Below, piece after piece: positions 1 through 64,000 of a stretch of 64,000 nt of DNA. Under the pieces are notes generated by a model that saw nothing but the letters and a program-made list of their open reading frames with translations, searched no databases and was not told where the DNA came from. This stretch comes from Candidatus Calditenuis fumarioli (GTDB lineage: Archaea > Thermoproteota > Nitrososphaeria_A > Caldarchaeales > Calditenuaceae): assembly GCA_030059665.1 (NCBI GenBank), contig JANVYR010000001.1:352001-416000 (forward strand), in the 5' to 3' direction. Positions within the stretch are counted from its first letter, which is position 1. Every line of letters starts with the position of its first letter. The position numbers and the translations under genes were made by a program.

Positions 1-1
1 G

Positions 2-916
2 GGAAGGAGGTTCCGGATGCCGTTGCTGATCGAAGGGATGACGGGAGGGACCGAGGAGGCCCTGAGGATAAACCGGGCGCTCGCGATGGCGGCCTCTGAG
101 CTGGGGATACCGATGGGCGTGGGGAGCCAGAGGGCCGGGATCCTGAACAGCGGGGTCCGGAGGACCTACACCGTCGCTCGTGAGGTGGCACCCGATGCCT
201 TCCTCATCGCCAACATAGGAGCTGCGCAGCTGGTCAAAGGCGGCGTCGATATGGCGAAGGATGCGGTCGAGATGCTGAGGGCTGACGCGCTGGCGATACA
301 CCTGAACGTCCTCCAGGAGCTGGTCCAGCCGGGAGGCGACACCGACTTCACCGGCGTCACCGACGCGATAGGCGATGCGGTGAGGGAGGTAGGGGTTCCG
401 GTGATCGTGAAGGAGGTGGGGTGCGGGATATCATATGAGGACGCGCTCGTGCTTCAGCGCACTGGCGTCAGGGCCGTGGACGTCTCCGGCTCAGGCGGCA
501 CCAACTGGACCGAGATAGAGCGTCAGAGGGCCCTCTCCGCCGGGGACGTTGAGAAGGCCTCGCTGGCGGAGGTCTTCAGGGAGTGGGGGATACCTACGGC
601 GGCCGCGGTCCTCGAGGTCTCCCGGGTCGAGGGCATAGAGGTGGTGGGATCAGGGGGGATACGGAGCGGGCTCGAGGTGGCGAAGGTCCTGGCGCTCGGA
701 GCCTCCATGGCTGGGATCGCGAGGCCCTTCCTGGCGGCCGCGGTCGAGGGCCCGGAAGCAGCGGTCGCACTTGCCAGAAGGATCGAGAGGGAGCTGAAGG
801 TTGCGATGGTCCTGACCGGCTCGAGGAACGTGGGCGACCTGCGGAGAGCACCGAGGGTCATCCTGGGGCCGCTGAGGGCCTGGTGCGAGCAGAGGGGGCT
901 GCTGGAGAGGGACTGA
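2..916 (+). CDS. fni: Type 2 isopentenyl-diphosphate delta-isomerase (FMN-dependent), 5' end truncated by the window
   Basis: Motifs MTGG, GVGSQR, ANIG, HLN, PVIVKEVG, GSGGT and SGGIRSG. The frame stays open back to base 2, so the true start is upstream of the window. Confidence 0.92.
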   Translation, partial: GRRFRMPLLIEGMTGGTEEALRINRALAMAASELGIPMGVGSQRAGILNSGVRRTYTVAREVAPDAFLIANIGAAQLVKGGVDMAKDAVEMLRADALAIHLNVLQELVQPGGDTDFTGVTDAIGDAVREVGVPVIVKEVGCGISYEDALVLQRTGVRAVDVSGSGGTNWTEIERQRALSAGDVEKASLAEVFREWGIPTAAAVLEVSRVEGIEVVGSGGIRSGLEVAKVLALGASMAGIARPFLAAAVEGPEAAVALARRIERELKVAMVLTGSRNVGDLRRAPRVILGPLRAWCEQRGLLERD

Positions 917-947
917 CCGTCTTCACGGAGCCACGGAAAAGTGGCGA

Positions 948-2129
948 TCAGTAACCGATCCCGACGGTGTTCCCGATGCCCGCGACTATGACCACTCCCT
1001 TCTCAGGTACGTACTTCCTGACGATCTCCTTCACCTTCTCCAGCGCCTGATCAGTGGCCTTCGAGATAGACTCCCTCATCGGGGTTATGGCCTCGGCGAT
1101 CGACTGGAAGATCGCGATGGCGTAGAGCGTCACGTTCTTCTCACGAGCGATCGTCTCGATCTTGAACTTGTCAACGCCTGGCCCTCCTATGGCGACCCCC
1201 GCGCCCTCCGCTATCTTTCCCGACTCCTCACCCTCCAGCTTCAACGCTGCGTCGATCGTGATCACCGCGTCCACCTTGCCCTCCATCTCGATCACCCTCT
1301 TTACGGCCTCTCCCGGCCTTCCGACGGTCCCTCCCGGGCCCTTCGCCCTGACGATGTAGACCTTCCTGCCCTCCCACTCGCCGAGCATGACGGTGGTGTC
1401 CTTGACCGACTCGTCGACCGTTACCGCGTTTATCTCCCGAGCGAACTTGGCCGCCACCAGGACGCCCGCACCGTCGCCGATCGGCTGGCCGTTGTAGAAC
1501 GCGAATGAAGCCTGGCGGTAGGCCTCGGCCAGCTCCAGGATCATCGGAAGCTGCATCTGTATCTGGATCGCGAGGAAGTAGTTGGATGTCCTGCGGCCGA
1601 GGAGGTAGTAGTGCCTGACGATGCGGTAGATCAGGTTCATGGCCCGGGCCACCTCGACGAGGTTGGTCAGCGTCTTGATCCTGTGAACGTCGTCCGTCTT
1701 GACGAGCGCCGCAACCTGGTCCTCGAACCTGTTCTCGCCTATCTCGAGGATGTGCTCGAGCTTGTAGACGACGCCGACCGGGTCCATGGACTCCGGTGCG
1801 ATGTAGAAGTAATCGAGGATGGTGTCCAGCCTCCTACCCAGCTCCTCGTCCGGAAGGTCTGAGCCCGCCTGCTTGATCGCGGTGATGGTGCGCTGCCTGA
1901 CGTCGTCCCTCATCAGCTTCAGCCTGTAGAGCTTCCGGTCGATGTCCCTCAGGACGTTCATCAGCTGGACCCTCTGGCCGAACATCGGGTAGAAGAAGAA
2001 GGACAGGAGGAGGAAGACGAACCAGAAGAGCATCAGCAGCGTAGAGTCCTCCGTTGGGGCCGTGGCCGCCGCGTTCAGCATCTCACTCGGTATTACTCCG
2101 GACACCTCGTTCCCCATGAACTCACTCAA
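948..2129 (-). CDS. DUF1512-like membrane-anchored archaeal protein
   Basis: One N-terminal TM helix; C-terminal PIGDGAG and TIDAALKLEGE motifs match my recollection of DUF1512. Start overlaps the scpB stop. Confidence 0.7.
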   Translation of the reverse strand: MSEFMGNEVSGVIPSEMLNAAATAPTEDSTLLMLFWFVFLLLSFFFYPMFGQRVQLMNVLRDIDRKLYRLKLMRDDVRQRTITAIKQAGSDLPDEELGRRLDTILDYFYIAPESMDPVGVVYKLEHILEIGENRFEDQVAALVKTDDVHRIKTLTNLVEVARAMNLIYRIVRHYYLLGRRTSNYFLAIQIQMQLPMILELAEAYRQASFAFYNGQPIGDGAGVLVAAKFAREINAVTVDESVKDTTVMLGEWEGRKVYIVRAKGPGGTVGRPGEAVKRVIEMEGKVDAVITIDAALKLEGEESGKIAEGAGVAIGGPGVDKFKIETIAREKNVTLYAIAIFQSIAEAITPMRESISKATDQALEKVKEIVRKYVPEKGVVIVAGIGNTVGIGY

Positions 2130-2755
2130 CGGTCCGTTTTAGGTTCTTCTGAAGCGTCCGGTTGGGGCGTCGAGTTTGGGCCGTCCCGCGGCTCGCCGGT
2201 GGGGGCATCGCCGGAGTTGGGAGGCCCTACACGCCCGATCAGCGAGGAGATGGCCCGCTTGACCTTCGCGGTCGAGCCCTCGACGCCGAGGAGCATCGCG
2301 AAGAGCTGCGAGGTCCTCAGGACCTTGGACCTCCCCTTCTGCTCCACCTCCACCAGCCCCAGCTCCTCCAGCTCCCGGACGTGGACGTAGGCCCTCGATC
2401 CCCTGACGGCAGCAACGGCTGACATCTCGATCGGTTGGTGGTACGCGATGAACGAGAGCGTCCTTAGGGTCCCCGGAGAGAGGAGGGAGCCCCTGTGGTA
2501 CCTCCTCACGATCGGCAGCAGCTCGTTTCGGAGGTGCATCAGGAACCTCTCCCCCGGCAGCTCGGAGACCGTGAAGGCCCTCCCCTGCTCGTCGTACTCG
2601 CGCTTGAGCTCCAGGACCAGCCTCACCAGCTCCCTCTTGCTCCTCCACCCCGTCGCCCTGGAGAGGGTCCTGAGGTCGACGGGCCTGTTGGAGGCGAAGA
2701 GGATCGACTCGATCACGAGCTTAGCCTCGCTCTCGCCAAGACGCTCACGCCGCAA
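2126..2755 (-). CDS. scpB: SMC-Scp complex subunit ScpB
   Basis: IESILFAS..P, LRTLSFIAYHQPI, V.G..AY.HV.EL.E.GLV and T..F motifs; in an operon with scpA and smc. Confidence 0.92.
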   Translation of the reverse strand: MRRERLGESEAKLVIESILFASNRPVDLRTLSRATGWRSKRELVRLVLELKREYDEQGRAFTVSELPGERFLMHLRNELLPIVRRYHRGSLLSPGTLRTLSFIAYHQPIEMSAVAAVRGSRAYVHVRELEELGLVEVEQKGRSKVLRTSQLFAMLLGVEGSTAKVKRAISSLIGRVGPPNSGDAPTGEPRDGPNSTPQPDASEEPKTDR

Positions 2756-3407
2756 CCCCGCTCACCGCCCTCACCAAAACTTTCCCCGTGAGCTCGTCCT
2801 GGAAGACGTCCACGTACCCCCTCATGGCCGCGAAGAGGAGGAGGATGATCCTCTTGACGGCTGCAGCCCTGTTCAGCCCCCTCACCAGCTCCTCCAGCGG
2901 GAACTCCGGCGCCCTCGAGAGGAGGGCCATCAGCTCGCGAAGGAACTCCTCGAACTCCTCCTCGATCTTGACGAGGTAATCGTCCACCTTAATGTCGACG
3001 TTGATCTGCTCGAACTTGGCGCTCTGGGCGCCAGCGCTCATCTTCTCCAGCACCCCCATCAGCTCCCTGACGACGTCCAGCAACGTCAGCGTCAGCACTT
3101 CCCCCCTAAGCGGTATCTCGATCGGCGGCGGAACCAGCAGGTCCGGTCGCTCGATGTGCCTCTCCCTCTCCTGCTCGTCGATCCGCTCGCTCTTCTCGCG
3201 GTGTATGACCGCAGCCGTGTAGATCGCGACGCCTGCCTGGCTGAGGGTGACCGAGAGGCCCCTGATCACCTCCGCGAGCTGCCTGAGGAGGGGGAGCAGC
3301 TTGACGTTCCAGGGCCTGAACCTCTTCAGCTCCGCCGGATTCAGCAGGAGCCTCCAGTCGGCCGCGACCCTCTCAGCTCTGACTCCCCTGCTCGCCAACC
3401 AGCTCAC
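2745..3407 (-). CDS. scpA: Segregation and condensation protein A (kleisin)
   Basis: N-terminal L.P.....PWNV..L and C-terminal winged helix (LLLFAAMRGYVDVFQDE); lies between smc and scpB with overlapping ends. Confidence 0.85.
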   Translation of the reverse strand: MSWLASRGVRAERVAADWRLLLNPAELKRFRPWNVKLLPLLRQLAEVIRGLSVTLSQAGVAIYTAAVIHREKSERIDEQERERHIERPDLLVPPPIEIPLRGEVLTLTLLDVVRELMGVLEKMSAGAQSAKFEQINVDIKVDDYLVKIEEEFEEFLRELMALLSRAPEFPLEELVRGLNRAAAVKRIILLLFAAMRGYVDVFQDELTGKVLVRAVSGVAA

Positions 3408-6400
3408 CCAGCTTTAGTGTTACCACGTTGGACGCCCCGTTCCTGCTGTAGACCCCGATGAGGAGGTCGGCCTTCTCGGCGACGATGTCCTTCAGGCTCA
3501 CCACGAGGATCTGGACCCTCTTCGACATCTCCTTGAGGAGGTTGGCGAGGTTCGAGGAGTAGTTCGCGTCGAGGTGGGCGTCGACCTCGTCGAAGATCAG
3601 GAAGTCGGCCGGAGTCAGCGACTGGAGCGCGAGTATCAGGGCCACCGCGGAGACCGACTTCTCCCCACCGCTAACGCCCCTCGTTGACCTCGGTGCCTTT
3701 CCGGGGAACCTCACCACCATCTCGATCCCTGACTCGAGGGGGTTGCCTGGGTCGGTGAACTCGAGCCACGCGTCGCCGCCGGTTAGGGCCCTGAAGAACT
3801 CGCCGAAACCCTCGGAGACCCTCTTCACCGTCGACTCGAGGACCCTGAGCTTCTCCCGGTCGATCTCCTCGATCAGCTTGAGGATCTCGTTCCTCTCCAT
3901 CTCGAGCTCCGCGATCCTCTCAGACCTCTGCTTGTACCCGGCGACCACCTCAACGTACTGCATCGGCGCGAGCTGGTTGACCAGCTGGATCTCGCCCAGC
4001 TCTGACTCCAAGGATGCCCTGATTTTCGCGGTGAGCTCAGGCGGAAGTGACGACAGGAGGCTCCTCGGCCCCTGCCTCAGCTCCATCAACCTCTCCTCGA
4101 GCGCCCTCCTCCGAACGGTGAGCTCGACCTCCGTGACCCTGAGCGACTCGAGCCTCGCCTCGATCTCCCTCAGCTGCGAGGAGACCCTCTCGCGCTCCTC
4201 CCTGTGCTGCCTGATCTTGGCTGAGACCTCGGCCGCCTCGGACCTGATCGCGTTAAGCTTCCCCCTCACGGCCTCGAGCTCCGACATGAGCGTTCTCAGC
4301 TCCCTCACCCTCTCCGCGTACCGGAGAGCGACGGCTTTGACGGCCTCCAGCATCCCGGCCCTCGTCCTCTCCACCTCCGCGAGGTAAGCGGTGGAAGATC
4401 TGGCCTCGCGCTCCGCGTTGGAGATCTCCGCTGCGACCGCTTCCCGTTCCCTCCGCAACCTGGAGAGCTCGGTCCTAAGCTCCGTAGCCCTCACCAGCAG
4501 CTCCCTCTGCCTCTCCCTCAACCTCGAAAGTTCCTCCCTCTCCTCGAGTGGTTCGGGGGGTGCGACCACCAATTCGATCTGGCGCTGAAGCTCCTCGTGC
4601 GCCGCCAACAGCTTTCGCTCCTCCTCAGCCAACCTCCCGAGCTCGGCCTCGATCCTCTGCCGCTCCTCGTTCAGCCTGGTCATCCTGCCCGAGATCTCCC
4701 CCCGTTCGCGCTGGAGGGATGACAGCCTTGAGTCCACGGCGCGCAGCGTCCCCTCCCTCTCCGAGACCAGGGACCTGAGCCCCGAGATCTCCCGATCCAC
4801 GGCCTCAGCTCTGGAAGAGAGCTCGGCTGCCCTCCTCTCCAGCTCAGGCACGAGGGATCTGAGGGTTTCAAGCTCTCGCCTGACCTCCGACTCGGAGAGC
4901 ACCTCGCCGACCGACTCGAAAATTCCACCTCTCCGCCGCACGGCGCCAGCAGAAGTCACCGACGTCATGCGGTCAGGGAACGAGGGGCGGTCGATGAGGA
5001 CCGCGTTCTCCAGCGCTATGTGGAGGGCAGCGGAGGCCTCCTTCGACGAGGTGCTCGAGAGGCACGCGAGGCACTTCCCGCTTTCGGACCTACAACCCTT
5101 CCACCCTTCGACGCTGATGACTCTGACCCTGAGTCCCAGCGAGCTCGCGGCCACCGCGATCGATGCGGCGTCCACATCGCGTCTCACCACGACCGCCTCC
5201 GTCAGATCACCCAGAAGACGGAGGACCAGCGACTCGAGGCCCTTCGGTGGCTCGAAGAGGTCCCGGAGGAGGCCGAGGGAGCCGGACCCGAGAACCGCCA
5301 GAAGTGCCCTCTGGACCTGACCAGCTCCTGGAGGGTTGAGGGTGGTCTCGACGGCGTTCGCCTCCGACTCGACCCTCGCCCTCAACTCGCGCAGGGAAGC
5401 GAGGGTGGTCCTGACGGCATCGAGTTCACTCATGAGGGATCCGATTTTCGCTTTCGCATCGCTTACCTCTGCGGTCAGGGCCGCCCTCTGCCTGTCCAGC
5501 TCCGCGAGCTCCTCTGAGATCTCCCTGAGCCTCGCCTCCAGCCTCGAGATCTCATCGCCGTGGGCCGTGAACCTCGCCCGAAGAGTGGAGACCCTGCCCC
5601 TGAGGTCGGTGAGCCTGCGCTCGACGTCGCTTATCCTCCGCTGGATTGCCTCCCTCTCCGCTGCCACAGAAGCGGCCCTTCTCTCCCACTCCCTCACGAC
5701 CGACTCGAGCCCCTTGATCCTCGAGTTGACGGAGCTCAGCTGAGACTCGACGGCCTCCAGCTCTGACGAGAGTGAAGCCGTTGCGGACTCGATCGCGCTA
5801 AGCCTGCTCCTCAACGACCTGACCCGCTCGTCGGCCGACCTCAGGGAGGACTCGATCTCGATCGCCCTCCTCCTCGCGTCCGCGTACCTCCTTCCCCTGT
5901 CCCTGATCTCGGCCTGAAGCCTCCCCATCTCCCTCCTCGCCTCCTCCGCAGCCGCAGAGAGCGAGGCCTCCCTCGACTCCAGCTCGGTGGACCTCTGCCT
6001 GATGGCCTCCGCCGACGCCTCCAGCCTCTCCAGCTCCGCGCTCACCGTCGACAACCTCGATCGGAGCTCCTCTGCCCTCGGACCCAGCTCAGACTTCTCC
6101 GAAGCCAGCGCGGCCAGCTCGGCGTCTATCCTTCCGATCTCCGCGGCTATCTCCTCCCTCCTCAGGGCCTCGAGCTCCTCCTCGATGAACCTCCTCCTGC
6201 TCAGGTCGAACCACTCGGCCTCGAGCTGCTTGATCCTCTTCCTCACCTCGGACGCCGCTGCCTTGGCGACGGCCACGTTCCGCTCCGCCCTCTCCAGCTC
6301 CTTCAGGGCCTCCTCCCTCCGCCGGTCGTACTCTCCGGTGCCGGCTACGTCCTCGATCAGCTTCCTCAGGTCCTCCGGTCCCATCTCGGCTATCCCGAGC

Positions 6401-6840
6401 ACCGCGCCCTGGGTGACGATGTTGAAGCCGGAAGGCCTGACGTTAGCGGTCGCGAGGATGCTGAGGAGGTCCGCCCTGCTGACGGACCTGTTGCCGACGA
6501 GGTACTGGCTCTCGCCGTTGGGGAGGAGCTTCCTAGTGATCACGACCTCGTCGTCGTCGACCGGGATCACCCTCTCCGAGTTGTCCAGGACCACCGTGAC
6601 CCTTGCCATGGGTGCGGTACCGCCCTCGGAGGACTGGTGGATCAGCTCCGAGAACCTCGAGACCCTGAGCGCGTGAGGGCTGAGCTCGCCGAAGGCGAAC
6701 TTGATCGCGTCAAGGATGTTGCTCTTCCCGCTACCGTTAGGTCCCGCGATCACCACGAGGCCCCTCGGCAGGTCTATCGCCTGCCTCCTGGGAGGAAAGG
6801 ACTTGAAGCCCTGGACGACGATCCGCTTGATGTGGACCAA
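3373..6840 (-). CDS. smc: Chromosome segregation protein SMC (condensin)
   Basis: GFKSF, Walker A GPNGSGKSN, long coiled coils around a central hinge, signature SGGEKS, Walker B FDEVDAHLD. Confidence 0.95.
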   Translation of the reverse strand: MVHIKRIVVQGFKSFPPRRQAIDLPRGLVVIAGPNGSGKSNILDAIKFAFGELSPHALRVSRFSELIHQSSEGGTAPMARVTVVLDNSERVIPVDDDEVVITRKLLPNGESQYLVGNRSVSRADLLSILATANVRPSGFNIVTQGAVLGIAEMGPEDLRKLIEDVAGTGEYDRRREEALKELERAERNVAVAKAAASEVRKRIKQLEAEWFDLSRRRFIEEELEALRREEIAAEIGRIDAELAALASEKSELGPRAEELRSRLSTVSAELERLEASAEAIRQRSTELESREASLSAAAEEARREMGRLQAEIRDRGRRYADARRRAIEIESSLRSADERVRSLRSRLSAIESATASLSSELEAVESQLSSVNSRIKGLESVVREWERRAASVAAEREAIQRRISDVERRLTDLRGRVSTLRARFTAHGDEISRLEARLREISEELAELDRQRAALTAEVSDAKAKIGSLMSELDAVRTTLASLRELRARVESEANAVETTLNPPGAGQVQRALLAVLGSGSLGLLRDLFEPPKGLESLVLRLLGDLTEAVVVRRDVDAASIAVAASSLGLRVRVISVEGWKGCRSESGKCLACLSSTSSKEASAALHIALENAVLIDRPSFPDRMTSVTSAGAVRRRGGIFESVGEVLSESEVRRELETLRSLVPELERRAAELSSRAEAVDREISGLRSLVSEREGTLRAVDSRLSSLQRERGEISGRMTRLNEERQRIEAELGRLAEEERKLLAAHEELQRQIELVVAPPEPLEEREELSRLRERQRELLVRATELRTELSRLRREREAVAAEISNAEREARSSTAYLAEVERTRAGMLEAVKAVALRYAERVRELRTLMSELEAVRGKLNAIRSEAAEVSAKIRQHREERERVSSQLREIEARLESLRVTEVELTVRRRALEERLMELRQGPRSLLSSLPPELTAKIRASLESELGEIQLVNQLAPMQYVEVVAGYKQRSERIAELEMERNEILKLIEEIDREKLRVLESTVKRVSEGFGEFFRALTGGDAWLEFTDPGNPLESGIEMVVRFPGKAPRSTRGVSGGEKSVSAVALILALQSLTPADFLIFDEVDAHLDANYSSNLANLLKEMSKRVQILVVSLKDIVAEKADLLIGVYSRNGASNVVTLKLGELVGEQGSQS

Positions 6841-6856
6841 CGCCCCACGACCTCAC

Positions 6857-6884
6857 CCTCAGGACAATATATCCGATCCTGAGG
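6857..6884. promoter_or_regulatory. 8-bp inverted repeat bracketing a TATA-like box upstream of smc
   Basis: CCTCAGGA (6857-6864) and TCCTGAGG (6877-6884) flank a 12-nt core that reads GATATATT on the minus strand, about 30 nt before the smc start. Confidence 0.45.
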
Positions 6885-6921
6885 CGTATCACCCTGAAAA
6901 CGCTCTGGGAATACTGAAGGA

Positions 6922-7431
6922 TCACTGACCCTGCTCCGTTGGGGACCTCTGGGCGAGCCTCTCCCTGATCGACCTGATGAGGTCCTCCGAGACGTCGGGC
7001 CTCCTCTCGAGGAAGTCTATCAAAGCGGAGATGATCTCGAGCGTGGAGGAGCTGAGCCCGTGCTCGATGAACTCGGCCTCCTCCTCCGCCGTCTCCGGAG
7101 GAACCCCCAGCTTCTCTAGGAACTTGACCAGGACCTCGTGCCTCCTCAGCACGCCTGCAGCCAGCTCCCTCCCGGATTCGGTGAGGACGAAGCCCCTGTA
7201 CTGCTCGTACTCGATGTATCCCAGCTGCCTCAGCCTCCGGAGCATCTTCGTGACGGCAGGAGGCTTCACGTTCAGGTGACGGGCGACGTCTTTCGAGGTC
7301 GCGAACCCCCTCACCTTCTCCAGCGCGTAGATCACCTCGAGGTAGTCCTCCACCTCCGGCATGGCTCTCCTGGCACGCCTGCTCCTGACCCGCCTCACCT
7401 GCTGCAGCACCTGCTCCTCCCTGCTCGCCAT
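6922..7431 (-). CDS. DtxR/MntR-family metal-dependent transcriptional regulator
   Basis: EDYLEVIY, wHTH VARHLNVKPPAVTKMLRRL, RRHEVL and EAEFIEH metal-site motifs; no FeoA domain. Confidence 0.9.
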   Translation of the reverse strand: MASREEQVLQQVRRVRSRRARRAMPEVEDYLEVIYALEKVRGFATSKDVARHLNVKPPAVTKMLRRLRQLGYIEYEQYRGFVLTESGRELAAGVLRRHEVLVKFLEKLGVPPETAEEEAEFIEHGLSSSTLEIISALIDFLERRPDVSEDLIRSIRERLAQRSPTEQGQ

Positions 7432-7482
7432 CCCCTCGGTTCCGCACCGAACGGCAATATTTCTGTGGCTCTCTGGAGCGAT

Positions 7483-8268
7483 TCAGGTGAAGAAACCGAT
7501 CAGGAAGAGCGCGAGGGCCGGAGCGAAGTGCTTCATCCACTCGGACCGGCTGTAGCTGAGGACCTTCAGTCCGTCCAGGGGCCCGAACGGGAGGAGGTTG
7601 AAGAAGGCGAGGAGCGCGTTGATCCTGGCCACCGTCAGCGTCAGGTGGATGAGCCGAGGTTCCGCTCCGAGCGCTGTCAAGCCGAATCCCAGTGCGAACG
7701 TGACCGAGGAGATGAGGGTGTTGGTGAGCGGCCCCACAGCTGCGACCTTCGCGAAAGTCCTGCTGTTGGGTGCGCCGAAGATGTTCACGGCACCGGGTGC
7801 TATCACCTTGAAAGGCGAGAGGATCGAGATTGCGGTGATCAGCGCCCCGATCGGCGATACCCTGAAGACCGCGAGGTAACCGTGTCCGATGGCGACGAAC
7901 TTGTGCGCGAGCTCGTGGACCAAGAACGAGAACACGAACGCCACCACTGCAGCCGCTGCGAAGACGGGCCCCAGACGTCCGAGGTCGAAGAGCGTGGCTC
8001 CGACGCCCGCGACCAGCAGCGCTCCGACCGAGAGGTGAAGCGCCTCCGAGGAGCTGATCCTGAGGGACGTCGAGGAGAGCCTGGCCTTGACCAGAGGGGC
8101 CGATTGGGACCTCTCCTCCATGGCCTTGATCTCGACCGGCGAACGGGCCTGGTGGAGGAACTCGCAGTCGTGGGCCTCGGGGAGCCTGTGCTCGGCGCAG
8201 TGGTAGCGACCGCAGTAGGCGCACCTGAAGGGCAGAACCTCCTCCCTCCCGCACTTCTCGCACCTCAT
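7483..8268 (-). CDS. AN1-type zinc finger fused to a site-2 (M50) intramembrane metalloprotease
   Basis: N-terminal C..C....LPF.C..CG..HC..H..PE.H.C; HELAH zinc motif; AGP and NLLPFGPLDG motifs in TM segments. Confidence 0.85.
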   Translation of the reverse strand: MRCEKCGREEVLPFRCAYCGRYHCAEHRLPEAHDCEFLHQARSPVEIKAMEERSQSAPLVKARLSSTSLRISSSEALHLSVGALLVAGVGATLFDLGRLGPVFAAAAVVAFVFSFLVHELAHKFVAIGHGYLAVFRVSPIGALITAISILSPFKVIAPGAVNIFGAPNSRTFAKVAAVGPLTNTLISSVTFALGFGLTALGAEPRLIHLTLTVARINALLAFFNLLPFGPLDGLKVLSYSRSEWMKHFAPALALFLIGFFT

Positions 8269-8454
8269 CGCCAGACGTCGCCCCTGTACCCAGCTTACGG
8301 AGCTACGCCCGCACCTCGGGTGATAACCCTTTTTCCGGGCCTGCAGGACTGCGAGTTCACCTGAGGGTCATGAGGCCGTCGATTCGTCGATGAGCTGCCC
8401 TCCGGAGACCGAACGGAAAAAGGCCGAACGATTGGACGGTCTACTCGATCGAAC

Positions 8455-9573
8455 TCAGGGGGAGTAGAGGATCTCGGGTCCCGGCTCCTTCGTCAGAACG
8501 CCCACCTCGACCGCCTTCGAGAACATGGTCGTCGTGACCGATTTGGCGTCGCTCCTCCAGATGGGTATGGTCAGGTACTGGACGTCCCTGGCGAGGATTC
8601 CGGAGAGCATCACGCCCCGCTCGACGTTCATGCCCTTGGCCAGTATCCTGTCCGCCTCCTCGGGGTTCCTCCGGATGAAGTCCTCGACCTCCTGGAACAT
8701 CGCTATCATCCTCTCGACGAAGCCGGGGTTCGCCTTCAGGAAGTCCTCCCTGACGGCGGTGACGAGGTAGACCGCGTAGGGCTGACCCGTGATCTCGCGC
8801 CAGAGGTCCTCGAAGCTGACGACCCTCCTGATGTTAGGGTTCTCCTTCCTGGCCAGAGAGATGTGCGGCTCCACGAGGACGGCCGCGTCGACCTCACCGG
8901 TGATGAGCCTGCTCCTGGCGACGGGGTAGGCAGATGGGACAATGGTGATCTCCTTCTCGACGTCGATGCCTACGGCCTTACCGTAGGTCTTCAGTACGAC
9001 GAACTCGGTAGCGCCCACGTCGATCGCCAGCTTCTTCCCCTTGAGGTCGGCGACCGACCTGATGTTCGGGTCCCTCGTGGCAATGATCACCGCGGACATG
9101 GGAACGAGCGTGTTGGTTATCTTCAGCTTCACGCCCTCGAGGTACATCCTCTGGAAGACCAGGGGCCCTCCACCTGGTATGACGTCCGCCTCGCCGCTCG
9201 AGATGGTGGCGTAGAACCCGGCGATCGTCGGCTGCGGCACCCATGTGATGTCGAGCCCGTGCTTCAGGTCGAAGCGCTTCTCCTGTATGATGAGCTGGAG
9301 GAACTGCATGTAGCTCGGGAACGCTATGCTAGCGAATCTCACCTTGATCGGTGCTGGCGGCGATGGCGTGACGGTTGCGGTCACTGTGACCGTCGTCTGC
9401 CTCTCGACCGTCGAGGTGACCGTCTCCCTCACGACCCGCGTAACCTCCTTGGCCGGGGCTACTGCAGGTCCAATGGCCAACGCTCCGATTACGAGCCCCA
9501 CCACCAATGCGACCACTATGAGCGCTCCCGCAACGGCACCCGAGATCCCGAGAGACCGCATAGCGTTTCTCAT
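8455..9573 (-). CDS. ABC transporter substrate-binding protein (SsuA/NMT1-like)
   Basis: N-terminal membrane anchor, Thr-rich linker, and I.SVADLKGKKLA and L..GEVDAAVL.EP motifs. Confidence 0.8.
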   Translation of the reverse strand: MRNAMRSLGISGAVAGALIVVALVVGLVIGALAIGPAVAPAKEVTRVVRETVTSTVERQTTVTVTATVTPSPPAPIKVRFASIAFPSYMQFLQLIIQEKRFDLKHGLDITWVPQPTIAGFYATISSGEADVIPGGGPLVFQRMYLEGVKLKITNTLVPMSAVIIATRDPNIRSVADLKGKKLAIDVGATEFVVLKTYGKAVGIDVEKEITIVPSAYPVARSRLITGEVDAAVLVEPHISLARKENPNIRRVVSFEDLWREITGQPYAVYLVTAVREDFLKANPGFVERMIAMFQEVEDFIRRNPEEADRILAKGMNVERGVMLSGILARDVQYLTIPIWRSDAKSVTTTMFSKAVEVGVLTKEPGPEILYSP

Positions 9574-9698
9574 GGACGCAAATCGAATCGCACCTCACTA
9601 TATTAATCACTTCTTGGACCGGGGATCTGTGACCAATTCTTAGCCCTAGCCACCGGTCCCTCACTCTGCCCGACACTGGACCATCGAAGCATCAATGA

Positions 9699-9836
9699 CG
9701 TTTTCCCGTAAGCGGCGGGCCTTTGATTTACAACCGGTACCTTTGCCCCAATCAATGCCTACCCGACCTTAACGCCGCCCGCCATCTCATCCCAAGGTCG
9801 CTTAAAGGCAAGCGCGCCCACCGCCGTTGCCATTAG
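9699..9836 (+). pseudogene. Possible decayed TnpB (IS200/IS605 OrfB) C-terminal remnant
   Basis: The frame reads RFPVSGGPLIYNRYLCPNQCLPDLNAARHL, resembling CPxCGGxL...R.(F/Y).CPxCG...DxNAAxNI. It has no start codon and is preceded by an in-frame stop. Confidence 0.3.
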
Positions 9837-9959
9837 GACCTGACCAACTAGGGAGCCAGCAAGTCCTGCGGGCGCCGAATTCAGAGGACCCGACGGACGA
9901 AGCATACGTTCTTCGCGCGGAGGCAATCGGCGAAGGGACGGCTGTTGCGCGCTCAACCG

Positions 9960-10135
9960 AAGGGCCAGATTCCTGAACTGCGATTTTCGCTGCTTGATTA
10001 ATGTTTCCGGAATTCCTTAACTGCGATGAATCAGGTCCGTCTGCTCTTTATATACCCCTTTGCAAAAACGGGGGCAGGCGGAGGTGAGCTGAAAATATCC
10101 TAAAATTAAGGCGAGATTCCCGGAAATTGGGGTCG
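9960..10135 (+). promoter_or_regulatory. CRISPR leader (AT-rich, with TATA-like TTTATATA)
   Basis: AT-rich non-coding stretch abutting the first perfect repeat; the degenerate repeat is at the opposite end of the array. Confidence 0.75.
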
Positions 10136-11174
10136 GAATCTCGCGAAGAGAGTTGAAAGCTCCCCAATCTGATCACACGCCCTGGAATGTGTGGTTAACG
10201 AATCTCGCGAAGAGAGTTGAAAGTAACAGTTCCTTCTCTACGAAGTGCAACATAAAAACGGAATCTCGCGAAGAGAGTTGAAAGAATTCAGACTCAACCT
10301 CATAGACCTCGAACTTGATCTTCGAATCTCGCGAAGAGAGTTGAAAGCGAAGAAAAACTGCTCAGATGACTATCCGTTTGGAGCAGGAATCTCGCGAAGA
10401 GAGTTGAAAGACCGGTGCATGCAGGGAGCTTAGGGCCGGGGGAGTACAGGCCCCGCCCGAATCTCGCGAAGAGAGTTGAAAGGGCGGGGCGCCAGCCGAG
10501 GAGCGCGTCTCGCGGCCGTAGTGGAATCTCGCGAAGAGAGTTGAAAGGACTTCTCCGACTGATCTTCAGGTCTATCGTCAGCCTAGAATCTCGCGAAGAG
10601 AGTTGAAAGGAGCTCAAGATGGATGGCATCGAGTTTAGCCAGCATCTGGAATCTCGCGAAGAGAGTTGAAAGATAAGCCTTTTGTTCTTGTGGCATCAGG
10701 TTTAAATTGTCCGGAATCTCGCGAAGAGAGTTGAAAGCCGAATAGTCTCCTCAGGGTCAGAAAAGCCCAACTCATCGAATCTCGCGAAGAGAGTTGAAAG
10801 GAGGTTTTCAAAGCGCGGTCGGCCACGAGGGCACGGCCGAATCTCGCGAAGAGAGTTGAAAGAATTCAGACTCAACCTCATAGACCTCGAACTTGATCTT
10901 CGAATCTCGCGAAGAGAGTTGAAAGGGATAACGCCTCCCTCACCCGTGTCGAGTGCTCATGAATCTCGCGAAGAGAGTTGAAAGTGCAGTATGATCCCCA
11001 TGATCCACCAGTCCCTGGAGGCGGAATCTCGCGAAGAGAGTTGAAAGGGTTTGAGGCGCCCGAGGGAATCCTCCGCATACGCGTCCGAATCTCGCGAAGA
11101 GAGTTGAAAGTTCGTCTCGATGAAGGCTTGACATCTGGCGCAGAAGCGGCGAATCTCGCGAAGAGAATTGGAAG
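10136..11174 (+). CRISPR. CRISPR array: 17 repeats of GAATCTCGCGAAGAGAGTTGAAAG (24 nt) and 16 spacers of 35-48 nt; no cas genes in the window
   Basis: Repeats start at 10136, 10200, 10261, 10324, 10387, 10459, 10524, 10586, 10649, 10714, 10777, 10839, 10902, 10961, 11024, 11087 and 11151; the last is degenerate (2 mismatches). A TCTC/GAGA stem is followed by an 8-nt GTTGAAAG handle, typical of Cas6-processed archaeal type I-A/III repeats. Confidence 0.98.
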
Positions 11175-11177
11175 TCG

Positions 11178-11201
11178 GAAGGGGCGTCCCCCGGCCCCTT
11201 C
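11178..11201 (+). terminator. GC-rich hairpin right after the CRISPR array
   Basis: GAAGGGGC (11178-11185) pairs with GCCCCTTC (11194-11201), 3 nt after the terminal repeat. Confidence 0.4.
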
Positions 11202-11244
11202 AGCCTCAACTTCTATTAGCAGGCTATGCAGATGTGAACACCGG

Positions 11245-11329
11245 GCGGGGGTAGCCAAGCCTGGTCAAAGGCGCAGGGTTGAGGGCCCTGTCCCGTAGGG
11301 GTTCGTGGGTTCGAATCCCACCCCCCGCA
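11245..11329 (+). tRNA. tRNA-Leu(GAG)
   Basis: Acceptor stem GCGGGGG/CCCCCGC, anticodon arm CAGGG-TTGAGGG-CCCTG, long variable arm, T-loop TTCGAAT, discriminator A. Confidence 0.95.
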
Positions 11330-11427
11330 CGCGATATGCGACTGGCTTCTGGTGGGCGCATACTCCCGAGCAAATGCAACCCAAATCGCACCGAGAACTC
11401 GGAGGCTGGTGGAAGCCCTCGCGTTAG

Positions 11428-11518
11428 CGGGCCCGCCGGGACTCGAACCCGGGACCTCCGGCTCTCAGCTCGCATCCATCCGCAGGCCGGCGCCCTATCC
11501 ATGCTAGGCCACGGGCCC
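11428..11518 (-). tRNA. tRNA-Arg(GCG) with a 16-nt intron at canonical position 37/38 (11464-11479)
   Basis: Minus strand: acceptor stem GGGCCCG/CGGGCCC; anticodon arm CCGGC-CTGCGG[intron]A-GCCGG; T-arm CCGGG-TTCGAGT-CCCGG. Confidence 0.9.
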
Positions 11519-11548
11519 CTGCAGATCAGACGCTTGCGTCCTAAAAAC

Positions 11549-11647
11549 TCAGAGCTGGCCGGTCAGGCGTAGTATCAGCATCACCAGCGCGAGGAGACCC
11601 AGGAGTGAGGCGATCAGGGCCGCGTAACCCGTGCTGCTCAAGCCCAT
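11549..11647 (-). CDS. Small (32 aa) single-pass membrane protein, absent from the ORF track
   Basis: MGLSSTGYAALIASLLGLLALVMLILRLTGQL*. The ATG overlaps the upstream TGA (TGATG), and codon usage is host-like. Confidence 0.55.
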   Translation of the reverse strand: MGLSSTGYAALIASLLGLLALVMLILRLTGQL

Positions 11648-11931
11648 CACCTCACCGGCACGAACTGGACCCCGATGAGGGAGAGGACGCTCAGCAGCAG
11701 GAAGGCCACGACCGCTCCGATTCCCAGGACAGCGAGGTATGAGAGCGACCTGGGCTCGTAGGCGAGGTGCATGAAGAAGAGCGCGATCAGCACTGCCTTC
11801 CCTCCGGCGAGCAGGACGATCGAGGCGTCGACCACGGCCCTCGGCAGCGGCTGGTAGAAGATCACCAGCTCAAGCGCCGTCAGGACGACCAGAGCCGCGA
11901 AGACCGCAACGTAGATCCAGACCCTCGCCAA
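11647..11931 (-). CDS. Cytochrome c oxidase subunit IV family protein
   Basis: Three TM helices; L.VLTALE and KAVLIALFFMHLAYE motifs. Confidence 0.82.
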   Translation of the reverse strand: MARVWIYVAVFAALVVLTALELVIFYQPLPRAVVDASIVLLAGGKAVLIALFFMHLAYEPRSLSYLAVLGIGAVVAFLLLSVLSLIGVQFVPVR

Positions 11932-12040
11932 CCCTCCTCGTCCGGACAGGAGCGCGGTCCTATATGGTGGTTTTTCGGGTAGGCAGGACCTGTGCGAACA
12001 CGGTTATCTTGAGGTCGGGCTGGTCACGGCAGGGTCTCGG

Positions 12041-13435
12041 ATGAGGGAGGTGCAGGTCTGGAAGTTCGGCGGCACGTCCCTCGGCAGCGGCGAGAGGATC
12101 AGAAGGGTTGCGGGCCTCATCGCGGAGGGCCTCAGGAGCAGGGACCTCGTGGTGGTGTGCTCGGCCATGGGCGACACCACGGACCAACTCATGGCGGCGG
12201 CCGACGCCGCAGCGAAGGGCGACTCTCAGACAGCGACCGCCGTGGTCAGGGCGATACAGGAGGAGCACCTGAAGGCATGCGGTGAGGCGGTGGAGGACGC
12301 ACAGGTGAGGAGGGAGGTGGAGAGGTTCGTGATCTCGAGGACCGAGGAGCTCGAGAAGGTGGTGACGAGCGCATCCCTCCTGAAGGAGGTGACCGAGAGG
12401 ACGAGGGACCTGATCGCCTCCTTCGGCGAGAGGCTCTCCACTAGGATCGTTTGGGGCGCCCTCCGGTCGATGGGCGTGGACGCGGTCTACCTCGAGGGCT
12501 TCGAGGCCGGCATCGTCACCGACGACTCCTTCGGCAGCGCGAACCCCCTGATGCCCCTCACTGCGCAGCTGATCCGGGAAAGGGTCGGAGGGCTCCTCGC
12601 GCAGGGTAAGGTCCCCGTGGTCACGGGGTACATCGCAGCCACCAGGGACGGCATCATCACCACGCTGGGAAGGGGAGGGTCGGATTACACCGCCACGCTG
12701 ATCGCCTACTCGCTGGACGCCAAGGAGGTATGGCTCTGGACCGACGTCGACGGGATGATGTCGGCCGATCCCAGGGTCGTCAGCACGGCCCGCGTCCTCC
12801 GGAGGATATCCTACGACGAGGCGGTCGAGATGGCCTACTTCGGCGCGAAGGGCCTCCAGATCAGGACGCTCCTGCCGGCGAAGGAGAAGGGGATACTGAT
12901 CAGGATCAGGAACACCTTCAACCCCGAATCCGAGGGGACAATCATCGGCGACTCCACCGACCGGGAGATGGGCGTGACGAAAGCGGTGCTCTTCACGAGG
13001 AACGTCTCGATGCTCACCGTCAAGGGCGACGTCCTGAGGGGCGGTGTGCTATCCGCGAGGGTCCTGGCGGTTCTGGAGAGGCTTGGGGTCGTGCCTCTTA
13101 TGATCTCGCAGAGCGTCTCGAGCTCCTCCATCTCGATCGTCCTACCGAGACAGGTGACCGACTTGGTGGTGAGGGGGCTTGAGCGCGACGTGATAACCGA
13201 GCTGGGGGGCGGTGAGCTGGAGGTGGAGCGGGACGTCGCAGCGGTTGCCGTGATCGGTGAGGGGATGAAGGGAACTCCCGGGGTGGCGAGCAGGGTCTTC
13301 ACTGCCGTAGCGAGCAAGGGCATCAACGTCAGGATGATCGCTCAGGGTTCCTCGGAGCTGAACATCTCGTTCGTGGTGAAGGAGCGCGACGTGGAGGAGG
13401 CAGTCAGGGCCGTCCACGCGGCCTTCATCGCTTAG
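12041..13435 (+). CDS. lysC: Aspartate kinase with two ACT domains
   Basis: KFGGTS, SAMGDTTD, SFGERLS, TTLGRGGSDYTA, WTDVDG..ADPR and QGSSELNISFVV. Confidence 0.95.
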   Translation: MREVQVWKFGGTSLGSGERIRRVAGLIAEGLRSRDLVVVCSAMGDTTDQLMAAADAAAKGDSQTATAVVRAIQEEHLKACGEAVEDAQVRREVERFVISRTEELEKVVTSASLLKEVTERTRDLIASFGERLSTRIVWGALRSMGVDAVYLEGFEAGIVTDDSFGSANPLMPLTAQLIRERVGGLLAQGKVPVVTGYIAATRDGIITTLGRGGSDYTATLIAYSLDAKEVWLWTDVDGMMSADPRVVSTARVLRRISYDEAVEMAYFGAKGLQIRTLLPAKEKGILIRIRNTFNPESEGTIIGDSTDREMGVTKAVLFTRNVSMLTVKGDVLRGGVLSARVLAVLERLGVVPLMISQSVSSSSISIVLPRQVTDLVVRGLERDVITELGGGELEVERDVAAVAVIGEGMKGTPGVASRVFTAVASKGINVRMIAQGSSELNISFVVKERDVEEAVRAVHAAFIA

Positions 13436-13446
13436 CGTCACCTCCG

Positions 13447-14046
13447 CTAAAACCTCTGCGAAGTGGACCTTGGTCGGATCACCAGCTTGATCATACCCCG
13501 AGAGACGGTCTGGTTGATCACGTCGATCCCGTAAACGTTAAGCATCTCCCTCGCGGCCACGGATACGGCCTCCGTCGTCTCCACGGAATCCCCCACACCG
13601 ATAACCGATATCTCGAGCCCGTCCTTCCCCAGCTCCCTCAGCTCGACGCGCTTAAGCGGGAAGAAGTACGAGAAGAGCGCCGCGAGGCTCACGAGTTCCT
13701 CGAAGCTCGGGGCGTACGTCTTCATCAGGAGGCCGACGTCCCTGCCGAGCTGGCTGAAGAGGGAGAAGAGCCTTTTCCGGTCGTGGGAGTAGAGCTCCTT
13801 GATCAGCGCGTCCATGAAGTAGGAGGGGAGAACGACGGCGTCCGCATCCCTCAGGACCTTGTAGACCTTCCAGAGGTTGGAGATGATCGCGTCGCTCCCG
13901 CTCTCCCGGACGACCTGTATCCCCTGCTCGAGGATGGACGAGGCGAGCGCGTAGACGGACATCTTCCTCTCCTTCGCCAGCTCCGAGAGCTTCTCGGCCA
14001 CATCACGCCTCACAGCGAGCGTGGTCCTCCCTTTGCTGGAGTCCAA
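13447..14046 (-). CDS. Hypothetical protein with an N-terminal ribbon-helix-helix-like segment
   Basis: RTTLAVRRDVAEKLSELAKERKMSVYALASSILE fits an RHH strand-helix-helix pattern; the C-terminal domain is unassigned. Confidence 0.6.
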   Translation of the reverse strand: MDSSKGRTTLAVRRDVAEKLSELAKERKMSVYALASSILEQGIQVVRESGSDAIISNLWKVYKVLRDADAVVLPSYFMDALIKELYSHDRKRLFSLFSQLGRDVGLLMKTYAPSFEELVSLAALFSYFFPLKRVELRELGKDGLEISVIGVGDSVETTEAVSVAAREMLNVYGIDVINQTVSRGMIKLVIRPRSTSQRF

Positions 14047-14111
14047 CTCCTTACGAAATCCTACAACGCAGTATTCATTTGTGTTTATCTGTCGTCAGGG
14101 ATGGAGGCGCT

Positions 14112-14612
14112 TCAACCCGCAGGTGCCTGCTGGGCGCGCTCCTTCAGCAGGAGCCTTATCTTCCCCTCCTCGTCCTTCTTCACGAGGTATCCGGGGGCGT
14201 TCACGATCTGATCCCCTATCGCGATGTGCCTGTGGACGACCAGCTGCCTTGCGTGGTAAATCGTCTTGGCCAACCCCAACCTGTAAACGACCGTCTGGAG
14301 CCGGCGCTCGAGGATGTCCCGAACGGTGAGCTTCAGCACGTCGTCTGCGGTCGCGTTCTCGGACACAAGTCCGTACTTGGCCAAGGTCCTGATCAGCTCC
14401 GACTCCTTTCTGGCCCGCTCCTCGCCGCTGAGGACGAACAGGCTCCGGGCTATCTTCCTGTACTTCCTCAGGATCGCCTGCGCCCTCCACAGCTCCCGCT
14501 TGTTCCTGAGGCCGTACTCGCCCACCAGCCTGAGCTCCTCCATCAGCCTGTCGGCGCGCCAGGGATGCCTCGGCGTCTCGTACTTCTTCCTCGGTCTCTT
14601 CGGATCGCCCAT
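14112..14612 (-). CDS. rps4: 30S ribosomal protein S4
   Basis: MGDPKRPRKKYETPRHPW, YGLRNKRELW, LERRLQTVV and ARQLVVHRHI. Start reassigned to the ATG at 14612. Confidence 0.97.
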   Translation of the reverse strand: MGDPKRPRKKYETPRHPWRADRLMEELRLVGEYGLRNKRELWRAQAILRKYRKIARSLFVLSGEERARKESELIRTLAKYGLVSENATADDVLKLTVRDILERRLQTVVYRLGLAKTIYHARQLVVHRHIAIGDQIVNAPGYLVKKDEEGKIRLLLKERAQQAPAG

Positions 14613-14712
14613 CCCGATCGACCCTCTATGAGACCCATTTAGTCCTATCGGCTCGCCTGGGAGAAGCGCGGGCGGAGACACGGAAAAATGCCGCGAGATC
14701 AGTCTATCGAAC

Positions 14713-16500
14713 GTGAGCGTCAGGGACCTGATCGCGGGGTACGTCGAGGCTGCCCTCGGAGAGCGCGAGCTCACGCTCCTCATCAGGGGTGCATCTGTCC
14801 TGAACGTCTTCTCGGGGGAGCTGGAGGACGTCAATATCGGCGTCTACCGGGACAGGGTCGTCTACCTCGGCAGGGAGGAGAGGAGGGCCGAGAGGGTGCT
14901 GGACGTGAAGGGGGTCGCGGTTCCTGGGTTCATCGACACGCACCTGCACATCGAGAGCAGCATGGTCACGCCGGCAAGGTTCGCGGAGGCCGTTCTCCCC
15001 CACGGGACCACCACTGTGGTTGCCGATCCCCATGAGATCGCGAACGTCCTCGGCAAGGAGGGCGTCAGGATGATGCTGGAGAACTCGAGGGGCTTGCCGC
15101 TGAAGGTCTACTACTTCATGCCGACCTGCGTGCCGGAGTCCGACGCGGTCACAGCAGGCGCTGAGATAACGCCCGAGGACGTGGAGGAGGCCCTCGGCTG
15201 GGACGGGATAGCAGGGCTCGGAGAGGTGATGGACTACGAATCGGTACTGGCCAGGCGGGAGAAGTTCATGCGCATCCTGGAGGCAGGCTGGAGGAGGAAC
15301 TCGGTGATAGACGGCCACTGCGTCCTCCTCTCCGGTGCCAGGTTGAACGCGTACATCGCTGCGGGGCCTGAGGCGGACCACGAGAACTTCACGATCGAGT
15401 CGATGCTCGAGAAGCTCAGGCGAGGGATGTACGTCAAGCTGAGGGGCCCGTACATCCTCGATCCGAGGAGGTTCGTCGAGGCGCTGAAGGGATTGCCGAA
15501 CGGCTGGGAGAGGGTCGTCTTCGTGACGGACGATGTGATGCCCGACACGCTGCTGGAGAAGGGGCACCTCGACTTCGTCGTCAGGTCGATGATCGAGGCC
15601 GGGATGGACGAGGTCGAGGCGATCAGGAGCGCGACCCTCAGGCCGGCGGAGCACATGAGGATGCGGGATCTCGGCGCGATCGCACCTGGAAGGATCGCTG
15701 ACGTCCTGATCCTCAGGGACCTCAGGAGGGTGGATGTTGACCTGGTGGTCGCGAGCGGCGTTCCGGTTGCGAGGGGTGGAAGGCTGATCGTTCAGCTCGA
15801 GAGGAGGAGCTTCGACCGGAGGGCTTACGGCACGGTGAGGGTCAAAGAGCTCAAACAGGAGGACTTCGTCTTCAGGGCCCCCATCAAGGAGGGCAGGATG
15901 AGAGTGAGGGTGGTTGACTTCCCGAGGCCAGAGGAGATCGCCGGCGACGTCTCCTGGACCTTCCTCCAGATGATCGTGACGAAGCTGTCGGAGGCTGAGA
16001 TCGAGGTCCGAGATCACAGGCCGGTGCTCGGCGAGGTGGCGCTGATGAAGGTGATCGAGCGTCACGGGAAGCACGGGTCGAGCGGCGTGGGGTTCGTACG
16101 GAACCTCCTCAGGAGGGGCGCGGTGGCAACAACGGTCGCTCACGACTCCCACAACCTCGCCGTCGTAGGAACGAACCCGGTCGACATGCACGTCGCAGCG
16201 ACGGAGGTGATCAGAGCGGGAGGCGGGATGGCTGCAGCACTTGACGGGAAGGTTCTGGCCCTGATCGAGCTGCCGATCGCGGGGCTGATGTCGGAGGAAC
16301 CGGTGGAGGTGATGGCGGGTAAGATGAGGGCGTTCCGGGAGGCCCTCAGGAGGCTCGAAGCCATCGACCACCCGTACATGCCTCTGATCTCGCTGATGAC
16401 GCTCTCCGTGATACCGAGGGTCAGGGTCACCGACAAGGGGCTCTTCGACGTTATCGAGCAGCGCTTCCTCGATCCGGTGATCGAGGCCGTTCCGAGCTGA
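14713..16500 (+). CDS. ade: Adenine deaminase (binuclear amidohydrolase)
   Basis: PGFIDTHLHIES, DPHEIANV, DGH, DHE, TDD and TVAHDSHN. Confidence 0.9.
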   Translation: MSVRDLIAGYVEAALGERELTLLIRGASVLNVFSGELEDVNIGVYRDRVVYLGREERRAERVLDVKGVAVPGFIDTHLHIESSMVTPARFAEAVLPHGTTTVVADPHEIANVLGKEGVRMMLENSRGLPLKVYYFMPTCVPESDAVTAGAEITPEDVEEALGWDGIAGLGEVMDYESVLARREKFMRILEAGWRRNSVIDGHCVLLSGARLNAYIAAGPEADHENFTIESMLEKLRRGMYVKLRGPYILDPRRFVEALKGLPNGWERVVFVTDDVMPDTLLEKGHLDFVVRSMIEAGMDEVEAIRSATLRPAEHMRMRDLGAIAPGRIADVLILRDLRRVDVDLVVASGVPVARGGRLIVQLERRSFDRRAYGTVRVKELKQEDFVFRAPIKEGRMRVRVVDFPRPEEIAGDVSWTFLQMIVTKLSEAEIEVRDHRPVLGEVALMKVIERHGKHGSSGVGFVRNLLRRGAVATTVAHDSHNLAVVGTNPVDMHVAATEVIRAGGGMAAALDGKVLALIELPIAGLMSEEPVEVMAGKMRAFREALRRLEAIDHPYMPLISLMTLSVIPRVRVTDKGLFDVIEQRFLDPVIEAVPS

Positions 16501-16512
16501 GGTCCCGATGAG

Positions 16513-17922
16513 GTGAGGTCGTTGACGTTCGACCTCTTGCTGAGGAACTGCAGGGCGGTGGACGTCACGGGCGTCCAGGAGTGCGACGTGGCGATAGAGG
16601 ACGGAAGGATCGCGAAGCTCGCGAGGAACGCGGAGGACCAGGCCGATCGCGTGATCGACTGCCGGGGGATGCTAGTCTTTCCCGGAGCGATAGACGGACA
16701 CGTCCACTTCGAGATGGATTACGGACCCGGCATCAGGACCGCCGACGACTTCAGGACAGGGACCGAGAGCGCGGCTTGCGGCGGGGTTACGACGGTCATA
16801 GACTTCGTGACGCCCAGGAGGGGCCAGTCCCTGATAGAGGCCTTCGAGGAGCGCCTCGGCGCGGCCCAAGCTAAGGCGGTGGTGGACTTCGGGCTGCACG
16901 TCTGCGTGCTCGAGGTCAACGGGCAGCGCCTGTCTGAGCTGAGGCACCTCGTCTCGGAGCGCGGCGTGGCATCGGTCAAGGTCTTCACCGCGTACAGGGC
17001 GAGGGGATTGATGATAGACGACGGCTCGCTGGTCAGGCTCGCCAGGGAGCTGGCCGCGATGGACGTCCTGATGCTCTGCCACTGCGAGAACGAGGACATG
17101 ATCGCGAAAGCAACGGAGGAGCTGGTTTTCGAGGGGAGGACGGGAATCGAGCACTACGAGTCGAGCAGGCCGGACTTCGCCGAGGCCGAGGCCGTTAACA
17201 GGATAGGTTTTGTCTCGAGCCTCACGGGCGTCGAGTTCCTGGTGGTCCACATCTCCTCGGCAGCAGCGCTCTCCTCCCTGAGGGCACTCAAGAGGTCAGG
17301 GGTGAGGGCGAGGGGGGAGACGTGCCCGCACTACCTCCTCTTCACGAAGGACCTGTACGCCACCGATAGGGGCCCGCTGTACGTGATGGCTCCACCGCTC
17401 AGGACCGAGGTCGACAGGAGGAGCCTCTGGCAGGGCATCGCCGACGGAGCGATCGACGTGGTGGGTAGCGACCACGCGCCCTACCTCGCGGTTCACAAGT
17501 CGAGGTCGAAAGACTTCAGGGAGGTCCCGGGAGGGGTCCAGGGCACGGAGGTGATCGTGCCGGTGCTCTTCTCGGAAGGAGTTCGTAAGGGGATAATCGG
17601 GCTGGAGAGGTTCGTCGAGCTGACGTCGCACAACCCCGCCAGGCTCTACGGCCTCTCCCACCGGAAGGGGAGGATCGCGGTGGGATGGGACGCGGACCTC
17701 GTGGTGCTGGACCCGTCGAAGAGGGTCAGGCTAGGTAAGGAGGTGCTCCACAGCGCCCTCGACCACTCGATCTACGAGGGCATCGAGGTGACGGGCTACC
17801 CGGTCATCACGATCTCCCGCGGCGAGGTGGTGGCAGAGAACGGTCAGGTCCTCGGGAGGCCCGGAAGGGGCCAGTACCTCCACCGCAGCAGGAAGAGGGC
17901 GGAACCCGTTCAGCTCAGGTGA
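16513..17922 (+). CDS. hydA: Dihydropyrimidinase/hydantoinase (HyuA-like cyclic amidohydrolase)
   Basis: PGAIDGHVH, carbamylated-Lys motif SVKVF, HCEN, VHIS, ETCPHYL, PPLR and SDHAP. Confidence 0.88.
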   Translation: MRSLTFDLLLRNCRAVDVTGVQECDVAIEDGRIAKLARNAEDQADRVIDCRGMLVFPGAIDGHVHFEMDYGPGIRTADDFRTGTESAACGGVTTVIDFVTPRRGQSLIEAFEERLGAAQAKAVVDFGLHVCVLEVNGQRLSELRHLVSERGVASVKVFTAYRARGLMIDDGSLVRLARELAAMDVLMLCHCENEDMIAKATEELVFEGRTGIEHYESSRPDFAEAEAVNRIGFVSSLTGVEFLVVHISSAAALSSLRALKRSGVRARGETCPHYLLFTKDLYATDRGPLYVMAPPLRTEVDRRSLWQGIADGAIDVVGSDHAPYLAVHKSRSKDFREVPGGVQGTEVIVPVLFSEGVRKGIIGLERFVELTSHNPARLYGLSHRKGRIAVGWDADLVVLDPSKRVRLGKEVLHSALDHSIYEGIEVTGYPVITISRGEVVAENGQVLGRPGRGQYLHRSRKRAEPVQLR

Positions 17923-19184
17923 CGCCTCAGCTCCTCCACCTCAGGCGATATCAGCGGGACCTCACCCACCCCTCCCAGAAGCTTCTCCACCTCCTTCAGC
18001 CCCGAACCGGTCACGAGCACCACCACCCTGTCCGACCTGTCCAGGAAGCCCTCGTCGAGAAGCCTCCTGAGGGCCGCAAGCCCCACAGCACCGGACGGCT
18101 CCGCGAACACACCTGCCTTAGAGGCCAGAACCCTGACCGCATCCATGATCTCTTCGTCGGGCACGGCAACTCCCTTCCCTCTGGTCTTCTTGACACCCTC
18201 GATCGCGGCGTCTCCGTCCCAGGGGAAGGGGTCGAGTAGGCCTGATGCGACGGACCTCGGGTTCGGCTCGGGCTGGATCCGCTCAAAGGGGATGCCCGCG
18301 TTGATCGCCCTCACCAGCTGCTGGTTCCCCTCCGGCTGGACCGGTATCAGCATTGGAAGCTCCTCCTCCCTCAGGATTCCCAGCGCCATCAGGTCCCTGA
18401 GGCCCTTCCAGAGACCGGTAAGGAAGCATCCGGACCCCGTCGGGACGAGGACCGCGTCGGGCGACTTCCATCCCAGCTGCTCCACCAGCTCGTAGACGAC
18501 GGTCTTGGGGCCCTCGACTTGGTACGGGTTGAAGGGGCCGAAGCTCGGGCACGGGTACCAGCCGAAGGCCCGGACCGCCTTGACCATGAGGTCCACCGTC
18601 GGGTCCTTTCCCGGCTCAACGGCCCTCACCCGGAAGAGCTTTGCGCCGAAGGTGATCAGCTGGGCCGCCTTCCCTAACGAGACGTCCTCGGGGACGAAGG
18701 CGTAGCAGGAGATTCCGGAGGAGGCGCAGTAGGCCGCGAGGGATGAGGCAGCGTTGCCGCTGGACGCGGTGACCGCCACCCTCTTCCCCAGCTCGACCGC
18801 CTTCGCGACCCCAACGGCCATCGCCCTGTCCTTGAAGGAACCGGTCGGATTTCGTGTCTCGTCCTTGAGGTACACGCTCCTTGTCCCGAGGAAGTCGTTC
18901 AGCCTCCTGGAGAATATCAGCGGGGTCCACCCCTCCCTCAGCGGGGCTGCGTGCTCCTTCGATGCTGGCATGAGCTCCCAGTATCGCCAGACGCCCATCT
19001 CCACCGGACGCGACGCTATCGTCTCCCTCCCGAGGACCTCCTTGACGGCCTCGTAATCGTAGACCACGTCGAGCCTGCCGAGGTCCATGTTGTCGCACAT
19101 CACCGGCCCCTGCTCGGGCCTGTACCTCCTGCCGCACCTCGAGCAGATCAGCTCCACCACGAACCGACTTCGCCCGCCCCCCAA
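17910..19184 (-). CDS. Threonine-synthase-fold (type II PLP) enzyme, probably not a true ThrC
   Basis: N-terminal Zn-ribbon-like CSRC, NPTGSFKDR (PLP Lys), SSGNA, VPTGSG and EPSGA. Residues that normally bind the substrate phosphate appear substituted. Confidence 0.75.
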   Translation of the reverse strand: MGGGRSRFVVELICSRCGRRYRPEQGPVMCDNMDLGRLDVVYDYEAVKEVLGRETIASRPVEMGVWRYWELMPASKEHAAPLREGWTPLIFSRRLNDFLGTRSVYLKDETRNPTGSFKDRAMAVGVAKAVELGKRVAVTASSGNAASSLAAYCASSGISCYAFVPEDVSLGKAAQLITFGAKLFRVRAVEPGKDPTVDLMVKAVRAFGWYPCPSFGPFNPYQVEGPKTVVYELVEQLGWKSPDAVLVPTGSGCFLTGLWKGLRDLMALGILREEELPMLIPVQPEGNQQLVRAINAGIPFERIQPEPNPRSVASGLLDPFPWDGDAAIEGVKKTRGKGVAVPDEEIMDAVRVLASKAGVFAEPSGAVGLAALRRLLDEGFLDRSDRVVVLVTGSGLKEVEKLLGGVGEVPLISPEVEELRRHLS

Positions 19185-19191
19185 ACGCAGC

Positions 19192-20559
19192 TCACCTTCT
19201 CAGCGGAAGGGGCTCAACGGCCTCCGGGGGTGAGGTGCCGAGCCTCTCCCAGAGCCTCTCGATGGTCCGGAGGACCCTCCTCTCCGCCTCCTCTCTGTCC
19301 ACGGTGAGGAGCCTGCCATCACGGACGATCTGCCTGCCTCCGACCACGACGTGCCTGACGTCACCGCCGCTCAGCGCGTTGACCACGTACGCGTATGGGT
19401 CCCCTGTCGTGGGCGTGGCAAGGACCCTGGGCCTCAGGACCACCACGTCTGCGAGGTTCCCAGGCGAGATCGAGCCGTAGTTCCTCATCCCGTAGGCCTC
19501 CGCGGCCCTCTTCGTGACCATCTCCAGCACCTGTCGGGGACTGAGAGCCCTTGGGTCCCTCTTCGCAACTCGGTGGAGGAGGAATGCAGCCCTGGCGTTC
19601 TCGAGCATGTCGAAGACGTACCCGTCGTTACCGAGGCAGACGTTCACACCCGCGGTTAGCATCTCGGGAACCGGTGCGACGCCGACCGCGTTCAGCATGT
19701 TGCTCATGGGGTTGTGGGCCACGCTGGTCCTGTGCCTCGCGAGGGTCGCCACCTCGCTCAGCGTGAGGTGGACGCAGTGTGCTAGGACGGCCCTGCTGCT
19801 CAGCGCCTCGAGGTCCTCCAACCGCTCCACCGTCCTCTTCCCGTACCGCTCGATGTTGTGATAGACGTCGTTCGGTCCCTCAGCGACGTGGATCGTTATG
19901 GGGCAGTTGTACCGCTTTGAGAGCTCTACGCCCTTCCTGATCAGCTCGTCGGAGACGGTGAAGGACGCGTGGATGCTGACCATCCCGTACGCGTTCCCCT
20001 TGGGGCCTTTGAGGTACCGTTCGTTCTCCCGGAGGCCCCTCTCGCCCTCCTCGGCGCTCCTCCGCTCGGTCGCCTCGAAGGCAATGAAGCCGCGGATCCC
20101 CACCTCGTTGACGGCGTTGGCTATCGCGTCGAGGGAGCCCTCGATCCCGTTCGGCGCGGAGTACGTGTCGGCGAAGCAGGTGGTACCGGTGAGGGCCATC
20201 TCCATGCAGGCCGCAAGGGCTGTCGCGTAGGCGTCGTCGTTCGTCAACCTCTCGTCCAGAGGCCACCAGACCCTCTGGAGGATCTGCAGGAAGTCCGACG
20301 GAGGCTTCACCTCGAGGCTAGCCCCCCTCAGCGCTATGCCGTAGAGGTGCGTGTGACCGCAGAAGAGCCCCGGCAGGACGAAACCTCCCCTCGCGTCTAT
20401 CACCTGGTCTGGCTTCCCCTCCCGCTCCACCTCATCGGCCCTCCCGACCTTCGCGATCCGGTCGCCCTCGATCAGCACCGCGCCGTCGTGCACCACGCCG
20501 AGCCTCTCGTCCATCGTGATGACAACCCCGCCTCGAACGAGGAGCCTCTCCTCCGCCAT
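19192..20559 (-). CDS. ssnA: SsnA-like amidohydrolase
   Basis: CGHTHLY, DFLQILQRVWWPLDERL, SAPNGIEGSL, FEATER, HASFTV, IHVAE and LGNDG closely follow my recollection of E. coli SsnA. Start reassigned to MAEER at 20559. Confidence 0.78.
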   Translation of the reverse strand: MAEERLLVRGGVVITMDERLGVVHDGAVLIEGDRIAKVGRADEVEREGKPDQVIDARGGFVLPGLFCGHTHLYGIALRGASLEVKPPSDFLQILQRVWWPLDERLTNDDAYATALAACMEMALTGTTCFADTYSAPNGIEGSLDAIANAVNEVGIRGFIAFEATERRSAEEGERGLRENERYLKGPKGNAYGMVSIHASFTVSDELIRKGVELSKRYNCPITIHVAEGPNDVYHNIERYGKRTVERLEDLEALSSRAVLAHCVHLTLSEVATLARHRTSVAHNPMSNMLNAVGVAPVPEMLTAGVNVCLGNDGYVFDMLENARAAFLLHRVAKRDPRALSPRQVLEMVTKRAAEAYGMRNYGSISPGNLADVVVLRPRVLATPTTGDPYAYVVNALSGGDVRHVVVGGRQIVRDGRLLTVDREEAERRVLRTIERLWERLGTSPPEAVEPLPLRR

Positions 20560-20573
20560 CGTCACCCACCACC

Positions 20574-21581
20574 TCAGATAGAGCTGAGAGCCTTGATCGC
20601 GTAATCGAGGTTCCCGCTCAGCAGCAAAATCAGTGGGGCCGTGCAGCCGTGCCTCATGTACTCCTCGATCTTCTTTTTGACCTCCTGGGGCGTCCCGGAT
20701 GCGGTGATCATCCTCACCACCTCGTCCGGAACTATCTCCATCGCACGCTCGATCCCGCCGGGCTTCGCGGGCCATCCTCCCATCGCTTTCTGGACCTCCT
20801 CGATCAGGTCCTCGCTTACGCCGCTCGCCTTCATGATGTGAGGCTGCTGGCCGAGCGTCATCGTCACGTGCTTCTTCGCGACCTTGACCGCCCTCTCCCC
20901 GTCCTCGTCGATCGAGCAGGCGATCAGCTGCGGCCTGTCGATGTCCTCCAGCCTCCTGCCAGACCTCTCGGCTCCCCTCTTGATGTGCTCGAGGGCCTTG
21001 TCGTTGTACGCAGGCGACACTAGGTAGTTCAGCAGGACCCCGTCCGCGATTTCACCGGCCAGCTCCATCATCTTGAAGCCCGTGGCTCCGATGTAGATGG
21101 GGACGTTCCTCGGAACCTGTCCCTTCCCGTGCAGGACGTCGAGCCTGATGCCCCTAACCTTCACGAACTTACCCTCGTACGTGACCTCCTCCATCCTCAG
21201 CAGCCGCCGGATCACCTCGACGTACTCCCTCATGCACTGCAGCGGCTCCTTCCTCTCTATCCCGACCTTCCAGGCGAGCGGGTCCCACCAGGCCCCGAGC
21301 CCCAGCATGACCCTGTTGTCGGCGAGCTCGTCAAGCGTCGCGAAGGTCTGCGCTATCAGGGCGGCGTTCCTGGTCCAGGTGTTGATCACGCCCGCACCAA
21401 CCTTGATCCTCTCCGTCACCGTCGCTATCGCGGTCATCGGGACTATCGCGTCCCTCGAGAGCCTCGACTCGGCCACCCATGCGGACTCGAAGCCGTGCTT
21501 CTCGGCCATCTGCGCGTACCTCACCATGTCCCTCACGTGCATGTCCTGGAGGTAAAGTCCGAGCCTGGGTATGGACGCCAC
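20574..21581 (-). CDS. LLM-class (Mer-like) F420/flavin-dependent oxidoreductase
   Basis: [28 protein letters not shown]...R..LGLG and [21 protein letters not shown]. Confidence 0.88.
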
Positions 21582-21684
21582 AACAGTAGATTGCGTTGTT
21601 CCGTGATAAGTTTGCGTTCACCTGGTCACCGCCGCCACCAGCCCCGGAAAACTTTTACCTTATCTGGTACGTCCCCTGGGTGAC

Positions 21685-21915
21685 ATGCCGGTCCAGGCAT
21701 ACGTGCTGATAAGGGCGCGCACAGGTAAAGCGAGGAACGTGGCCGAGGCCATCGCGAAGGTGACGGGGTGCAGATCGGTCTGCACGGTGACGGGCAGGTA
21801 CGACGTCATAGCCCTCCTCGAGGCGGAGGACCTCAGGAGCCTGGGAGACCTGATAATTCAGAAGACCCACACGATCGACGGCGTCGAGAGGACCGAGACG
21901 GCGTTGGTCGTCTGA
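21685..21915 (+). CDS. Stand-alone Lrp/AsnC ligand-binding (RAM) domain protein
   Basis: 76 aa with AYVLI, VTGRYDVIA and I..IDGVERTET; no HTH. Confidence 0.85.
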   Translation: MPVQAYVLIRARTGKARNVAEAIAKVTGCRSVCTVTGRYDVIALLEAEDLRSLGDLIIQKTHTIDGVERTETALVV

Positions 21916-21970
21916 TCAGCCAACCATCGAACCGATGCCAATTTTATTAATGTGACCTGAAATTGATTCT

Positions 21971-23518
21971 ATGGGCATGAGCCACCCCCGAACCCCTCTC
22001 GTCTCGATGAGGGGGATAACGAAGAGATTCCCGGGAGGGGTTGTTGCGAACGACCGCGTCGACTTCGACCTTTACCCGGGAGAGGTGCACGCGCTGCTCG
22101 GTGAGAACGGTGCGGGAAAGACGACGCTGATGAACGTCCTCTACGGCCTCTACGCCAAGGACGAGGGCGAGATCTACGTCGACGGCAAAAGGGTCGAGAT
22201 CAGGTCTCCGAGGGACGCCATCAGGCTCGGGATCGGCATGGTCCACCAGCAGTTCAAGCTGATACCGCGTCACACGGTCCTAGAGAACGTTGTGCTGGGC
22301 CTGAAGGAGGCCGGGTTCGTGCTGAACTACCGGAGGCTCAGGGAGGTGTTGACGAAAATCGTGAGGGAGTACGGCTGGAACCTCGACCCTGACGCGTACG
22401 TCTGGCAGCTCACGGCGTCGCAGAAGCAACAGGTGGAGATCCTGAAGCTTCTCGTGAGGAGGGCGAGGGTGCTGATTCTGGACGAGCCGACGTCCATCCT
22501 CACCCCCCAGGAGACGACCGCGCTCTTCGAGAGCATCCGTTCCATGGCGTCCAAGGGGATCGGCGTGGTGCTGGTGACCCACAAGCTCGAGGAGGTGATG
22601 CGCGTCTGCGACAGGGTGACCGTGATGAGGAGAGGTAAGGTGGTGGCCGTGAGGAAAAGGGATGAGCTGAACGCGGAGGAGCTGGTGACGCTCATGGTCG
22701 GTCGAAGGATCGAGCGCGTCTACCAGGTCTCCTCGAGACCGTCGGAGAGGAAGGTGCTCGAGGTGCGGGACCTCGTGGTGCTCGACGACAGGGGATCATT
22801 GGCGGTGAAGGGCGTGAGCTTCCACGTCTGTGCCGGAGAGGTCTTCGGGATAGCGGGGGTTGCGGGGAACGGGCAGGACGAGCTCCTCGAGGCGATCTAC
22901 GGCCTCAGGAAGGCGGTCTCAGGCAAGGTCCACCTGAACGGCAGGGACGTCACGAACCTGCCCACGTGGGAGCTGGTTAAGGAGGGCGTTGCGATGATCG
23001 TGCCGGAGGCCGTAAAGGGCGTGGGCCTCGGCCTCACCGTCGCCGAGAACCTCATGCTGAAGTGTTACAGGTACGCACCGTACTCGAGATACGGCCTGCT
23101 GAGGAGGAGGGAGCTCGAGGAGGCCGCGAGGAGGCTTGTCGAGGAGCTGAAGATCGTGACGAGGTCAGTCAACGCTAAGGCCTCCACCCTCTCAGGCGGC
23201 AACCTGCAGCGCCTGATGGTCGCGAGGGAGCTCTTCGCCAACCCCGGACGTCGGACCCCCGTCCTCCTGCTTGCCTCCCACCCGACGAAGGGGCTGGACG
23301 TGGCAGCCACAGATTACGTAAGGAGGTTGATCCTGAGCGTCCGCGACAGCGGAGCGGCCGTCGTTTTGCTCTCGGACGACTTGGAGGAGCTGATATCGTT
23401 GAGCGACAGGATAGGCGTGATGTACAAGGGCGAGATGCTGGCCGTCCTGGAGAAGGAGAGGGCGGAGGTCGAGAAAATAGGGATGCTGATGATGGGCATG
23501 AGGTCCGTGTCGCCTTAG
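21971..23518 (+). CDS. ABC transporter ATP-binding protein with two NBDs (nucleoside/sugar CUT2 type)
   Basis: ITKRFPG.VAND.V, GENGAGKTT, GMVHQ.F, LDEPT, GVAGNGQ, LSGGNLQR and PTKGLDV. Confidence 0.9.
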   Translation: MGMSHPRTPLVSMRGITKRFPGGVVANDRVDFDLYPGEVHALLGENGAGKTTLMNVLYGLYAKDEGEIYVDGKRVEIRSPRDAIRLGIGMVHQQFKLIPRHTVLENVVLGLKEAGFVLNYRRLREVLTKIVREYGWNLDPDAYVWQLTASQKQQVEILKLLVRRARVLILDEPTSILTPQETTALFESIRSMASKGIGVVLVTHKLEEVMRVCDRVTVMRRGKVVAVRKRDELNAEELVTLMVGRRIERVYQVSSRPSERKVLEVRDLVVLDDRGSLAVKGVSFHVCAGEVFGIAGVAGNGQDELLEAIYGLRKAVSGKVHLNGRDVTNLPTWELVKEGVAMIVPEAVKGVGLGLTVAENLMLKCYRYAPYSRYGLLRRRELEEAARRLVEELKIVTRSVNAKASTLSGGNLQRLMVARELFANPGRRTPVLLLASHPTKGLDVAATDYVRRLILSVRDSGAAVVLLSDDLEELISLSDRIGVMYKGEMLAVLEKERAEVEKIGMLMMGMRSVSP

Positions 23519-24570
23519 CCGCCCATCGTCATGACCATGACGGCCTTCTGGACGTGGAGCCTGTTCTCCGCCTGCTCGAAGTAGAGCGAGTACTCCTTGT
23601 TGTCGATCACGTCGTCCGTCACCTCCTGGCCCCTGTCCGCAGGTCCGCAGTGCATGTACTTGCCCTTGTTGGTCAGATCCATCAGCTCCTGCGTGCAGAT
23701 CCAGTGCTTGAACTTGTTCTGGTACTCGACGGCGCCCTCCTTGTCGACCTTGCCGTTGTAGGGCGGGAAGAACCCCTTCGGTGACCACGCCTTCGGGTAG
23801 ACGAAGTCGGCTCCCTCGAACGCCTCCCTCATGTCGTGGACTATCTCGAAGCTGCCTCCGTACCGGTCTGCGTTCTCCTTTGCGGCCTTTATCACGTGGT
23901 CCTCGAGCTCGAAGCCCGGCGGGTGTGCCAGGACGACGTCCATTCCGAACATCGTTCCTATCAGCACGCACGATTGAGGCACCGCCAGAGGCTTCAGGCC
24001 TCCGGAGTAGGCATAAGAGACGACGAACTTCTTGCCGCGCGGGTTCGGGGCGACGTCGGTTATCGCCATGATGTCAGCGAGGGCTTGGAAGGGATGGTAG
24101 ACGTCGTCCTCCATGTTGAGGACGGGGATGCTGCTCCACTTGGCGAACTCCCTGACGACCCTGTGACCGCGCCCGATGTGCCACTTGGCCGCGTCGCCGT
24201 AGATCCTGATCGCGATCGCATCGCCGTACCTGCTCAGGACCCTCGCGACGTCGGCTATCGACTCGGTCTGATATGGAACCATGTCCTCGGGGAGCGTCGG
24301 CGTGTAGACGTCCTGGGGGCTGAGGAAGTGCGCGTGTCCTCCCAGCTGGAAGATTCCGGCCTCGAACGAGTTGCGGGTCCGGAGGCTTCGGTTGTAGAAG
24401 AGCATGAAGAGCGTTTTTCCCTGAAGGTACGGCGTTGGAATCCTCGACCTGAACTTCGTCCTGAGGTCCCTGGCAGCCTCCAGGACCTGCTCGATCTCCT
24501 CCCGCGTGAAGTCGTTCGTGTTCAGGAAGTGCCTGCCCCTCAGGAGGCCTGCGTACCTGGGCAGCTCCAT
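23515..24570 (-). CDS. ygeW: YgeW-like carbamoyltransferase (ATCase/OTCase superfamily)
   Basis: NRSLRTR, HPFQ, YAYSGGLKPLAVPQS, FGMDVVLAHP, YPKAWSP and HCGPAD match YgeW (AYSPSYGKPLSVPQ, YPKSW, HCLPAD) rather than ArgF or PyrB. Start set at MELPRY. Confidence 0.75.
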   Translation of the reverse strand: MELPRYAGLLRGRHFLNTNDFTREEIEQVLEAARDLRTKFRSRIPTPYLQGKTLFMLFYNRSLRTRNSFEAGIFQLGGHAHFLSPQDVYTPTLPEDMVPYQTESIADVARVLSRYGDAIAIRIYGDAAKWHIGRGHRVVREFAKWSSIPVLNMEDDVYHPFQALADIMAITDVAPNPRGKKFVVSYAYSGGLKPLAVPQSCVLIGTMFGMDVVLAHPPGFELEDHVIKAAKENADRYGGSFEIVHDMREAFEGADFVYPKAWSPKGFFPPYNGKVDKEGAVEYQNKFKHWICTQELMDLTNKGKYMHCGPADRGQEVTDDVIDNKEYSLYFEQAENRLHVQKAVMVMTMGG

Positions 24571-24662
24571 TTCGTGCTCATCCGTTTTCACCGACCTAAA
24601 AACGCATTCCGGCAGGGAGGTGATGGAAAAGTTATGCATAAGCCATGCTTTAGCCCACCGGG

Positions 24663-25082
24663 ATGTTCAGGAGGCGGAGGTCGATCTTCGACCTGATGAG
24701 GGAGCTGGAGGAGGAGATGGAGAGGGAGATCGAGTACTTCCTCATGGAGCTGAAGCACGACGAGCTGGCAGGCCAGTGCCTCCAGCCCCTTTACGACCTG
24801 AGGGAGACCGATGAGGAGATCGTGGTGACCATCGACCTTCCGGGAGCGAGGAAGGAGGACATAGACCTGAGGCTCTCGGAGGACCACCTCTCGCTCTACG
24901 CTCCGATAAGCTACGGCGTGAGGGTCAGCAGGAGCTACACGAGGGGAGCGACGTGCTACAGGCTTCACCTGGAGCTGCCGGAACCGGTCAGCGTCGACTC
25001 GACCGTCAGCACGTACAGGAACGGCGTCCTCGAGGTGAAGATGCGTAAGAAGCGGACCGGATACAGGATCCCTATCGAGTGA
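24663..25082 (+). CDS. Small heat shock protein (Hsp20/alpha-crystallin)
   Basis: PLYDL.E..EEIVVTIDLPG..KEDI and A/S.YRNGVLEV motifs. Confidence 0.9.
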   Translation: MFRRRRSIFDLMRELEEEMEREIEYFLMELKHDELAGQCLQPLYDLRETDEEIVVTIDLPGARKEDIDLRLSEDHLSLYAPISYGVRVSRSYTRGATCYRLHLELPEPVSVDSTVSTYRNGVLEVKMRKKRTGYRIPIE

Positions 25083-25728
25083 GGCTCGGACCCCAGATCC
25101 TTTTCAGCAGTTTCAGACCAGCTCCGAGGGCACCGGCCTCCGCCTTGCCGTACGTTGAGGCGCCGGCGATGATGATGCAGTCCCCATCAACGGGCCTCGT
25201 GGTTTCGTTCACACGGTGCGAGAAGTCAGGGTAACTGGTGGAGAGGTCCTCCAGCTCCGGCATCAGGAGCCTCCCCGTCTCATAGGTCAGGACCATTGCG
25301 GCCTCGGCGCCGTGCCTCACCGCTTCGTCCCTCTCCTCTAGACCGCTCCCCACGAACCGCGCGCCGTTCCTGACCGAGACGCCCACGCTGTGCGGGTATC
25401 GCCAGACGCCTCTCAGATCCAGCCTCACGGGGCCTGCGACGTGCTCCGAGAGCGCTGACAAAAACTCCTCGCCGGTCTTGGTGAGCGTGCAACCCGACCT
25501 GATCACTTGGACCAGCCCCATGAGCGCGAGCTTCCTGACGAGAGACCTGACCGATCCCTCGCCGATCCCCAACTCCTCGCTCATCGCCGCCCTGCTCACC
25601 AGCCCAACCCGCCTGATCAGGAGAAGGGCCCTGAGGACGTCGAGCGTGCTGTAGCTCGGCCTCGCCCCTTTCCTCTGAACGGCCTGCTCATCGAGGAGGA
25701 GCGAGATCAGTATGCTGGGAGGTTGCAT
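25072..25728 (-). CDS. Winged-helix DUF4443-like putative transcriptional regulator
   Basis: wHTH VSRAAMSEELGIGEGSVRSL; C-terminal GLEERDEAVRHGA.AA motif. Confidence 0.7.
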   Translation of the reverse strand: MQPPSILISLLLDEQAVQRKGARPSYSTLDVLRALLLIRRVGLVSRAAMSEELGIGEGSVRSLVRKLALMGLVQVIRSGCTLTKTGEEFLSALSEHVAGPVRLDLRGVWRYPHSVGVSVRNGARFVGSGLEERDEAVRHGAEAAMVLTYETGRLLMPELEDLSTSYPDFSHRVNETTRPVDGDCIIIAGASTYGKAEAGALGAGLKLLKRIWGPSLTR

Positions 25729-25806
25729 GAGCCGTTATAATGTACTGCCCTTCCCACCCTTAAGCGTGCCGTTTAGGCCAATGCCTAAACCCTCATCCTC
25801 AAGGGC

Positions 25807-26340
25807 CTATACGAGGGTCACAACGGGCTCGATCGGGGTCCGGAGGCTGTAGATCGCCGGGCACCTCTCCTTCGCTTCTTCGATCAGCTGAACGATCCCG
25901 TCCCTCGGAAGGTCCGCCTCGATCCGGAGGTCGAACCTCACGCTCCTGACGATGGGTTGGTCCCCCAAACCGAGGGGCTTCCTGAAGTCGAGCTCGCAGG
26001 AGGCCCTGACCTCGGCCGTCTTGAGTTTGATGCCGCGCTCCGTGGCGACGCCCACCAGCGTCGAGAGGAAGCAGGAGGCCATGCCCACCAGGCAGTAGTG
26101 CATGGGACCGGGCCTGTTCCCTCCGCCGCCCATGAAGCCGGGCGAGTCGACCTCGAGCGTGAAGCTTCCCCTCTCCGACCTGCAGGTGGCCACGAACTGG
26201 TACTCGACGGGGCCGCAGCTCCTCTCCTCGGTCATCCAGTAACCCTCGATCTGGACGGTCCTGATCGCCTTGCTCGGGTCGGCCCTGATCTCCTCCATCG
26301 TTTTTCCCACCTTCTCGAGGTCGACGTTGTTGAGCCTCAC
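25807..26340 (-). CDS. OsmC/Ohr-family protein
   Basis: DSPGFMGG...PGPM.Y.L.GMASCF and ERCP catalytic cysteines. Start moved to the GTG at 26340. Confidence 0.85.
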   Translation of the reverse strand: MRLNNVDLEKVGKTMEEIRADPSKAIRTVQIEGYWMTEERSCGPVEYQFVATCRSERGSFTLEVDSPGFMGGGGNRPGPMHYCLVGMASCFLSTLVGVATERGIKLKTAEVRASCELDFRKPLGLGDQPIVRSVRFDLRIEADLPRDGIVQLIEEAKERCPAIYSLRTPIEPVVTLV

Positions 26341-26435
26341 GCCACCGGAGACCCCCAACCCCGATTTATCCTTTGACCGACAACCGGCTCGCCACCGGCT
26401 AAGCGAAATTACGGAGCGCGATTCCCTCAGATCGG

Positions 26436-26491
26436 GCCGATGATGAGGGATCACCCGTCCGATCGGTGAGGCCAAGGGGGTCATCTGAGGC
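26436..26491 (+). ncRNA. Box C/D 2'-O-methylation guide sRNA
   Basis: C box ATGATGA (26440-46), 12-nt guide, D' CCGA (26459-62), C' GTGAGGC (26466-72), 12-nt guide, D box CTGA (26485-88), and a terminal GCC/GGC stem. Confidence 0.8.
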
Positions 26492-26560
26492 TCCTGTCAG
26501 CACCACCGCAGGCACACCCCTGATCCGTTTTTATGGGGCGGGTTCGGTGCAGCCGGAGGA

Positions 26561-28093
26561 ATGGCGAGCAGCGCAGGTCACGGCCGCCTTGCCCTTCACC
26601 CGATGGAGAGGTCGGTCCTCAAAGCTCTGGTCCGGAGGGGAAGGGCTAGCTTCACGGAGCTCGCGCAGGAGCTGCAGCTGAAGGTCGACGCTGTGGCTAA
26701 GGCCGCGGAGCGGCTCCAGATGAAGGGCCTCGCGAAAGTGGAGGAGGTCGTACTGGACAGGGTCGCGCAGCTGAGCGAGGAGGGCGCCGAGTACGCAGAG
26801 CGCGGCCTACCGGAGCGGAGGCTTGTCGACGAACTCCGGGCGAGGGGAGGGAGAGCTGACCTCGAAGAGCTGAAGCGCGCCCTCGGAGAGAACGTGGTCC
26901 AGATCGGCATCATTTGGGCGAAGAAGTCCGGATGGATAGAGATCAGCAGGTCCGACGGCAGAACCGTCCTCAACCTCGTGAACTACCCCGAGTCGCCGAC
27001 GGAGGAGGAGCTGGTCCTGAGGTTCCTCGCGGACGGTCCGAAGCGGCTGAGCGAGCTCGGTCCCTACTCTGAAGCCTGCGAGCGCCTATCCCGAAGGGCT
27101 GGGCTGGTGCTCATCAGGGAGGTGAGGGAGCACGTGCTCTCGCCCACCGAGACGGCCCTCTCGCTCTACGGAGAGCTGGAGGAGGTGACGGAGGTGAGCC
27201 AGCTGACGCCCGAGCTCCTCAAGACCGGACGCTGGCGGGAGGTCAGGCTTGCACGTTACGACGTGTACGCACCGGTGAAGCCGGTCTTCGCGGCCAGGGA
27301 GCACCCCCTCAGCGCGCTCATCCGGAGGGTCAGGGAGGCCTTCGTCGAGCTCGGGTTCCAGGAGGTGAAGGGGCCGCTGGTCGAGCTGGCCTTCTGGAAC
27401 TTCGACGCCCTCTTCCAGCCGCAGGACCATCCTGCGAGGGAGATGCATGACACGTTCTACCTCGCCCGGCCGAGCAGAGGCAGGATCCCCGAGGAGCTGG
27501 CGGAGTGCGTGAGGGCTGCCCACGAGAACGGAGCGGGGACCGGTTCGAAGGGGTGGCGGTACAGGTGGAGCGCGGAGGAGGCGAGCAAACTCATCCTCAG
27601 GACCCACACCACCGCGACCACCATCAGGTACCTCGCAGACCACCGGGAACCGCCGGTGAAGGTCTTCTCGGTCGACAGGATCTTCAGGAACGAGAGGGTC
27701 AACTGGAAGAGGCTGGCCGAGTTCCACCAGATCGAGGGGATCCTTATGGACAGGGGAGTCGGGCTGAGGCACCTGATGGGCGTCATACGTGAGTTCTACT
27801 CGAGGCTCGGGCTGAGGGACGTCCGGTTCAGGCCCAGCTACTTCCCTTACACGGAGCCCTCGGCTGAGGTGGACGTCTACCTCAAGGACCTCGGCAGGTG
27901 GGTTGAGCTGGGTGGGATGGGGGTGTTCAGGCCCGAGGTGACCAGGCCGCTCGGCGTAGTCCACCCTGTACTGGCATGGGGTCTGGGGCTGGAGAGGCTC
28001 GCGATCATCATCTACGGCGTCGAGGACATCAGGGAGCTGTACCGGAACGACCTGAGCTGGATTCGCTCCGTCGACCCGTTCGCGTGGAGGTGA
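26561..28093 (+). CDS. pheS: Phenylalanine--tRNA ligase alpha subunit (archaeal/eukaryotic type)
   Basis: N-terminal wHTH repeats, HP, FWNFDALFQPQDHPAREMHDTFY, RIFRNE, EFHQIEG and YFPYTEPS. Confidence 0.97.
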   Translation: MASSAGHGRLALHPMERSVLKALVRRGRASFTELAQELQLKVDAVAKAAERLQMKGLAKVEEVVLDRVAQLSEEGAEYAERGLPERRLVDELRARGGRADLEELKRALGENVVQIGIIWAKKSGWIEISRSDGRTVLNLVNYPESPTEEELVLRFLADGPKRLSELGPYSEACERLSRRAGLVLIREVREHVLSPTETALSLYGELEEVTEVSQLTPELLKTGRWREVRLARYDVYAPVKPVFAAREHPLSALIRRVREAFVELGFQEVKGPLVELAFWNFDALFQPQDHPAREMHDTFYLARPSRGRIPEELAECVRAAHENGAGTGSKGWRYRWSAEEASKLILRTHTTATTIRYLADHREPPVKVFSVDRIFRNERVNWKRLAEFHQIEGILMDRGVGLRHLMGVIREFYSRLGLRDVRFRPSYFPYTEPSAEVDVYLKDLGRWVELGGMGVFRPEVTRPLGVVHPVLAWGLGLERLAIIIYGVEDIRELYRNDLSWIRSVDPFAWR

Positions 28094-28114
28094 TCGTCTA
28101 CGCCAGCGATCCTC

Positions 28115-29758
28115 GTGAGACCAGAGCGGATCTCCAAGTTCCTCGGACGCGAGATCGGAGCCGACCAGCTATCCGAGCTGCTCGCGAGGCTCGGGATCTC
28201 GGTGGACGAGGTCACAGGGGAGGGCATCAAGGCGGAGTACAACCCGAACAGGCCGGACTTCTCGTCGCACGCCGGAATCGCCAGAGCGCTGAAGGGACTG
28301 CTGGGGATCGAGCTGGGCCCACCCAGGGTGACCTGCAGGCGTTCGGGCTGGAGGGTGATCGTCGACGGGAGCGTGAAGCGCGTCAGGCCGTACGTCGTCG
28401 CGGGGCTGGTGAGGGGCCTCAGGCTCGACGAGCAGGACATCGCGGAGCTCATCGCGATGCAGGAGGACCTCCACTGGGTCCTCGGGAGGGACAGGAAGAA
28501 GGTGGCCATAGGGCTCCACGACGCCTCCAAGGTCAGACCCCCGATCAGGTACCTCGCACGGCCACTGAGCGAGGTGAGGTTCGTGCCCCTCCACGAGTCC
28601 TTCCCCATGACGGCCGAGGAGATACTCGAGAGGCTCGAGACGGGCCGAAAGTACGCCCACCTGGTGAGGCCTCACGGCCTTGCGCCGCTGCTGGTCGACG
28701 CCAAGGGAGACGTACTGTCATTCCCGCCGGTGATCAACTCGTCGCTGACCGAAGTGACCACCTCGACCTCAGACGTCTTCATCGACGTGACCGGCACCGA
28801 TCCGGAGGCGATATCGAGGGCCCTGAACGTCCTCGTCTACGCATTGCACGACATGGGAGGGAGACTCTACTCGGTCGAGGTGATGGACGGCAGGAGGAGG
28901 TCGAGGACCCCTGACCTGAGGTCGGAGAGGTGGAGGGTCGATCTTCGGACGGTGAACGAGGTGCTGGGGGTTGCGCTGAGCGAGCGCGAGGCCGTCAGGG
29001 CGTTGAGGATGATGCGACTCGGCGCGAGGCTTCGCGGCAAAGGGTCGATCGAGGTGGACGTGCCTCCGTACAGGGCCGATGTGCTTCACCCGGTGGACTT
29101 CGCGGAGGAGGTCTTCATCGCCATGCAGGAGAAGGTGGTTCCCGAGTTCCCCGGCACCCTAACCTTCGGAGGACTGCTGTCAGAAACGAGGGCCGCGGAC
29201 GCGATCAGGTCCGCCTTCATCGGGCTGGGTTTCACCGAGGCCTTCAACACCGTTCTGAGCAACTACAGGAGGGACTACGTGGCGCTCTCGATATCCGACC
29301 CTGAGCCAGTCAGGATCCTCAACCCCGTATCGGCCGAGTACGACATCCTAAGGACGATGCTGCTGCCGGGGCTGCTCTCGACGCTCGCAGCGAACAAGCA
29401 CAACCCCTACCCGCAGAGGTTCTTCGAGGTGGGCGACGTGGTGCTGCACGATCCTTCAGCGCCGGAGATGGCGAGGAGGGTCCTGAGGGCCGCGTGCGTG
29501 ACCTCCCACTCCTCCGCCTCCTACTCCGAGATCAAGGCCGTCTACGAGGAGTTCTCTCGATACGTCAAGAGGCAGATCTCGGCCGTCGAGCGCGATTACC
29601 CGTTCATGATCCCTGGAAGGTCGGTCTCTTTGGTCTACAACGGAAGGGAGATAGGGCTTGCGGGCGAGGTCCACCCTGCGGTGCTCGAATCATTCGGGCT
29701 GGAGATGCCGGTCGCGGCGATGGAGATTGACCTTCAAGCCCTCGGCCTCTGGAGCTGA
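28115..29758 (+). CDS. pheT: Phenylalanine--tRNA ligase beta subunit (true start may be the ACG at 28100)
   Basis: NRPD, QEDLH...GR.RKKVAIGLHD, SFPPVINS, R.DVLHPVD and LR..LLPGLL. Confidence 0.95.
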   Translation: MRPERISKFLGREIGADQLSELLARLGISVDEVTGEGIKAEYNPNRPDFSSHAGIARALKGLLGIELGPPRVTCRRSGWRVIVDGSVKRVRPYVVAGLVRGLRLDEQDIAELIAMQEDLHWVLGRDRKKVAIGLHDASKVRPPIRYLARPLSEVRFVPLHESFPMTAEEILERLETGRKYAHLVRPHGLAPLLVDAKGDVLSFPPVINSSLTEVTTSTSDVFIDVTGTDPEAISRALNVLVYALHDMGGRLYSVEVMDGRRRSRTPDLRSERWRVDLRTVNEVLGVALSEREAVRALRMMRLGARLRGKGSIEVDVPPYRADVLHPVDFAEEVFIAMQEKVVPEFPGTLTFGGLLSETRAADAIRSAFIGLGFTEAFNTVLSNYRRDYVALSISDPEPVRILNPVSAEYDILRTMLLPGLLSTLAANKHNPYPQRFFEVGDVVLHDPSAPEMARRVLRAACVTSHSSASYSEIKAVYEEFSRYVKRQISAVERDYPFMIPGRSVSLVYNGREIGLAGEVHPAVLESFGLEMPVAAMEIDLQALGLWS

Positions 29759-29769
29759 ACGGCCACTTA

Positions 29770-30198
29770 TCACCGGCCGGCCATCAACCTCCTGTGCTCC
29801 TTCATCATGCACCTGTTCCATACGATCGTGATGCCCCTCGACCTCGCCAGCCCGACGGCGTCCGGGTGGTAGATCCCCTCCTGCAGCCAGATGACCTTCG
29901 GCCTCAGCTCAACGGCCTCCTTCACCACCTCCGGAACCGCCTCGGAGGGCCTGAAGACGTCTACAATGTCCACGGGCCCAGGCACTTCTTTGAGGCTTTT
30001 GTAGACTTTCAGACCGAGGATCTCCTCCGCGGTCGGGTTGACGGGGACGATCTCGTAACCGTGCTCGAGCAGGTACTTCGGAACGTAGTGCGCCGGCTTC
30101 GCTGGATCGCGCGACATCCCCACAACCGCTATTCGCTTCATCAAAAGTATCCGCCTGATCTCCTCGTCGGAGAGGCCGTCGTGCGGGATGGGCTCCAC
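29770..30198 (-). CDS. CoA-binding domain protein (YccU-like)
   Basis: IAVVGMS..P.KP, PVNP, VDIVDVFRP, IWLQEG and NRC.M.EH. Confidence 0.9.
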   Translation of the reverse strand: MEPIPHDGLSDEEIRRILLMKRIAVVGMSRDPAKPAHYVPKYLLEHGYEIVPVNPTAEEILGLKVYKSLKEVPGPVDIVDVFRPSEAVPEVVKEAVELRPKVIWLQEGIYHPDAVGLARSRGITIVWNRCMMKEHRRLMAGR

Positions 30199-30401
30199 AC
30201 CCGCAGCCGCGTCTGGCCACTGATATCCTTATTCCGATGACGCCGGGCTGACGGCGCTTACGCGGCCGTTTACCGACCGATCCGACCGATTCGGGATGTC
30301 TGTGTGCCGCGTGCGCAGATATACCACCCTTTCGTTGTAATCGCGTGGTGGAACCGTTCGAGGACCCGCTGGTGAGGAGGTTAAGGGGCCCGTCTCCGGT
30401 G

Positions 30402-30518
30402 ATGCCATCGGACATAGAGATGATCCTGAGGGAGCTGATCGAGCTGAAGCGTGAGGTCAAGATGATCCGGAGGGCCCTCGAGAAGCACGGTATCAAGATA
30501 GAGGAGGGAGGTCCCTGA
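30402..30518 (+). CDS. Small (38 aa) amphipathic/coiled-coil protein, absent from the ORF track
   Basis: MPSDIEMILRELIELKREVKMIRRALEKHGIKIEEGGP*; host-like codons; TTAAG box about 20 nt upstream. Confidence 0.55.
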   Translation: MPSDIEMILRELIELKREVKMIRRALEKHGIKIEEGGP

Positions 30519-31053
30519 AGAGCTGGGTCAGGACCGGCCTGAGGGCTCTGGCGACCCCAATCGTCAGCTCCACGTCCTCCTTGCAGTGCCTGAGGATCCG
30601 CGAGAGCTCCCTGCCCTTCCCGAGCAGGGCCCGCTCGTAGAGCATCGGCACGTCGGCGCCGAGGGTCTCCTCTACCCTCCTGAGGCCGAGGAACCTGACG
30701 ACGTTCCATAGCGATGTGTTGCTAAGCCTCAGCTCCTTCTCCACCACCGTCGCGAGGTCCACATGTCTCGGAGCGTAGATCGGAGACGGATCCACCCTCA
30801 GCTTGATGCACCTGGTGACCAACCACGGCACGTCGAACGAGGAGCCTCGCCACGTGAAGAGAACGTGCGATCTGCCGATCCGCTTCAGCAAAGCCTCCAC
30901 CACCTGCCTCTCCTGCTCGGGCCTCCTAACGAGGAAGCTCCTGAGGCGGCCGGTCCAGAAGTCACCGATCACGGCGCAGACCAGGTGGCCGGTGTCCGCG
31001 TGAAGCGAGGTCGTCTCGATGTCGAGCGCTATCACGTCAGGTTTGGGCCTCAC
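30493..31053 (-). CDS. RNase H-like (YprB/MrfB-type DEDD) exonuclease domain protein
   Basis: LDIET, TW.G.SFDVP, HVDL and Y/HC.EDV acidic motifs. Confidence 0.8.
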   Translation of the reverse strand: MRPKPDVIALDIETTSLHADTGHLVCAVIGDFWTGRLRSFLVRRPEQERQVVEALLKRIGRSHVLFTWRGSSFDVPWLVTRCIKLRVDPSPIYAPRHVDLATVVEKELRLSNTSLWNVVRFLGLRRVEETLGADVPMLYERALLGKGRELSRILRHCKEDVELTIGVARALRPVLTQLFRDLPPLS

Positions 31054-31151
31054 GCCTCCAGGGATGGATCGAGCGACGGATAAGGAGATCCATCAGTAGG
31101 CCGATACGGGTCGATCGAGGGGGTAGGAATCTATGCTCGATCGGCCAGAAG

Positions 31152-32321
31152 TCAGGCCAGCCGCTTGATCCCCTCGAATGTCGAGACCTTCACGTTCGGA
31201 GGAACCTCCAGGGGGTCCGAGAGCCTCGCACCGATCAGGTAGTAGGTGCCACCACGATCCCTCAGGAGGTCCAGCAGCCTCTGCGTCACCACGCCGTCAA
31301 AGACCACGTACCTCACCTCGTCGCCCGCCGATAGCCGCTGGTAAAGCTCGCTGACCGGGACCCGGAACACCTCCCGCATGTCCTCGGTGAGGCCCACCGC
31401 GATCAGGTTCCCCTCGACCTCCTCCACGAGCTTCCCGATCAGCTCACGCTGCCCCTCCTCGACCGGCGGCTGCTCACGCTCGACATGGGCACCGATCCTC
31501 TTGAGGGCCTCCTGCAACGGAACCGCGGAGGCGAGCGCCTCAGCCACCTCCTTCATGCTCAGCTCCTCAACCTCCCTGCCGTGCGGCGCCCTCGCCACGA
31601 GGTCGATCCTGACGCGCCTCGCCAGCTCCCTGAGGATCATGTCACCGCCCCTGTCGCCGTCTAGGAACGCGATCACCTTCTTCTTCCTCGCGAGGAGCTC
31701 CTCGAGCGAGTAGGGTATCTTGACGCCCTCGATGCCGATGACGTTCGTGTAACCGTACCTCAGGAGGTTGATCACGTCGGCCCTGCCCTCGACCAGAATC
31801 ACCTCCTCAGAGCTGAGGGCATCTGGCCCCGCGGGGAGGTTGTCAGGACCGACGTTCACAACGCGGGCCCTAACGACGGACTCCTCCAGCTCCTTCAGCG
31901 CCTCGTCCACCTCCGGGACGCGCTTCTTCTCCCACTCCAAGAGTATCGCCCTGGCCCTCTCGATGATCCTCTTCCTCTTCTCCGCCCTGACGTCCTCGAT
32001 CTTCTCGATCACGACCCTCGCAGAGTACGGGCCCACCTTGTCGACGCTCTCGACCATCGCCGCGACCAGCGCCGTGTGGAACCTGTCCATGCTCGTGGGG
32101 ATGGTGATCTTCCCGACGACCCTGTCGCCCTGCGCGTGGACCTGGACCTCAATCCTGCCGATCCTGCCGGTTCGCTGGAGCTCCCTCAGGTCGAGGTCCG
32201 AGCTGAAGATCCCCTCGGTCTGCCCGAAGATCGCTCCGACGACGTCGTTCTTGTCCACCAGGCCGTCGACCTCTATCCTGGCCTCGATCACGTACTTCGT
32301 CGAGCTCGGTTGGCTCGTCAT
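31152..32321 (-). CDS. dnaG: Archaeal DnaG (TOPRIM; exosome-associated primase)
   Basis: DVVGAIFGQTEG, LRELQ.TGRIGRI, ILVEGRADV and FLDGDRGG. Confidence 0.95.
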   Translation of the reverse strand: MTSQPSSTKYVIEARIEVDGLVDKNDVVGAIFGQTEGIFSSDLDLRELQRTGRIGRIEVQVHAQGDRVVGKITIPTSMDRFHTALVAAMVESVDKVGPYSARVVIEKIEDVRAEKRKRIIERARAILLEWEKKRVPEVDEALKELEESVVRARVVNVGPDNLPAGPDALSSEEVILVEGRADVINLLRYGYTNVIGIEGVKIPYSLEELLARKKKVIAFLDGDRGGDMILRELARRVRIDLVARAPHGREVEELSMKEVAEALASAVPLQEALKRIGAHVEREQPPVEEGQRELIGKLVEEVEGNLIAVGLTEDMREVFRVPVSELYQRLSAGDEVRYVVFDGVVTQRLLDLLRDRGGTYYLIGARLSDPLEVPPNVKVSTFEGIKRLA

Positions 32322-32399
32322 AGCCTATCCCGTTCGGTTAACCTCAACCCTCACGTTATAAAATTATAATTCGGTCAACGGGGAAAGCCGTCACGCAGC

Positions 32400-33677
32400 T
32401 CAGAGGAAAAGGAGGAAGGGCATGTAAATGGTTAGAGAGACGGCGGTCACCAGGAGACCGACCTTGGCGAACCTGAGGTAACTTATCGTCCGGCCGTATC
32501 GGCTCTCGAGGACCTCGAGCACTATCACGTTGGACGCAGCACCCAGGATCGTGAGGTTGCCCGCCAGCGTGGAGGATGTCGCCAGGGTCAGCCAGACGTC
32601 GACGTCCTGACCGGTCACGCCCGCCTCCCTGAGCTGCTGTATCGCCAGCTTCGCGAATGGAACGTTGCTTATCAACTGGCTCATCGTCAACGAGATTGCG
32701 GCCAACTTCAGGAGGCCGAAGGTCTCGGTCACGTCTCCCTGGTTCACGGCCAGGAGAAGGGGCGAGAGGACCTGCGACCGCCAGACCCCCTCAACCGTTA
32801 TGAACATTCCGAGGAAGAACAGTATCGTGCCGAAGTCCACCCTCGAGAGGATCTCCCTCGGATTGTCGGTGAAGGACCAGATGGCTGCGGCCACGACGAA
32901 GGGTATCAGGCCCCGGGACGTGACGTGAGGCTGGCCCAGAGCCGCGAGGACGTCGTTCACCATCAGCGCGCCAACCGCAGAACCTCCTCCGATGACCGCG
33001 AGGTAGAACTCCCTCCGCGACCTCACCGCCTCCCAAGGAGCCGCCGGGACCACCACCCTCTCCCTCGGGATTTTGTAAAGCCTGATGAGGATCAGCGGGA
33101 GGACGATCAGGGAGAGCAGCGTCGGGACTGCCAGCCTCGCCAGGAAGTCTATGAAGGGAGACCTCATTCCCGACTGGAGGGCTATCAGGACGTTCTGGGG
33201 GTTGCCTATTGGGGTCATCACGGAGCCGATGGTTATCGAGAAGCAGAGCAGCAGGAACGCAGCCTCGTACATGCCCCCGAGGGACTTCCCGACGAGCACG
33301 GCGATAGGCGGGCCCATCAGCGCGACCGTGTCGTTGACGAAGAAGGCAGACATTAGCCCGAACAGCAGGGAGGAGACGAGCATCAGAGTCCACTTGTCCC
33401 TCACCCTGGAGAGGAAGTAGCTCGCGATGAAGTCCAGGAGGCCCGAGTGCTCGGCCACACCGACGAGTGCGAACATCCCGATCAGAAGCATCACCACGTC
33501 GAGGTCCACCAGTTGGGCGGCCTCATCGATTCCAACGAGGCCCAGCATTAGAGTGACGGACGCTGACAGGATCATGACGGACCAGATCGGGATCCGCGGG
33601 AACCTGCCCCTCAGCACGGTTCCTCCGAGGAGTATCGAGAGCACCAGGAGTCCCGAGATGAGGGTCGTGGCGTTCAT
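32400..33677 (-). CDS. ArsB/NhaD/SLC13-family anion permease
   Basis: About 11 TM segments; SAFFVNDT, GSVMTPIGNPQN, SNVP and AGNLTILGAASN. Confidence 0.85.
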   Translation of the reverse strand: MNATTLISGLLVLSILLGGTVLRGRFPRIPIWSVMILSASVTLMLGLVGIDEAAQLVDLDVVMLLIGMFALVGVAEHSGLLDFIASYFLSRVRDKWTLMLVSSLLFGLMSAFFVNDTVALMGPPIAVLVGKSLGGMYEAAFLLLCFSITIGSVMTPIGNPQNVLIALQSGMRSPFIDFLARLAVPTLLSLIVLPLILIRLYKIPRERVVVPAAPWEAVRSRREFYLAVIGGGSAVGALMVNDVLAALGQPHVTSRGLIPFVVAAAIWSFTDNPREILSRVDFGTILFFLGMFITVEGVWRSQVLSPLLLAVNQGDVTETFGLLKLAAISLTMSQLISNVPFAKLAIQQLREAGVTGQDVDVWLTLATSSTLAGNLTILGAASNVIVLEVLESRYGRTISYLRFAKVGLLVTAVSLTIYMPFLLFL

Positions 33678-33954
33678 AGCGGACCTCGGTTCCGGGTGTC
33701 GTCGACCACTTTAAGCTGCAGCCGTCTCGTTGCGCGGAGCTCTCCGTCTCGGCTCCGTTGAACTTCCAGCGTTGCACAGCTCAGTCCAATACTGGGTTAC
33801 CCTTCGATCGTCGCCCCGTTGGCCGATCCACCACCTGATCCCCCAGCTTTCCGGTCGCCGGAACCGTTCTAACCGTTCCGAACGGATCTGACCAGCGGAT
33901 TGGCAGGTTCTATTCCAGAACCCCTTATCACGGGCCACGAAGCGCTGTTCACCG

Positions 33955-34863
33955 ATGAGCTCGGTCAGGGCCTGGACCGCTGTGGCGCTGGTGCTGATGA
34001 TGCTAGCAGGGGTAATTCCGTTGGTGCTGGCGCAGGAGGGGAACGGCGAGGAGCAGGAACTTCCTCCAGGGCTCGCGATCACCTCGGAGCTCAGGGCGAT
34101 CATCGAGGAGCACCGGGAGGCCGTTCAGTCGGTGATCCTTGAGTTCCGGATGAAGCTCGAGAACATCACTGAGAGGAAGACGGAGCTGATACGGACCTAC
34201 CTCGAGGAGAGGGTCAACAGGACCGAGGCGATAAGGGAGGAGATGGAGAGGCTGAGGCGGTTGTTCGAGGCCGGCAACCTGACCAGGGAGGAGTACCTGG
34301 TCCAGCTCAAGGCCCTTCAAGACCAGCTGAAGGCGCTGAACAAGGCATCCGAGAAGCTGGGTCATCTGATCCAGGACCTCGTGAAGGAGCTGAAGGACGC
34401 GGTCAAGGAGAAGGTCGAGAGGCTCAGGGAGATCAACAGGGAGTTCGGCAGGAGGGTCTCGGAGGAGGCAAGGAAGATCGGAGAGGAGATGAGGGAGAGG
34501 GCCCGAGGGAGGGAGGAGACGGAGGGAGGAACCGGCACAACGACGACCAACCAGACATCAACGGCCCACGGTGAGAGAGGTCAGAGGGGACGCGGAAGGG
34601 GCAACCCGCACTCCGAGGGCACCTCCACCTCAACCGGCACAGGCTCCGGTGACGACCATGGGAACGGACGCGGAAGGTCAACGGTCACAACGACCACCAC
34701 GACCACCACCGGCAACGACGCGGGCTCCGATCAGGGTCACGGACGAGGCAGGGGCAACGGAGGAGGGGGCGGTGAGGATCGGGGGAACCACGGTCGCGGC
34801 AACGGCCAGAACAACGGAAGAGGCGATGGTGACGAACGCGGTGGAAGAGGACGTAACGGATGA
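33955..34863 (+). CDS. Secreted hypothetical protein: signal peptide, coiled coil and a Gly/Arg/Asn/His/Thr low-complexity tail
   Basis: Signal peptide ending VLA-Q, about 150 aa of heptad-rich helix, then poly-Thr runs and repeated HG.GRG.G units. Confidence 0.75.
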   Translation: MSSVRAWTAVALVLMMLAGVIPLVLAQEGNGEEQELPPGLAITSELRAIIEEHREAVQSVILEFRMKLENITERKTELIRTYLEERVNRTEAIREEMERLRRLFEAGNLTREEYLVQLKALQDQLKALNKASEKLGHLIQDLVKELKDAVKEKVERLREINREFGRRVSEEARKIGEEMRERARGREETEGGTGTTTTNQTSTAHGERGQRGRGRGNPHSEGTSTSTGTGSGDDHGNGRGRSTVTTTTTTTTGNDAGSDQGHGRGRGNGGGGGEDRGNHGRGNGQNNGRGDGDERGGRGRNG

Positions 34864-34897
34864 GCTAAATCCCAGCTGGGCTGAGCGGCCGTAGCGG

Positions 34898-35815
34898 ATG
34901 TCGCCGATCGCGCTGGCGCTGCTCGCACTCGTGGTAGCGGGTCAGGGAACCCCTCTGACGGTTTACCAGATACAACTCAGGGCCGATGGCTCTGCGATAT
35001 GGACGGTGGAGCACCGCTACCCGCTGGGGGACCAAGTCTCGTCGCAGCTCTTCGAGCAGGCGAGCAAGTCCCTTGAGTCCTACGCGACCGATTACGGCAA
35101 CCGACTGGCGTCGCTCGTGGGCAGGATCTCCGAGCAACTGGGGAGACCCATGTCCGTGGAGGGGCTCAACGTCACCGCACGGGTCGTCGAGACTCTGACA
35201 GGAAGGGTCGGGACCATCAGGGTGGAGTTCACCTGGATCGGCTTCGCACAGACTCACGAAGACGGACGACTGGAGGTCGGCGACGTCTTCATCGGCGGAT
35301 TGGTCCTTCTGGAGGGCGAGTCGCTCAGGCTCGCCTTTCCACAAGGGTACGAGACCATCAAGGTCGCACCCAACCCCGACGCATCGGGGCCCTCGTTCGT
35401 CGAGTGGGGTGGGAGGAGGGTCTTTCCGGACGGCGAACCCTACGCGCTCCTAGCACCCGCATCACCTCACTCGGGGCCGGCATCTGGACCTTCGGGTTCG
35501 ACGGGGCGGTCCGCATCCTTTGTCGACCCGTGGACCATCATCCTCTTCGCGGCTCCAACGATCTCGGCCGTTGTAGCTGCGCTGCTCTGGACACGACGTA
35601 GAAGCAGGCCCTCGCCCCAGTGGACCTCTGACGAGGTAGGCGCGGTGCTCGAGGTGATCCGGAGGTACGGTGGCACGGTGACGCAGTCGAAAATCGTCAG
35701 GGAGACGGGCCTCTCCAAGTCAACGGTCAGCACGGTGCTGAAGATCCTCGAACGGGAGGGCGTGGTCGCCAGGCAGAAGGCCGGCCGGGAGAAGCTGGTC
35801 CGACTGCTCAGGTGA
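34898..35815 (+). CDS. Membrane-anchored regulator: extracellular domain, one TM helix and a C-terminal wHTH (DUF4897-like)
   Basis: Signal peptide, beta-rich domain, TM WTIILFAAPTISAVVAALLW, then VTQSKIVRETGLSKSTVS.VLK.LER.G. Confidence 0.75.
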   Translation: MSPIALALLALVVAGQGTPLTVYQIQLRADGSAIWTVEHRYPLGDQVSSQLFEQASKSLESYATDYGNRLASLVGRISEQLGRPMSVEGLNVTARVVETLTGRVGTIRVEFTWIGFAQTHEDGRLEVGDVFIGGLVLLEGESLRLAFPQGYETIKVAPNPDASGPSFVEWGGRRVFPDGEPYALLAPASPHSGPASGPSGSTGRSASFVDPWTIILFAAPTISAVVAALLWTRRRSRPSPQWTSDEVGAVLEVIRRYGGTVTQSKIVRETGLSKSTVSTVLKILEREGVVARQKAGREKLVRLLR

Positions 35816-35899
35816 TCAAGGGCCCGTGCTTTCGACCGCAAGGTTACGGGTCGTGTGGACGGAGAACACTAATCACGATCCGAGAGCATTCACCGATGG

Positions 35900-36265
35900 A
35901 TGCCGATTAAGGTCGCGATCGTCGGGCTCTTCCCCACGGTCTTCTCGACGAGGTGCAAGGCGGTCTGTGATCCTGCAGGCGTCGCTGGACTCAGGACGCT
36001 CGAGGCGCAGCTCTCCGAGTACCCCGAGGTCGTCAGGGCTGGGGTGAAAGCGGTCACCGACGCCGTCAGCGAGCTCATCAGGTTCTTCCCCGATCTGCAG
36101 GTGGAGCTGGTCCACGCGATGAGCCTGAAGGGCCTCGCGCTATCGGTGCGTCACCGACTCCGGAGCGGGACGTATGCGGTATTCGCAGGTAGGGCCTTCG
36201 CATTGCCACATCAGCTGGAGGAGCTCATCGAGTCCGTTGAAGGCGCCCTGGCAAACCGAACATAA
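35900..36265 (+). CDS. Hypothetical protein
   Basis: 121-aa ORF with host codon bias that fills the gap; no motif recognised. Confidence 0.6.
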   Translation: MPIKVAIVGLFPTVFSTRCKAVCDPAGVAGLRTLEAQLSEYPEVVRAGVKAVTDAVSELIRFFPDLQVELVHAMSLKGLALSVRHRLRSGTYAVFAGRAFALPHQLEELIESVEGALANRT

Positions 36266-36316
36266 TCGATTTATGAAATGGGTTAAATGCGGAACCGATG
36301 AGGGAGAGGACCAGAA

Positions 36317-36892
36317 ATGACAGCGCGGAACGAACCCTCCCGGACCGTGGCGCTGATCGTCGCCCTATCGGCTCTAGGACTGGTTCTGGCGCCGTTCTTC
36401 TGGTTCCCGTTCCTGGGAACGAGGGCCTTCCCCGGTCAGCACCTGGTCAACGTCCTCTCGGGTATCCTGCTGGGGCCGATCAGGTCCATCCCGGTACCGA
36501 TCGTCGTGGGGACGATCCGAATAACGCTCGGCATCGGGACCGTCTTCGCCTACCCCGGCGGCATACCGGGGACGATAATGGTCGGCCTGGTCCACAGGTA
36601 CGTGACCAGCAGGTTCAGGGATCCAAGGCTGAGGTATCTGTCGGCGTTCGCGGAGCCGATCGGAACCGTGCTCATCGGAGGGACTATCTCGCTGCTCGTG
36701 ATAGGGCCATTGCTCGGCGTCAGGAGCATACTCGACCTGCTCTCGAGGGAGACGCTCGTCGCGGCCCTCCTCACCTTCTGGTCGGGCTGGGCCGTGAGCT
36801 CGGTGACGGGTTCCGCGATCGGATACGTCGTCTCGTTGGTTCTGAGCAGGGCTCTACCCGAACTCTTCAGGTCCCTCGAGGCTTCGAAATGA
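36317..36892 (+). CDS. thiW: ECF S-component ThiW (thiazole transporter)
   Basis: FPGQHLVNVL.GILLGP, R..LGIGT.FAYPG..PG and EPIGT.LIG. Confidence 0.9.
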   Translation: MTARNEPSRTVALIVALSALGLVLAPFFWFPFLGTRAFPGQHLVNVLSGILLGPIRSIPVPIVVGTIRITLGIGTVFAYPGGIPGTIMVGLVHRYVTSRFRDPRLRYLSAFAEPIGTVLIGGTISLLVIGPLLGVRSILDLLSRETLVAALLTFWSGWAVSSVTGSAIGYVVSLVLSRALPELFRSLEASK

Positions 36893-37515
36893 GCTCTGAT
36901 CGAACCCTCCCGGTAGAGGTGGAGGGTCTTTTGGGAAAGAGGACGCTCGTCGTGGGTGAGGCCGGTGCAGGTAAGTCCACGCTGCTGGCTAAAGCGCTCG
37001 AGCGGCTGGTGGAGATGGGCCTGGCTCGTGAGGTAACGGTGATCGATATGGCTCCCTTCAGGTTCTCGGGCATTGGAGGGAAGCTTAGGGACCTAACGGA
37101 GGCCGTCGGGCAGGTCCGTTACCTGACAGACGATCGGATAGCGCCGCCGAGGCTCCTCGGTAAGAGCGCGCAGGAGGTGCTCGAGCTCGCTTCCCGGAAC
37201 GCGGCCCTCATAGAACCCCTGCTCCTTGATTACCTCAGGTCTCCCACGAGGATTTTGCTGGTGAACGACCTGACGGTCTACCTCCACGCAGGCGACCCGG
37301 CGCTCATCGAGCGGGCCATGGAAACCGCAGAGACATTCATCGCCACCTGCTACGAAGGATCGCGCCTGAGCGACGACAAGGGCTCCGGGGTAACGAGGAC
37401 CGAGAGGGAGAGGCTCGAGTCTCTCAAGCGGAGGGCCGATATTGTGCTTAACCTCGGCGAATTGTTTAATGCTGAAGCAGTAGGTGGAGAGGTGCAGCGA
37501 GGCGAGAGGCTTTGA
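36889..37515 (+). CDS. Uncharacterised P-loop NTPase
   Basis: Walker [10 protein letters not shown] and Walker-B-like LLVND. Start MSSDRT at 36889 overlaps the thiW stop (ATGA); the stop overlaps the thiD start (TTGA). Confidence 0.75.
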
Positions 37516-38867
37516 GGATTCCGAGGGCCCTGACCATCGCCGGCTCTGATTCCGGAGGCGGAGCTGGGATACAGGCGGACCTGAAGACCTTCGCCGCTCT
37601 GGGAGTTCACGGGATGTCAGCGATCACATCGATAACCGCGCAGAACACATACGCTGTCACGAGGGTCGTCGACCTAGACCCGGACATGGTCGTGGAGCAG
37701 ATAAGGGTCTGCTTAGAGGACATCGGGGTCGACGCGATCAAGACCGGGATGCTGCACACGAGGGAGATCATCGAGGCCGTCGCAGGGGAGTTGAGGAAAG
37801 TCAGGGTTCCGAAGGTGGTGGATCCGGTGATGGTCGCCAAGAGCGGTGCTCCTCTGCTGAGGGACGACGCGATCAGGTCTCTCGTCGAGGAGATGTTGCC
37901 GCTGGCTAACGTGGTAACCCCGAACGCCAGGGAGGCCGAAAGGCTGACGGGGAAACGCGTTGCCGACCTCGAGGACCAGAAGCGAGCTGCGCGTGAGATA
38001 GCCTCCATGGGAGCTAAGGCGGTGGTGGTGAAGGGCGGCCACATCGACGGGCCCGTGGTTCGGGACGTCCTATACGTCGATGGAGAGTTCCACGTGCTGG
38101 AAGCGGAGAGGATTTCCACGAAGAACACCCACGGCACCGGCTGCACCTTCGCGTCTGCTATCGCCGCCTACCTTGCGCACGGCTTCACGACTGTCGAGGC
38201 GGTGAGGCACGCCAAGGAGTTCGTCACAGACGCGATCAGGTACGGACTTGACCTCGGAAGGGGACCTGGGCCCGTCAACCCGACATGGTCGGTGCTGAGG
38301 AGGGCCTGGCTCTTCGAGGCGGTGGAGAGGGTCCGGGCAGCGGTCGAGGAGCTGGACCGGGTGGATGGGATCGGATGGGTCTGTCCGGAGTCGATGATCA
38401 ACCTCGCAGAGGTGATTCCGTACGGTTCGGACAGATCGGACGTCGTCGGGATACCCGGGAGGATCGTCAACGTCGGCGGGAAATTGAAGGCGTCATCGTG
38501 TCCTAAGCCAGGAGGGTCGAGGCACGTCGCGTCAGCGGTCCTCGTGGCCCACTCGCTGGACAGGAGGGTGAGGGCCGCGATGAACGTGAGGTACGACGAG
38601 CGGATCCTGTTGGCTGCTAGGGATCTGGGCCTGACTGTTTCCAGTTACGACAGGTCAAAGGAACCTCCTGAGATCAAGAGCGTCGAGGGGATGAGCATCA
38701 GGTGGGGCGTTGGCGAGGCATTTAACAGGGCCGGTAAAGTGACGGACATCGTCTACCACCTCGGCGACCTCGGGAAGGAGCCGATGATAACGATATTTGG
38801 AGAGGATGCAGTTGACGTCGTTAAAAAGTTGCTCCGTATACTTAACAAAGTGGGTCAATTCGGTTAA
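37512..38867 (+). CDS. thiDN: Bifunctional HMP/HMP-P kinase and thiamine-phosphate synthase (ThiD-ThiN)
   Basis: [31 protein letters not shown] and HGTGC; C-terminal ThiN domain ([23 protein letters not shown]). Confidence 0.93.
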
Positions 38868-39017
38868 GCAAAAAGCATATTTAGTGCAAACATGCGTTAT
38901 AATAACAGATCTTAGCGGTCACCACGGCTTTTATGTTGGCATTTTGTTATGCAATACCCCTATTTAACAAAAAACAATTATATTGTGAGCTCAAATCATC
39001 GAACAACGGGTGAGACA

Positions 39018-40154
39018 ATGAATTCCTACGACATCGTGGTCATCGGTGGTGGGGCGGTCGGCCTCTCGCTCTCCTACCTAGCTGCGAAGAAGGGTTACCG
39101 TGTTGCGCTGGTCGAGAGCGGACATCTGTGCAGCGGTGCTACCGGCAGGAGCGCAGGGATCGTCACGCTTCAGCTGAGCCTCGAGGAAGACGTAGCGATG
39201 GCCGCTAAGACGATCGAGCTGTTCCGCGAGGTCGGCAAGGGCTTTGGGACAGAGTTCTACCGAACGACGGGTTTCCTGACTTTGGTTCCGGAGAGGATGC
39301 TCGAAGAGACGATAGAACCGCTCAGGTCCAACAACGTTGGCTACATGGTGCTGAGGGCTGACGAGGTGAAGCGATACGTCCCGTTCCTCAAGGCCCACGA
39401 CCACGAGGTCGGAGTCCTGACGAGCAACGACATGGTAGTCGACGCCTCCGAGATGGGAAGGGCCTTCAGGTATGCGCTCAACGAGATGGGCGTCAGCGTA
39501 ATCGAGTGGAACGGACGAGGCGCCATACACGTCGAGGGTGGGGAGGTCAGGGGTGTGATGGCGAACGGACAATCGCTGATCAAGGGCGATGCGTACGTCT
39601 TCGCCGCAGGACCCTGGAACAAGACGCTGCTGGGCGGGCTTGGCATCACGGGAGTTCCGCTGACCGTTTACAAGTGCCAGGTCGTGAGGCTGTGCGCGGA
39701 GAGGACCTTGGATTACGTTCCGTTCTACGTCATGGGCGAGCACCTCTACATGAGACCCGACGGCAACGGGACCTCGATCGCTGGAAACGGCTACGCGCGT
39801 GTGGTGGAGCGGCCGGAGGACGCGATGGACGGACTCGAGAAAGAGTACGTGCAGCACATCGCGGAGCTCCTCGCGGAGCGGGTTCTCGACCCGAGCGGGT
39901 TCCGCGTTTGCGGAGGCTGGTCCGGACCGTGCAGCATCACGCCGGACGGTTACCCAGTCATCGGCAGGATTCCTGGGCTCAGGGGCGCTTACATCGTGGA
40001 CGGGCTCGACGGCTACGGGCTCATGAGGGCAGCAGGGGTCGCGGAGCTGGCTCTGAAGGCGGTCGAGGGCGAGGAGCTGCCGAAGTACAGCGCCGAGAGG
40101 TTCAAGGGCAGAGAGGAGCAGGAGGAGCTGGTGGTCGAGCTCCACTCGGTCTGA
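39018..40154 (+). CDS. FAD-dependent oxidoreductase (DAO/sarcosine oxidase beta/proline dehydrogenase family)
   Basis: VIGGGAVG, GATGRSAG, AAGPW, TPDGYP.IG and G.G.GLM; start at MNSYD. Confidence 0.85.
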   Translation: MNSYDIVVIGGGAVGLSLSYLAAKKGYRVALVESGHLCSGATGRSAGIVTLQLSLEEDVAMAAKTIELFREVGKGFGTEFYRTTGFLTLVPERMLEETIEPLRSNNVGYMVLRADEVKRYVPFLKAHDHEVGVLTSNDMVVDASEMGRAFRYALNEMGVSVIEWNGRGAIHVEGGEVRGVMANGQSLIKGDAYVFAAGPWNKTLLGGLGITGVPLTVYKCQVVRLCAERTLDYVPFYVMGEHLYMRPDGNGTSIAGNGYARVVERPEDAMDGLEKEYVQHIAELLAERVLDPSGFRVCGGWSGPCSITPDGYPVIGRIPGLRGAYIVDGLDGYGLMRAAGVAELALKAVEGEELPKYSAERFKGREEQEELVVELHSV

Positions 40155-40355
40155 TCAGCCCCTCTCCCTCGCCCTCTCCTTGATGTTAGCGGCCACTTCC
40201 CTTGCCCTCCTGGCGTCGTTGGTGGTGAAGAGGACCTGAGAGCCCGCTACGGAGCTCTCTTTGCCGCAGAACCTGCAGGTGAACCTCTTCGATGCCAGAA
40301 CCACCATCACGTTGCCGCAGTGCGGGCACCTCACCACCAGGTACGTCCTTCCCAA
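40155..40355 (-). CDS. Zn-ribbon protein (DUF1922-like)
   Basis: YLVVRCPHCG...RFTCRFCG, ending in ...ARRAREVA; TTG start about 25 nt below a TATA-like box. Confidence 0.7.
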   Translation of the reverse strand: MGRTYLVVRCPHCGNVMVVLASKRFTCRFCGKESSVAGSQVLFTTNDARRAREVAANIKERARERG

Positions 40356-40446
40356 CCCGTTCCAGCTGCACGGCGACGGTATTTGATGCGATCGCCTCCG
40401 GGTTTCGGGAGAACGATAATTACAACCCGGGAGAGTTCGGGGACAG

Positions 40447-41148
40447 ATGAGGTACGTGGAAATGCTGACGGCCGTGAGGTGCGCGGTGGCCACGATCCTC
40501 GTCAAGCAGCACGGGATAAGGCCCAGTGAGGTCGCGAGAGCTCTCGGGGTGAGCCCGGCCACCGTGACGCAGTACCTGAAGGGTAGGACGGGAACGCTGG
40601 AGGAGCTCAAGAGGGAACCGGCTTTGTGGAGCAGGATCGAGGTCTTCTCGGAGGAGATCGCCAAGGGGATAAGGTACGGGCTGAGGGGTTCGTGGGGCAC
40701 AGAGGTCGAGGAGCTGGCGATGAGCCTGCTCAGGGAGATGAAGGGGTTTGAGCGGCCGAGGGCCCTCGAGGACGCAACGAGGCTGAGCCTGCTGAGGAGG
40801 ATAGAACTTGAGGAGAAGTCGGCGGCGAAGGCCCTCGAGCTTGCCAGCAGGACCGGAGACCCACTAGTCTCCATGCTGCTGAGGCAGATAGCTTCCGACA
40901 GCATGAGGCACGCCGACATCCTCTCGACGCTTCTGAGGACTGTGGGCGAGGAGGGAGTCTCGACGGGTCACGACTACAGGACCCTGAAGGAGCTGCTGGA
41001 CTTCGAGGAGCAGGCGGAGTCGGAGAACCTCCTCGAGCTGGTGAGGACTGAGGACCCGCTGGTGAAGGCGCTCCTGCTCTCGATCGACCTCGACGAGCGC
41101 AAGCACGAGACTGTCCTCAGGGAGCTGCTCAGGAGAGCAGGTGGTTGA
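40447..41148 (+). CDS. HTH regulator fused to a ferritin-like (rubrerythrin-type) four-helix domain
   Basis: HTH PSEVARALGVSPATVTQYLKG; duplicated helical unit with E...DSMRH and E...DERKH. Confidence 0.7.
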   Translation: MRYVEMLTAVRCAVATILVKQHGIRPSEVARALGVSPATVTQYLKGRTGTLEELKREPALWSRIEVFSEEIAKGIRYGLRGSWGTEVEELAMSLLREMKGFERPRALEDATRLSLLRRIELEEKSAAKALELASRTGDPLVSMLLRQIASDSMRHADILSTLLRTVGEEGVSTGHDYRTLKELLDFEEQAESENLLELVRTEDPLVKALLLSIDLDERKHETVLRELLRRAGG

Positions 41149-41198
41149 TCCGACTGACCCCGTTGGGTTACCGCTTTTAGCGAGCTCCTCCACTATGT

Positions 41199-41750
41199 GT
41201 GACGTTGGAGAGGCTCTGGGCACCGTGGAGAATGGGGTACATCCAGAGGGCCATAAAGTCCGGTGGGAGGGAGGCGTGCATCTTCTGCCAGAAGTACAGG
41301 GAGAGCGACGACAGACGCAACCTGATACTCGTCCGTGGCAGAAGGGCCTTCGTGGTGATGAACGCCTTCCCGTACAACAGCGGCCACCTGATGGTAGCGC
41401 CCGTGAGGCACGTGGGAGACCTGACAGCGCTGAGGCGTGACGAGCTGTACGAGCTGAGCGAGCTGACCAGGCTCTGCGTGGAGCTGCTGAACAAGGCCTA
41501 CAATCCGTCGGGCTACAACATCGGGATGAACCTCGGGAGGGCTGCGGGTGCCGGGATAGAGGACCACCTGCACGTCCACGTGGTGCCGAGGTGGGTGGGC
41601 GACACCAACTTCATGCCGGTGATCGGAGGAACAAAGGTCCTCCCGGAGCTGCTCGACGCGTCCTACGAGAGGATATACTCGGTGCTGCCGGAGGAGGTCA
41701 AGCGGAACCTCAGGACGCCCGAACGAAGGGCCGACTCCGGGACGCGTTAG
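41199..41750 (+). CDS. HIT-family nucleotide hydrolase
   Basis: LWAPWRM.YI, CIFC, N.FPYNSGHLMV and HLHVHVVPRW.GD.NFM. Confidence 0.92.
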   Translation: MTLERLWAPWRMGYIQRAIKSGGREACIFCQKYRESDDRRNLILVRGRRAFVVMNAFPYNSGHLMVAPVRHVGDLTALRRDELYELSELTRLCVELLNKAYNPSGYNIGMNLGRAAGAGIEDHLHVHVVPRWVGDTNFMPVIGGTKVLPELLDASYERIYSVLPEEVKRNLRTPERRADSGTR

Positions 41751-41799
41751 AACGGCTAAGGCTTTTCCGGAGGGACGTTGATCGACCTGAGGGAGGGAG

Positions 41800-42828
41800 T
41801 TGGGAGACGGAGCTGAGGCCGGTGTCCAGTTCGTGAAGCTGGACCTGAGGCGCTACCACAAGGCGGGCTACCGGGTGGTGGGTGAGTTCAAGCACTCGGC
41901 TGTTGAGATCTGCCGCTGGACCAGGTCGAGGCTCAGGGGTGGGAGGAACTGCTACAAGTCCGTCTACGGCATCGACTCCGGCCGCTGCATCCAGATGACA
42001 CCGACGCTGGACTTCTGCAACTTCGCATGCCCCTGGTGCTGGAGGCCATTCGGCCCCTACAGGCACAAGGCCCACGGAAGGGAGTGGGACGATCCCGAGA
42101 CCATAGTGAGGGAGATGGTCAGGGCCCAGAGGCAACTCCTGTCCGGGTTCGGAGGGAACCCCAAAACCGACAAGTCCTATTACAGGAAGGCGCTCAGACC
42201 GGCCCACGTAGCAATATCCCTTGACGGGGAGCCGACGCTCTACCCGAAGATCGCGGAGCTGATCAAGGAGATCCACTCGAAGGGCATGACGACCTTCCTC
42301 GTCACCAACGGCACCATGCCGAACAGGTTGAGGGAGATGCTGGAGAAGGACGCGATACCCACGAACCTCTTCGTCAGCGTCTACGCCACCAACCGGGAGG
42401 ACTACGTGAAGGTGACCAAGTCCGTGATCCCCGATGCCTTCGACAGGGTCTTGGAGAGCTTATCGCTGCTGAGGGAGTTCGAGAGGAGGGGGTGCAGGAC
42501 GGTGATCCGGCTGACGCTGGTGAAGGGGCTGAACATGAAGGACCCGGAGGGGTACGCGGAGCTGATCAAGCGCTACCAGCCCAACTTCACCGAGTTCAAG
42601 GGCTACGCCTGGCTCGGCGAGTCGAGGCAGAGGCTGACCCAGGACGCCTCCCCAACGTTCGAGGAGCTGAGGGAGTTCGAGCAGAGGGTGGACGCGATTA
42701 CGGAGTACAAGCCCGTGATGCTCGACAAGGTCAGCAACATCATCGTCTCCGTCAGGGACCGGGAGAGCTGGAGGAGGAACCTCGAGGTCGCTGCGGTGAT
42801 ATCCAAGCTGCCGGGATACAGCGGCTGA
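41800..42828 (+). CDS. taw1: 4-demethylwyosine synthase (radical SAM, TYW1/Taw1)
   Basis: GY......HSAV.IC.WT, CYKS.YGI.S.RCIQMTP, CNFACPWC, HVAISLDGEPTLY and KGY...GESR.RL. Confidence 0.93.
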   Translation: MGDGAEAGVQFVKLDLRRYHKAGYRVVGEFKHSAVEICRWTRSRLRGGRNCYKSVYGIDSGRCIQMTPTLDFCNFACPWCWRPFGPYRHKAHGREWDDPETIVREMVRAQRQLLSGFGGNPKTDKSYYRKALRPAHVAISLDGEPTLYPKIAELIKEIHSKGMTTFLVTNGTMPNRLREMLEKDAIPTNLFVSVYATNREDYVKVTKSVIPDAFDRVLESLSLLREFERRGCRTVIRLTLVKGLNMKDPEGYAELIKRYQPNFTEFKGYAWLGESRQRLTQDASPTFEELREFEQRVDAITEYKPVMLDKVSNIIVSVRDRESWRRNLEVAAVISKLPGYSG

Positions 42829-42925
42829 GTGCTAAAAGTCGACGTTGGAGGCCCCGAACCCTCGCCCAGCCTTCAGCGCTGAGCCGACCACACGACTATA
42901 TCGTGCCGGTGAAAACGATGAGGTG

Positions 42926-43333
42926 ATGTCGGCCCGTCCGCTGCCGAGGGTTCAGGAGTACACGAAGGCGTTCTGGGAAGGAGTGAAGTCGGGCAAGCTC
43001 CTCATCCAGAGGTGCAGATCGTGCGGGAGCTATCAGCACTATCCCAGACCGGGATGCGCCTCCTGCGGCTCGAGGGACCTCGGGTGGGTCGAGTCCTCAG
43101 GTAGGGGGAGGATCTACAGCCTGACGGTCCCCAGGGTTGTCATCGGTGACCAGAAGGCCTTCGAGGCCGAGATCCCGTACGTGCTCGCGATGGTGGACCT
43201 GGAGGAGGGAGTGAGGATCCTGGCAAGGGTCACAGGTTACTCGAGGCCCGAGGAGGTCTCGATCGGGGATCAAGTCGTCTTCGAGCCCGTCGACGTCGGG
43301 GGCTTCCACCTGCCGTACTTCAAGAAGGCGTAG
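42926..43333 (+). CDS. Zn-ribbon/OB-fold protein (DUF35 family)
   Basis: FWEG...GKLLIQRC.SCG..QHYPR..C..CGS, G.GRIYS.T and PYVLAMVDLEEG. Confidence 0.88.
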   Translation: MSARPLPRVQEYTKAFWEGVKSGKLLIQRCRSCGSYQHYPRPGCASCGSRDLGWVESSGRGRIYSLTVPRVVIGDQKAFEAEIPYVLAMVDLEEGVRILARVTGYSRPEEVSIGDQVVFEPVDVGGFHLPYFKKA

Positions 43334-43413
43334 CCCAACGCGCTTCCAGCCCTTGGCCTAAGTGGCGGTATTCTCCAACGTTTATCCGGAGTCAGGACGC
43401 TGAAGTTGACGGG

Positions 43414-44103
43414 ATGATCGTGATCGACAGCAACGAGGCCGCTGAGGCTCCGGCGATTGCGGAGACGCTGCGGGGAGCTGCCGAGGTAGCGGTCCGGCCC
43501 CTCGATGCGGGCGACTACCTCCTCACGGGCCAGAACGGGACCGTGCTGGTCGAGCGGAAGAGGGTCCCCGACTTCCTCAGCAGCCTGAAGGGCAGATTGT
43601 GGGACCAGCTGGAGAGGATCAGGTCCTTCGAGGGCACCAAGGTCCTGATACTCGAGGGGAACGTCGGCTTCTACCGGAGAACCGGCTGGAACGAGACCGC
43701 GGTCCTCGCGATGATGGACAAGATCGCGGTCGAGATGGGCATCCCCATAATACCGACTCCGGACGAGAGGGGGACGGCCGCCTACCTCCTCTGGAAGCAC
43801 CGGAGGCTGGGGGAGGTGAGGGAACCGCGGGACTACCCGCTGAGGGTGGCGAGGAGGGACATGACGGTCGAGGAGAGGGCCCTCTTCACGCTCGAGGGGA
43901 TGTGCGGTCACAAGACGGCCATCGCGCTGCTCGAGCACTTCGGGACCCTCGGTGACCTGATCTGCTTCGTCCGCTCGAACCCGTACCCAGCAGTCGAGGC
44001 CAGGCTCTCCGCGGTCAAGGTCGGGGGCAGGAGGATACCCGAGTCGACGATCAGGACGATCTACGAGGTCGTCAACTTCAGGTTCGGGAGCGGGACGAGA
44101 TGA
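43414..44103 (+). CDS. xpf: Short ERCC4/XPF-family structure-specific nuclease
   Basis: IVIDSNE, GDY, VERK..DF..S..GRLWDQ and LILEG; helix-hairpin-helix C-terminus; no helicase domain. Confidence 0.82.
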   Translation: MIVIDSNEAAEAPAIAETLRGAAEVAVRPLDAGDYLLTGQNGTVLVERKRVPDFLSSLKGRLWDQLERIRSFEGTKVLILEGNVGFYRRTGWNETAVLAMMDKIAVEMGIPIIPTPDERGTAAYLLWKHRRLGEVREPRDYPLRVARRDMTVEERALFTLEGMCGHKTAIALLEHFGTLGDLICFVRSNPYPAVEARLSAVKVGGRRIPESTIRTIYEVVNFRFGSGTR

Positions 44104-45899
44104 GGGGCGCGGTGGTGGTCGCGGAGAAGCCCTCCGTGGCGAGGGCGATCGAGGAGGCGCTGGACTCGATAGGCGTTGAGGACGTTCTGGTCACCAGCGT
44201 CAGGGGCCACCTCCTGGACCTCGACCTCCCGTTAGCGTTCAGGAACTGGAAGGGCAGGGATCCGGTGGAGGTGCTCGACCTCTCACTGGCCGATCTGAGG
44301 TACGTCGTAAGGGACCGGGAATCCCACCGGCACCTCCTCAAGGTCTTCAGGGAGAGGGCTCCTCTGGTGATCGCCACCGACAACGACCACGAGGGCGAGC
44401 TGATAGGCGCGGAGGTCCTGATGGTGTACCGGAGCGTGCGTGGCGATCGGTCGAGGTACTACCGGATGCGCTTCAACTCCATCGAGCGGGACGAGCTGAT
44501 CAGGGCCTGGCGCAACCTCGAGCCCGACCTGAACTGGGGATGGGTCCACAAGGCCGAGTTCAGGAGGGCCTTCGACCTGCTGACCGGTGCCGCCTTCACG
44601 CGGTTCCTCACCCTCTCCGCCGAGAGAAGGGGGTTCGATGGGCTCCTAAGCTGGGGGTCCTGCCAGACGCCGACGCTCTACTTCGTCGTCGAGCGCGACC
44701 TCAAGATAGAGAACTTCAAACCGATTCCCTTCTGGTACCTCGAGGCCCTTCTCGAGACGGATTCGGGCGAGCGGTTCTATGCAAGGACCGAGCGGTTCTG
44801 GGAGAGGTCGGAGGCCGAGTCGGCGTTCAGGCGTGCGTCCTCAGCGGAGACCGGTTCGGTGCGGGAGTTCGTCGAGGAGCACGAGGCAATCCGAAGACCC
44901 CTTCCTGCGAGGACCGACGACGCGTTGAGGGACCTGGTCGCGATAACGGGAAGGACGGCGAGGGAGCTGATGGAGGTCCTCGAGCGGCTCTACGCCGAGG
45001 GCTACATTTCCTATCCCAGGACGGACACGAACAGGTACCCAGAGGGCTTCAGCTATGCGAGGTCACTGAGGGCTGCCGTCAACGCAGGCATCGTGGGAAC
45101 TGAGGTGCTCCGCAGATCGCCTGACCCGAGACAGGGAAGGCTCGACGACGGCGCTCACCCACCGATCTACCCGATAAGGCCCTACTCGGGGAGAGGATTG
45201 CTGGCCGCGGTGTGGGAGTACATAGCCCGGAGGTTCGTAGCCAACGCCTACTTCGACGACGCGCTGGTGGCCAGGCAGAGCGCTGCGATAGATATCGGTG
45301 GCGTGACCTTCGGTGCCCACGGCCAGCTCCTGCTGAGGAGGGGGTTCCTCGAGGTCTATCCGTACCAACGCGTCGAGAGCGATCCGATCCCGAAGCTGTC
45401 GAGGGGCCAGCTCCTGAGGGTCGTCAAGCTGGAGCTGAGGGAGGGGAAGACGAGCCCGCCTCCCAGGATGAGCGAATCGGAGCTGCTGGCGACGATGGAG
45501 GCCCACGGCATCGGCACCGATGCGACGCGCGCCACCTTCCCCGCACTGATAGTCTCGAGGGGGTACGCCGTGAAGACGGGCAAGAGCATCAAGTCCACCG
45601 AGCTGGGTAGGGCACTGGTGGAGGCCCTTCGGTCCGTCGACGAGCGGCTCGTGACGCCGGAGACGAGGAGGAAGGTGGAGGAGAGGATGGGGATGGTCGA
45701 GAGGGGCCTCGCGGACTGGAGGGAGCTGCTGCGCGAGTCCCTGAAAGAGTACAGGGATTTGCTGCTGGAGTGCGTCGGGAGGTGGGAGAATCTGAGCGGG
45801 AAACTGGCTGAGCTGATCTCAGCTCCATCGAGCAATAGAATCGAGGGTTCCGGGAGCAGCGGTGGACGCCGACGGCGCGGGAGCCTCAGACCCTCCTGA
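44100..45899 (+). CDS. topA: Type IA DNA topoisomerase (Topo III-like, no C-terminal Zn ribbons)
   Basis: AEKPSVA, GHL, ATD.D.EGE.IG, S.G.CQTPTL, catalytic GYISYPRTD, GAHPPIYP and GIGT.ATR. Confidence 0.93.
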   Translation: MRGAVVVAEKPSVARAIEEALDSIGVEDVLVTSVRGHLLDLDLPLAFRNWKGRDPVEVLDLSLADLRYVVRDRESHRHLLKVFRERAPLVIATDNDHEGELIGAEVLMVYRSVRGDRSRYYRMRFNSIERDELIRAWRNLEPDLNWGWVHKAEFRRAFDLLTGAAFTRFLTLSAERRGFDGLLSWGSCQTPTLYFVVERDLKIENFKPIPFWYLEALLETDSGERFYARTERFWERSEAESAFRRASSAETGSVREFVEEHEAIRRPLPARTDDALRDLVAITGRTARELMEVLERLYAEGYISYPRTDTNRYPEGFSYARSLRAAVNAGIVGTEVLRRSPDPRQGRLDDGAHPPIYPIRPYSGRGLLAAVWEYIARRFVANAYFDDALVARQSAAIDIGGVTFGAHGQLLLRRGFLEVYPYQRVESDPIPKLSRGQLLRVVKLELREGKTSPPPRMSESELLATMEAHGIGTDATRATFPALIVSRGYAVKTGKSIKSTELGRALVEALRSVDERLVTPETRRKVEERMGMVERGLADWRELLRESLKEYRDLLLECVGRWENLSGKLAELISAPSSNRIEGSGSSGGRRRRGSLRPS

Positions 45900-46128
45900 C
45901 GCCCTCGAGTGCCTTCAGCATGGCGTGATCCGAGACGACCGCTATCTTGTTACCGTGTTGGTCGTACAGGTGAATCTCGTCGTCCTTCTCCCTGGCCACG
46001 AGCCGGTGCTTGCCGGAGCAGATCGGGTAGGTGTCGGAGAGGCCGCACATGCATATCCATACCTCCTCTCCCTTATCGGTCACGTGTCTGTGTGGTCTCT
46101 TCGCCGTATGGATGACGATGCGCGCCAT
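45886..46128 (-). CDS. CDGSH-type 2Fe-2S protein (variant motif)
   Basis: CMCGLSDTYPICSGKH follows C-x-C-x2-S-x3-P-x-C-x-G-x-H. Confidence 0.85.
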   Translation of the reverse strand: MARIVIHTAKRPHRHVTDKGEEVWICMCGLSDTYPICSGKHRLVAREKDDEIHLYDQHGNKIAVVSDHAMLKALEGVRRV

Positions 46129-46187
46129 CTCGTCACCGACGACCTACACCGTCATTTAATTTTTGTGCGTCGTCGCGAATCTGAACG

Positions 46188-47243
46188 TCAGACCGCTGGT
46201 ACCTCGAGCGTGACGCAGTGGATGCCTCCGAGACCGAAGAAAAGCTCCTCCGACCTGATGGGGACCACCTCCCTTCCCCTGAACGCCTCCGCTATCACCT
46301 CAAGGGCCTCCTCGTCCTCGGGCTGACCGAAGGTCGGAACGATCACGTGCCTGTTCGTCACGAGGAAGTTCAGGTACGTGGCCGGGACCTCTGTGCCGAG
46401 AACCCTCACGGGCGACGGCATCGGGACCTTGTAAAACGTGTACTCGTCCTGGTCAGGCTCCCGCAGCCTCTCCTCGAGGACGGCCTGCGCCTCCCTGAGC
46501 ACCGCGTAGTTCGGGCTCTCCCTACGTCTCTCCTCCGCGACGAGCACAGCACCCCCAGGCGCAAGCCTAACGAAGGTGTCGACGTGTCCGTCGGTGTCAT
46601 CACCCGAGATCCCGCGGTCGAGCCAGACGACACGCGTCACGCCGAGGTAGTTCCTGAGGGCGGTCTCGATCCGGGACCTGCTGAAACCGGGGTTCCTCCT
46701 CTTGTCGAGGGCCGCCTGCCTCGTGATCAGCACCTCACCCCTCTCGCCGACCTCTATCATCCCTCCCTCGATGACCAGATTAGCAATGAACCCGATCGCG
46801 GCGGTCGACTCGAGGACCCTGAATCCCGTGGCGTCGTCCCTCTCCAGCTCCTTGTACTTCCCACCCCAGGCGTTGAAGACCCACTTGACGCCGGCCAGGG
46901 TTCCCCTCCCCGTTAGGAAGGTAGGGCCGTAGTCCCTGATCCAGACGTCGACCGCTGGGATCCGGAAGAAGTTGACGCCCTTCGTCCCGTAGAGCTCGCC
47001 GACCATCTTCTCGGCCTCAGCGAGGGAGCTGCTGTTGGGAACTATCACGTTGACCTCCTCCGATGACCTGATGGTCCCGATCAGCCGGACGAAGACCTCC
47101 TTCACCCTCTCGATTATCTCCTCGGGGAAGGTGCCGAGGTTGGCGGGCCACACGGTCCAGACGGCGCTCTGGGCGTGGAACTCAGGAGGCTTCCTGAGCC
47201 CGAGCCTCGAGGGGTAAAGCTGGAGCCTTGCGAGCGAGCTCAT
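46188..47243 (-). CDS. aguA: Agmatine deiminase
   Basis: WIRDYGP, W.FNAWGGKY, EGG, DDTDGHVD, ATYLNF and GGIHCVT (catalytic Cys); start at MSSLAR. Confidence 0.9.
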   Translation of the reverse strand: MSSLARLQLYPSRLGLRKPPEFHAQSAVWTVWPANLGTFPEEIIERVKEVFVRLIGTIRSSEEVNVIVPNSSSLAEAEKMVGELYGTKGVNFFRIPAVDVWIRDYGPTFLTGRGTLAGVKWVFNAWGGKYKELERDDATGFRVLESTAAIGFIANLVIEGGMIEVGERGEVLITRQAALDKRRNPGFSRSRIETALRNYLGVTRVVWLDRGISGDDTDGHVDTFVRLAPGGAVLVAEERRRESPNYAVLREAQAVLEERLREPDQDEYTFYKVPMPSPVRVLGTEVPATYLNFLVTNRHVIVPTFGQPEDEEALEVIAEAFRGREVVPIRSEELFFGLGGIHCVTLEVPAV

Positions 47244-48097
47244 CCGATGACCGACCTGTACAGCTCGGGCCTCCTGCACCTGATAAACCCCCAACTTTCT
47301 CGGACCTGCTGAGATCTGCGCAGATCGACCCGCCTCACCGCGACTCCCTCCTCGTCCACGCCCATCCTGCAGAGAACGTTGCCGAAGGCATCTGTCACGA
47401 ACGACGAACCCCAGAACGCGATCCTGCCCTCGCGACCTGTCCTGTTCACTGCGACGACGGAGATTCCGTTGGCGATCGAGTGGCCCCTCTGGACCGTCTC
47501 CCACGCCTCCCTCCAGTCGCCCTCGGACTGCTCTATCCCGTCAACCCAGCCTATCGCTGTGGGGTAGAAGACGATCTCGGCTTCCTGGAGCGCGAGCGCC
47601 CTCACGGGCTCCGGGAACCACTGATCGAAGCAGATCAGCACGCCGAACTTCACTCCCGCCGCCTCGAAGGGCCTGATGGGGCCGTCTCCCGGAACGAAGT
47701 ACCTCGACTCGTAGTAGCACTCGTCATCAGGGATGTGCGTCTTGCGGTAGGTCCCGATCACCTCGCCAGAGGGACCGATCACCGGTGACGAGTTCCAGTA
47801 CCCGCGCTCCGAACGCTCGATCAGCGAACCTCCGATCACCACCACGCCGTGCCTCCTCGCGGCGTCCGAGAGGGCGGAGACGAAGTGCCCGTACAGCGAG
47901 GAGAACTCCTCCAGGGTCCTCTCGTCGGGGACTGGGTCCTGCGCGACGTACCTGAACGGGAAGAGCTCCGGCAGGCAAACGAACTCCGCGCCCTGCGCTG
48001 CCGCATCTCCTATCAGCTCGACGGCCTTGGTGACGTTCCGTCTGACCTCCGGCTCCATCTTCATCTGGATCAGCCCCACGCTGAGCGTCCTGCTCAA
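47240..48097 (-). CDS. aguB: N-carbamoylputrescine amidase (nitrilase family)
   Basis: Triad motifs CLPELF, YRKTHIPD and ICFDQWFPE; FYPTAIGW; W..VQRGH.IANG; overlaps aguA. Confidence 0.88.
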   Translation of the reverse strand: MSRTLSVGLIQMKMEPEVRRNVTKAVELIGDAAAQGAEFVCLPELFPFRYVAQDPVPDERTLEEFSSLYGHFVSALSDAARRHGVVVIGGSLIERSERGYWNSSPVIGPSGEVIGTYRKTHIPDDECYYESRYFVPGDGPIRPFEAAGVKFGVLICFDQWFPEPVRALALQEAEIVFYPTAIGWVDGIEQSEGDWREAWETVQRGHSIANGISVVAVNRTGREGRIAFWGSSFVTDAFGNVLCRMGVDEEGVAVRRVDLRRSQQVRESWGFIRCRRPELYRSVIG

Positions 48098-48151
48098 GCC
48101 CCCGAGTCGTCTTTGAACTCGCTTATATCTGGGTTCTCGTCATGCATCGCT

Positions 48152-48580
48152 GTGAAAGTAAAGGAGGTGATGCGAAGGCCGGTGGTCACCGTTGGACCGA
48201 AGGACGCGGTATGGCAGGCCCTTGAGGTGATGCGGTCGACCAACATAGGCGCCGTGGTCGTTGCGGAGGGCGAGAGACCCGTCGGCATACTCACCGAGAG
48301 CGACGTAGTCCGTTTGCTGGTGGACCGTGGGATGGGGATCACCGAGCTCCTTTCACTATCGGTGGAGAGCGTGATGAGCAGGCCCGTCACCACCTGCAGT
48401 CCGGACGAGGACCTAATCGAGGTGGTTAACCGGATGGTCGAGCGGAGGGTGAGGAGGCTGCCGGTTGTCGAGGGCGAGAAACTCGTCGGCATCCTGACGG
48501 AGAGGGACCTCCTCCGCGCTTTGCTCGAGCTGCTGAGATCGGCTAGGACTGAGGAAGCTCGACAAGGTACTCGAGCGTGA
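48152..48580 (+). CDS. CBS-pair domain protein
   Basis: VKEVM..PV.TV, GILTESDV, V..VMS.PV.TC and RRLPVVE..KLVGILTERD; GTG start below a TATA box. Confidence 0.9.
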   Translation: MKVKEVMRRPVVTVGPKDAVWQALEVMRSTNIGAVVVAEGERPVGILTESDVVRLLVDRGMGITELLSLSVESVMSRPVTTCSPDEDLIEVVNRMVERRVRRLPVVEGEKLVGILTERDLLRALLELLRSARTEEARQGTRA

Positions 48581-49262
48581 GGTCCGGGAACCTCTCCCTC
48601 AGCGACCTGGCGGTGGAATCCATCACGGCGACCGCGAAGACGCCCACCGGGACCGCACCGGATCGCTCCACGAACCTCAGCAGCGCCTCGACCGTCCTGC
48701 CGCTGCGGACGAAGTCGTCCACGATCAGAACCCTCTCCGAGCGCCTGATGGCCCGCTTCGGAAGGTAAACGTACTCGACGACCGGCGGCGATCTCACGAT
48801 CCGCTCCTCCACGAACTCCGTGTAGACCGGGTCCTTCACCGGCTTCGCGATGACCAGCTGGGCTCCGAGTTCAGATGCCACGTGAACCGCCAGCGGCACC
48901 CCATCGGTTGCGACCGTGAGCACCTTCTCGACCGCGGAGCCAGAGAAGAGGAGGGACGTGTAGAGCCCTACGGTGCGGAGTATCCTCTGGTCCTGGAGAA
49001 TCTGGCTGAGGTCGTAGAGGCCGTCCGGCGTCTTCCTGAGGAGCGACGCGAAGAACTCCGGGAAGTAGTCCTTCCTGGCCAGTTCTATGATCGCCAGAGC
49101 CCGCTCCGTCGTCGGCATCACCTTTCCGTGGACGTATCTGCTCAGGACCGACTGCTGGAGGCCCAGTCTCTCCGCCAGCTCCTTCAGCTGGTACCTCAGC
49201 CTCAATGCCCTCAGGGTCTCGAGGGCGAGCAGCCTCAGCTTGGTCTCGTCGAGCCTCTGCAT
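48543..49262 (-). CDS. HTH-phosphoribosyltransferase fusion (archaeal PurR-like regulator)
   Basis: HTH LKELAERLGLQQSVLSRYVHG...P; PRTase motif VLIVDDFVRSGRT. Confidence 0.85.
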   Translation of the reverse strand: MQRLDETKLRLLALETLRALRLRYQLKELAERLGLQQSVLSRYVHGKVMPTTERALAIIELARKDYFPEFFASLLRKTPDGLYDLSQILQDQRILRTVGLYTSLLFSGSAVEKVLTVATDGVPLAVHVASELGAQLVIAKPVKDPVYTEFVEERIVRSPPVVEYVYLPKRAIRRSERVLIVDDFVRSGRTVEALLRFVERSGAVPVGVFAVAVMDSTARSLRERFPDLTLEYLVELPQS

Positions 49263-49364
49263 CCGGTCTCTGCCCTCCCCCGCACATCCGCCAATTTAGT
49301 CTGATCCCGTCTCGGGGGTGGCTCCGGGGAACGCTCATCAGAGAGGAACGGCTACGGAGTCCGG

Positions 49365-50336
49365 ATGAGGCCCGTATACCGGAGGACGCTCACCTCGATC
49401 GGCAGGAGGTCCTACGCGGTCGTCCTCCCAAAGGAGTGGGTCAGCAAGGTGGGGCTGAATCCCGGCGACTCGATACTGATCGAGGTACAGCACGACAACT
49501 CTCTGCTCCTGCGGCCGATCGCATCCGAACACAGGGCTACACAGCAGGCAGTCAAGGTCATCAGGACAGGAGCCACCCTCAGGAGGGAGATCACCGCCGC
49601 GTACTTGGCCGGTTACGACAGGATCGTGCTGAGGTCCGATGCTCCCCTCTCGAGCGCCGACAGGGAGGTGGTCCGGAGGACCGTCAGGGGTCTCACGGGA
49701 GCGGAGGTGGTATCGGAGAGCAACAACGAGATCGAGATCCAGATCCTCCTGGACACTTCAGCCGTCGAGCCCGAGAAGGTCGCGAGCCGTCAGAACGCGC
49801 TGGTCGCCAACAACATAGAGATCGTCGCCGATGCCATCGACGAGTGGAGCGGTGACAGGGCGAGGGTAGCCATGATGATGGACGAGGAGATCGACCGGCA
49901 CTACTTCACGCTGGTGAGGGCCGTCAGGGCCTACGCGAGGTCCGGACGCCTCCCAACCGTCAGGTTGCTGGACCTCAGGCTGGTCGCGAAGTTCCTGGAG
50001 GACATAGGAGACCGTCTGGTCAGGATCTCCGAGCTGATCGCGTCGAACGGCACATCGAAGCCGCCGGGCGAAGCGCTGAGCTCCGTCGCGGAGAAGGCGA
50101 GGGCCCTCGTCCCAACCCAGAACAGGGCCTTCGAGTCGTTCATGCGCTACGAGGTCGAGCTGGCTGAGGAGGTCATCTCCGAGATCTCGGTCCTGATAGA
50201 TTCCCTATCTTCGCTCGAGAGGATGGAGGGCGTTCAGGTCGACAAAAGGGCCCAGGCGATCGTCAACGAGCTGAAGCGGATAGCCGAGGACCAGATAGAC
50301 ATCGCCGACATAACCACCCCGCTACCCGAGCCCTGA
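49365..50336 (+). CDS. phoU: AbrB-PhoU fusion regulator
   Basis: R.L..IG..SY.V.LPKEW AbrB domain, I.AAYLAGYD, DEEIDRHY and LEDIGD PhoU repeats. Confidence 0.85.
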   Translation: MRPVYRRTLTSIGRRSYAVVLPKEWVSKVGLNPGDSILIEVQHDNSLLLRPIASEHRATQQAVKVIRTGATLRREITAAYLAGYDRIVLRSDAPLSSADREVVRRTVRGLTGAEVVSESNNEIEIQILLDTSAVEPEKVASRQNALVANNIEIVADAIDEWSGDRARVAMMMDEEIDRHYFTLVRAVRAYARSGRLPTVRLLDLRLVAKFLEDIGDRLVRISELIASNGTSKPPGEALSSVAEKARALVPTQNRAFESFMRYEVELAEEVISEISVLIDSLSSLERMEGVQVDKRAQAIVNELKRIAEDQIDIADITTPLPEP

Positions 50337-50339
50337 AGC

Positions 50340-51227
50340 TCAGCCGGTCCCGAACGAGTCGATCTCGATCATCGACCTGCTGACGCCGCCCTTCTCGAGC
50401 TTCTGGAGCATGCCGTCAACGCCCTTTTCCCTGTCGCCAGCGATGAACCTAGCACCGCCGCAGATGCCGTAGTACGCTCCGTCCCAGTCCGGCACCAGCT
50501 CCTTGATGTCGTCGAACACGATGTGCCTCCCCAGCAGCATCCTGACCCGGCCGTTCCGGTCGTCGCCACCGAAGAGCTCCTGCAGTATCTCCTCCTTCGA
50601 GACGTCGTGCTCCCTCGTGAAGTTCACGAGCAGGTGGAGGTCCTTGTACTCGTCCAGCAGCCTCGGGATCAGCCTCCTGTAAATGAAGTCGTTTCTGGTC
50701 CTGTTCACGTACAGCAGATGTATCGAGACCCCGAGCCTCTTGTCGATGGCGTACTCGATGAAGCACTTGAACGGTACTATCCCGCTCGATGCCGCCAGAA
50801 ATACCACCGTTTTCAGCTTGCCCTCGGCTATCATGTTCAGGGCCTTCTTGAGGAACCTGCCGTACGGGCCCTCGATGACGACGAGGTCGCCGATCTTCGC
50901 CAGCTGATGCAAGTAGGGCGCGAAGGTTCCTCCCTCGCTCTTGATCATCAGCTCGAAGTAGCCGTCAGATCTGGTGGGAGAACCGGCGATGGAGTAGAAC
51001 CTGAAGTCTCCCTTCTTCAGGGGAGTGTCGAAGTAGAGCTTGACGTCCTGACCTGGATGGTAATCGAAGATCCTTCTGTCGCCTACGTTCTTGAAGATGT
51101 AGGTCTTCGCCAGCTCCGTCTCCTGGATGACGTCCGTGATCACCATCGGATACTGGTACACCAGCTGGCCGCGTTGGTCGATGACCCTGACCGTACGCCC
51201 GATCGGCTGCTCGATCCCCACGCCCAA
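50340..51227 (-). CDS. Ferredoxin-NADP-reductase-like FAD/NAD(P)-binding oxidoreductase (no Fe-S domain)
   Basis: YHPGQ, RFYSIAGSP, GGTFAPYL, GPYGRF, ASSGIVPF and YGICG. Confidence 0.85.
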   Translation of the reverse strand: MGVGIEQPIGRTVRVIDQRGQLVYQYPMVITDVIQETELAKTYIFKNVGDRRIFDYHPGQDVKLYFDTPLKKGDFRFYSIAGSPTRSDGYFELMIKSEGGTFAPYLHQLAKIGDLVVIEGPYGRFLKKALNMIAEGKLKTVVFLAASSGIVPFKCFIEYAIDKRLGVSIHLLYVNRTRNDFIYRRLIPRLLDEYKDLHLLVNFTREHDVSKEEILQELFGGDDRNGRVRMLLGRHIVFDDIKELVPDWDGAYYGICGGARFIAGDREKGVDGMLQKLEKGGVSRSMIEIDSFGTG

Positions 51228-51376
51228 TGATCACAGCCGCCGGTATTTGATAGTCACAGCCGCCTCGCGGAGAGGCCTGCATGGCAGCGGGGACGCTTTT
51301 TTCGACCGACGCAACCTCCATCATAGCCAATCCTGTTCGTATCACATATATTAGCGCGTTCGGAAAGCCTGTTTCC

Positions 51377-51889
51377 GTGAGCGGGTCCGAACGGAGGACG
51401 GCGACTACTTTTCGGCGCACCTCCTCAACGGTCACGGTCCTGAAAACGATGCTTTTCCCGAGCAGGTACTCGCTAGAGCGGTGGAGTTACACCCTCCAGA
51501 GGATAACGGGCGTCGTGGTCACGCTGTACTTCGTCCTTCACGTCATCGAGACCGGCAACTTCGTCGGCGGCCCCTCGGTCTGGTACGTTCCTCCATACGA
51601 CTACGCCAGAGCTTACTACGAGGAGATCAGAGAGTTCCTTCACAACCCGGTCTTCGACGTCGGACTGGTGATCATCGGATGGATGGTGGCCTTTCACGCG
51701 GTGAACGGTCTGAGGCTCACGCTCGCCCACTTCGGCATAACGCTCGGAAGGCCCTCACGGGTTGAGCCTGAGGCGCCACCGAGGTCGTTCTCGCCGTTCC
51801 AGAGGGCGATCTTCTGGATATCGATAGCCTTGGCGGTCTTCGCGGTGGTCTACAGCCTGAACGCGCTGATGGGGGTGCTCGCGGCGTGA
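51377..51889 (+). CDS. sdhC: Succinate dehydrogenase cytochrome b subunit C
   Basis: ERWSYTLQRITG, LH and FHAVNGLR. The GTG at 51377 is chosen because a TATA-like box lies about 28 nt upstream; the start is uncertain. Confidence 0.82.
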   Translation: MSGSERRTATTFRRTSSTVTVLKTMLFPSRYSLERWSYTLQRITGVVVTLYFVLHVIETGNFVGGPSVWYVPPYDYARAYYEEIREFLHNPVFDVGLVIIGWMVAFHAVNGLRLTLAHFGITLGRPSRVEPEAPPRSFSPFQRAIFWISIALAVFAVVYSLNALMGVLAA

Positions 51890-52257
51890 GCGAGAGGAGG
51901 CTGATGCTGCTCCACTACGTGACAGGCATCGGCATACTTATCACCGGTGCAGTGCACCTCTGGGTGGTCTTCTTCACGGTTCCGCTGGACCAGACGATCT
52001 GGGAGACGACGATGCTCTTCGACAACCACCCGTTCGCGATCCTGAGCGTTTACCGGAACGCGCTCCTGGCCTCGACCCTCTGGCTTCTCCTGGTCTTCAC
52101 GACCTACCACGCTATGAACGGAATCAGGGTGATCCTGATGGAGCTGATCCCGAACAGAAGTTTCGTCTCCGCCATCAAGTGGGTTCTGATCGCGCTTGGA
52201 CTCTTCCTAGTCGTCTACGGAACAAGGACTATCCTGATAGCTTACAACATCCGGTGA
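51886..52257 (+). CDS. sdhD: Succinate dehydrogenase membrane anchor subunit D
   Basis: HYVTG, VH and YHAMNGIR; three TM helices; overlaps the sdhC stop. Confidence 0.8.
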   Translation: MSERRLMLLHYVTGIGILITGAVHLWVVFFTVPLDQTIWETTMLFDNHPFAILSVYRNALLASTLWLLLVFTTYHAMNGIRVILMELIPNRSFVSAIKWVLIALGLFLVVYGTRTILIAYNIR

Positions 52258-52263
52258 TGGGGC

Positions 52264-52974
52264 ATGGAGGGTAAGGTCGTCTTCACGGTCTTCCGCCACG
52301 ACCCCTCTGCTGGCGAGAGACCGAGGTTCGTCAGGTACGAGGTCCCCTACCGAAGCGGCATGACGGTGCTCGACGGGCTGCTGTACATCAAAGAGAGGAT
52401 CGACCACACCCTCGCCATCAGGTACTCGTGCAGGATGGGAATATGCGGCTCCTGCGGGATGAAGGTGAACGGGCTCCCGAGGCTCGCCTGCTTCACCCAG
52501 GTCTCCGAGCTCGGAAGGTCCATCAAGGTCGAACCGCTCCCTAACCACCCCCTGGTGAGGGACCTCGTCACGGACTTCACTGCTTTCTTCTCGAAGCACC
52601 GCGCGGTCAAACCGTGGCTGATCAGGAAGGACGCGGAGGAGCAGGAGAACCCCACGAGGCAGTACCTCCAGAGCGACCAGGAGCTGGAGCGTTACATACA
52701 GTTCTCCTACTGCATATCATGTGGCCTGTGTTACTCCGCCTGCCCCGTGGTTACCGCGCTCCCCGAGTTCCCAGGTCCTCAGGCGCTGGCTTGGCTTTAC
52801 AGGTTCTACGCCGACAGCAGGGATCAGGGAGGTAGGGAGAGGCTTAGGCTCGTCGACGATGCCACTGGGATCTGGCGCTGCCACTTCGCTGGTTCCTGCA
52901 GCCAGGTCTGCCCGAAGGGCGTCGATCCCGCGCTCGCCATCCAGCTGCTGAGGAGGGCAGTCCTCAGGGGATGA
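52264..52974 (+). CDS. sdhB: Succinate dehydrogenase/fumarate reductase iron-sulfur subunit
   Basis: SCRMGICGSC..LAC (2Fe-2S), CISCGLCYSACP (4Fe-4S) and CHFAGSCSQVCP (3Fe-4S). Confidence 0.95.
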   Translation: MEGKVVFTVFRHDPSAGERPRFVRYEVPYRSGMTVLDGLLYIKERIDHTLAIRYSCRMGICGSCGMKVNGLPRLACFTQVSELGRSIKVEPLPNHPLVRDLVTDFTAFFSKHRAVKPWLIRKDAEEQENPTRQYLQSDQELERYIQFSYCISCGLCYSACPVVTALPEFPGPQALAWLYRFYADSRDQGGRERLRLVDDATGIWRCHFAGSCSQVCPKGVDPALAIQLLRRAVLRG

Positions 52975-53143
52975 TCGCATTATCCGGTTGAACTGCAAAC
53001 TTAGCCTAGGCAACTCACAATCACACGATTGGTGATGTAATTTTTGCTGAGGACGAAATAAAAATAACGGCACCCCAACATTTGGAAACCTGAATGAGGT
53101 TGAAATATCACAAAAACCACAACATAATTGACGGGTGGTGGGA

Positions 53144-53692
53144 ATGGTGCTCGAGTTGCTCCTGGACCTGGTGATAGCGGTCGTCCAGCTGATCCTGGCG
53201 GTGGCGCTGGCGCTGTTCAGCATAACGTTGGCGCTGAACGTCCTCGACAGGACTACGAAGGGAATCAACGAGTTCGAGGAACTCAGGAACAAGAACCTCG
53301 CGGTCGGCGTTTACATAGCGGGGATCCTGATCGCGGTCGCCAACGTCATAGGACAGGCCGTCTCCGGAATCAGCAAGTCCGTTGTTCCGGGCCAGTTCAA
53401 CGCCGCTGCCCTCATCGGCGGCCTCATCCAGCTCTTCATCGGCCTGCCGCTGGCGCTTGTCCTGGTGGTCTGGGCGCAGAACAGGGTGTACGGCTGGCTT
53501 GTGAAGGCCGCGGAGAAGATACCCGGCGTGGACATCAAGGAGTTCACCGTTGAGGCCGAGCTGAAGCGGGGGAACGTCGCGATCGCTGTCCTGCTCTTCG
53601 GCACCTTCGTCGCCATCTCCCTCGTCATAAGCCAGGGCATTTCCTTCCTCTCCGAGCCCATAGCCTCGGCGATAACGAGGCTGTTCCGCTGA
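53144..53692 (+). CDS. DUF350-like membrane protein with an internal duplication
   Basis: Two copies of E.EL..(K/G)N.A(V/I)(G/A)V after TM helices. Confidence 0.72.
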   Translation: MVLELLLDLVIAVVQLILAVALALFSITLALNVLDRTTKGINEFEELRNKNLAVGVYIAGILIAVANVIGQAVSGISKSVVPGQFNAAALIGGLIQLFIGLPLALVLVVWAQNRVYGWLVKAAEKIPGVDIKEFTVEAELKRGNVAIAVLLFGTFVAISLVISQGISFLSEPIASAITRLFR

Positions 53693-53893
53693 GCCCCGAA
53701 TCGACTGCAGAGGTCACCCAGGATTTCTTCAGAACCTCGGCATTTTTCATGCATCTCATTCGAGTTAGCGTTCTCCATCCATTTGTCGACGGTCGTGATC
53801 GAGTCTGTTGGGTTCCGGGTTCGGAACGACGAAGAGACTGGACTCGTTCGACATAAAACGCGCTTAAATACCGAGCAGATCCGCGAAATTCCG

Positions 53894-54349
53894 GTGTCGC
53901 ACGTGAAACAGGTCGACATCTCCCACAAGCCGTTTGTGCTCAGGGAGGCCGTCGCCGAGGGGTATCTGCGCCTGAGGCCGGAGACGATTGAGCGGATCAG
54001 AAAGGGGGAGGTTGAGAAGGGCGATCCCCTGCAGCTGGCCCAGCTCGGCGGGATCATCGCCGCGAAGGAGACGCCACGGCTCCTCCCCCTATGTCACCCC
54101 ATCAGGATCGAGTCGGTCAACGTCGAGGTCGCGATCGACGAGGAGAGGTCCGCGGTCCGCGCTAGGGCCACGGTGAGGGCTCTTGAGCAGACGGGCGTCG
54201 AGATGGAGGCGCTCGCGGCCGTCGTTGGAGCGCTGCTGAACGTCTGGGACGCGGTGAAGCAGTACGAGAAGGACGAATCAGGTCAGTATCCAGTCACAGA
54301 GCTGGTGAACGTCAGGGTGGTGAGGAAGGTGAAGAGCGGGGTGGGGTGA
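53894..54349 (+). CDS. moaC: Cyclic pyranopterin monophosphate synthase
   Basis: VDISHK...R.A.A.G, KGD.L..A..GI.AAK.TP.L.PLCHP and GVEMEAL; GTG start about 25 nt below CTTAAATA. Confidence 0.93.
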   Translation: MSHVKQVDISHKPFVLREAVAEGYLRLRPETIERIRKGEVEKGDPLQLAQLGGIIAAKETPRLLPLCHPIRIESVNVEVAIDEERSAVRARATVRALEQTGVEMEALAAVVGALLNVWDAVKQYEKDESGQYPVTELVNVRVVRKVKSGVG

Positions 54350-54353
54350 GCGC

Positions 54354-55145
54354 GTGCCCGATCGCCTTCTGATGCTGGGTACCGGTACGCTGAAACCCGG
54401 CCCTGGAAGGTACGGCGCAGGGGTCCTCCTCGAGGTCCGAGGGAGGAGATTGCTCCTCGACTGCGGCCCGTCCGTGGTCCAGAAGCTCTACAACGCTGGA
54501 ATAGACGCGACGGAGCTCGACGCAATTTTCCTCTCGCACTTCCACGTCGACCACACCTCCGACCTTCCGGACCTCATCTCGTCGCTCGCCGCCGACGCCC
54601 GAGGTTACCCGAGGAGACCGGAGAACCCTGTGAAGCTCATCGGTCCTCCAGGACTCGTGAGGTTCCTGGGAGCGTTGCTGGAGTCTAACCCGTTCTACAG
54701 CTACGTCGCCGAGTGGAACCGGATGCTGCGCCTTGTGGAACCGGTCGAGGTGGATGAGGGCTCCGAGGTGAGGCTGGGGGAGCTGGTCCTCCGCTTCGCT
54801 CCGGTCGACCACCCCAACGGCTTCGCGGTGCGGGTTGATGCAGGCAATATCTCGGTCATCTACTCCGGCGACACGGCCCCGACCCCTTCGGTCGTCAGGC
54901 TGGCCGCAGGCTCCGATTTTCTGGTCCACGAGTGCACCTTCCCCTCGGAGAGGCTGATGGGCCAGCACACATCTGAGCAAGGGCTTGCGGAGGTTGCGTC
55001 CCGGTCATCCCCTCGTACCTTGGTCGTGACGCATCTCTCACCAGCGTGGACCGGTAGGGAGCACGAGATCGTCGATGCCGTGAGGGCGTCCTTCAGGGGC
55101 AGAGTGGTGGTGGCCCGGGACATGCTAGAGATCCCGTTGACCTGA
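54354..55145 (+). CDS. MBL-fold metallohydrolase (RNase Z/AtsA-like)
   Basis: LGTG, LLDCG, SHFHVDH, VDH, YSGDT, LVHECT and THL. Confidence 0.87.
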   Translation: MPDRLLMLGTGTLKPGPGRYGAGVLLEVRGRRLLLDCGPSVVQKLYNAGIDATELDAIFLSHFHVDHTSDLPDLISSLAADARGYPRRPENPVKLIGPPGLVRFLGALLESNPFYSYVAEWNRMLRLVEPVEVDEGSEVRLGELVLRFAPVDHPNGFAVRVDAGNISVIYSGDTAPTPSVVRLAAGSDFLVHECTFPSERLMGQHTSEQGLAEVASRSSPRTLVVTHLSPAWTGREHEIVDAVRASFRGRVVVARDMLEIPLT

Positions 55146-55175
55146 TGCAACGGCCTTCCGTCCCCTCCCACCGCC

Positions 55176-55703
55176 TCACGATCCCTTCACGAGCTCCGGC
55201 AGCCTCACCCCCCTCTGACCCTGGTACCTGCCCTGATAGGGGCGCTCGACCTCCGAGGTCAGCTTCGCGAAGACCACGTGGAGGAAACGCTGTCCGGCGT
55301 AGAGCCTCACCGGGAACTCTCCCCCCACCATCTCGATCGTGAGCTGCCCCTCGAAGTTGGCGTCGATTATCGTGGGCGGTATCGAGAGGCCCAGCCTCGC
55401 GAAGGTGCTCCTGAGGTTGACGAACCCCATCAGGTCCCTCGGCATCGAGATGTACTCGATGGTGTGGAGGAGGACGTGCTCCCTCGGCCCCACGACGAAG
55501 GAATCGCCTCTCTCTATCCGGTAGAAGCCCGAGACGTCGCCGTCCCTCGTGTCGAGGACGGCATCGGTGCTCTTCAGTCGGGCGATCTCGCCGCCTATCC
55601 TCAGGTCCAGGCCGTTCTCCCTGACCGTGTCCTCGAATATCGGCTCGACCCTGAGCCTCCCGCTCCTGATGTAGTTCCACAGGTCGAAGTCCGACAGTAT
55701 CAT
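55176..55703 (-). CDS. dcd: dCTP deaminase
   Basis: [33 protein letters not shown] and Y.GRYQGQ.GV. Confidence 0.92.
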
Positions 55704-55756
55704 CCTTTCAGGTGAAATGAAGGGCAGAACGTAAAAAATCGGCTGGCAGAGCTGGT

Positions 55757-56245
55757 TTAGCCCCGTTTCCCGGTGATACCTCGTCCTTTATCGGCGTATT
55801 CTTCCCCCGGGCGCCAAGCAGCGGTCGTCACCGAGGACCTGTCGGCGTAGTGCTGAACCACCCACTCCGGCTTAAGAGATCTGACTATGTGCTCGAATGC
55901 GGCTTTGGGGTCGCTGTGGTCGCCGCATGTGAAGACGTCGACTGTGGCGTACCTGTACTCCGGCCAGGTGTGGATGGCGATGTGGCTCTCGGTGATCAGC
56001 GCCAGCACCGACACCCCTCCCTTCACCCCCTCTACCTTCCAGGTCTTGACCTCCATCAGCGTGGCCCTCGCGATGCCAACCGCCTCCCTCACCAGCCTCT
56101 CGATTAGCCGCTCGTCCGCAAGCGCCTTCGGGTCGCAGCCGTACAGGTTACCGTAGACGTGTTTTCCTATGATGGGTTGCATATCGGCTTTGAGGACCTG
56201 CTGCCGTCCGACCGAACCAGTCCCGTCCAACTTCTTCCTTGTCAT
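55757..56245 (-). CDS. Pyruvoyl-dependent decarboxylase proenzyme of the AdoMetDC (SpeD) fold, most like the crenarchaeal arginine decarboxylase paralog
   Basis: Autocleavage site E-SH in [30 protein letters not shown] and TCG..SDP..AF.HIV resemble the ArgDC paralog as I recall it. An alternative start lies at 56182. Confidence 0.8.
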
Positions 56246-56820
56246 CGGACGTCGTTTGCGTTTTCTAATAAATCGTGCGTCCAGGGCTTTCGCCTGAAGG
56301 TCGAATCGTCTCCAATTCGGTCAGCCCAGCCCCACCTACCCCAGCCATCCACCAGCCTGCTGGACTCAGATCCTCGCAGACAGGCGAGTGGGGCTTTGAA
56401 GTTGTTTACCATAAACCGTTGATCGTTTATGTTCAAAGTTTTACCTTAACCGAGAGATTGGGAGACCAGCGTTGCAGATCGTGTTCAGGCAGGAGATCCG
56501 GAGAGATTACAGCTAATTCCATCTAACTTGAATTAGGATGAAAATGTTCGCAGCTTTTAAGGATGCTTTTGGGATTTGTTCCTAATGGACTGCGCAAACC
56601 ATCTTCATAGGCAGGGGGCACGGAACTTGACACCTTCCAATTGATAAGGGTGACCCGAAACACAACGTCCTCCGTCGGGCCAGCCAAACGGATCGGTTGG
56701 GGGAATGTAGTCTGGATCACCATTTCAATCTCATTTGAATTATCAAGATCGTGTGGCTGATCGGTTTTACCTTACACGTAAAACGTTTAACCTTAAAACT
56801 CAACAACGATCACTACCACC

Positions 56821-57159
56821 ATGCCCGAGAGGGGCGGGAAGGGGGGCAAGCTGAGCAACAAGGGAAGGCAGGAGCGGAGGTCGGGCGAGGTGACTAAACC
56901 CCAGATCGACAAGAAGGTGTTGCAGGTGAGCGTCTCGCAGGCGGTTTCCCAGCCGAGATTGGCCTTCTATTCGCCGGTGGCTGCGGCGGTGCTGAACTAC
57001 CTGAAGAACACCCAGCCGAGGTTCAGCATCAGCAGCGAGCTGGCGAGGCTCGTCGAGGCGGACCTCGCAAGGAGGTACCCATTGCTGGTCTCACACGTTA
57101 AAAGGGCGTTGGAGGCGAAGGGGCTCAGGAGGAGGGCGAAGGGCAGTGGAGCCGGGTGA
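56821..57159 (+). CDS. Hypothetical basic protein with an RHH-like C-terminal half
   Basis: Lys/Arg-rich N-terminus, then FYSPVAAAVLNYL....PRFSISSELARLVE; CTTAAAA box about 25 nt upstream; overlaps the next gene. Confidence 0.6.
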   Translation: MPERGGKGGKLSNKGRQERRSGEVTKPQIDKKVLQVSVSQAVSQPRLAFYSPVAAAVLNYLKNTQPRFSISSELARLVEADLARRYPLLVSHVKRALEAKGLRRRAKGSGAG

Positions 57160-57955
57160 CCTGATCAGGTCGGCGCTGACCAGAGCGATGGAGGTTTACC
57201 GGGACCTGGCGAGGAAGGGCACCGCCAGCCAGCGGGTCAGGAGGGGGAGCTTCGGAGACATGGCGATGGTGGCAGACCTGATGTGCGAGGAGGCGATAAT
57301 GAGGGAGCTGGCCAGGTCACTCGACCTGAGGAGGTGCACGGTCGTCGCAGAGGAGTCGGGGATCATCAACGCCGAGTCCGAGCAGGAGCTGGTTGTTTTG
57401 ATAGACCCGGTGGACGGCAGCACCAACATGCGTCGGGGCATGAGGCACTTCGGAGCTGGTATAGCCATCGCGTCATCGTCCAAGTTCAGGGACGTCTTCG
57501 CCGCCGGCGTGCTGGACTTCGTCAGCGGGGAGCTGGTGCTGGCCACAGAGGACAACGTCGTTCTGCCCGAGGGTTCGAAGGGACCATCGAACGTTGAGGA
57601 CCTGCGCGAGTCCGTAGTGACGCTCGACTTCAGGGCTGCCAAGAGGGGACCGAGGGACGTGGAGAGGTACCTGAGGCTCGTGCGGGCGCTGAAGCACGTG
57701 AGGAACCTCGGGTCGTCGCTGGTGGAGCTGGAGCAGATAGCGCTGGGCGTCCTGGACGCCTACGTCTGCATCACCCCGGAGATGAGGGTGTTCGACATCG
57801 TACCAGGGATGTACGTCCTCAAGAAACTCGGGTGTCCCCTCTGGACGGGCGACGGTGACCCCGAGGAGCTCGAGCTGGTGACTCGCAACCGCTATCCGCT
57901 GATCGCCGCAAGCAACAGAATTCTGCTGCAGCGGATCCTCGAGGAGATCAGTTGA
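57146..57955 (+). CDS. suhB: Inositol monophosphatase/FBPase (bifunctional archaeal type)
   Basis: AD..CE, EESG, IDPVDGSTN, R.LGS and FDI. Confidence 0.85.
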   Translation: MEPGDLIRSALTRAMEVYRDLARKGTASQRVRRGSFGDMAMVADLMCEEAIMRELARSLDLRRCTVVAEESGIINAESEQELVVLIDPVDGSTNMRRGMRHFGAGIAIASSSKFRDVFAAGVLDFVSGELVLATEDNVVLPEGSKGPSNVEDLRESVVTLDFRAAKRGPRDVERYLRLVRALKHVRNLGSSLVELEQIALGVLDAYVCITPEMRVFDIVPGMYVLKKLGCPLWTGDGDPEELELVTRNRYPLIAASNRILLQRILEEIS

Positions 57956-58032
57956 GCGCTGATAGCCGGTTTTCAGCGTTGGCGGAGTCAAAAACGCTTA
58001 ATACAAATCGTGAGGGTTGAAGCGTTAAGGAA

Positions 58033-59742
58033 ATGTCCACAGTAGACGAGCTCATCATCAACAGGTTCTGGGTGAAATCGTATCCGCCCGATATCAGGCC
58101 GGACATCGAGATCCCGGCGAAGACCTACCACGAGCTCTTCCTCGAGTCGGCTGAGCGGAGGTCCAACAAGGTCGCGGTGATCTTCGCGGGCTCGGAGTTC
58201 ACGTACGGCCAGGTCCTCGACGCTGCCCTCAGGGTCGCAGGTTACCTGAGGTCGATCGGCGTGAGAGAGGGCGACAGGGTCTCACTCGTCCTTCCCAACT
58301 CGCCCCAGTTCATCGCATCGTACTTCGGGACCCTCATGACGGGCGCAGCTGTCGTCCCCATCAACCCGCTGTACAAGGCTGGGGAGATAGGGTACATGCT
58401 CGCGAAGAGCAGGGCTAAGGCGGTCTTCACGCTCGACCTGTTCCACGATGAGGTCCTGAAGGCCGTTGAGGGTACCTCCGTGGAGAAGGTGATCGTCTCG
58501 AACATCGCCGACCATCTGCCACCGGTCAAGCGGGTCCTCGGAAAGCTGCTGAGGAAGGTGCCATCGAAGCCGGTGAAGAGGGACGCCATGGTCGTCGGCT
58601 ACAACAGGGTCCTCTCGAGCAGACCTCTCCCGACGGACGAGATCGCACGACCTGACCCGGCATCGACCCCTGCGGCGATATGCTTCACCAGCGGCACCAC
58701 GGGCCTCCCGAAGGCGGCTGTCCTCACCCACAGGAACCTCGTCTCGAACATACACCAGAGCTACGAGGTGGCAAAGACCGCGCTCAGCGAGGACGAGACT
58801 GTGCTGGCGGTCCTCCCGTTCTTCCACATTTACGGCCAGACGGCGATCATGGGCTTTGGTCTCACCTTCGGCTTCAGGCTCGTGGTGGTTCCGAGGCCGA
58901 ACGTCGACGAGATTCTAGAGCTGATCGAGCGGTACCGGGTAACCATCGTCTTCGGGGTTCCGGCCCTCTACAACGCGATGATCTCTTCCCCCAAGTTCAG
59001 GAGGGAGATCTTCTCCCACGTCAAGCTCTGCGTCTCGGGTGCCGACAAGCTGCACGAGGAGATAGCGAAGAGGTTCGAGCAGGCGACGGGCGTCCGCATA
59101 GTGGAGGGATACGGCCTCACCGAGACCAGCCCCATAACCCACCTGAACCCGCCTGCGAGGACGAAGATCGGTTCGATCGGTCTGCCGGTCCCGAACACGC
59201 TCGCATGGGTCTTCAAGCTGGAATCGAACGTGCCTTTGGGGGTTGGACAGGAGGGCGAGCTGGCGATCTCGGGGCCGCAGGTCATGGAAGGTTACCTCGA
59301 GGACCCTGAGGCGAACAGAACGGCCTTCTTCACCCTCTTCGGGAGGAAGTGGTTCAGGACCGGAGACATCGCCAAGGTCGACGAGGAGGGATACTTCTAC
59401 ATCATCGAGCGGAAGAAGGACCTGATCAAGTACAAGGGATGGTCGATCTACCCGGCCCAGGTGGAGAACCTGGTGCTGAAGCACGAGGCGGTCCAGGCGG
59501 TGGGCGTGGTTGGCGTGCCGGACGTTGAGGTCGGTGAGAGGGTCGTGATGTTCGTGGTGTTGAAGCCCGAGTACAGGGGGAAGGTCAAGGAGGAGGACCT
59601 GATGGAGTGGTGCAGGAAGAACTTGGCTCCGTTCCAGGTGCCCTACAGGATCTTCTTCAAGGAGGAGCTGCCGGTGAGCATGACCGGCAAGGTGCTGAGG
59701 AGGGTGCTGAGGGAGGAGGCGGCGACGCTGCTGAAGTCCTGA
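58033..59742 (+). CDS. Long-chain acyl-CoA synthetase (AMP-forming)
   Basis: FTSGTTGLPK, LPFFHIYG, EGYGLTETSP, FRTGDI and P terminal TGKVLRR. Confidence 0.92.
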   Translation: MSTVDELIINRFWVKSYPPDIRPDIEIPAKTYHELFLESAERRSNKVAVIFAGSEFTYGQVLDAALRVAGYLRSIGVREGDRVSLVLPNSPQFIASYFGTLMTGAAVVPINPLYKAGEIGYMLAKSRAKAVFTLDLFHDEVLKAVEGTSVEKVIVSNIADHLPPVKRVLGKLLRKVPSKPVKRDAMVVGYNRVLSSRPLPTDEIARPDPASTPAAICFTSGTTGLPKAAVLTHRNLVSNIHQSYEVAKTALSEDETVLAVLPFFHIYGQTAIMGFGLTFGFRLVVVPRPNVDEILELIERYRVTIVFGVPALYNAMISSPKFRREIFSHVKLCVSGADKLHEEIAKRFEQATGVRIVEGYGLTETSPITHLNPPARTKIGSIGLPVPNTLAWVFKLESNVPLGVGQEGELAISGPQVMEGYLEDPEANRTAFFTLFGRKWFRTGDIAKVDEEGYFYIIERKKDLIKYKGWSIYPAQVENLVLKHEAVQAVGVVGVPDVEVGERVVMFVVLKPEYRGKVKEEDLMEWCRKNLAPFQVPYRIFFKEELPVSMTGKVLRRVLREEAATLLKS

Positions 59743-59805
59743 TCGGTCCCGTCCTCTTCGGATCCCGACGTCATTTGGATCCGGTCTGCCTCAGATTCCA
59801 AAACC

Positions 59806-61758
59806 TCACTCTCCCTTGAACTCCGGTTTCCTCTTCGAGAAGAAAGCGGATATGCCCTCCATCAGGTCCTTCGTCGCGAACAGGTGGGCGAACAGGCTCG
59901 ACTCGTGCCGGAGCCCCTCGTCGATCGGGACCTCGAGGGCCGCGTTGATGGCGTCCTTCGCAGCGGCGAGGGCGATTGGAGGCATCTCCGCCAGCCTCAT
60001 CGCGAACTCCCTCACCTCACGCTCGAAGCCCTCCGGGGGGACCACCTTGTCGATGATTCCCAACCTGAGGGCCTCCTCCGCTTTGATCCGGTCGCCGAGG
60101 AAGATCACGAGCTTCGCCTTGGACGGCCCTATCAAGCGGGTCAACCGCTGGGTAGCACCCCCTCCCGGAATGAGACCAAGCCTGATCTCGGGCTGACCGA
60201 CCTCCGACCTCTCGGTGGCGATCCTGAAGTCGCACGCGAGTGCCAGCTCCAGACCTCCGCCGAGGGCGAAACCGTCGATCGCGGCTATCACCGGCTTGGG
60301 AGACCTCTCTATCTTACGGAGGAGCTCGTTGAACCTCAGCGAGAAGCGGTGGGCCATGGGCACCTTGCTCTCGGTGGCGAGGATCTCGGAGAAGGCCGTT
60401 ATGTCCGCACCTGCGGAGAAGGCCCTACCTCCGGCACCAGTCAGAACTATCACCCTCACCGAGCGGTCCTCGGAGAGGTCCTTGAGGGCCACCTCCAGCT
60501 CCTCAATCATCTTGGGCGAAATGGCGTTGAGCCTGTGAGGACGGTTCAGCACGATCCAGCCTATCGGCGGCTCCCTCCTTACCTCGATCTCCTCGAACGA
60601 CGCAGCAGCTGGTCTCGGCTGGGATACGAGCGAAAGGAGGTACGACGACGGAGCGTAGCCCTCACCCAGCTCCGCCCTGAGCTCGCTCAACACGGAGTTC
60701 ACCTTCTCCGGTGTCAGCTCCGAAGCGTAGCCGAAAACGCCTCGGGGCAGATTGAGGCCGAGCTTCATGGCGGTCTCCACGTCCTCGTGACTGGCGACTC
60801 CCTGCTCAACAAGCCTCGCTGCCTCGTTCATCCCAGGCACGATCATGTACCAGATGTCCACGTCCCTGCCAGCGTCCTGGGGTATGCTCGGCCTCGCGCC
60901 TGCAGGCCACTCGTAGAAACCCCTCCCGGTCTTCGCACCCAGCTCCCCCCTCTCCACGTACCTCCTCAGGAGCTCGATTGGCCTGAAGGTCCTGTCGCGC
61001 TCGGCGATCACCTTCGAGACGTTGTAAGCGACGTCGATGCCCACGTAGTCCGCGAGCTCGAAGGCGCCCATCGGGAAGCCCGCCCTGTACTTCAAAGCCG
61101 AGTCGATCTGGACCGGTGTGTACCTCCCCTTCTCCACGAGGTGGCATGCGACCTCGAAGAACCGCGTGAGCACCCTGTTGACGATGAACCCCGGAACGTC
61201 CCTGTTAACCGTCACGACGGTCTTGCCGAGCGACCTAGCGAACTCGGTCGCGAGCCTCTTCGTCTCCTCGCTCGTCCTGCTCCCGATGATGACCTCCACC
61301 AGCTGCATCAGTTGTGGAGGGTTGAAAAAGTGGATGCCGAGGAACCTCTCCGGTCTCTCCACCGCGGCCTGCAGCTCATCGATCGGGATGGAGCTGGTGT
61401 TGGTACCGAGGAGCCTGGCCCTCCTTGCGGCCCTGCTGGCCCTCCGCCATGTGTCGAGCTTCACCTGGAGGTCCTCGAAGACCGCCTCGATCACCACGTC
61501 CGCATCCGCACATGCGGACTCGAGCGAGGTGGTGGTCCTGATCCTGCCCATAACCTTCTCGACTTCCTCGGGCCTGATCCTCCCGCGCTCCGCGAACTTC
61601 CCAAGGCTCCACCTGATCTTCTCTAGTGCCCTTCCCAGGATCTCCTCAGAGACGTCGACCACGGTGACGCTGTACCCCGACATCGCAGCGACCTGCGCGA
61701 TCCCGTGCCCCATCGTTCCCGCTCCGATGACGACGACCCTCTCCAGACCCGATGACAT
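59806..61758 (-). CDS. 3-hydroxyacyl-CoA dehydrogenase/enoyl-CoA hydratase fusion
   Basis: GAGTMGHGIA, EAV.E, NTSS, HFFNPP and PGFIVNR; C-terminal crotonase AFSAGADI, ALGGGLELALACD, PE..LG.IPGGG.TQRL. Confidence 0.93.
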   Translation of the reverse strand: MSSGLERVVVIGAGTMGHGIAQVAAMSGYSVTVVDVSEEILGRALEKIRWSLGKFAERGRIRPEEVEKVMGRIRTTTSLESACADADVVIEAVFEDLQVKLDTWRRASRAARRARLLGTNTSSIPIDELQAAVERPERFLGIHFFNPPQLMQLVEVIIGSRTSEETKRLATEFARSLGKTVVTVNRDVPGFIVNRVLTRFFEVACHLVEKGRYTPVQIDSALKYRAGFPMGAFELADYVGIDVAYNVSKVIAERDRTFRPIELLRRYVERGELGAKTGRGFYEWPAGARPSIPQDAGRDVDIWYMIVPGMNEAARLVEQGVASHEDVETAMKLGLNLPRGVFGYASELTPEKVNSVLSELRAELGEGYAPSSYLLSLVSQPRPAAASFEEIEVRREPPIGWIVLNRPHRLNAISPKMIEELEVALKDLSEDRSVRVIVLTGAGGRAFSAGADITAFSEILATESKVPMAHRFSLRFNELLRKIERSPKPVIAAIDGFALGGGLELALACDFRIATERSEVGQPEIRLGLIPGGGATQRLTRLIGPSKAKLVIFLGDRIKAEEALRLGIIDKVVPPEGFEREVREFAMRLAEMPPIALAAAKDAINAALEVPIDEGLRHESSLFAHLFATKDLMEGISAFFSKRKPEFKGE

Positions 61759-61840
61759 GCCCCTCGCTCAGAGAGGCCTCTAGTTGCATTTAAGTGGGTG
61801 GGGTTGTGGGGGCTGGCCGAAAACTGAGGGTCGGTCCGGC

Positions 61841-62506
61841 TCAGGGACGATGTTGAATCACCTCCGCCAGCTCTTTCAGGTCCCTCACCTCGATCCTTGC
61901 CTCTACGCCCAACTCCTCCATTGGCAGGTTGTACCTGTTGAGGTAGACGGTGAAGAGGCCCGCAGCGCCTGCACCGGCCAGGTCCCAGGGATTCGAGGAG
62001 ACGAAGCCCACCTCGCTTCTCGCCACACCGAACCTGTCCACGAGGCCGTAAACCCTCGGGCTGGGCTTGTAGACGCGCACCATCTCCGCCGATAGCAGCT
62101 CAGTGAAGTGCTTCCTCAGACCCGTGTTCCTGAGCAACTCGTCGACCATACCCCTGTCGCCGTTGGTCAGCGCGACAAGCCTGAAACGCCTTGCCAGCTC
62201 CGGAAGCGCCTCCACCGCGTCCTCGTGCGGCCTGAGGTTGAGCCACGCCTCCATCAGCCTCCTCTCCTGTTGCCTGTCGAGTGAGACGCCGAACCTACGT
62301 GCGGTGTATCGCAATGCCCACTCGGTGACGACCCAGAAGTTCTCGTACCGCTCCATCAGCGACAGCAGGTGGGTGTACTCCAGCTGCTTGGCCCTCCAGA
62401 CCCTCAGGAACTCTTGCGGCTCTGGGACCACTCCCCTTAGGGCAGAGGCGAGGCTGTTGAGGTCGTAGAGCGTGCCGTAAACGTCGAACGCGAGGAGCTC
62501 GATCAC
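61841..62506 (-). CDS. Haloacid dehalogenase, type II
   Basis: FDVYGTL, WR.KQLEY, LTNG, YKPSP.VY and SSNPWD..GA. Confidence 0.9.
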   Translation of the reverse strand: MIELLAFDVYGTLYDLNSLASALRGVVPEPQEFLRVWRAKQLEYTHLLSLMERYENFWVVTEWALRYTARRFGVSLDRQQERRLMEAWLNLRPHEDAVEALPELARRFRLVALTNGDRGMVDELLRNTGLRKHFTELLSAEMVRVYKPSPRVYGLVDRFGVARSEVGFVSSNPWDLAGAGAAGLFTVYLNRYNLPMEELGVEARIEVRDLKELAEVIQHRP

Positions 62507-62630
62507 GCCGCAGCCCCTTCCGCAGCTGGATAAATCTCCTCCGGGAGCACCAGGCCTTCGATCGCCGCCACCGGTTTCTTCCTTGCGATTTTATAGCTCG
62601 ATGAACGGCCAGCCCTGCGGAGGGAGACGG

Positions 62631-63395
62631 TTGGTGGCGCAGGGAGAACGGCTTGTAGGTCTGTTGAAGAGGTTCGGGCTCTCGGGATACGAGGTCAGGG
62701 CGTACCTCGCGCTGCTGGAGTTGGGCGAGGGAACCGCACAGGCGGTCTCCGAGGCCGCCAACGTTCCCAGATCGAGGGTCTACGAGGTGATGAACTCGCT
62801 GATAGAGAAGGGCTGGGCGATCGCGGTCAAGTCCAGGCCGACGAAATACAGGCCTCAGGACCCGGAGGTTGCCCTGAGGAGGAGCCTGATGAGGGTGGAG
62901 CGCGAGATGGAGGAGCTGGCGAAGGCCCTCGCGGACGAGCTGATGCCCCTTTACCGCGGCGGCGTGGGCGAGGAGGTGCCGGAGCTGGTGATCGTCAGGG
63001 GCGAGCAGGACCTCTGGAAACGGGTCAAGTCGACCATCGCCAAGGCCAGAAGGAGCCTCGCGGTCGCGCTGCCGCTGATACCCGAGGAGGTCGAGGAGAC
63101 CCTGATTCCCGTCGCATCAATAATGAGGGAGCGGGGTGGATCGGTGAGGGTCCTGTTGGGGAACGAGGTCGACGACAGGGACGCGAGGAAGTTAGCGGAG
63201 CACGCGGAGGTCCGAAGGAGGGAGCTGAGCTTCGGAGGGGGAGTGATAGCCGACGCCTCGGAGGTGGTCTTGGTCCTGATGGAGCCGGAGCGGCAGGTGC
63301 CCAGGTTGGGCATCCACTCTGCCCACTCGATGCTCACCATGTTAGCCCAGACTTACTTCGACATGCTCTGGTCGACTTCCCAGCCGGCCTCCTGA
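62631..63395 (+). CDS. TrmB-family transcriptional regulator
   Basis: GLS.YE..AY.ALL, VSE.ANVPRSRVYEVM.SL..KG; C-terminal effector domain; start after a GGAGGGAG ribosome-binding site. Confidence 0.9.
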   Translation: MVAQGERLVGLLKRFGLSGYEVRAYLALLELGEGTAQAVSEAANVPRSRVYEVMNSLIEKGWAIAVKSRPTKYRPQDPEVALRRSLMRVEREMEELAKALADELMPLYRGGVGEEVPELVIVRGEQDLWKRVKSTIAKARRSLAVALPLIPEEVEETLIPVASIMRERGGSVRVLLGNEVDDRDARKLAEHAEVRRRELSFGGGVIADASEVVLVLMEPERQVPRLGIHSAHSMLTMLAQTYFDMLWSTSQPAS

Positions 63396-64000
63396 AGGAG
63401 GTGCAGGAACCGGTAGGCGTCGTCGAACATGGTGACATTGTTGAACATCACGTATGCCCTCCTGAACTCGATCCTCCGCAGGTATCGCTCCAGTTTCCGT
63501 AGGTCCTCGTCGGTGTAGGTGTAGCTGTACATTTTCTTTCCCGGCGGAGAACCGTGCAGCCTGAGATAGAGCACCCTCTTGCTGGAGAGGTGAACGGGCT
63601 CCGAGGCGAATGGGTCAACAACGTGCACCACATCTGCCTCCTCGCAGACCTTCTTGACCCACGGCTCGCTCCAACCCCGCGGCTCGAACCCGATGGTCAA
63701 CCCGTCCCGATCGATCTCCCTGAAGAAGCGGAGGGCGTTCTCGACGTTCGAGGGCGTATCCGTGAAGGAGGCGGGGGTCTGGACGACGCAGAACTCGGCA
63801 CGGAGCGCCCTGCAGGCCTCCAGCGTGACCTCCCAGCTCTCCATCACCTCCCTGCTCATGCGGAGGAACCCGTGACCAGGCTTAGGTCTGACGTTCGACC
63901 TCTTCCAAGTGGGGCTGTTGCTCGGGTGCGTCACTCCCTGGAAAGCCTTGACCGCGAAAACGAAACCCTCCGGAACCGATTTCCTCCACCGCTCGAGGGT
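63353..64000 (-). CDS. DUF72-family TIM-barrel protein, 5' end outside the window
   Basis: F.F.VKA.QG.THP, VQTP.SF, FEPRGW, HVVDPF, Y.RLHG and VMFNN; the frame is open to base 64000. Confidence 0.88.
   Translation of the reverse strand, partial: TLERWRKSVPEGFVFAVKAFQGVTHPSNSPTWKRSNVRPKPGHGFLRMSREVMESWEVTLEACRALRAEFCVVQTPASFTDTPSNVENALRFFREIDRDGLTIGFEPRGWSEPWVKKVCEEADVVHVVDPFASEPVHLSSKRVLYLRLHGSPPGKKMYSYTYTDEDLRKLERYLRRIEFRRAYVMFNNVTMFDDAYRFLHLLQEAGWEVDQSMSK

Follow-up and report, generated by a model that had tools for sequence, protein, structure and literature searches.

The reductive urate/2,8-dioxopurine route was worked out in 2025, in gut bacteria only (PMC12507026; bioRxiv 10.1101/2025.04.24.650524). 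Its enzymes in E. coli and Clostridia are XdhD-YgfM, YgfK or UacX, SsnA, HyuA (defined by IPR011778), YgeW or UacY, YgeY, YgeX and YqeA, the reductase being swapped between E. coli and C. difficile (YgfK/UacX) (PMC12507026). A further reductase exchange is indicated in Chloroflexota, where SsnA clusters with a luciferase-family, putatively F420-dependent dehydrogenase (PMC12507026, Fig. 3c).

Here we examined a 64,000-nucleotide stretch of DNA (the window) from a Calditenuis-like Caldarchaeales assembly of 1.57 Mb, estimated to be 91% complete. The first-pass annotation had described eight contiguous genes in the window and had read them as an archaeal counterpart of the bacterial route in which the reductase and lyase steps are taken over by unrelated enzymes. 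Profile searches placed all eight genes at the coordinates given there (Table 1), and Pfam/NCBIfam matches bore out the family named for each; the pathway reading itself emerged strengthened and partly supported, with three labels corrected. Judging from sequence and gene context, we consider it reasonably probable that the genes encode a reductive 2,8-dioxopurine pathway in an F420-linked form, in which two carbamoyltransferases would stand in for YgeW and YgeY, and we think with similar, moderate confidence that the purine-catabolic genes are spread over three loci on one contig, the window carrying one third of the set. The gene order recurs in two Calditenuis-type genomes, with proteins 79–93% identical, and also in more distant Caldarchaeales at 60–89% identity, so the synteny comparison proposed earlier came out in favor of a conserved rather than a chance arrangement.

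Table 1. Genes of the cluster, with positions counted from the first nucleotide of the window
Product	Position	Strand	Remarks
Adenine deaminase-like amidohydrolase	14713..16500	+	595 aa
D-hydantoinase/dihydropyrimidinase family cyclic amidohydrolase	16513..17922	+	469 aa
ThrC-fold PLP enzyme	17910..19184	-	424 aa, N-terminal Cys-rich segment
SsnA-like amidohydrolase	19192..20559	-	455 aa from Met73 of long ORF
Mer-like LLM oxidoreductase	20574..21581	-	PF00296
Stand-alone RAM (Lrp/AsnC ligand-binding) protein	21685..21915	+	76 aa, PF01037
Tandem-domain ABC ATPase	21971..23518	+	515 aa, two ABC_tran domains
Non-ornithine carbamoyltransferase	23515..24570	-	351 aa from second Met; ORF extends to 24639

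Compared with the bacterial 2,8-dioxopurine pathway, the archaeal gene set shares an XDH-family Mo enzyme with an FAD subunit, a ring reductase gene immediately followed by that of an SsnA-type amidohydrolase, a hydantoinase of the TIGR02033 family, and, for ATP formation, a carbamate kinase paired with a non-ornithine carbamoyltransferase. It differs in having an F420-type LLM protein instead of YgfK or UacX, two carbamoyltransferases from non-YgeW clades with no M20 YgeY found, and ThrC-like and CysK-like PLP enzymes where no YgeX was found; moreover, the genes lie at three loci, and the host is an archaeon, apparently aerobic and thermophilic, while anaerobes are the known hosts of the model pathway. 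The Chloroflexota clusters are alike at the family level, an LLM protein (PF00296) replacing YgfK/UacX beside an SsnA-type gene, but they come from bacteria, were identified by way of the canonical SsnA family IPR017700, and are mentioned rather than analysed in the study cited.

The SsnA-like gene lies in a long ORF (19192–20775) that runs into the LLM gene, and Met73 is the most likely start. The top two NCBIfam matches of the protein are SsnA models, at 344.9 and 313.8 bits against cut-offs of 444 and 455.5 (NF005540 / TIGR03314 = IPR017700), and the next family follows at 278 bits. In the tree, the protein belongs to a nine-row clade (support 97/91) outside the 14-row clade of E. coli SsnA (100/100); the two are joined at 99/98, leaving the deaminase-like rows outside, including the genome's own paralogue. 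Neither this tree nor a quick tree grouped the protein with MTA/SAH or guanine deaminases, MTA/SAH deaminase being the name that automatic annotation gives to its relatives. The original SsnA label thus holds as to kinship and not as to model membership, and the tree makes a sister subfamily of canonical SsnA a well-supported placement for this candidate first ring-opening enzyme, the role we propose for it. A 45% identical relative (P0123) is encoded beside methenyl-H4MPT cyclohydrolase-family and creatininase-family genes.

The LLM gene directly precedes the SsnA-like gene in all 25 archaeal loci with upstream sequence (14 nt apart in the window), and in the order sample the two have an identical distribution and are always adjacent. 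Its product matches Bac_luciferase (PF00296) at 241 bits, with Mer as the best NCBIfam model; at 208 bits against a cut-off of 348.7 (TIGR03555), it is not Mer itself. Its best 15 NCBIfam matches are all F420 families (no FMN family reaches more than 66 bits), all eight of its PDB matches are F420 enzymes, and it is probably F420H2-dependent. CofD, CofE, and Fno score above cut-off in the genome; a search of this 91% complete assembly turned up neither CofG nor CofH (Fo synthase). We propose the LLM protein as a candidate ring reductase in the role of YgfK. A 61% identical homologue (P0380) adjoins housekeeping genes of other kinds, which shows that an LLM relative of about 60% identity need not be linked to the pathway.

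The carbamoyltransferase of the window, which has OTCace_N and OTCace domains, had been labelled YgeW-like. By model score it is nearer to N-acetylornithine carbamoyltransferase (NF003384, 285.5 bits against a cut-off of 288; 226 for a second copy elsewhere in the genome) than to YgeW (TIGR03316 / NF005538: 150 vs 500 and 156.7 vs 453; second copy, 152 and 155), and AOTCase is likewise the best-scoring solved relative (224 bits, against 140 for YgeW). Both copies share the carbamoyl-phosphate motifs S(T/L)RTR and HPxQ with Xanthomonas AOTCase (PDB 3kzc) and YgeW (PDB 3q98) and lack the ornithine SMG loop: at the position of YPKSWAP in YgeW and DVFVSMG in ArgF they carry YPKAWSP and FPRSWAS, and HCGPAD is found for the HCLPAD of YgeW. 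A 14-row tree without AOTCase, SOTCase, or PTCase references united both copies and YgeW at 98/98, apart from the genome's ArgF and E. coli ArgI. The label therefore stands in setting the protein with YgeW and away from ArgF, and not as orthology, as the protein belongs to one of two separate clades. An arginine-pathway AOTCase is highly improbable, since both archaeal copies occur together with carbamate kinase in clusters of the purine type, and the genome encodes a canonical ArgF (378 bits) elsewhere. In Desulfurococcaceae-like loci, and likewise in L054, a cluster with an SsnA of the canonical clade, orthologues of the window copy (58–65% identical) have carbamate kinase and SsnA-type genes as neighbors. 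We propose this protein as a candidate for phosphorolytic cleavage of a ureido intermediate.

The ThrC-like gene is the last of the LLM operon, and its product matches PALP at 245 bits and threonine synthase (TIGR00260) at 176 bits, narrowly above the cut-off of 167.1; the genome's other two ThrC paralogues score 279 and 307. The motifs NSVNPxR and GNAGN, kept in four of four solved threonine synthases and in the genome's canonical ThrC, read FGPFNPYQ and GSGCF in the window protein and its Caldarchaeum orthologue, and another orthologue (metagenome locus L048) also deviates. Asn154, Ser155, Arg160, and Asn188 of the T. thermophilus enzyme, which we take to form the substrate-phosphate site, are replaced by Gly, Pro, Gln, and Ser, and Thr88 by Ala. 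With these positions lost and a canonical ThrC elsewhere, threonine synthase identity is highly improbable, and we propose the protein as a lyase candidate acting on the C3 diamino acid. An aspartate kinase gene lies 1.3 kb upstream. This neighbor, the narrow TIGR00260 pass, the near-threshold AOTCase score, and the MTA/SAH deaminase names of SsnA-like relatives could together be read as unrelated housekeeping genes lying side by side, in which case the ThrC-like protein would be a threonine synthase next to aspartate kinase, the transferase an acetylornithine carbamoyltransferase of the arginine pathway, the SsnA-like protein an MTA/SAH deaminase, and the LLM protein an orphan. We regard this as highly improbable given the canonical ThrC and ArgF elsewhere, the missing threonine synthase and ornithine motifs, and the separation of the SsnA-like protein from the deaminase clades; in addition, the genes are linked with each other and not with aspartate kinase in Caldarchaeaceae, in Nitrososphaerales, and in a cluster of bacterial type.

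Xanthine dehydrogenase, carbamate kinase, and YgeY had been noted as absent from the window. XDH-like enzymes and a carbamate kinase do occur elsewhere in the genome. Searches of the genome found no convincing YgeY or YgeX homologue, the best matches being an M20 peptidase encoded far away (25% identical) and a PALP protein (24%), and no uricase. About 115–125 kb upstream, on the same contig (C1:240.5–251.5 kb), lie genes for two XDH-like Mo-hydroxylase trimers, the carbamate kinase (427 bits, above the cut-off of 358), the second carbamoyltransferase, and a deaminase. Carbamate kinase was present in 90 of the 251 genomes of the phylum sample and is therefore uninformative as a phyletic marker at that level. 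The best models for the Mo hydroxylases are xanthine dehydrogenases (PucD, 654 bits; XdhA_XDHase, 480 bits), and both Mo subunits, like the SsnA-like protein, the LLM protein, and both carbamoyltransferases, fall below the curated cut-offs of named families. Neither archaeal Mo subunit has the XdhD-specific insertion with Glu606. An FRGFG motif considered as the source of a substrate arginine was rejected, its spacing of 109 residues indicating a cofactor-binding arginine instead; E. coli XdhA itself is without the textbook substrate-site residues.

In nine Caldarchaeum loci, the genes of the second locus and those of the window form one cluster. The operon order there is LLM, SsnA-like, FAD, FeS, and Mo subunit (followed in L033 by the second type of carbamoyltransferase, with a 4-nt overlap of the SsnA-like and FAD genes), and the sequence of reductase, SsnA, FAD, and Mo genes mirrors ygfK-ssnA-ygfM-xdhD of E. 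coli. The SsnA-like gene is translationally coupled to the XDH-like trimer, and a CysK-like gene to the transferase. In Desulfurococcaceae-like genomes, the LLM partner is exchanged for a PreA/UacX-like DHO_dh-4Fe4S protein adjoining the SsnA-like gene, in a cluster with one transferase, carbamate kinase, and an EamA transporter, and with no Mo enzyme or hydantoinase nearby. The canonical-clade SsnA cluster L054 holds orthologues of both carbamoyltransferases (58% and 55% identical), a ThrC-like gene, carbamate kinase, and two Mo enzymes.

The adenine deaminase-like protein matches Adenine_deam_C (PF13382) at 167 bits and scores narrowly below cut-off for TIGR01178 (452.8 against 472.5); its gene belongs to the cluster in 23 related archaeal loci and is the first of a two-gene operon with the hydantoinase gene (gap of 12 nt). 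The hydantoinase passes TIGR02033 (437 bits against 393.25), equivalent to IPR011778 and also the model of the dihydropyrimidinase equivalog, so the HyuA label is upheld at the level of the model while sequence does not separate the protein from dihydropyrimidinases. Its nearest solved relatives are D-hydantoinases (323 bits to Bacillus 1k1d), compared with 252 bits and 38% identity to E. coli HyuA. Its single paralogue in the genome lies beside a fused OMP-decarboxylase/phosphoribosyltransferase gene and is therefore probably a dihydroorotase. We propose the hydantoinase as the candidate second ring-opening enzyme, in the role of HyuA.

This shared model bears on the main alternative named by the first-pass annotation, reduction of pyrimidines, by which the LLM protein would reduce uracil or thymine, the SsnA-like protein or hydantoinase would open dihydrouracil, the transferase would cleave N-carbamoyl-beta-alanine with phosphate, and carbamate kinase would yield ATP, the purine genes being merely co-located in a nucleobase island. 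The Pyd pathway (PydA, PydB, PydC) has the same sequence of ring reduction, opening by a cyclic amidohydrolase, and removal of the ureido group, and the hydantoinase falls within the family model of PydB. The Desulfurococcaceae-like cluster amounts to a complete, if minimal, one-ring set, with a single transferase, carbamate kinase, and an SsnA-like gene partnered by a PreA-like protein of the dihydropyrimidine dehydrogenase type. Unlike Pyd, however, the archaeal set has carbamoyltransferases and carbamate kinase in place of a beta-ureidopropionase, and is linked to XDH-like enzymes and adenine deaminase. The operon shared by hydantoinase and adenine deaminase, the coupling of the Caldarchaeum SsnA-like gene to an XDH-like trimer in the order of the E. 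coli purine cluster, and the occurrence of the same transferases in canonical-clade SsnA clusters such as L054 also argue against pyrimidines; no cytosine- or uracil-specific gene was seen, and two ring-openers with two transferases exceed what a pyrimidine needs. Pyrimidine reduction is thus weakened, and we consider it unlikely, although it is the strongest of the rival substrates.

The transport genes point to import of purines. The ATPase of the window is the genome's sole match of the tandem type. Its Caldarchaeum counterpart is flanked by two BPD_transp_2 permeases and a Bmp binding protein, with the adenine deaminase gene adjacent, and in the present genome, a Bmp protein and two permeases are encoded at C1:48.8–52.1 kb, about 315 kb upstream on the same contig, with no tandem ATPase beside them. 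The window ATPase is probably that of this Bmp/PnrA-type purine or nucleoside importer. The RAM protein (49.8 bits), whose gene is kept upstream of the ATPase gene in four Calditenuaceae loci (L007, L008, L009, and L030), is possibly a small-molecule sensor. A 9-mer considered as a promoter motif common to the three loci, TTACACGTT, has only two copies in the genome, both upstream of pathway genes; it was dropped because chance alone predicts about five shared 9-mers among the regions compared and about four copies of any such 9-mer in the genome.

In the purine pathway that we favor, purine bases or nucleosides would enter through the Bmp-type importer, and adenine deaminase and the second deaminase would convert them to oxopurines, which the two XDH-like Mo enzymes may interconvert by analogy to 2,8-dioxopurine. 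The LLM protein, with F420H2 regenerated by Fno, would then reduce the purine ring, the SsnA-like amidohydrolase would open the first ring at once, and the hydantoinase would open the second to give a diureido C3 acid. Its ureido groups would be cleaved with phosphate by the two non-ornithine carbamoyltransferases, carbamate kinase would turn carbamoyl phosphate into ATP, and a fold-type II PLP enzyme, the ThrC-like protein or possibly the CysK-like protein of Caldarchaeum, would finish the C3 diamino acid. Two ring-opening amidohydrolases and two ureido-cleaving transferases fit a bicyclic substrate. Counting against this pathway are the sub-threshold model scores, the lack of the Glu606 insertion in the Mo subunits, the failure to find YgeY, YgeX, CofG, and CofH, the apparently aerobic host, and the small Desulfurococcaceae-like cluster, which would suit pyrimidine reduction as well. 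More tentatively, and with less than even confidence, the pathway may be a high-yield variant of Aigarchaeota and their relatives, in which the F420H2-dependent LLM protein dearomatises an oxopurine, the transferases remove both ureido groups to give two carbamoyl phosphates, and hence two ATP per purine, and a ThrC-derived diaminopropionate lyase acts last; the transferase pair would also serve in bacterial SsnA clusters lacking YgeY.

A bicyclic substrate could also be another N-heterocycle, such as a pteridine (pterin or lumazine) or a modified purine other than urate or 2,8-dioxopurine, with the LLM protein acting on a pterin-like ring. Mo hydroxylases and COG0402 amidohydrolases also act on pterins, Mer, the closest characterised relative of the LLM protein, binds a pterin, and the neighbors of P0123 described above point the same way. 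The adenine deaminase, the Bmp-type importer, and a nearby phosphoribosyltransferase point instead to purines, as do the xanthine dehydrogenase models preferred by the Mo subunits, and two ureido-cleaving transferases together with carbamate kinase match the diureido product that a purine would give; we therefore judge such a substrate improbable, more so than a pyrimidine.

If the purine reading is correct, the reductive route reaches into the Archaea and beyond the gut, to Caldarchaeales of hot springs, Nitrososphaerales of soil, and possibly the Desulfurococcaceae, a family assignment that is itself inferred. It would also give testable roles to an F420-type LLM purine-ring reductase and a sister subfamily of SsnA, as well as to two carbamoyltransferase clades and a PLP enzyme derived from threonine synthase. 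On this reading, nucleobases would be a source of energy and nitrogen for uncultured thermophilic archaea, which could aid the design of enrichment media.

The eight contiguous genes that the first-pass annotation placed at 14713-24570 were borne out by an ORF listing combined with Pfam and NCBIfam scans (table below). The hydantoinase gene starts 12 nt 3' of the adenine deaminase-like (Ade) gene, and a tight minus-strand operon comprises the Mer-like luciferase-like oxidoreductase (LLM) gene, a 14-nt gap, the SsnA-like gene, a 7-nt gap, and the ThrC-fold PLP enzyme gene. A long ORF (19192-20775) runs into the LLM gene, with its Met73 as the most likely first residue of the SsnA-like protein. 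Flanking genes are unrelated, with aspartate kinase and two unknown ORFs on one side and Hsp20, a DUF4443 regulator, OsmC, and PheRS on the other; G+C content of the region is ~63%. ORFs of 199 aa (13447-14046, minus strand) and 105 aa (14314-14631, plus strand) between aspartate kinase and the cluster lack a family match and are kept in the nearest Calditenuis-type genomes only. The window spans C1:352001-416000 of an assembly (1.57 Mb, 91% complete) that has its nearest relatives in Candidatus Calditenuis and Calditenuaceae, Caldarchaeales (formerly Aigarchaeota).

Genes of the window cluster, of the second locus on the same contig (C1), and of the operon of family f7
Feature	Position	Strand	Remark
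Ade-like	14713-16500	+	Pfam/NCBIfam
Hydantoinase/dihydropyrimidinase	16513-17922	+	TIGR02033 cut-off passed
ThrC-fold PLP enzyme	17910-19184	-	Pfam/NCBIfam
SsnA-like amidohydrolase	19192-20559	-	Pfam/NCBIfam
LLM oxidoreductase	20574-21581	-	Pfam/NCBIfam
RAM-only Lrp protein, 76 aa	21685-21915		divergent from LLM operon
Tandem ABC ATPase	21971-23518		divergent from LLM operon
Carbamoyltransferase (CTase)	23515-24570	-	converges on tandem ABC ATPase gene
FAD/FeS/Mo hydroxylase trimer	C1:240.5-251.5 kb		
Carbamate kinase	C1:240.5-251.5 kb		TIGR00746, 427 vs cut-off 358
Second carbamoyltransferase (CTase2)	C1:240.5-251.5 kb		40% identity to CTase
Another trimer	C1:240.5-251.5 kb		order FeS/FAD/Mo
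COG0402 deaminase	C1:240.5-251.5 kb		
f7 operon: DUF711, carbamoyltransferase, 306-aa unknown protein, radical SAM protein, carbamate kinase, EamA transporter, SsnA-like (46%), PreA/UacX-like DHO_dh-4Fe4S reductase	L052:3630-12705		also in L050, L051

The SsnA assignment was examined in a careful IQ-TREE analysis of 150 representatives from an exhaustive search, together with E. coli SsnA and GuaD and the paralogue from this genome. The archaeal SsnA-like proteins formed a nine-row clade (97/91) sister to the canonical SsnA clade (100/100), with joint support of 99/98, and both were separate from MTA/SAH-, 8-oxoguanine-, and guanine-deaminase-like rows. Three alignment columns are common to SsnA and the archaeal clade as against the deaminases, with none for other groupings. 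The proposed affinity to SsnA rather than to MTA/SAH deaminases was thus upheld, although the archaeal proteins constitute their own clade outside canonical SsnA. The gene for a 45% identical relative of the SsnA-like protein, P0123, has neighbours unlike those of the purine clusters (L045:781-4493): immediately before it is a methenyl-H4MPT cyclohydrolase-family gene, a creatininase-family gene is close by, and a second amidohydrolase gene is oriented convergently to it.

Whole-genome tblastn with E. coli urate-cluster proteins identified a second locus ~115-125 kb upstream of the cluster. Candidates for xanthine dehydrogenase and carbamate kinase, which the first-pass annotation had noted as missing from the window, were both recovered there: the kinase scored above cut-off, and for the Mo subunits of the two xanthine dehydrogenase (XDH)-like trimers the best models were xanthine dehydrogenases at sub-cut-off scores (654 bits with PucD in one trimer, 480 bits with XdhA_XDHase in the other). 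The search for the M20-type YgeY yielded only a 25% identical M20 peptidase elsewhere in the genome, that for YgeX a 24% identical PALP match at best, and no uricase was found in the genome. A third locus (C1:48.8-52.1 kb) encodes a Bmp/PnrA-type binding protein and two permeases and lacks a tandem ATPase; the window ABC ATPase is the sole tandem one found in the genome. E. coli XdhA matches eleven Mo-hydroxylase large-subunit paralogues, many for a 1.57 Mb genome. A CysK-like PLP enzyme gene (C1:239461-240501; L006:5461-6504), whose product passed a cysteine synthase model, directly precedes the Mo-hydroxylase genes and also follows SerK-like kinase and aminotransferase genes, and its Caldarchaeum counterpart (L033:18746-19774) overlaps a carbamoyltransferase gene by 4 nt; the enzyme is a candidate for either cysteine synthesis or the purine route.

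Mapping of the window and second-locus proteins onto 31 loci with relatives of the SsnA-like protein confirmed that the linkage recurs in Calditenuaceae, Caldarchaeum, and Nitrososphaerales, with the complete window gene order found again in Calditenuaceae. In nine Caldarchaeum loci, counterparts of all three loci form one cluster, with two permeases, ABC ATPase, Bmp, and Ade on one strand, followed by LLM, SsnA-like, FAD, FeS, Mo, and CTase2 genes, and with CTase, CysK-like PLP, V4R, ThrC-like, and carbamate kinase genes in an opposing operon. The SsnA-like and FAD-subunit genes overlap there by 4 nt, and the succession of reductase, SsnA, FAD-subunit, and Mo-subunit genes matches ygfK-ssnA-ygfM-xdhD in E. 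coli. Nitrososphaerales loci combine Mo enzyme, CTase2, LLM, SsnA-like, hydantoinase, deaminase, and carbamate kinase genes. The LLM gene lies directly 5' of the SsnA-like gene in all archaeal loci having upstream sequence (25/25), and in genome samples of the order the two have an identical distribution (this genus and all of the family labelled f2, nowhere else) and are adjacent in every case. That these are housekeeping genes grouped by chance is very unlikely. The Nitrososphaerales version has a single carbamoyltransferase and no ThrC-like gene, and in one such locus (L026) three conserved ORFs inside the cluster (5313-6266, 8116-8904, 15838-16767) have no Pfam or NCBIfam match; given the reduced gene set, they could be further non-orthologous replacements.

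Both carbamoyltransferases keep the carbamoyl-phosphate motifs, lack the ornithine SMG loop, and carry YPKAWSP and FPRSWAS at the YPKSWAP position of YgeW. A small tree placed them in two clades that join YgeW apart from ornithine carbamoyltransferases (98/98), and a canonical ArgF is encoded elsewhere in the genome. The earlier YgeW-like label of CTase therefore holds as to affinity but not as to membership, since its clade is separate and both proteins score far below the YgeW models; CTase also narrowly missed the AOTCase cut-off. The genome encodes a canonical threonine synthase, and the cluster ThrC-like protein and its orthologues have replaced the NSVNPxR and GNAGN motifs, which we take to bind the substrate phosphate in threonine synthase. 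A third, PRK08197-type ThrC paralogue (C1:811693-812964; L038:693-1964; 315.6 bits) likewise has non-canonical phosphate-site motifs, and a Cys-rich N-terminal segment. The best family and PDB matches of LLM are all F420 enzymes; CofD, CofE, and Fno (NADPH:F420 oxidoreductase, encoded 6 kb ahead of the second locus) scored above cut-off, and searches of the 91% complete assembly recovered neither cofG nor cofH, which encode Fo synthase. These two genes may sit in unassembled sequence, or the F420 precursor Fo may be scavenged.

Judged by the protein families, the conserved linkage and order of the genes, and their phyletic distribution, the gene set most likely encodes a purine route; a pteridine or another heterocycle is a much less probable substrate. 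Purines would be taken up by the Bmp-type importer, adenine and probably guanine deaminated, and oxopurines interconverted by the two XDH-like enzymes. LLM would then reduce the ring with F420H2, the SsnA-like enzyme would open it in a coupled step, and the hydantoinase would open the second ring. The two carbamoyltransferases would phosphorolyse the two ureido groups, carbamate kinase would yield ATP, and a PLP-dependent reaction would complete the route. Two papers of 2025 on the pathway concern bacteria only (PMC12507026; bioRxiv 10.1101/2025.04.24.650524), and a full-text literature search of incomplete coverage, which leaves an earlier description possible, returned none tying archaea, Aigarchaeota, or Calditenuis to it.

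The cluster also exists in variant forms. In family f7, probably Desulfurococcaceae, 9 of the 10 sampled genomes have an SsnA-like gene (46%-49% identical) in an operon whose carbamoyltransferase is a 65% identical orthologue of CTase. This minimal cluster, like the family of the hydantoinase, would also fit pyrimidine degradation, but that reading does not account for why XDH-like genes are coupled to the set, why Ade and the hydantoinase share an operon, or why ring-openers and transferases are doubled, and we consider it improbable. A PreA-like DHO_dh-2x4Fe4S gene lies directly 3' of the f7 SsnA-like gene, so that the ring reductase is exchanged and the SsnA-type partner kept; the same exchange (YgfK in E. 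coli vs UacX in C. difficile) and an LLM partner in Chloroflexota have been described (PMC12507026). One further locus (L048) has a 62% identical LLM alongside two Mo trimers, XdhC, Ade, deaminase, ThrC-like (50%), CTase2 (59%), and carbamate kinase genes. A metagenomic cluster (L054:77-17350) centred on a canonical-clade SsnA (P0125) combines a UacX-like reductase, two Mo enzymes, carbamate kinase, and a ThrC-like PLP gene with orthologues of both archaeal carbamoyltransferases (58% and 55% identical); no M20 peptidase is visible in it. The carbamoyltransferase pair may widely take the place of YgeW and YgeY, and the f7 operon could represent a minimal module with which anaerobic hyperthermophiles ferment nucleobases to gain ATP.

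Follow-up and report, generated by a model that had tools for sequence, protein, structure and literature searches.

A Mer-like F420-class luciferase-like oxidoreductase paired with an SsnA-like hydrolase in Caldarchaeales: a putative 2,8-dioxopurine reductase

The first gene of a short operon in Candidatus Calditenuis fumarioli encodes a luciferase-like oxidoreductase (LLM) which, judging from its gene context, we predict to be an SsnA-coupled, F420H2-dependent ring reductase acting on 2,8-dioxopurine in place of YgfK or UacX. We give this reading a probability of about 60%. A purine-ring reductase had already been proposed for the gene in a preliminary description of the DNA, and the proposal gains from the lack of ygfK, the preserved adjacency of the LLM and ssnA-like genes, a swap for a UacX-like gene in relatives, and operons elsewhere that combine SsnA, Fno, CofC, CofD, CofE and XDH, while the absence of FO synthase and the low SsnA scores of the partner hydrolase count against it, as do the distant XDH genes, the missing YgeX and those orthologue loci that have no such neighbours. 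The window (the whole analysed stretch of 64,000 nucleotides) belongs to a genome of 1.57 Mb in three contigs that is 91% complete.

Operon and neighbouring genes

The LLM gene heads its operon directly upstream of the ssnA-like gene, as stated in the preliminary description, and the short gap between the two can be read from the sequence (Table 1). Its reading frame begins with a GTG codon and ends with a TGA stop at 20574-20576. The third gene of the operon encodes a ThrC-like protein that comes close to the threonine synthase model NF006050 (300.9 bits, cut-off 303). This gene is kept in the cluster in other Caldarchaeales, in Acidobacteriota and in a Halobacteriales MAG, and its product is a candidate stand-in for YgeX and/or YgeY; a YgeX orthologue was not found in the genome, and YgeY gave a weak match only.

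The hydantoinase encoded next to the operon shares 38% identity with E. coli HyuA. The adenine-deaminase-family protein reaches 453 bits with TIGR01178 (cut-off 472.5), and genes of this family adjoin the LLM gene in many archaeal loci. On the other side of the operon, the RAM-only Lrp/AsnC gene is a conserved neighbour of the cluster within the genus, and in relatives the CUT2-type ATPase belongs to a Bmp/PnrA nucleoside-type transporter; in the related genome G012 a Bmp binding protein and two permeases adjoin the genes for Ade, LLM and SsnA. The OTC-family protein is the best match of E. coli YgeW in the genome (34% identity). An aspartate kinase gene is located at 12041-13435, 7 kb from the LLM gene.

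Table 1. Positions in the window, strands and annotations of the LLM gene and its neighbours.
Feature	Position	Strand	Remarks
LLM, Mer-like F420-class luciferase-like oxidoreductase	20574..21581	-	335 aa; first operon gene; predicted 2,8-dioxopurine reductase
Spacer GGTGGTGGGTGACG, LLM stop to ssnA-like ATG	20560..20573	-	14 nt; GGTGG/GGTGA Shine-Dalgarno-like motif
SsnA-like amidohydrolase	19192..20559	-	455 aa; ATG at 20559; predicted ring-opening hydrolase
ThrC-fold PLP enzyme	17910..19184	-	third operon gene; PF00291; starts 7 nt after the ssnA-like gene
D-hydantoinase/dihydropyrimidinase, HyuA counterpart	16513..17922	+	convergent on operon; TIGR02033 437 bits, cut-off 393
Adenine-deaminase-family amidohydrolase	14713..16500	+	convergent on operon; PF13382 and PF01979; start codon uncertain
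RAM-only Lrp/AsnC ligand-binding protein	21685..21915	+	76 aa; divergent from LLM; PF01037, 3e-13
CUT2-type ABC ATPase	21971..23518	+	divergent from LLM; two PF00005 domains
OTC-family carbamoyltransferase, YgeW-like candidate	23515..24639	-	PF02729 and PF00185; start codon uncertain

Sequence and structure of the LLM

In the Pfam profile search the LLM matched PF00296 (Bac_luciferase) with an E-value of 3e-71. Its top 15 NCBIfam matches are all to F420-class models and include those for Mer (TIGR03555, 208.3 bits, cut-off 348.7; NF002619, 205.3 bits, cut-off 276); the first FMN-class model has 66 bits. The structure model (mean pLDDT 90) has its best fold match in jMer (8qpl; TM 0.87, 32% identity), and the Mer structures 8qpl, 1z69, 1f07 and 1ezw together span 30-33% identity and TM 0.84-0.89. 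By sequence as well as by fold, Mer leads the ranking of PDB entries, followed by FGD and Adf, with FMN monooxygenases below. In jMer, Gly61-Val62 forms a non-prolyl cis-peptide bond beneath the ring of F420 (PMC11094777). G64-V65 of the LLM aligns to this pair in a phmmer alignment and is invariant among 15 orthologues, the orthologues as a whole ranging from 56 to 93% identity. Sequence, fold ranking and the Gly-Val pair conserved at the cis-peptide position indicate that the protein is an F420-class LLM. No Fe-S motif and no homology to YgfK, which has an unrelated fold, were found in it.

An FMN-dependent LLM monooxygenase that would attack a purine or pyrimidine ring with O2 in the manner of RutA appears highly improbable. 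RutA, a pyrimidine oxygenase, is a member of the LLM family, and an aerobic or microaerobic way of life is assumed for many Caldarchaeales; both points, together with the lack of FO synthase in the organism, would suit such an enzyme. However, FMN-class models stay at or below 66 bits against 127-208 for the F420 class, FMN enzymes come below every F420 enzyme in the sequence and fold searches, orthologues are encoded inside CofC/D/E-Fno operons, and a domain search of the cluster found no flavin reductase partner. Of the two cofactors named in the preliminary description, F420 or FMN, the former thus agrees with sequence class, fold and operons, and the latter is unlikely.

The active site shows both agreement with and departures from Mer. 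Key residues of jMer are the pterin-binding Asp96 and the catalytic Glu6, with which strand beta-1 ends (PMC11094777). In the phmmer alignment D96 corresponds to W99 of the LLM, which is invariant in the 15 orthologues, and D35-H36 of jMer is replaced by E38-S39. Strand beta-1 of the structure model consists of G8-L9-Y10-L11, followed by Q12-D13, and holds no Glu; the N-terminal 45 residues searched against the PDB gave no match to Mer, and the model suggests that the catalytic Glu6, whose position is itself unaligned, probably has no counterpart. Trp and Arg residues conserved in the LLM beyond those of Mer are W35, R40, R43, W69, R71, W99 and W270. Since G64-V65 is kept and both D96 and D35-H36 are exchanged, the LLM appears to combine a scaffold of the F420 type with an altered substrate pocket and to be distinct from Mer, and these active-site differences may be a new point.

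A true Mer, or a substitute for MTHFR in C1 or methionine metabolism, would fit the ThrC-family gene in the operon and the aspartate kinase nearby, and Mer ranks first in the family scores as well as in the fold comparison. We nevertheless reject this barely conceivable function because the LLM misses the Mer cut-off (208 bits against 349), carries the invariant Trp99 in place of Asp96, and has no conserved C1 or methionine genes as neighbours. The exchange of D35-H36 and the lack of a Glu at the end of strand beta-1 in the model argue in the same direction, the genes that recur next to it from phylum to phylum encode SsnA, XDH and ureide enzymes, and the aspartate kinase is not conserved as a neighbour.

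Absence of known ring reductases

The cluster had been described as devoid of a YgfK- or DPD-like flavo-Fe-S gene, and we likewise found none in the region from 12 to 26 kb. The whole genome was covered as well. Here the best match to the YgfK model TIGR03315 reaches 55 bits, where the cut-off is 835, and is an FAD/NAD-binding domain outside the LLM locus; a ygfK orthologue is therefore absent. A UacX/PreA-type reductase was not found in the genome either, the sole PF01180 protein being of the PyrD type without Fe-S domains. The whole-genome searches thus detected no YgfK or UacX hidden elsewhere in the genome.

Several further genes are located outside the window, at 234-252 kb of contig C1 and thus about 120 kb upstream of the LLM gene. 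Besides two XDHs and Fno, they encode a carbamate kinase, a second OTC-like protein and a GuaD-like deaminase. The large subunit of one XDH corresponds to the XDH of G012 (66% identity), and the carbamate kinase is 47% identical to E. coli YqeA.

Conservation within Caldarchaeales

We compared 76 genomes of Caldarchaeales, counting LLM orthologues at 77% identity or above and SsnA-like orthologues at 62% or above. Both orthologues are present in the same 27 genomes, and they are adjacent in every one of the 24 in which the two lie inside one contig, the rest being broken at contig ends; the adjacency reported from the one locus is thus conserved. It recurs in every Caldarchaeales genome with both orthologues on one contig and is far beyond chance. 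A second, paralogous pair of LLM and amidohydrolase (about 50% and about 36% identity, respectively) is adjacent in eight genomes, and in G012 this pair adjoins an XDH large subunit. The cluster of G012, a complete genome, encodes a Bmp-ABC transporter, Ade, LLM, the SsnA-like protein, the FAD, 2Fe-2S and MoCo subunits of XDH, an OTC-like protein, carbamate kinase and a ThrC-like protein, and its gene order mirrors the E. coli set xdhD-ygfM / ygfK-ssnA / hyuA / ygeW / yqeA.

Two genomes, G042 and G043, encode the SsnA-like protein (54%) and the ThrC-like protein without the LLM. In their cluster, tungsten-type AOR genes accompany a gene for a DHO_dh protein of 386 aa, in which a PF01180 domain is combined with two 4Fe-4S domains. 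UacX, the substitute for YgfK in C. difficile, belongs to PF01180 as well (Li et al., Life Metab 2025, PMC12507026). To judge by the encoded domains, the replacement of the LLM by a UacX-like gene in these two genomes appears to be a clean non-orthologous displacement, and the alternation of the two within one archaeal order may be a new point. In a third genome with an SsnA-like protein (G040, 52%) no obvious reductase that could replace the LLM was detected at the locus, which encodes a 2-oxoacid:ferredoxin oxidoreductase, a phosphoribosyltransferase and a transporter.

Orthologues in other phyla and F420 supply

Among the GTDB species genomes, LLM orthologues with 56-63% identity were found in Chloroflexota, Acidobacteriota, Actinomycetota, Armatimonadota, Bathyarchaeia, Nitrososphaerales and a Halobacteriales MAG. 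We clustered the neighbours of 80 orthologue loci, 60 of them bacterial, and annotated the recurrent families. An amidohydrolase of COG0402 is encoded near the LLM gene in 39 of the 80 loci and parts of XDH in 33; genes for F420 supply are found near it in 34 of the 60 bacterial loci. Twelve of the 80 loci have no such neighbours within 7 kb. The Anaerolineae operon runs PALP, SsnA, Fno, CofE, nitroreductase, CofD, CofC, LLM, 4HBT thioesterase, either an FAD subunit or the 860-aa protein u859, XDH and XdhC. The archaeal LLM is 56-61% identical over its full length to the LLMs of Anaerolineae and Thermoflexus operons, which also carry bona fide SsnA, XDH and F420 genes, compared with about 32% to Mer, and by this measure it appears to be an orthologue of the LLMs in the SsnA/XDH clusters of Chloroflexota.

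The search for F420 genes in the source genome gave a mixed picture. CofD (303 bits, cut-off 257), CofE (307 bits, cut-off 181) and Fno (173 bits, cut-off 150) are present, and an FbiB-C-like nitroreductase adjoins CofD. CofC was not found in the source genome, either with PF01983 or by tblastn with Chloroflexota CofC, where the best hit was marginal (E 0.006). The FO synthase (CofG/H) is absent from the source genome and from 75 of the 76 Caldarchaeales genomes, including a closed genome of 1.68 Mb; CofE is encoded by 60 of the 76. Because FO synthase is absent the F420 supply appears incomplete, and F420 would depend on scavenged FO. The lack of FO synthase across the order despite the kept genes for the F420 tail and its recharging may be a new point.

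An enzyme working oxidatively, as an F420-reducing dehydrogenase that acts on a reduced intermediate or another alcohol or amine and supplies F420H2 like FGD or Adf, seems quite improbable to us, although FGD and Adf follow directly behind Mer among the structural neighbours, the Fno of the operons can run either way, and Li et al. once call the Chloroflexota enzyme a 'dehydrogenase' (PMC12507026). The LLM is closest to Mer, a reductase, and the active-site His of the FGD/Adf type (in the D-H pair corresponding to jMer D35-H36) is lost in its E38-S39. In addition, it is at this very step that the pathway calls for a reductant, and the LLM is the sole reductase present.

The SsnA-like partner and the substrate

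SsnA is the best-matching family of the partner hydrolase, at scores below the family cut-offs (NF005540, 344.9 bits, cut-off 444; TIGR03314, 313.8 bits, cut-off 455.5). The best match of E. coli SsnA in the genome is this protein (27-28% identity, 159 bits), and that of E. coli GuaD is a paralogue rather than the SsnA-like partner. The protein keeps the metal ligands and the HxH, HxxE, WWxLD and SNMxNxVG motifs common to SsnA. In a quick tree, for which few outgroups were used, it falls into an SsnA sensu lato clade (99% SH-aLRT) apart from the GuaD/MtaD-like group, and in the same tree the archaeal SsnA-like clade is the sister of bona fide SsnA, outside it. The amidohydrolase partners in bacteria pass the SsnA cut-off (516-529 bits against 444). 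The substrate of the archaeal SsnA-like proteins may differ from that of SsnA.

An LLM with the same role and the same cofactor, F420H2, might accordingly act on another N-heterocycle, such as xanthine, urate, 8-oxopurine, 6,8-dioxopurine or a hydroxylated adenine, or else on a pyrimidine, for instance uracil, which would supply the dihydropyrimidinase encoded next to the operon. We consider this unlikely, while noting that several observations speak for it. The archaeal SsnA-like clade is sister to, and not within, bona fide SsnA, the most constant archaeal neighbours are genes of the adenine-deaminase-family and dihydropyrimidinase-type, and some genomes have a second, paralogous trio of LLM, amidohydrolase and XDH, which suggests more than one substrate. 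Against another substrate stand the neighbouring genes for XDH, carbamoyltransferase and carbamate kinase, which fit the urate rather than the Pyd pathway, and the bacterial orthologues (56-61% identical), which partner with bona fide SsnA.

Predicted function and mechanism

For 2,8-dioxopurine as the substrate, the chemistry of the YgfK pathway provides a template. YgfK yields product only if coupled to SsnA, the ring being reduced and then hydrolysed; the products of the two enzymes are ureidomethyl-hydantoin (major) and 5-ureido-dihydrouracil (minor) (PMC12507026). From these product structures we infer that hydride is delivered to C6 and that hydrolysis takes place at the C4 amidine carbon. 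In the archaeal pathway Fno would charge F420 from NADPH, and the LLM, with F420H2 as the donor, would pass hydride on to the imine carbon (C6=N1) of 2,8-dioxopurine, a step that would resemble the hydride transfer by Mer to the iminium carbon of methylene-H4MPT. The dearomatised product would be thermodynamically unfavourable, and the co-translated SsnA-like enzyme would hydrolyse its C4 amidine bond at once. A coupled pair of genes 14 nt apart fits such pulling of an unfavourable reduction. The resulting ureides might then be processed by the hydantoinase, the YgeW-like carbamoyltransferase, the carbamate kinase and the ThrC-like PLP enzyme. We infer cofactor, reaction direction and substrate of the LLM alike.

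If this prediction is true, three unrelated families, namely YgfK with NAD(P)H, UacX with ferredoxin and an LLM with F420, have independently taken on the ring reduction of the urate pathway, and the dearomatisation of a purine joins the known reactions of F420 enzymes. A pathway of gut bacteria would furthermore extend to archaea of hot springs, soils and sediments as well as to Chloroflexota, Acidobacteriota and Actinomycetota. A small, single-subunit, Fe-S-free LLM could also be handier than the oxygen-sensitive YgfK of 1032 aa in engineered urate-degrading strains. The names that orthologues of the LLM currently carry, '5,10-methylenetetrahydromethanopterin reductase', 'F420-dependent G6P dehydrogenase' or a generic LLM name, are all three misleading.

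Comparison with known systems

SsnA clusters without YgfK and UacX have been described from Chloroflexota, for which Li et al. predict, by bioinformatics, an F420-dependent luciferase-family reductase of 'yanthine' (2,8-dioxopurine) (PMC12507026; preprint 10.1101/2025.05.19.654654). Their similarity network contains bacteria only, and the word 'archaea' is absent from the text (PMC12507026). A full-text literature search for F420 together with SsnA, which counted two papers and listed that of Li et al., found no published assay of any SsnA-linked LLM. The preliminary description had regarded its reductase as new chemistry for the LLM family, a claim that is weakened because Li et al. had proposed an F420-dependent luciferase-family reductase earlier (PMC12507026). 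The LLM is best read as the archaeal orthologue of the published, predicted Chloroflexota reductase, and the idea itself is already in print. It is possible, although we regard it as rather doubtful, that the archaeal system would provide the first F420H2-dependent LLM that dearomatises a purine, in an order that alternates between the LLM and a UacX-like gene, within an energy-yielding pathway that would run wholly on deazaflavin taken up from neighbouring microbes, in thermophilic archaea with CofD, CofE, the FbiB-C-like protein and Fno but without FO synthase.

The archaeal locus shares with the Chloroflexota prediction a PF00296 protein encoded near SsnA in a genome without YgfK or UacX, and it differs in several respects. 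The host is an archaeon of the Caldarchaeales, the LLM gene is immediately upstream of the hydrolase gene rather than about 4 kb away as in Chloroflexota, and the partner comes from a divergent SsnA-like clade that misses the family cut-offs. In addition, the F420 genes are outside the cluster, FO synthase is absent from the genome, and XDH is encoded at a second locus.

When compared to YgfK of E. coli (DOPOR, NADPH:2,8-dioxopurine oxidoreductase), the LLM gene is similarly placed directly upstream of an ssnA-type gene, and the step proposed for the LLM would be, as for YgfK and UacX, a reductive dearomatisation that needs coupled hydrolysis by SsnA. However, the LLM, a TIM-barrel of 335 aa, is unrelated in fold and cofactors to YgfK, an Fe-S flavoenzyme of 1032 aa, and to UacX, a DHO_dh-type FMN/Fe-S protein. 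The donor for the LLM would be F420H2, whereas YgfK and UacX use NAD(P)H or ferredoxin. With Mer the LLM would share its chemistry, the transfer of hydride from F420H2 to the carbon of a C=N bond, but unlike Mer it occurs in organisms without methanogenesis and in a purine-catabolic context.

F420 cofactor supply

The FO synthase CofG/H was not found in 75 of the 76 Caldarchaeales genomes compared, one closed genome being among the 75, while CofE was present in 60 of the 76. The Ca. Calditenuis fumarioli genome retains CofD, an FbiB-C-like nitroreductase and Fno besides CofE. This absence of CofG/H with retention of the other genes suggests that Caldarchaeales either rely on a scavenged FO head group or are equipped with an unrecognised FO synthase.

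Coordinates of the genes and loci discussed
Feature	Location	Strand	Remark
ThrC-fold PLP gene	window 17910-19184	-	
RAM-only Lrp/AsnC ligand-binding protein	window 21685-21915	+	76 aa
CofE	own genome, C2:279550-280281		
Nitroreductase-CofD	own genome, C2:512977-514526		
Fno	own genome, C1:234140-234775		
Second purine locus	own genome, C1:239461-251524		outside window, about 100-112 kb before window start
Variant cluster	L037, G042:C2:31000-50999; L038, G043		Caldarchaeales without LLM
Paralogous trio	L029, G012:C1:353000-372999; also L040, L041		
Protein of about 860 aa	L069, L074, L076, L078, L104, L114, L116		Anaerolineae; just downstream of LLM

Neighbours of the LLM gene

The gene for a ThrC-fold PLP enzyme is kept as a cluster member across Caldarchaeales and also adjoins the genes for SsnA and the luciferase-like oxidoreductase (LLM) in Acidobacteriota and in one Halobacteriales MAG. 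In the genome of Ca. Calditenuis fumarioli YgeX has no orthologue and YgeY is matched only weakly, and the ThrC-fold enzyme may therefore take over the final steps of the pathway, e.g. by a beta-elimination on 3-ureidoalanine. On the other side of the LLM gene, divergent from it and about 100 nt apart, lies a RAM-only protein lacking a DNA-binding domain, which is conserved at this position within the genus and may be a sensor of a pathway metabolite. In the Chloroflexota operons, the LLM/thioesterase genes and that for the XDH large subunit are separated by the gene of a conserved protein, about 860 aa long and without any Pfam match.

Related loci

A second purine locus of the genome, with Fno 5 kb upstream, encodes a PALP enzyme related to the product of the first gene in the Chloroflexota operons, followed by XDH FAD, 2Fe-2S and MoCo subunits orthologous to the XDH behind LLM-SsnA in Ca. 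Caldarchaeum. Downstream of these are encoded a carbamate kinase that is 47% identical to YqeA, the second OTC-like protein and second XDH of the genome, and a deaminase resembling GuaD. With about nine LLM paralogues and eleven molybdopterin large subunits of the XDH/CODH family, the genome has a complement that is unusually large relative to its 1.57 Mb.

Eight Caldarchaeales genomes contain a paralogous trio of XDH large subunit, amidohydrolase (sharing about 36% identity with the SsnA-like protein) and LLM (about 50% identical to that in the window), which is absent from the Ca. Calditenuis fumarioli genome. The trio may point to a second pathway that pairs an F420-LLM with a hydrolase and acts on a different heterocycle.

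In two LLM-less genomes the SsnA-like and ThrC-like genes are surrounded by a different gene set than in LLM-bearing genomes, in the order ferredoxin, AOR, UacX-like protein, ferredoxin and AOR, with a third ferredoxin-AOR pair close by. The UacX-like protein, named after the C. difficile substitute for YgfK, is a DHO_dh with two 4Fe-4S domains, and in this form of the cluster tungsten-type AORs may do the work of the molybdenum XDH.
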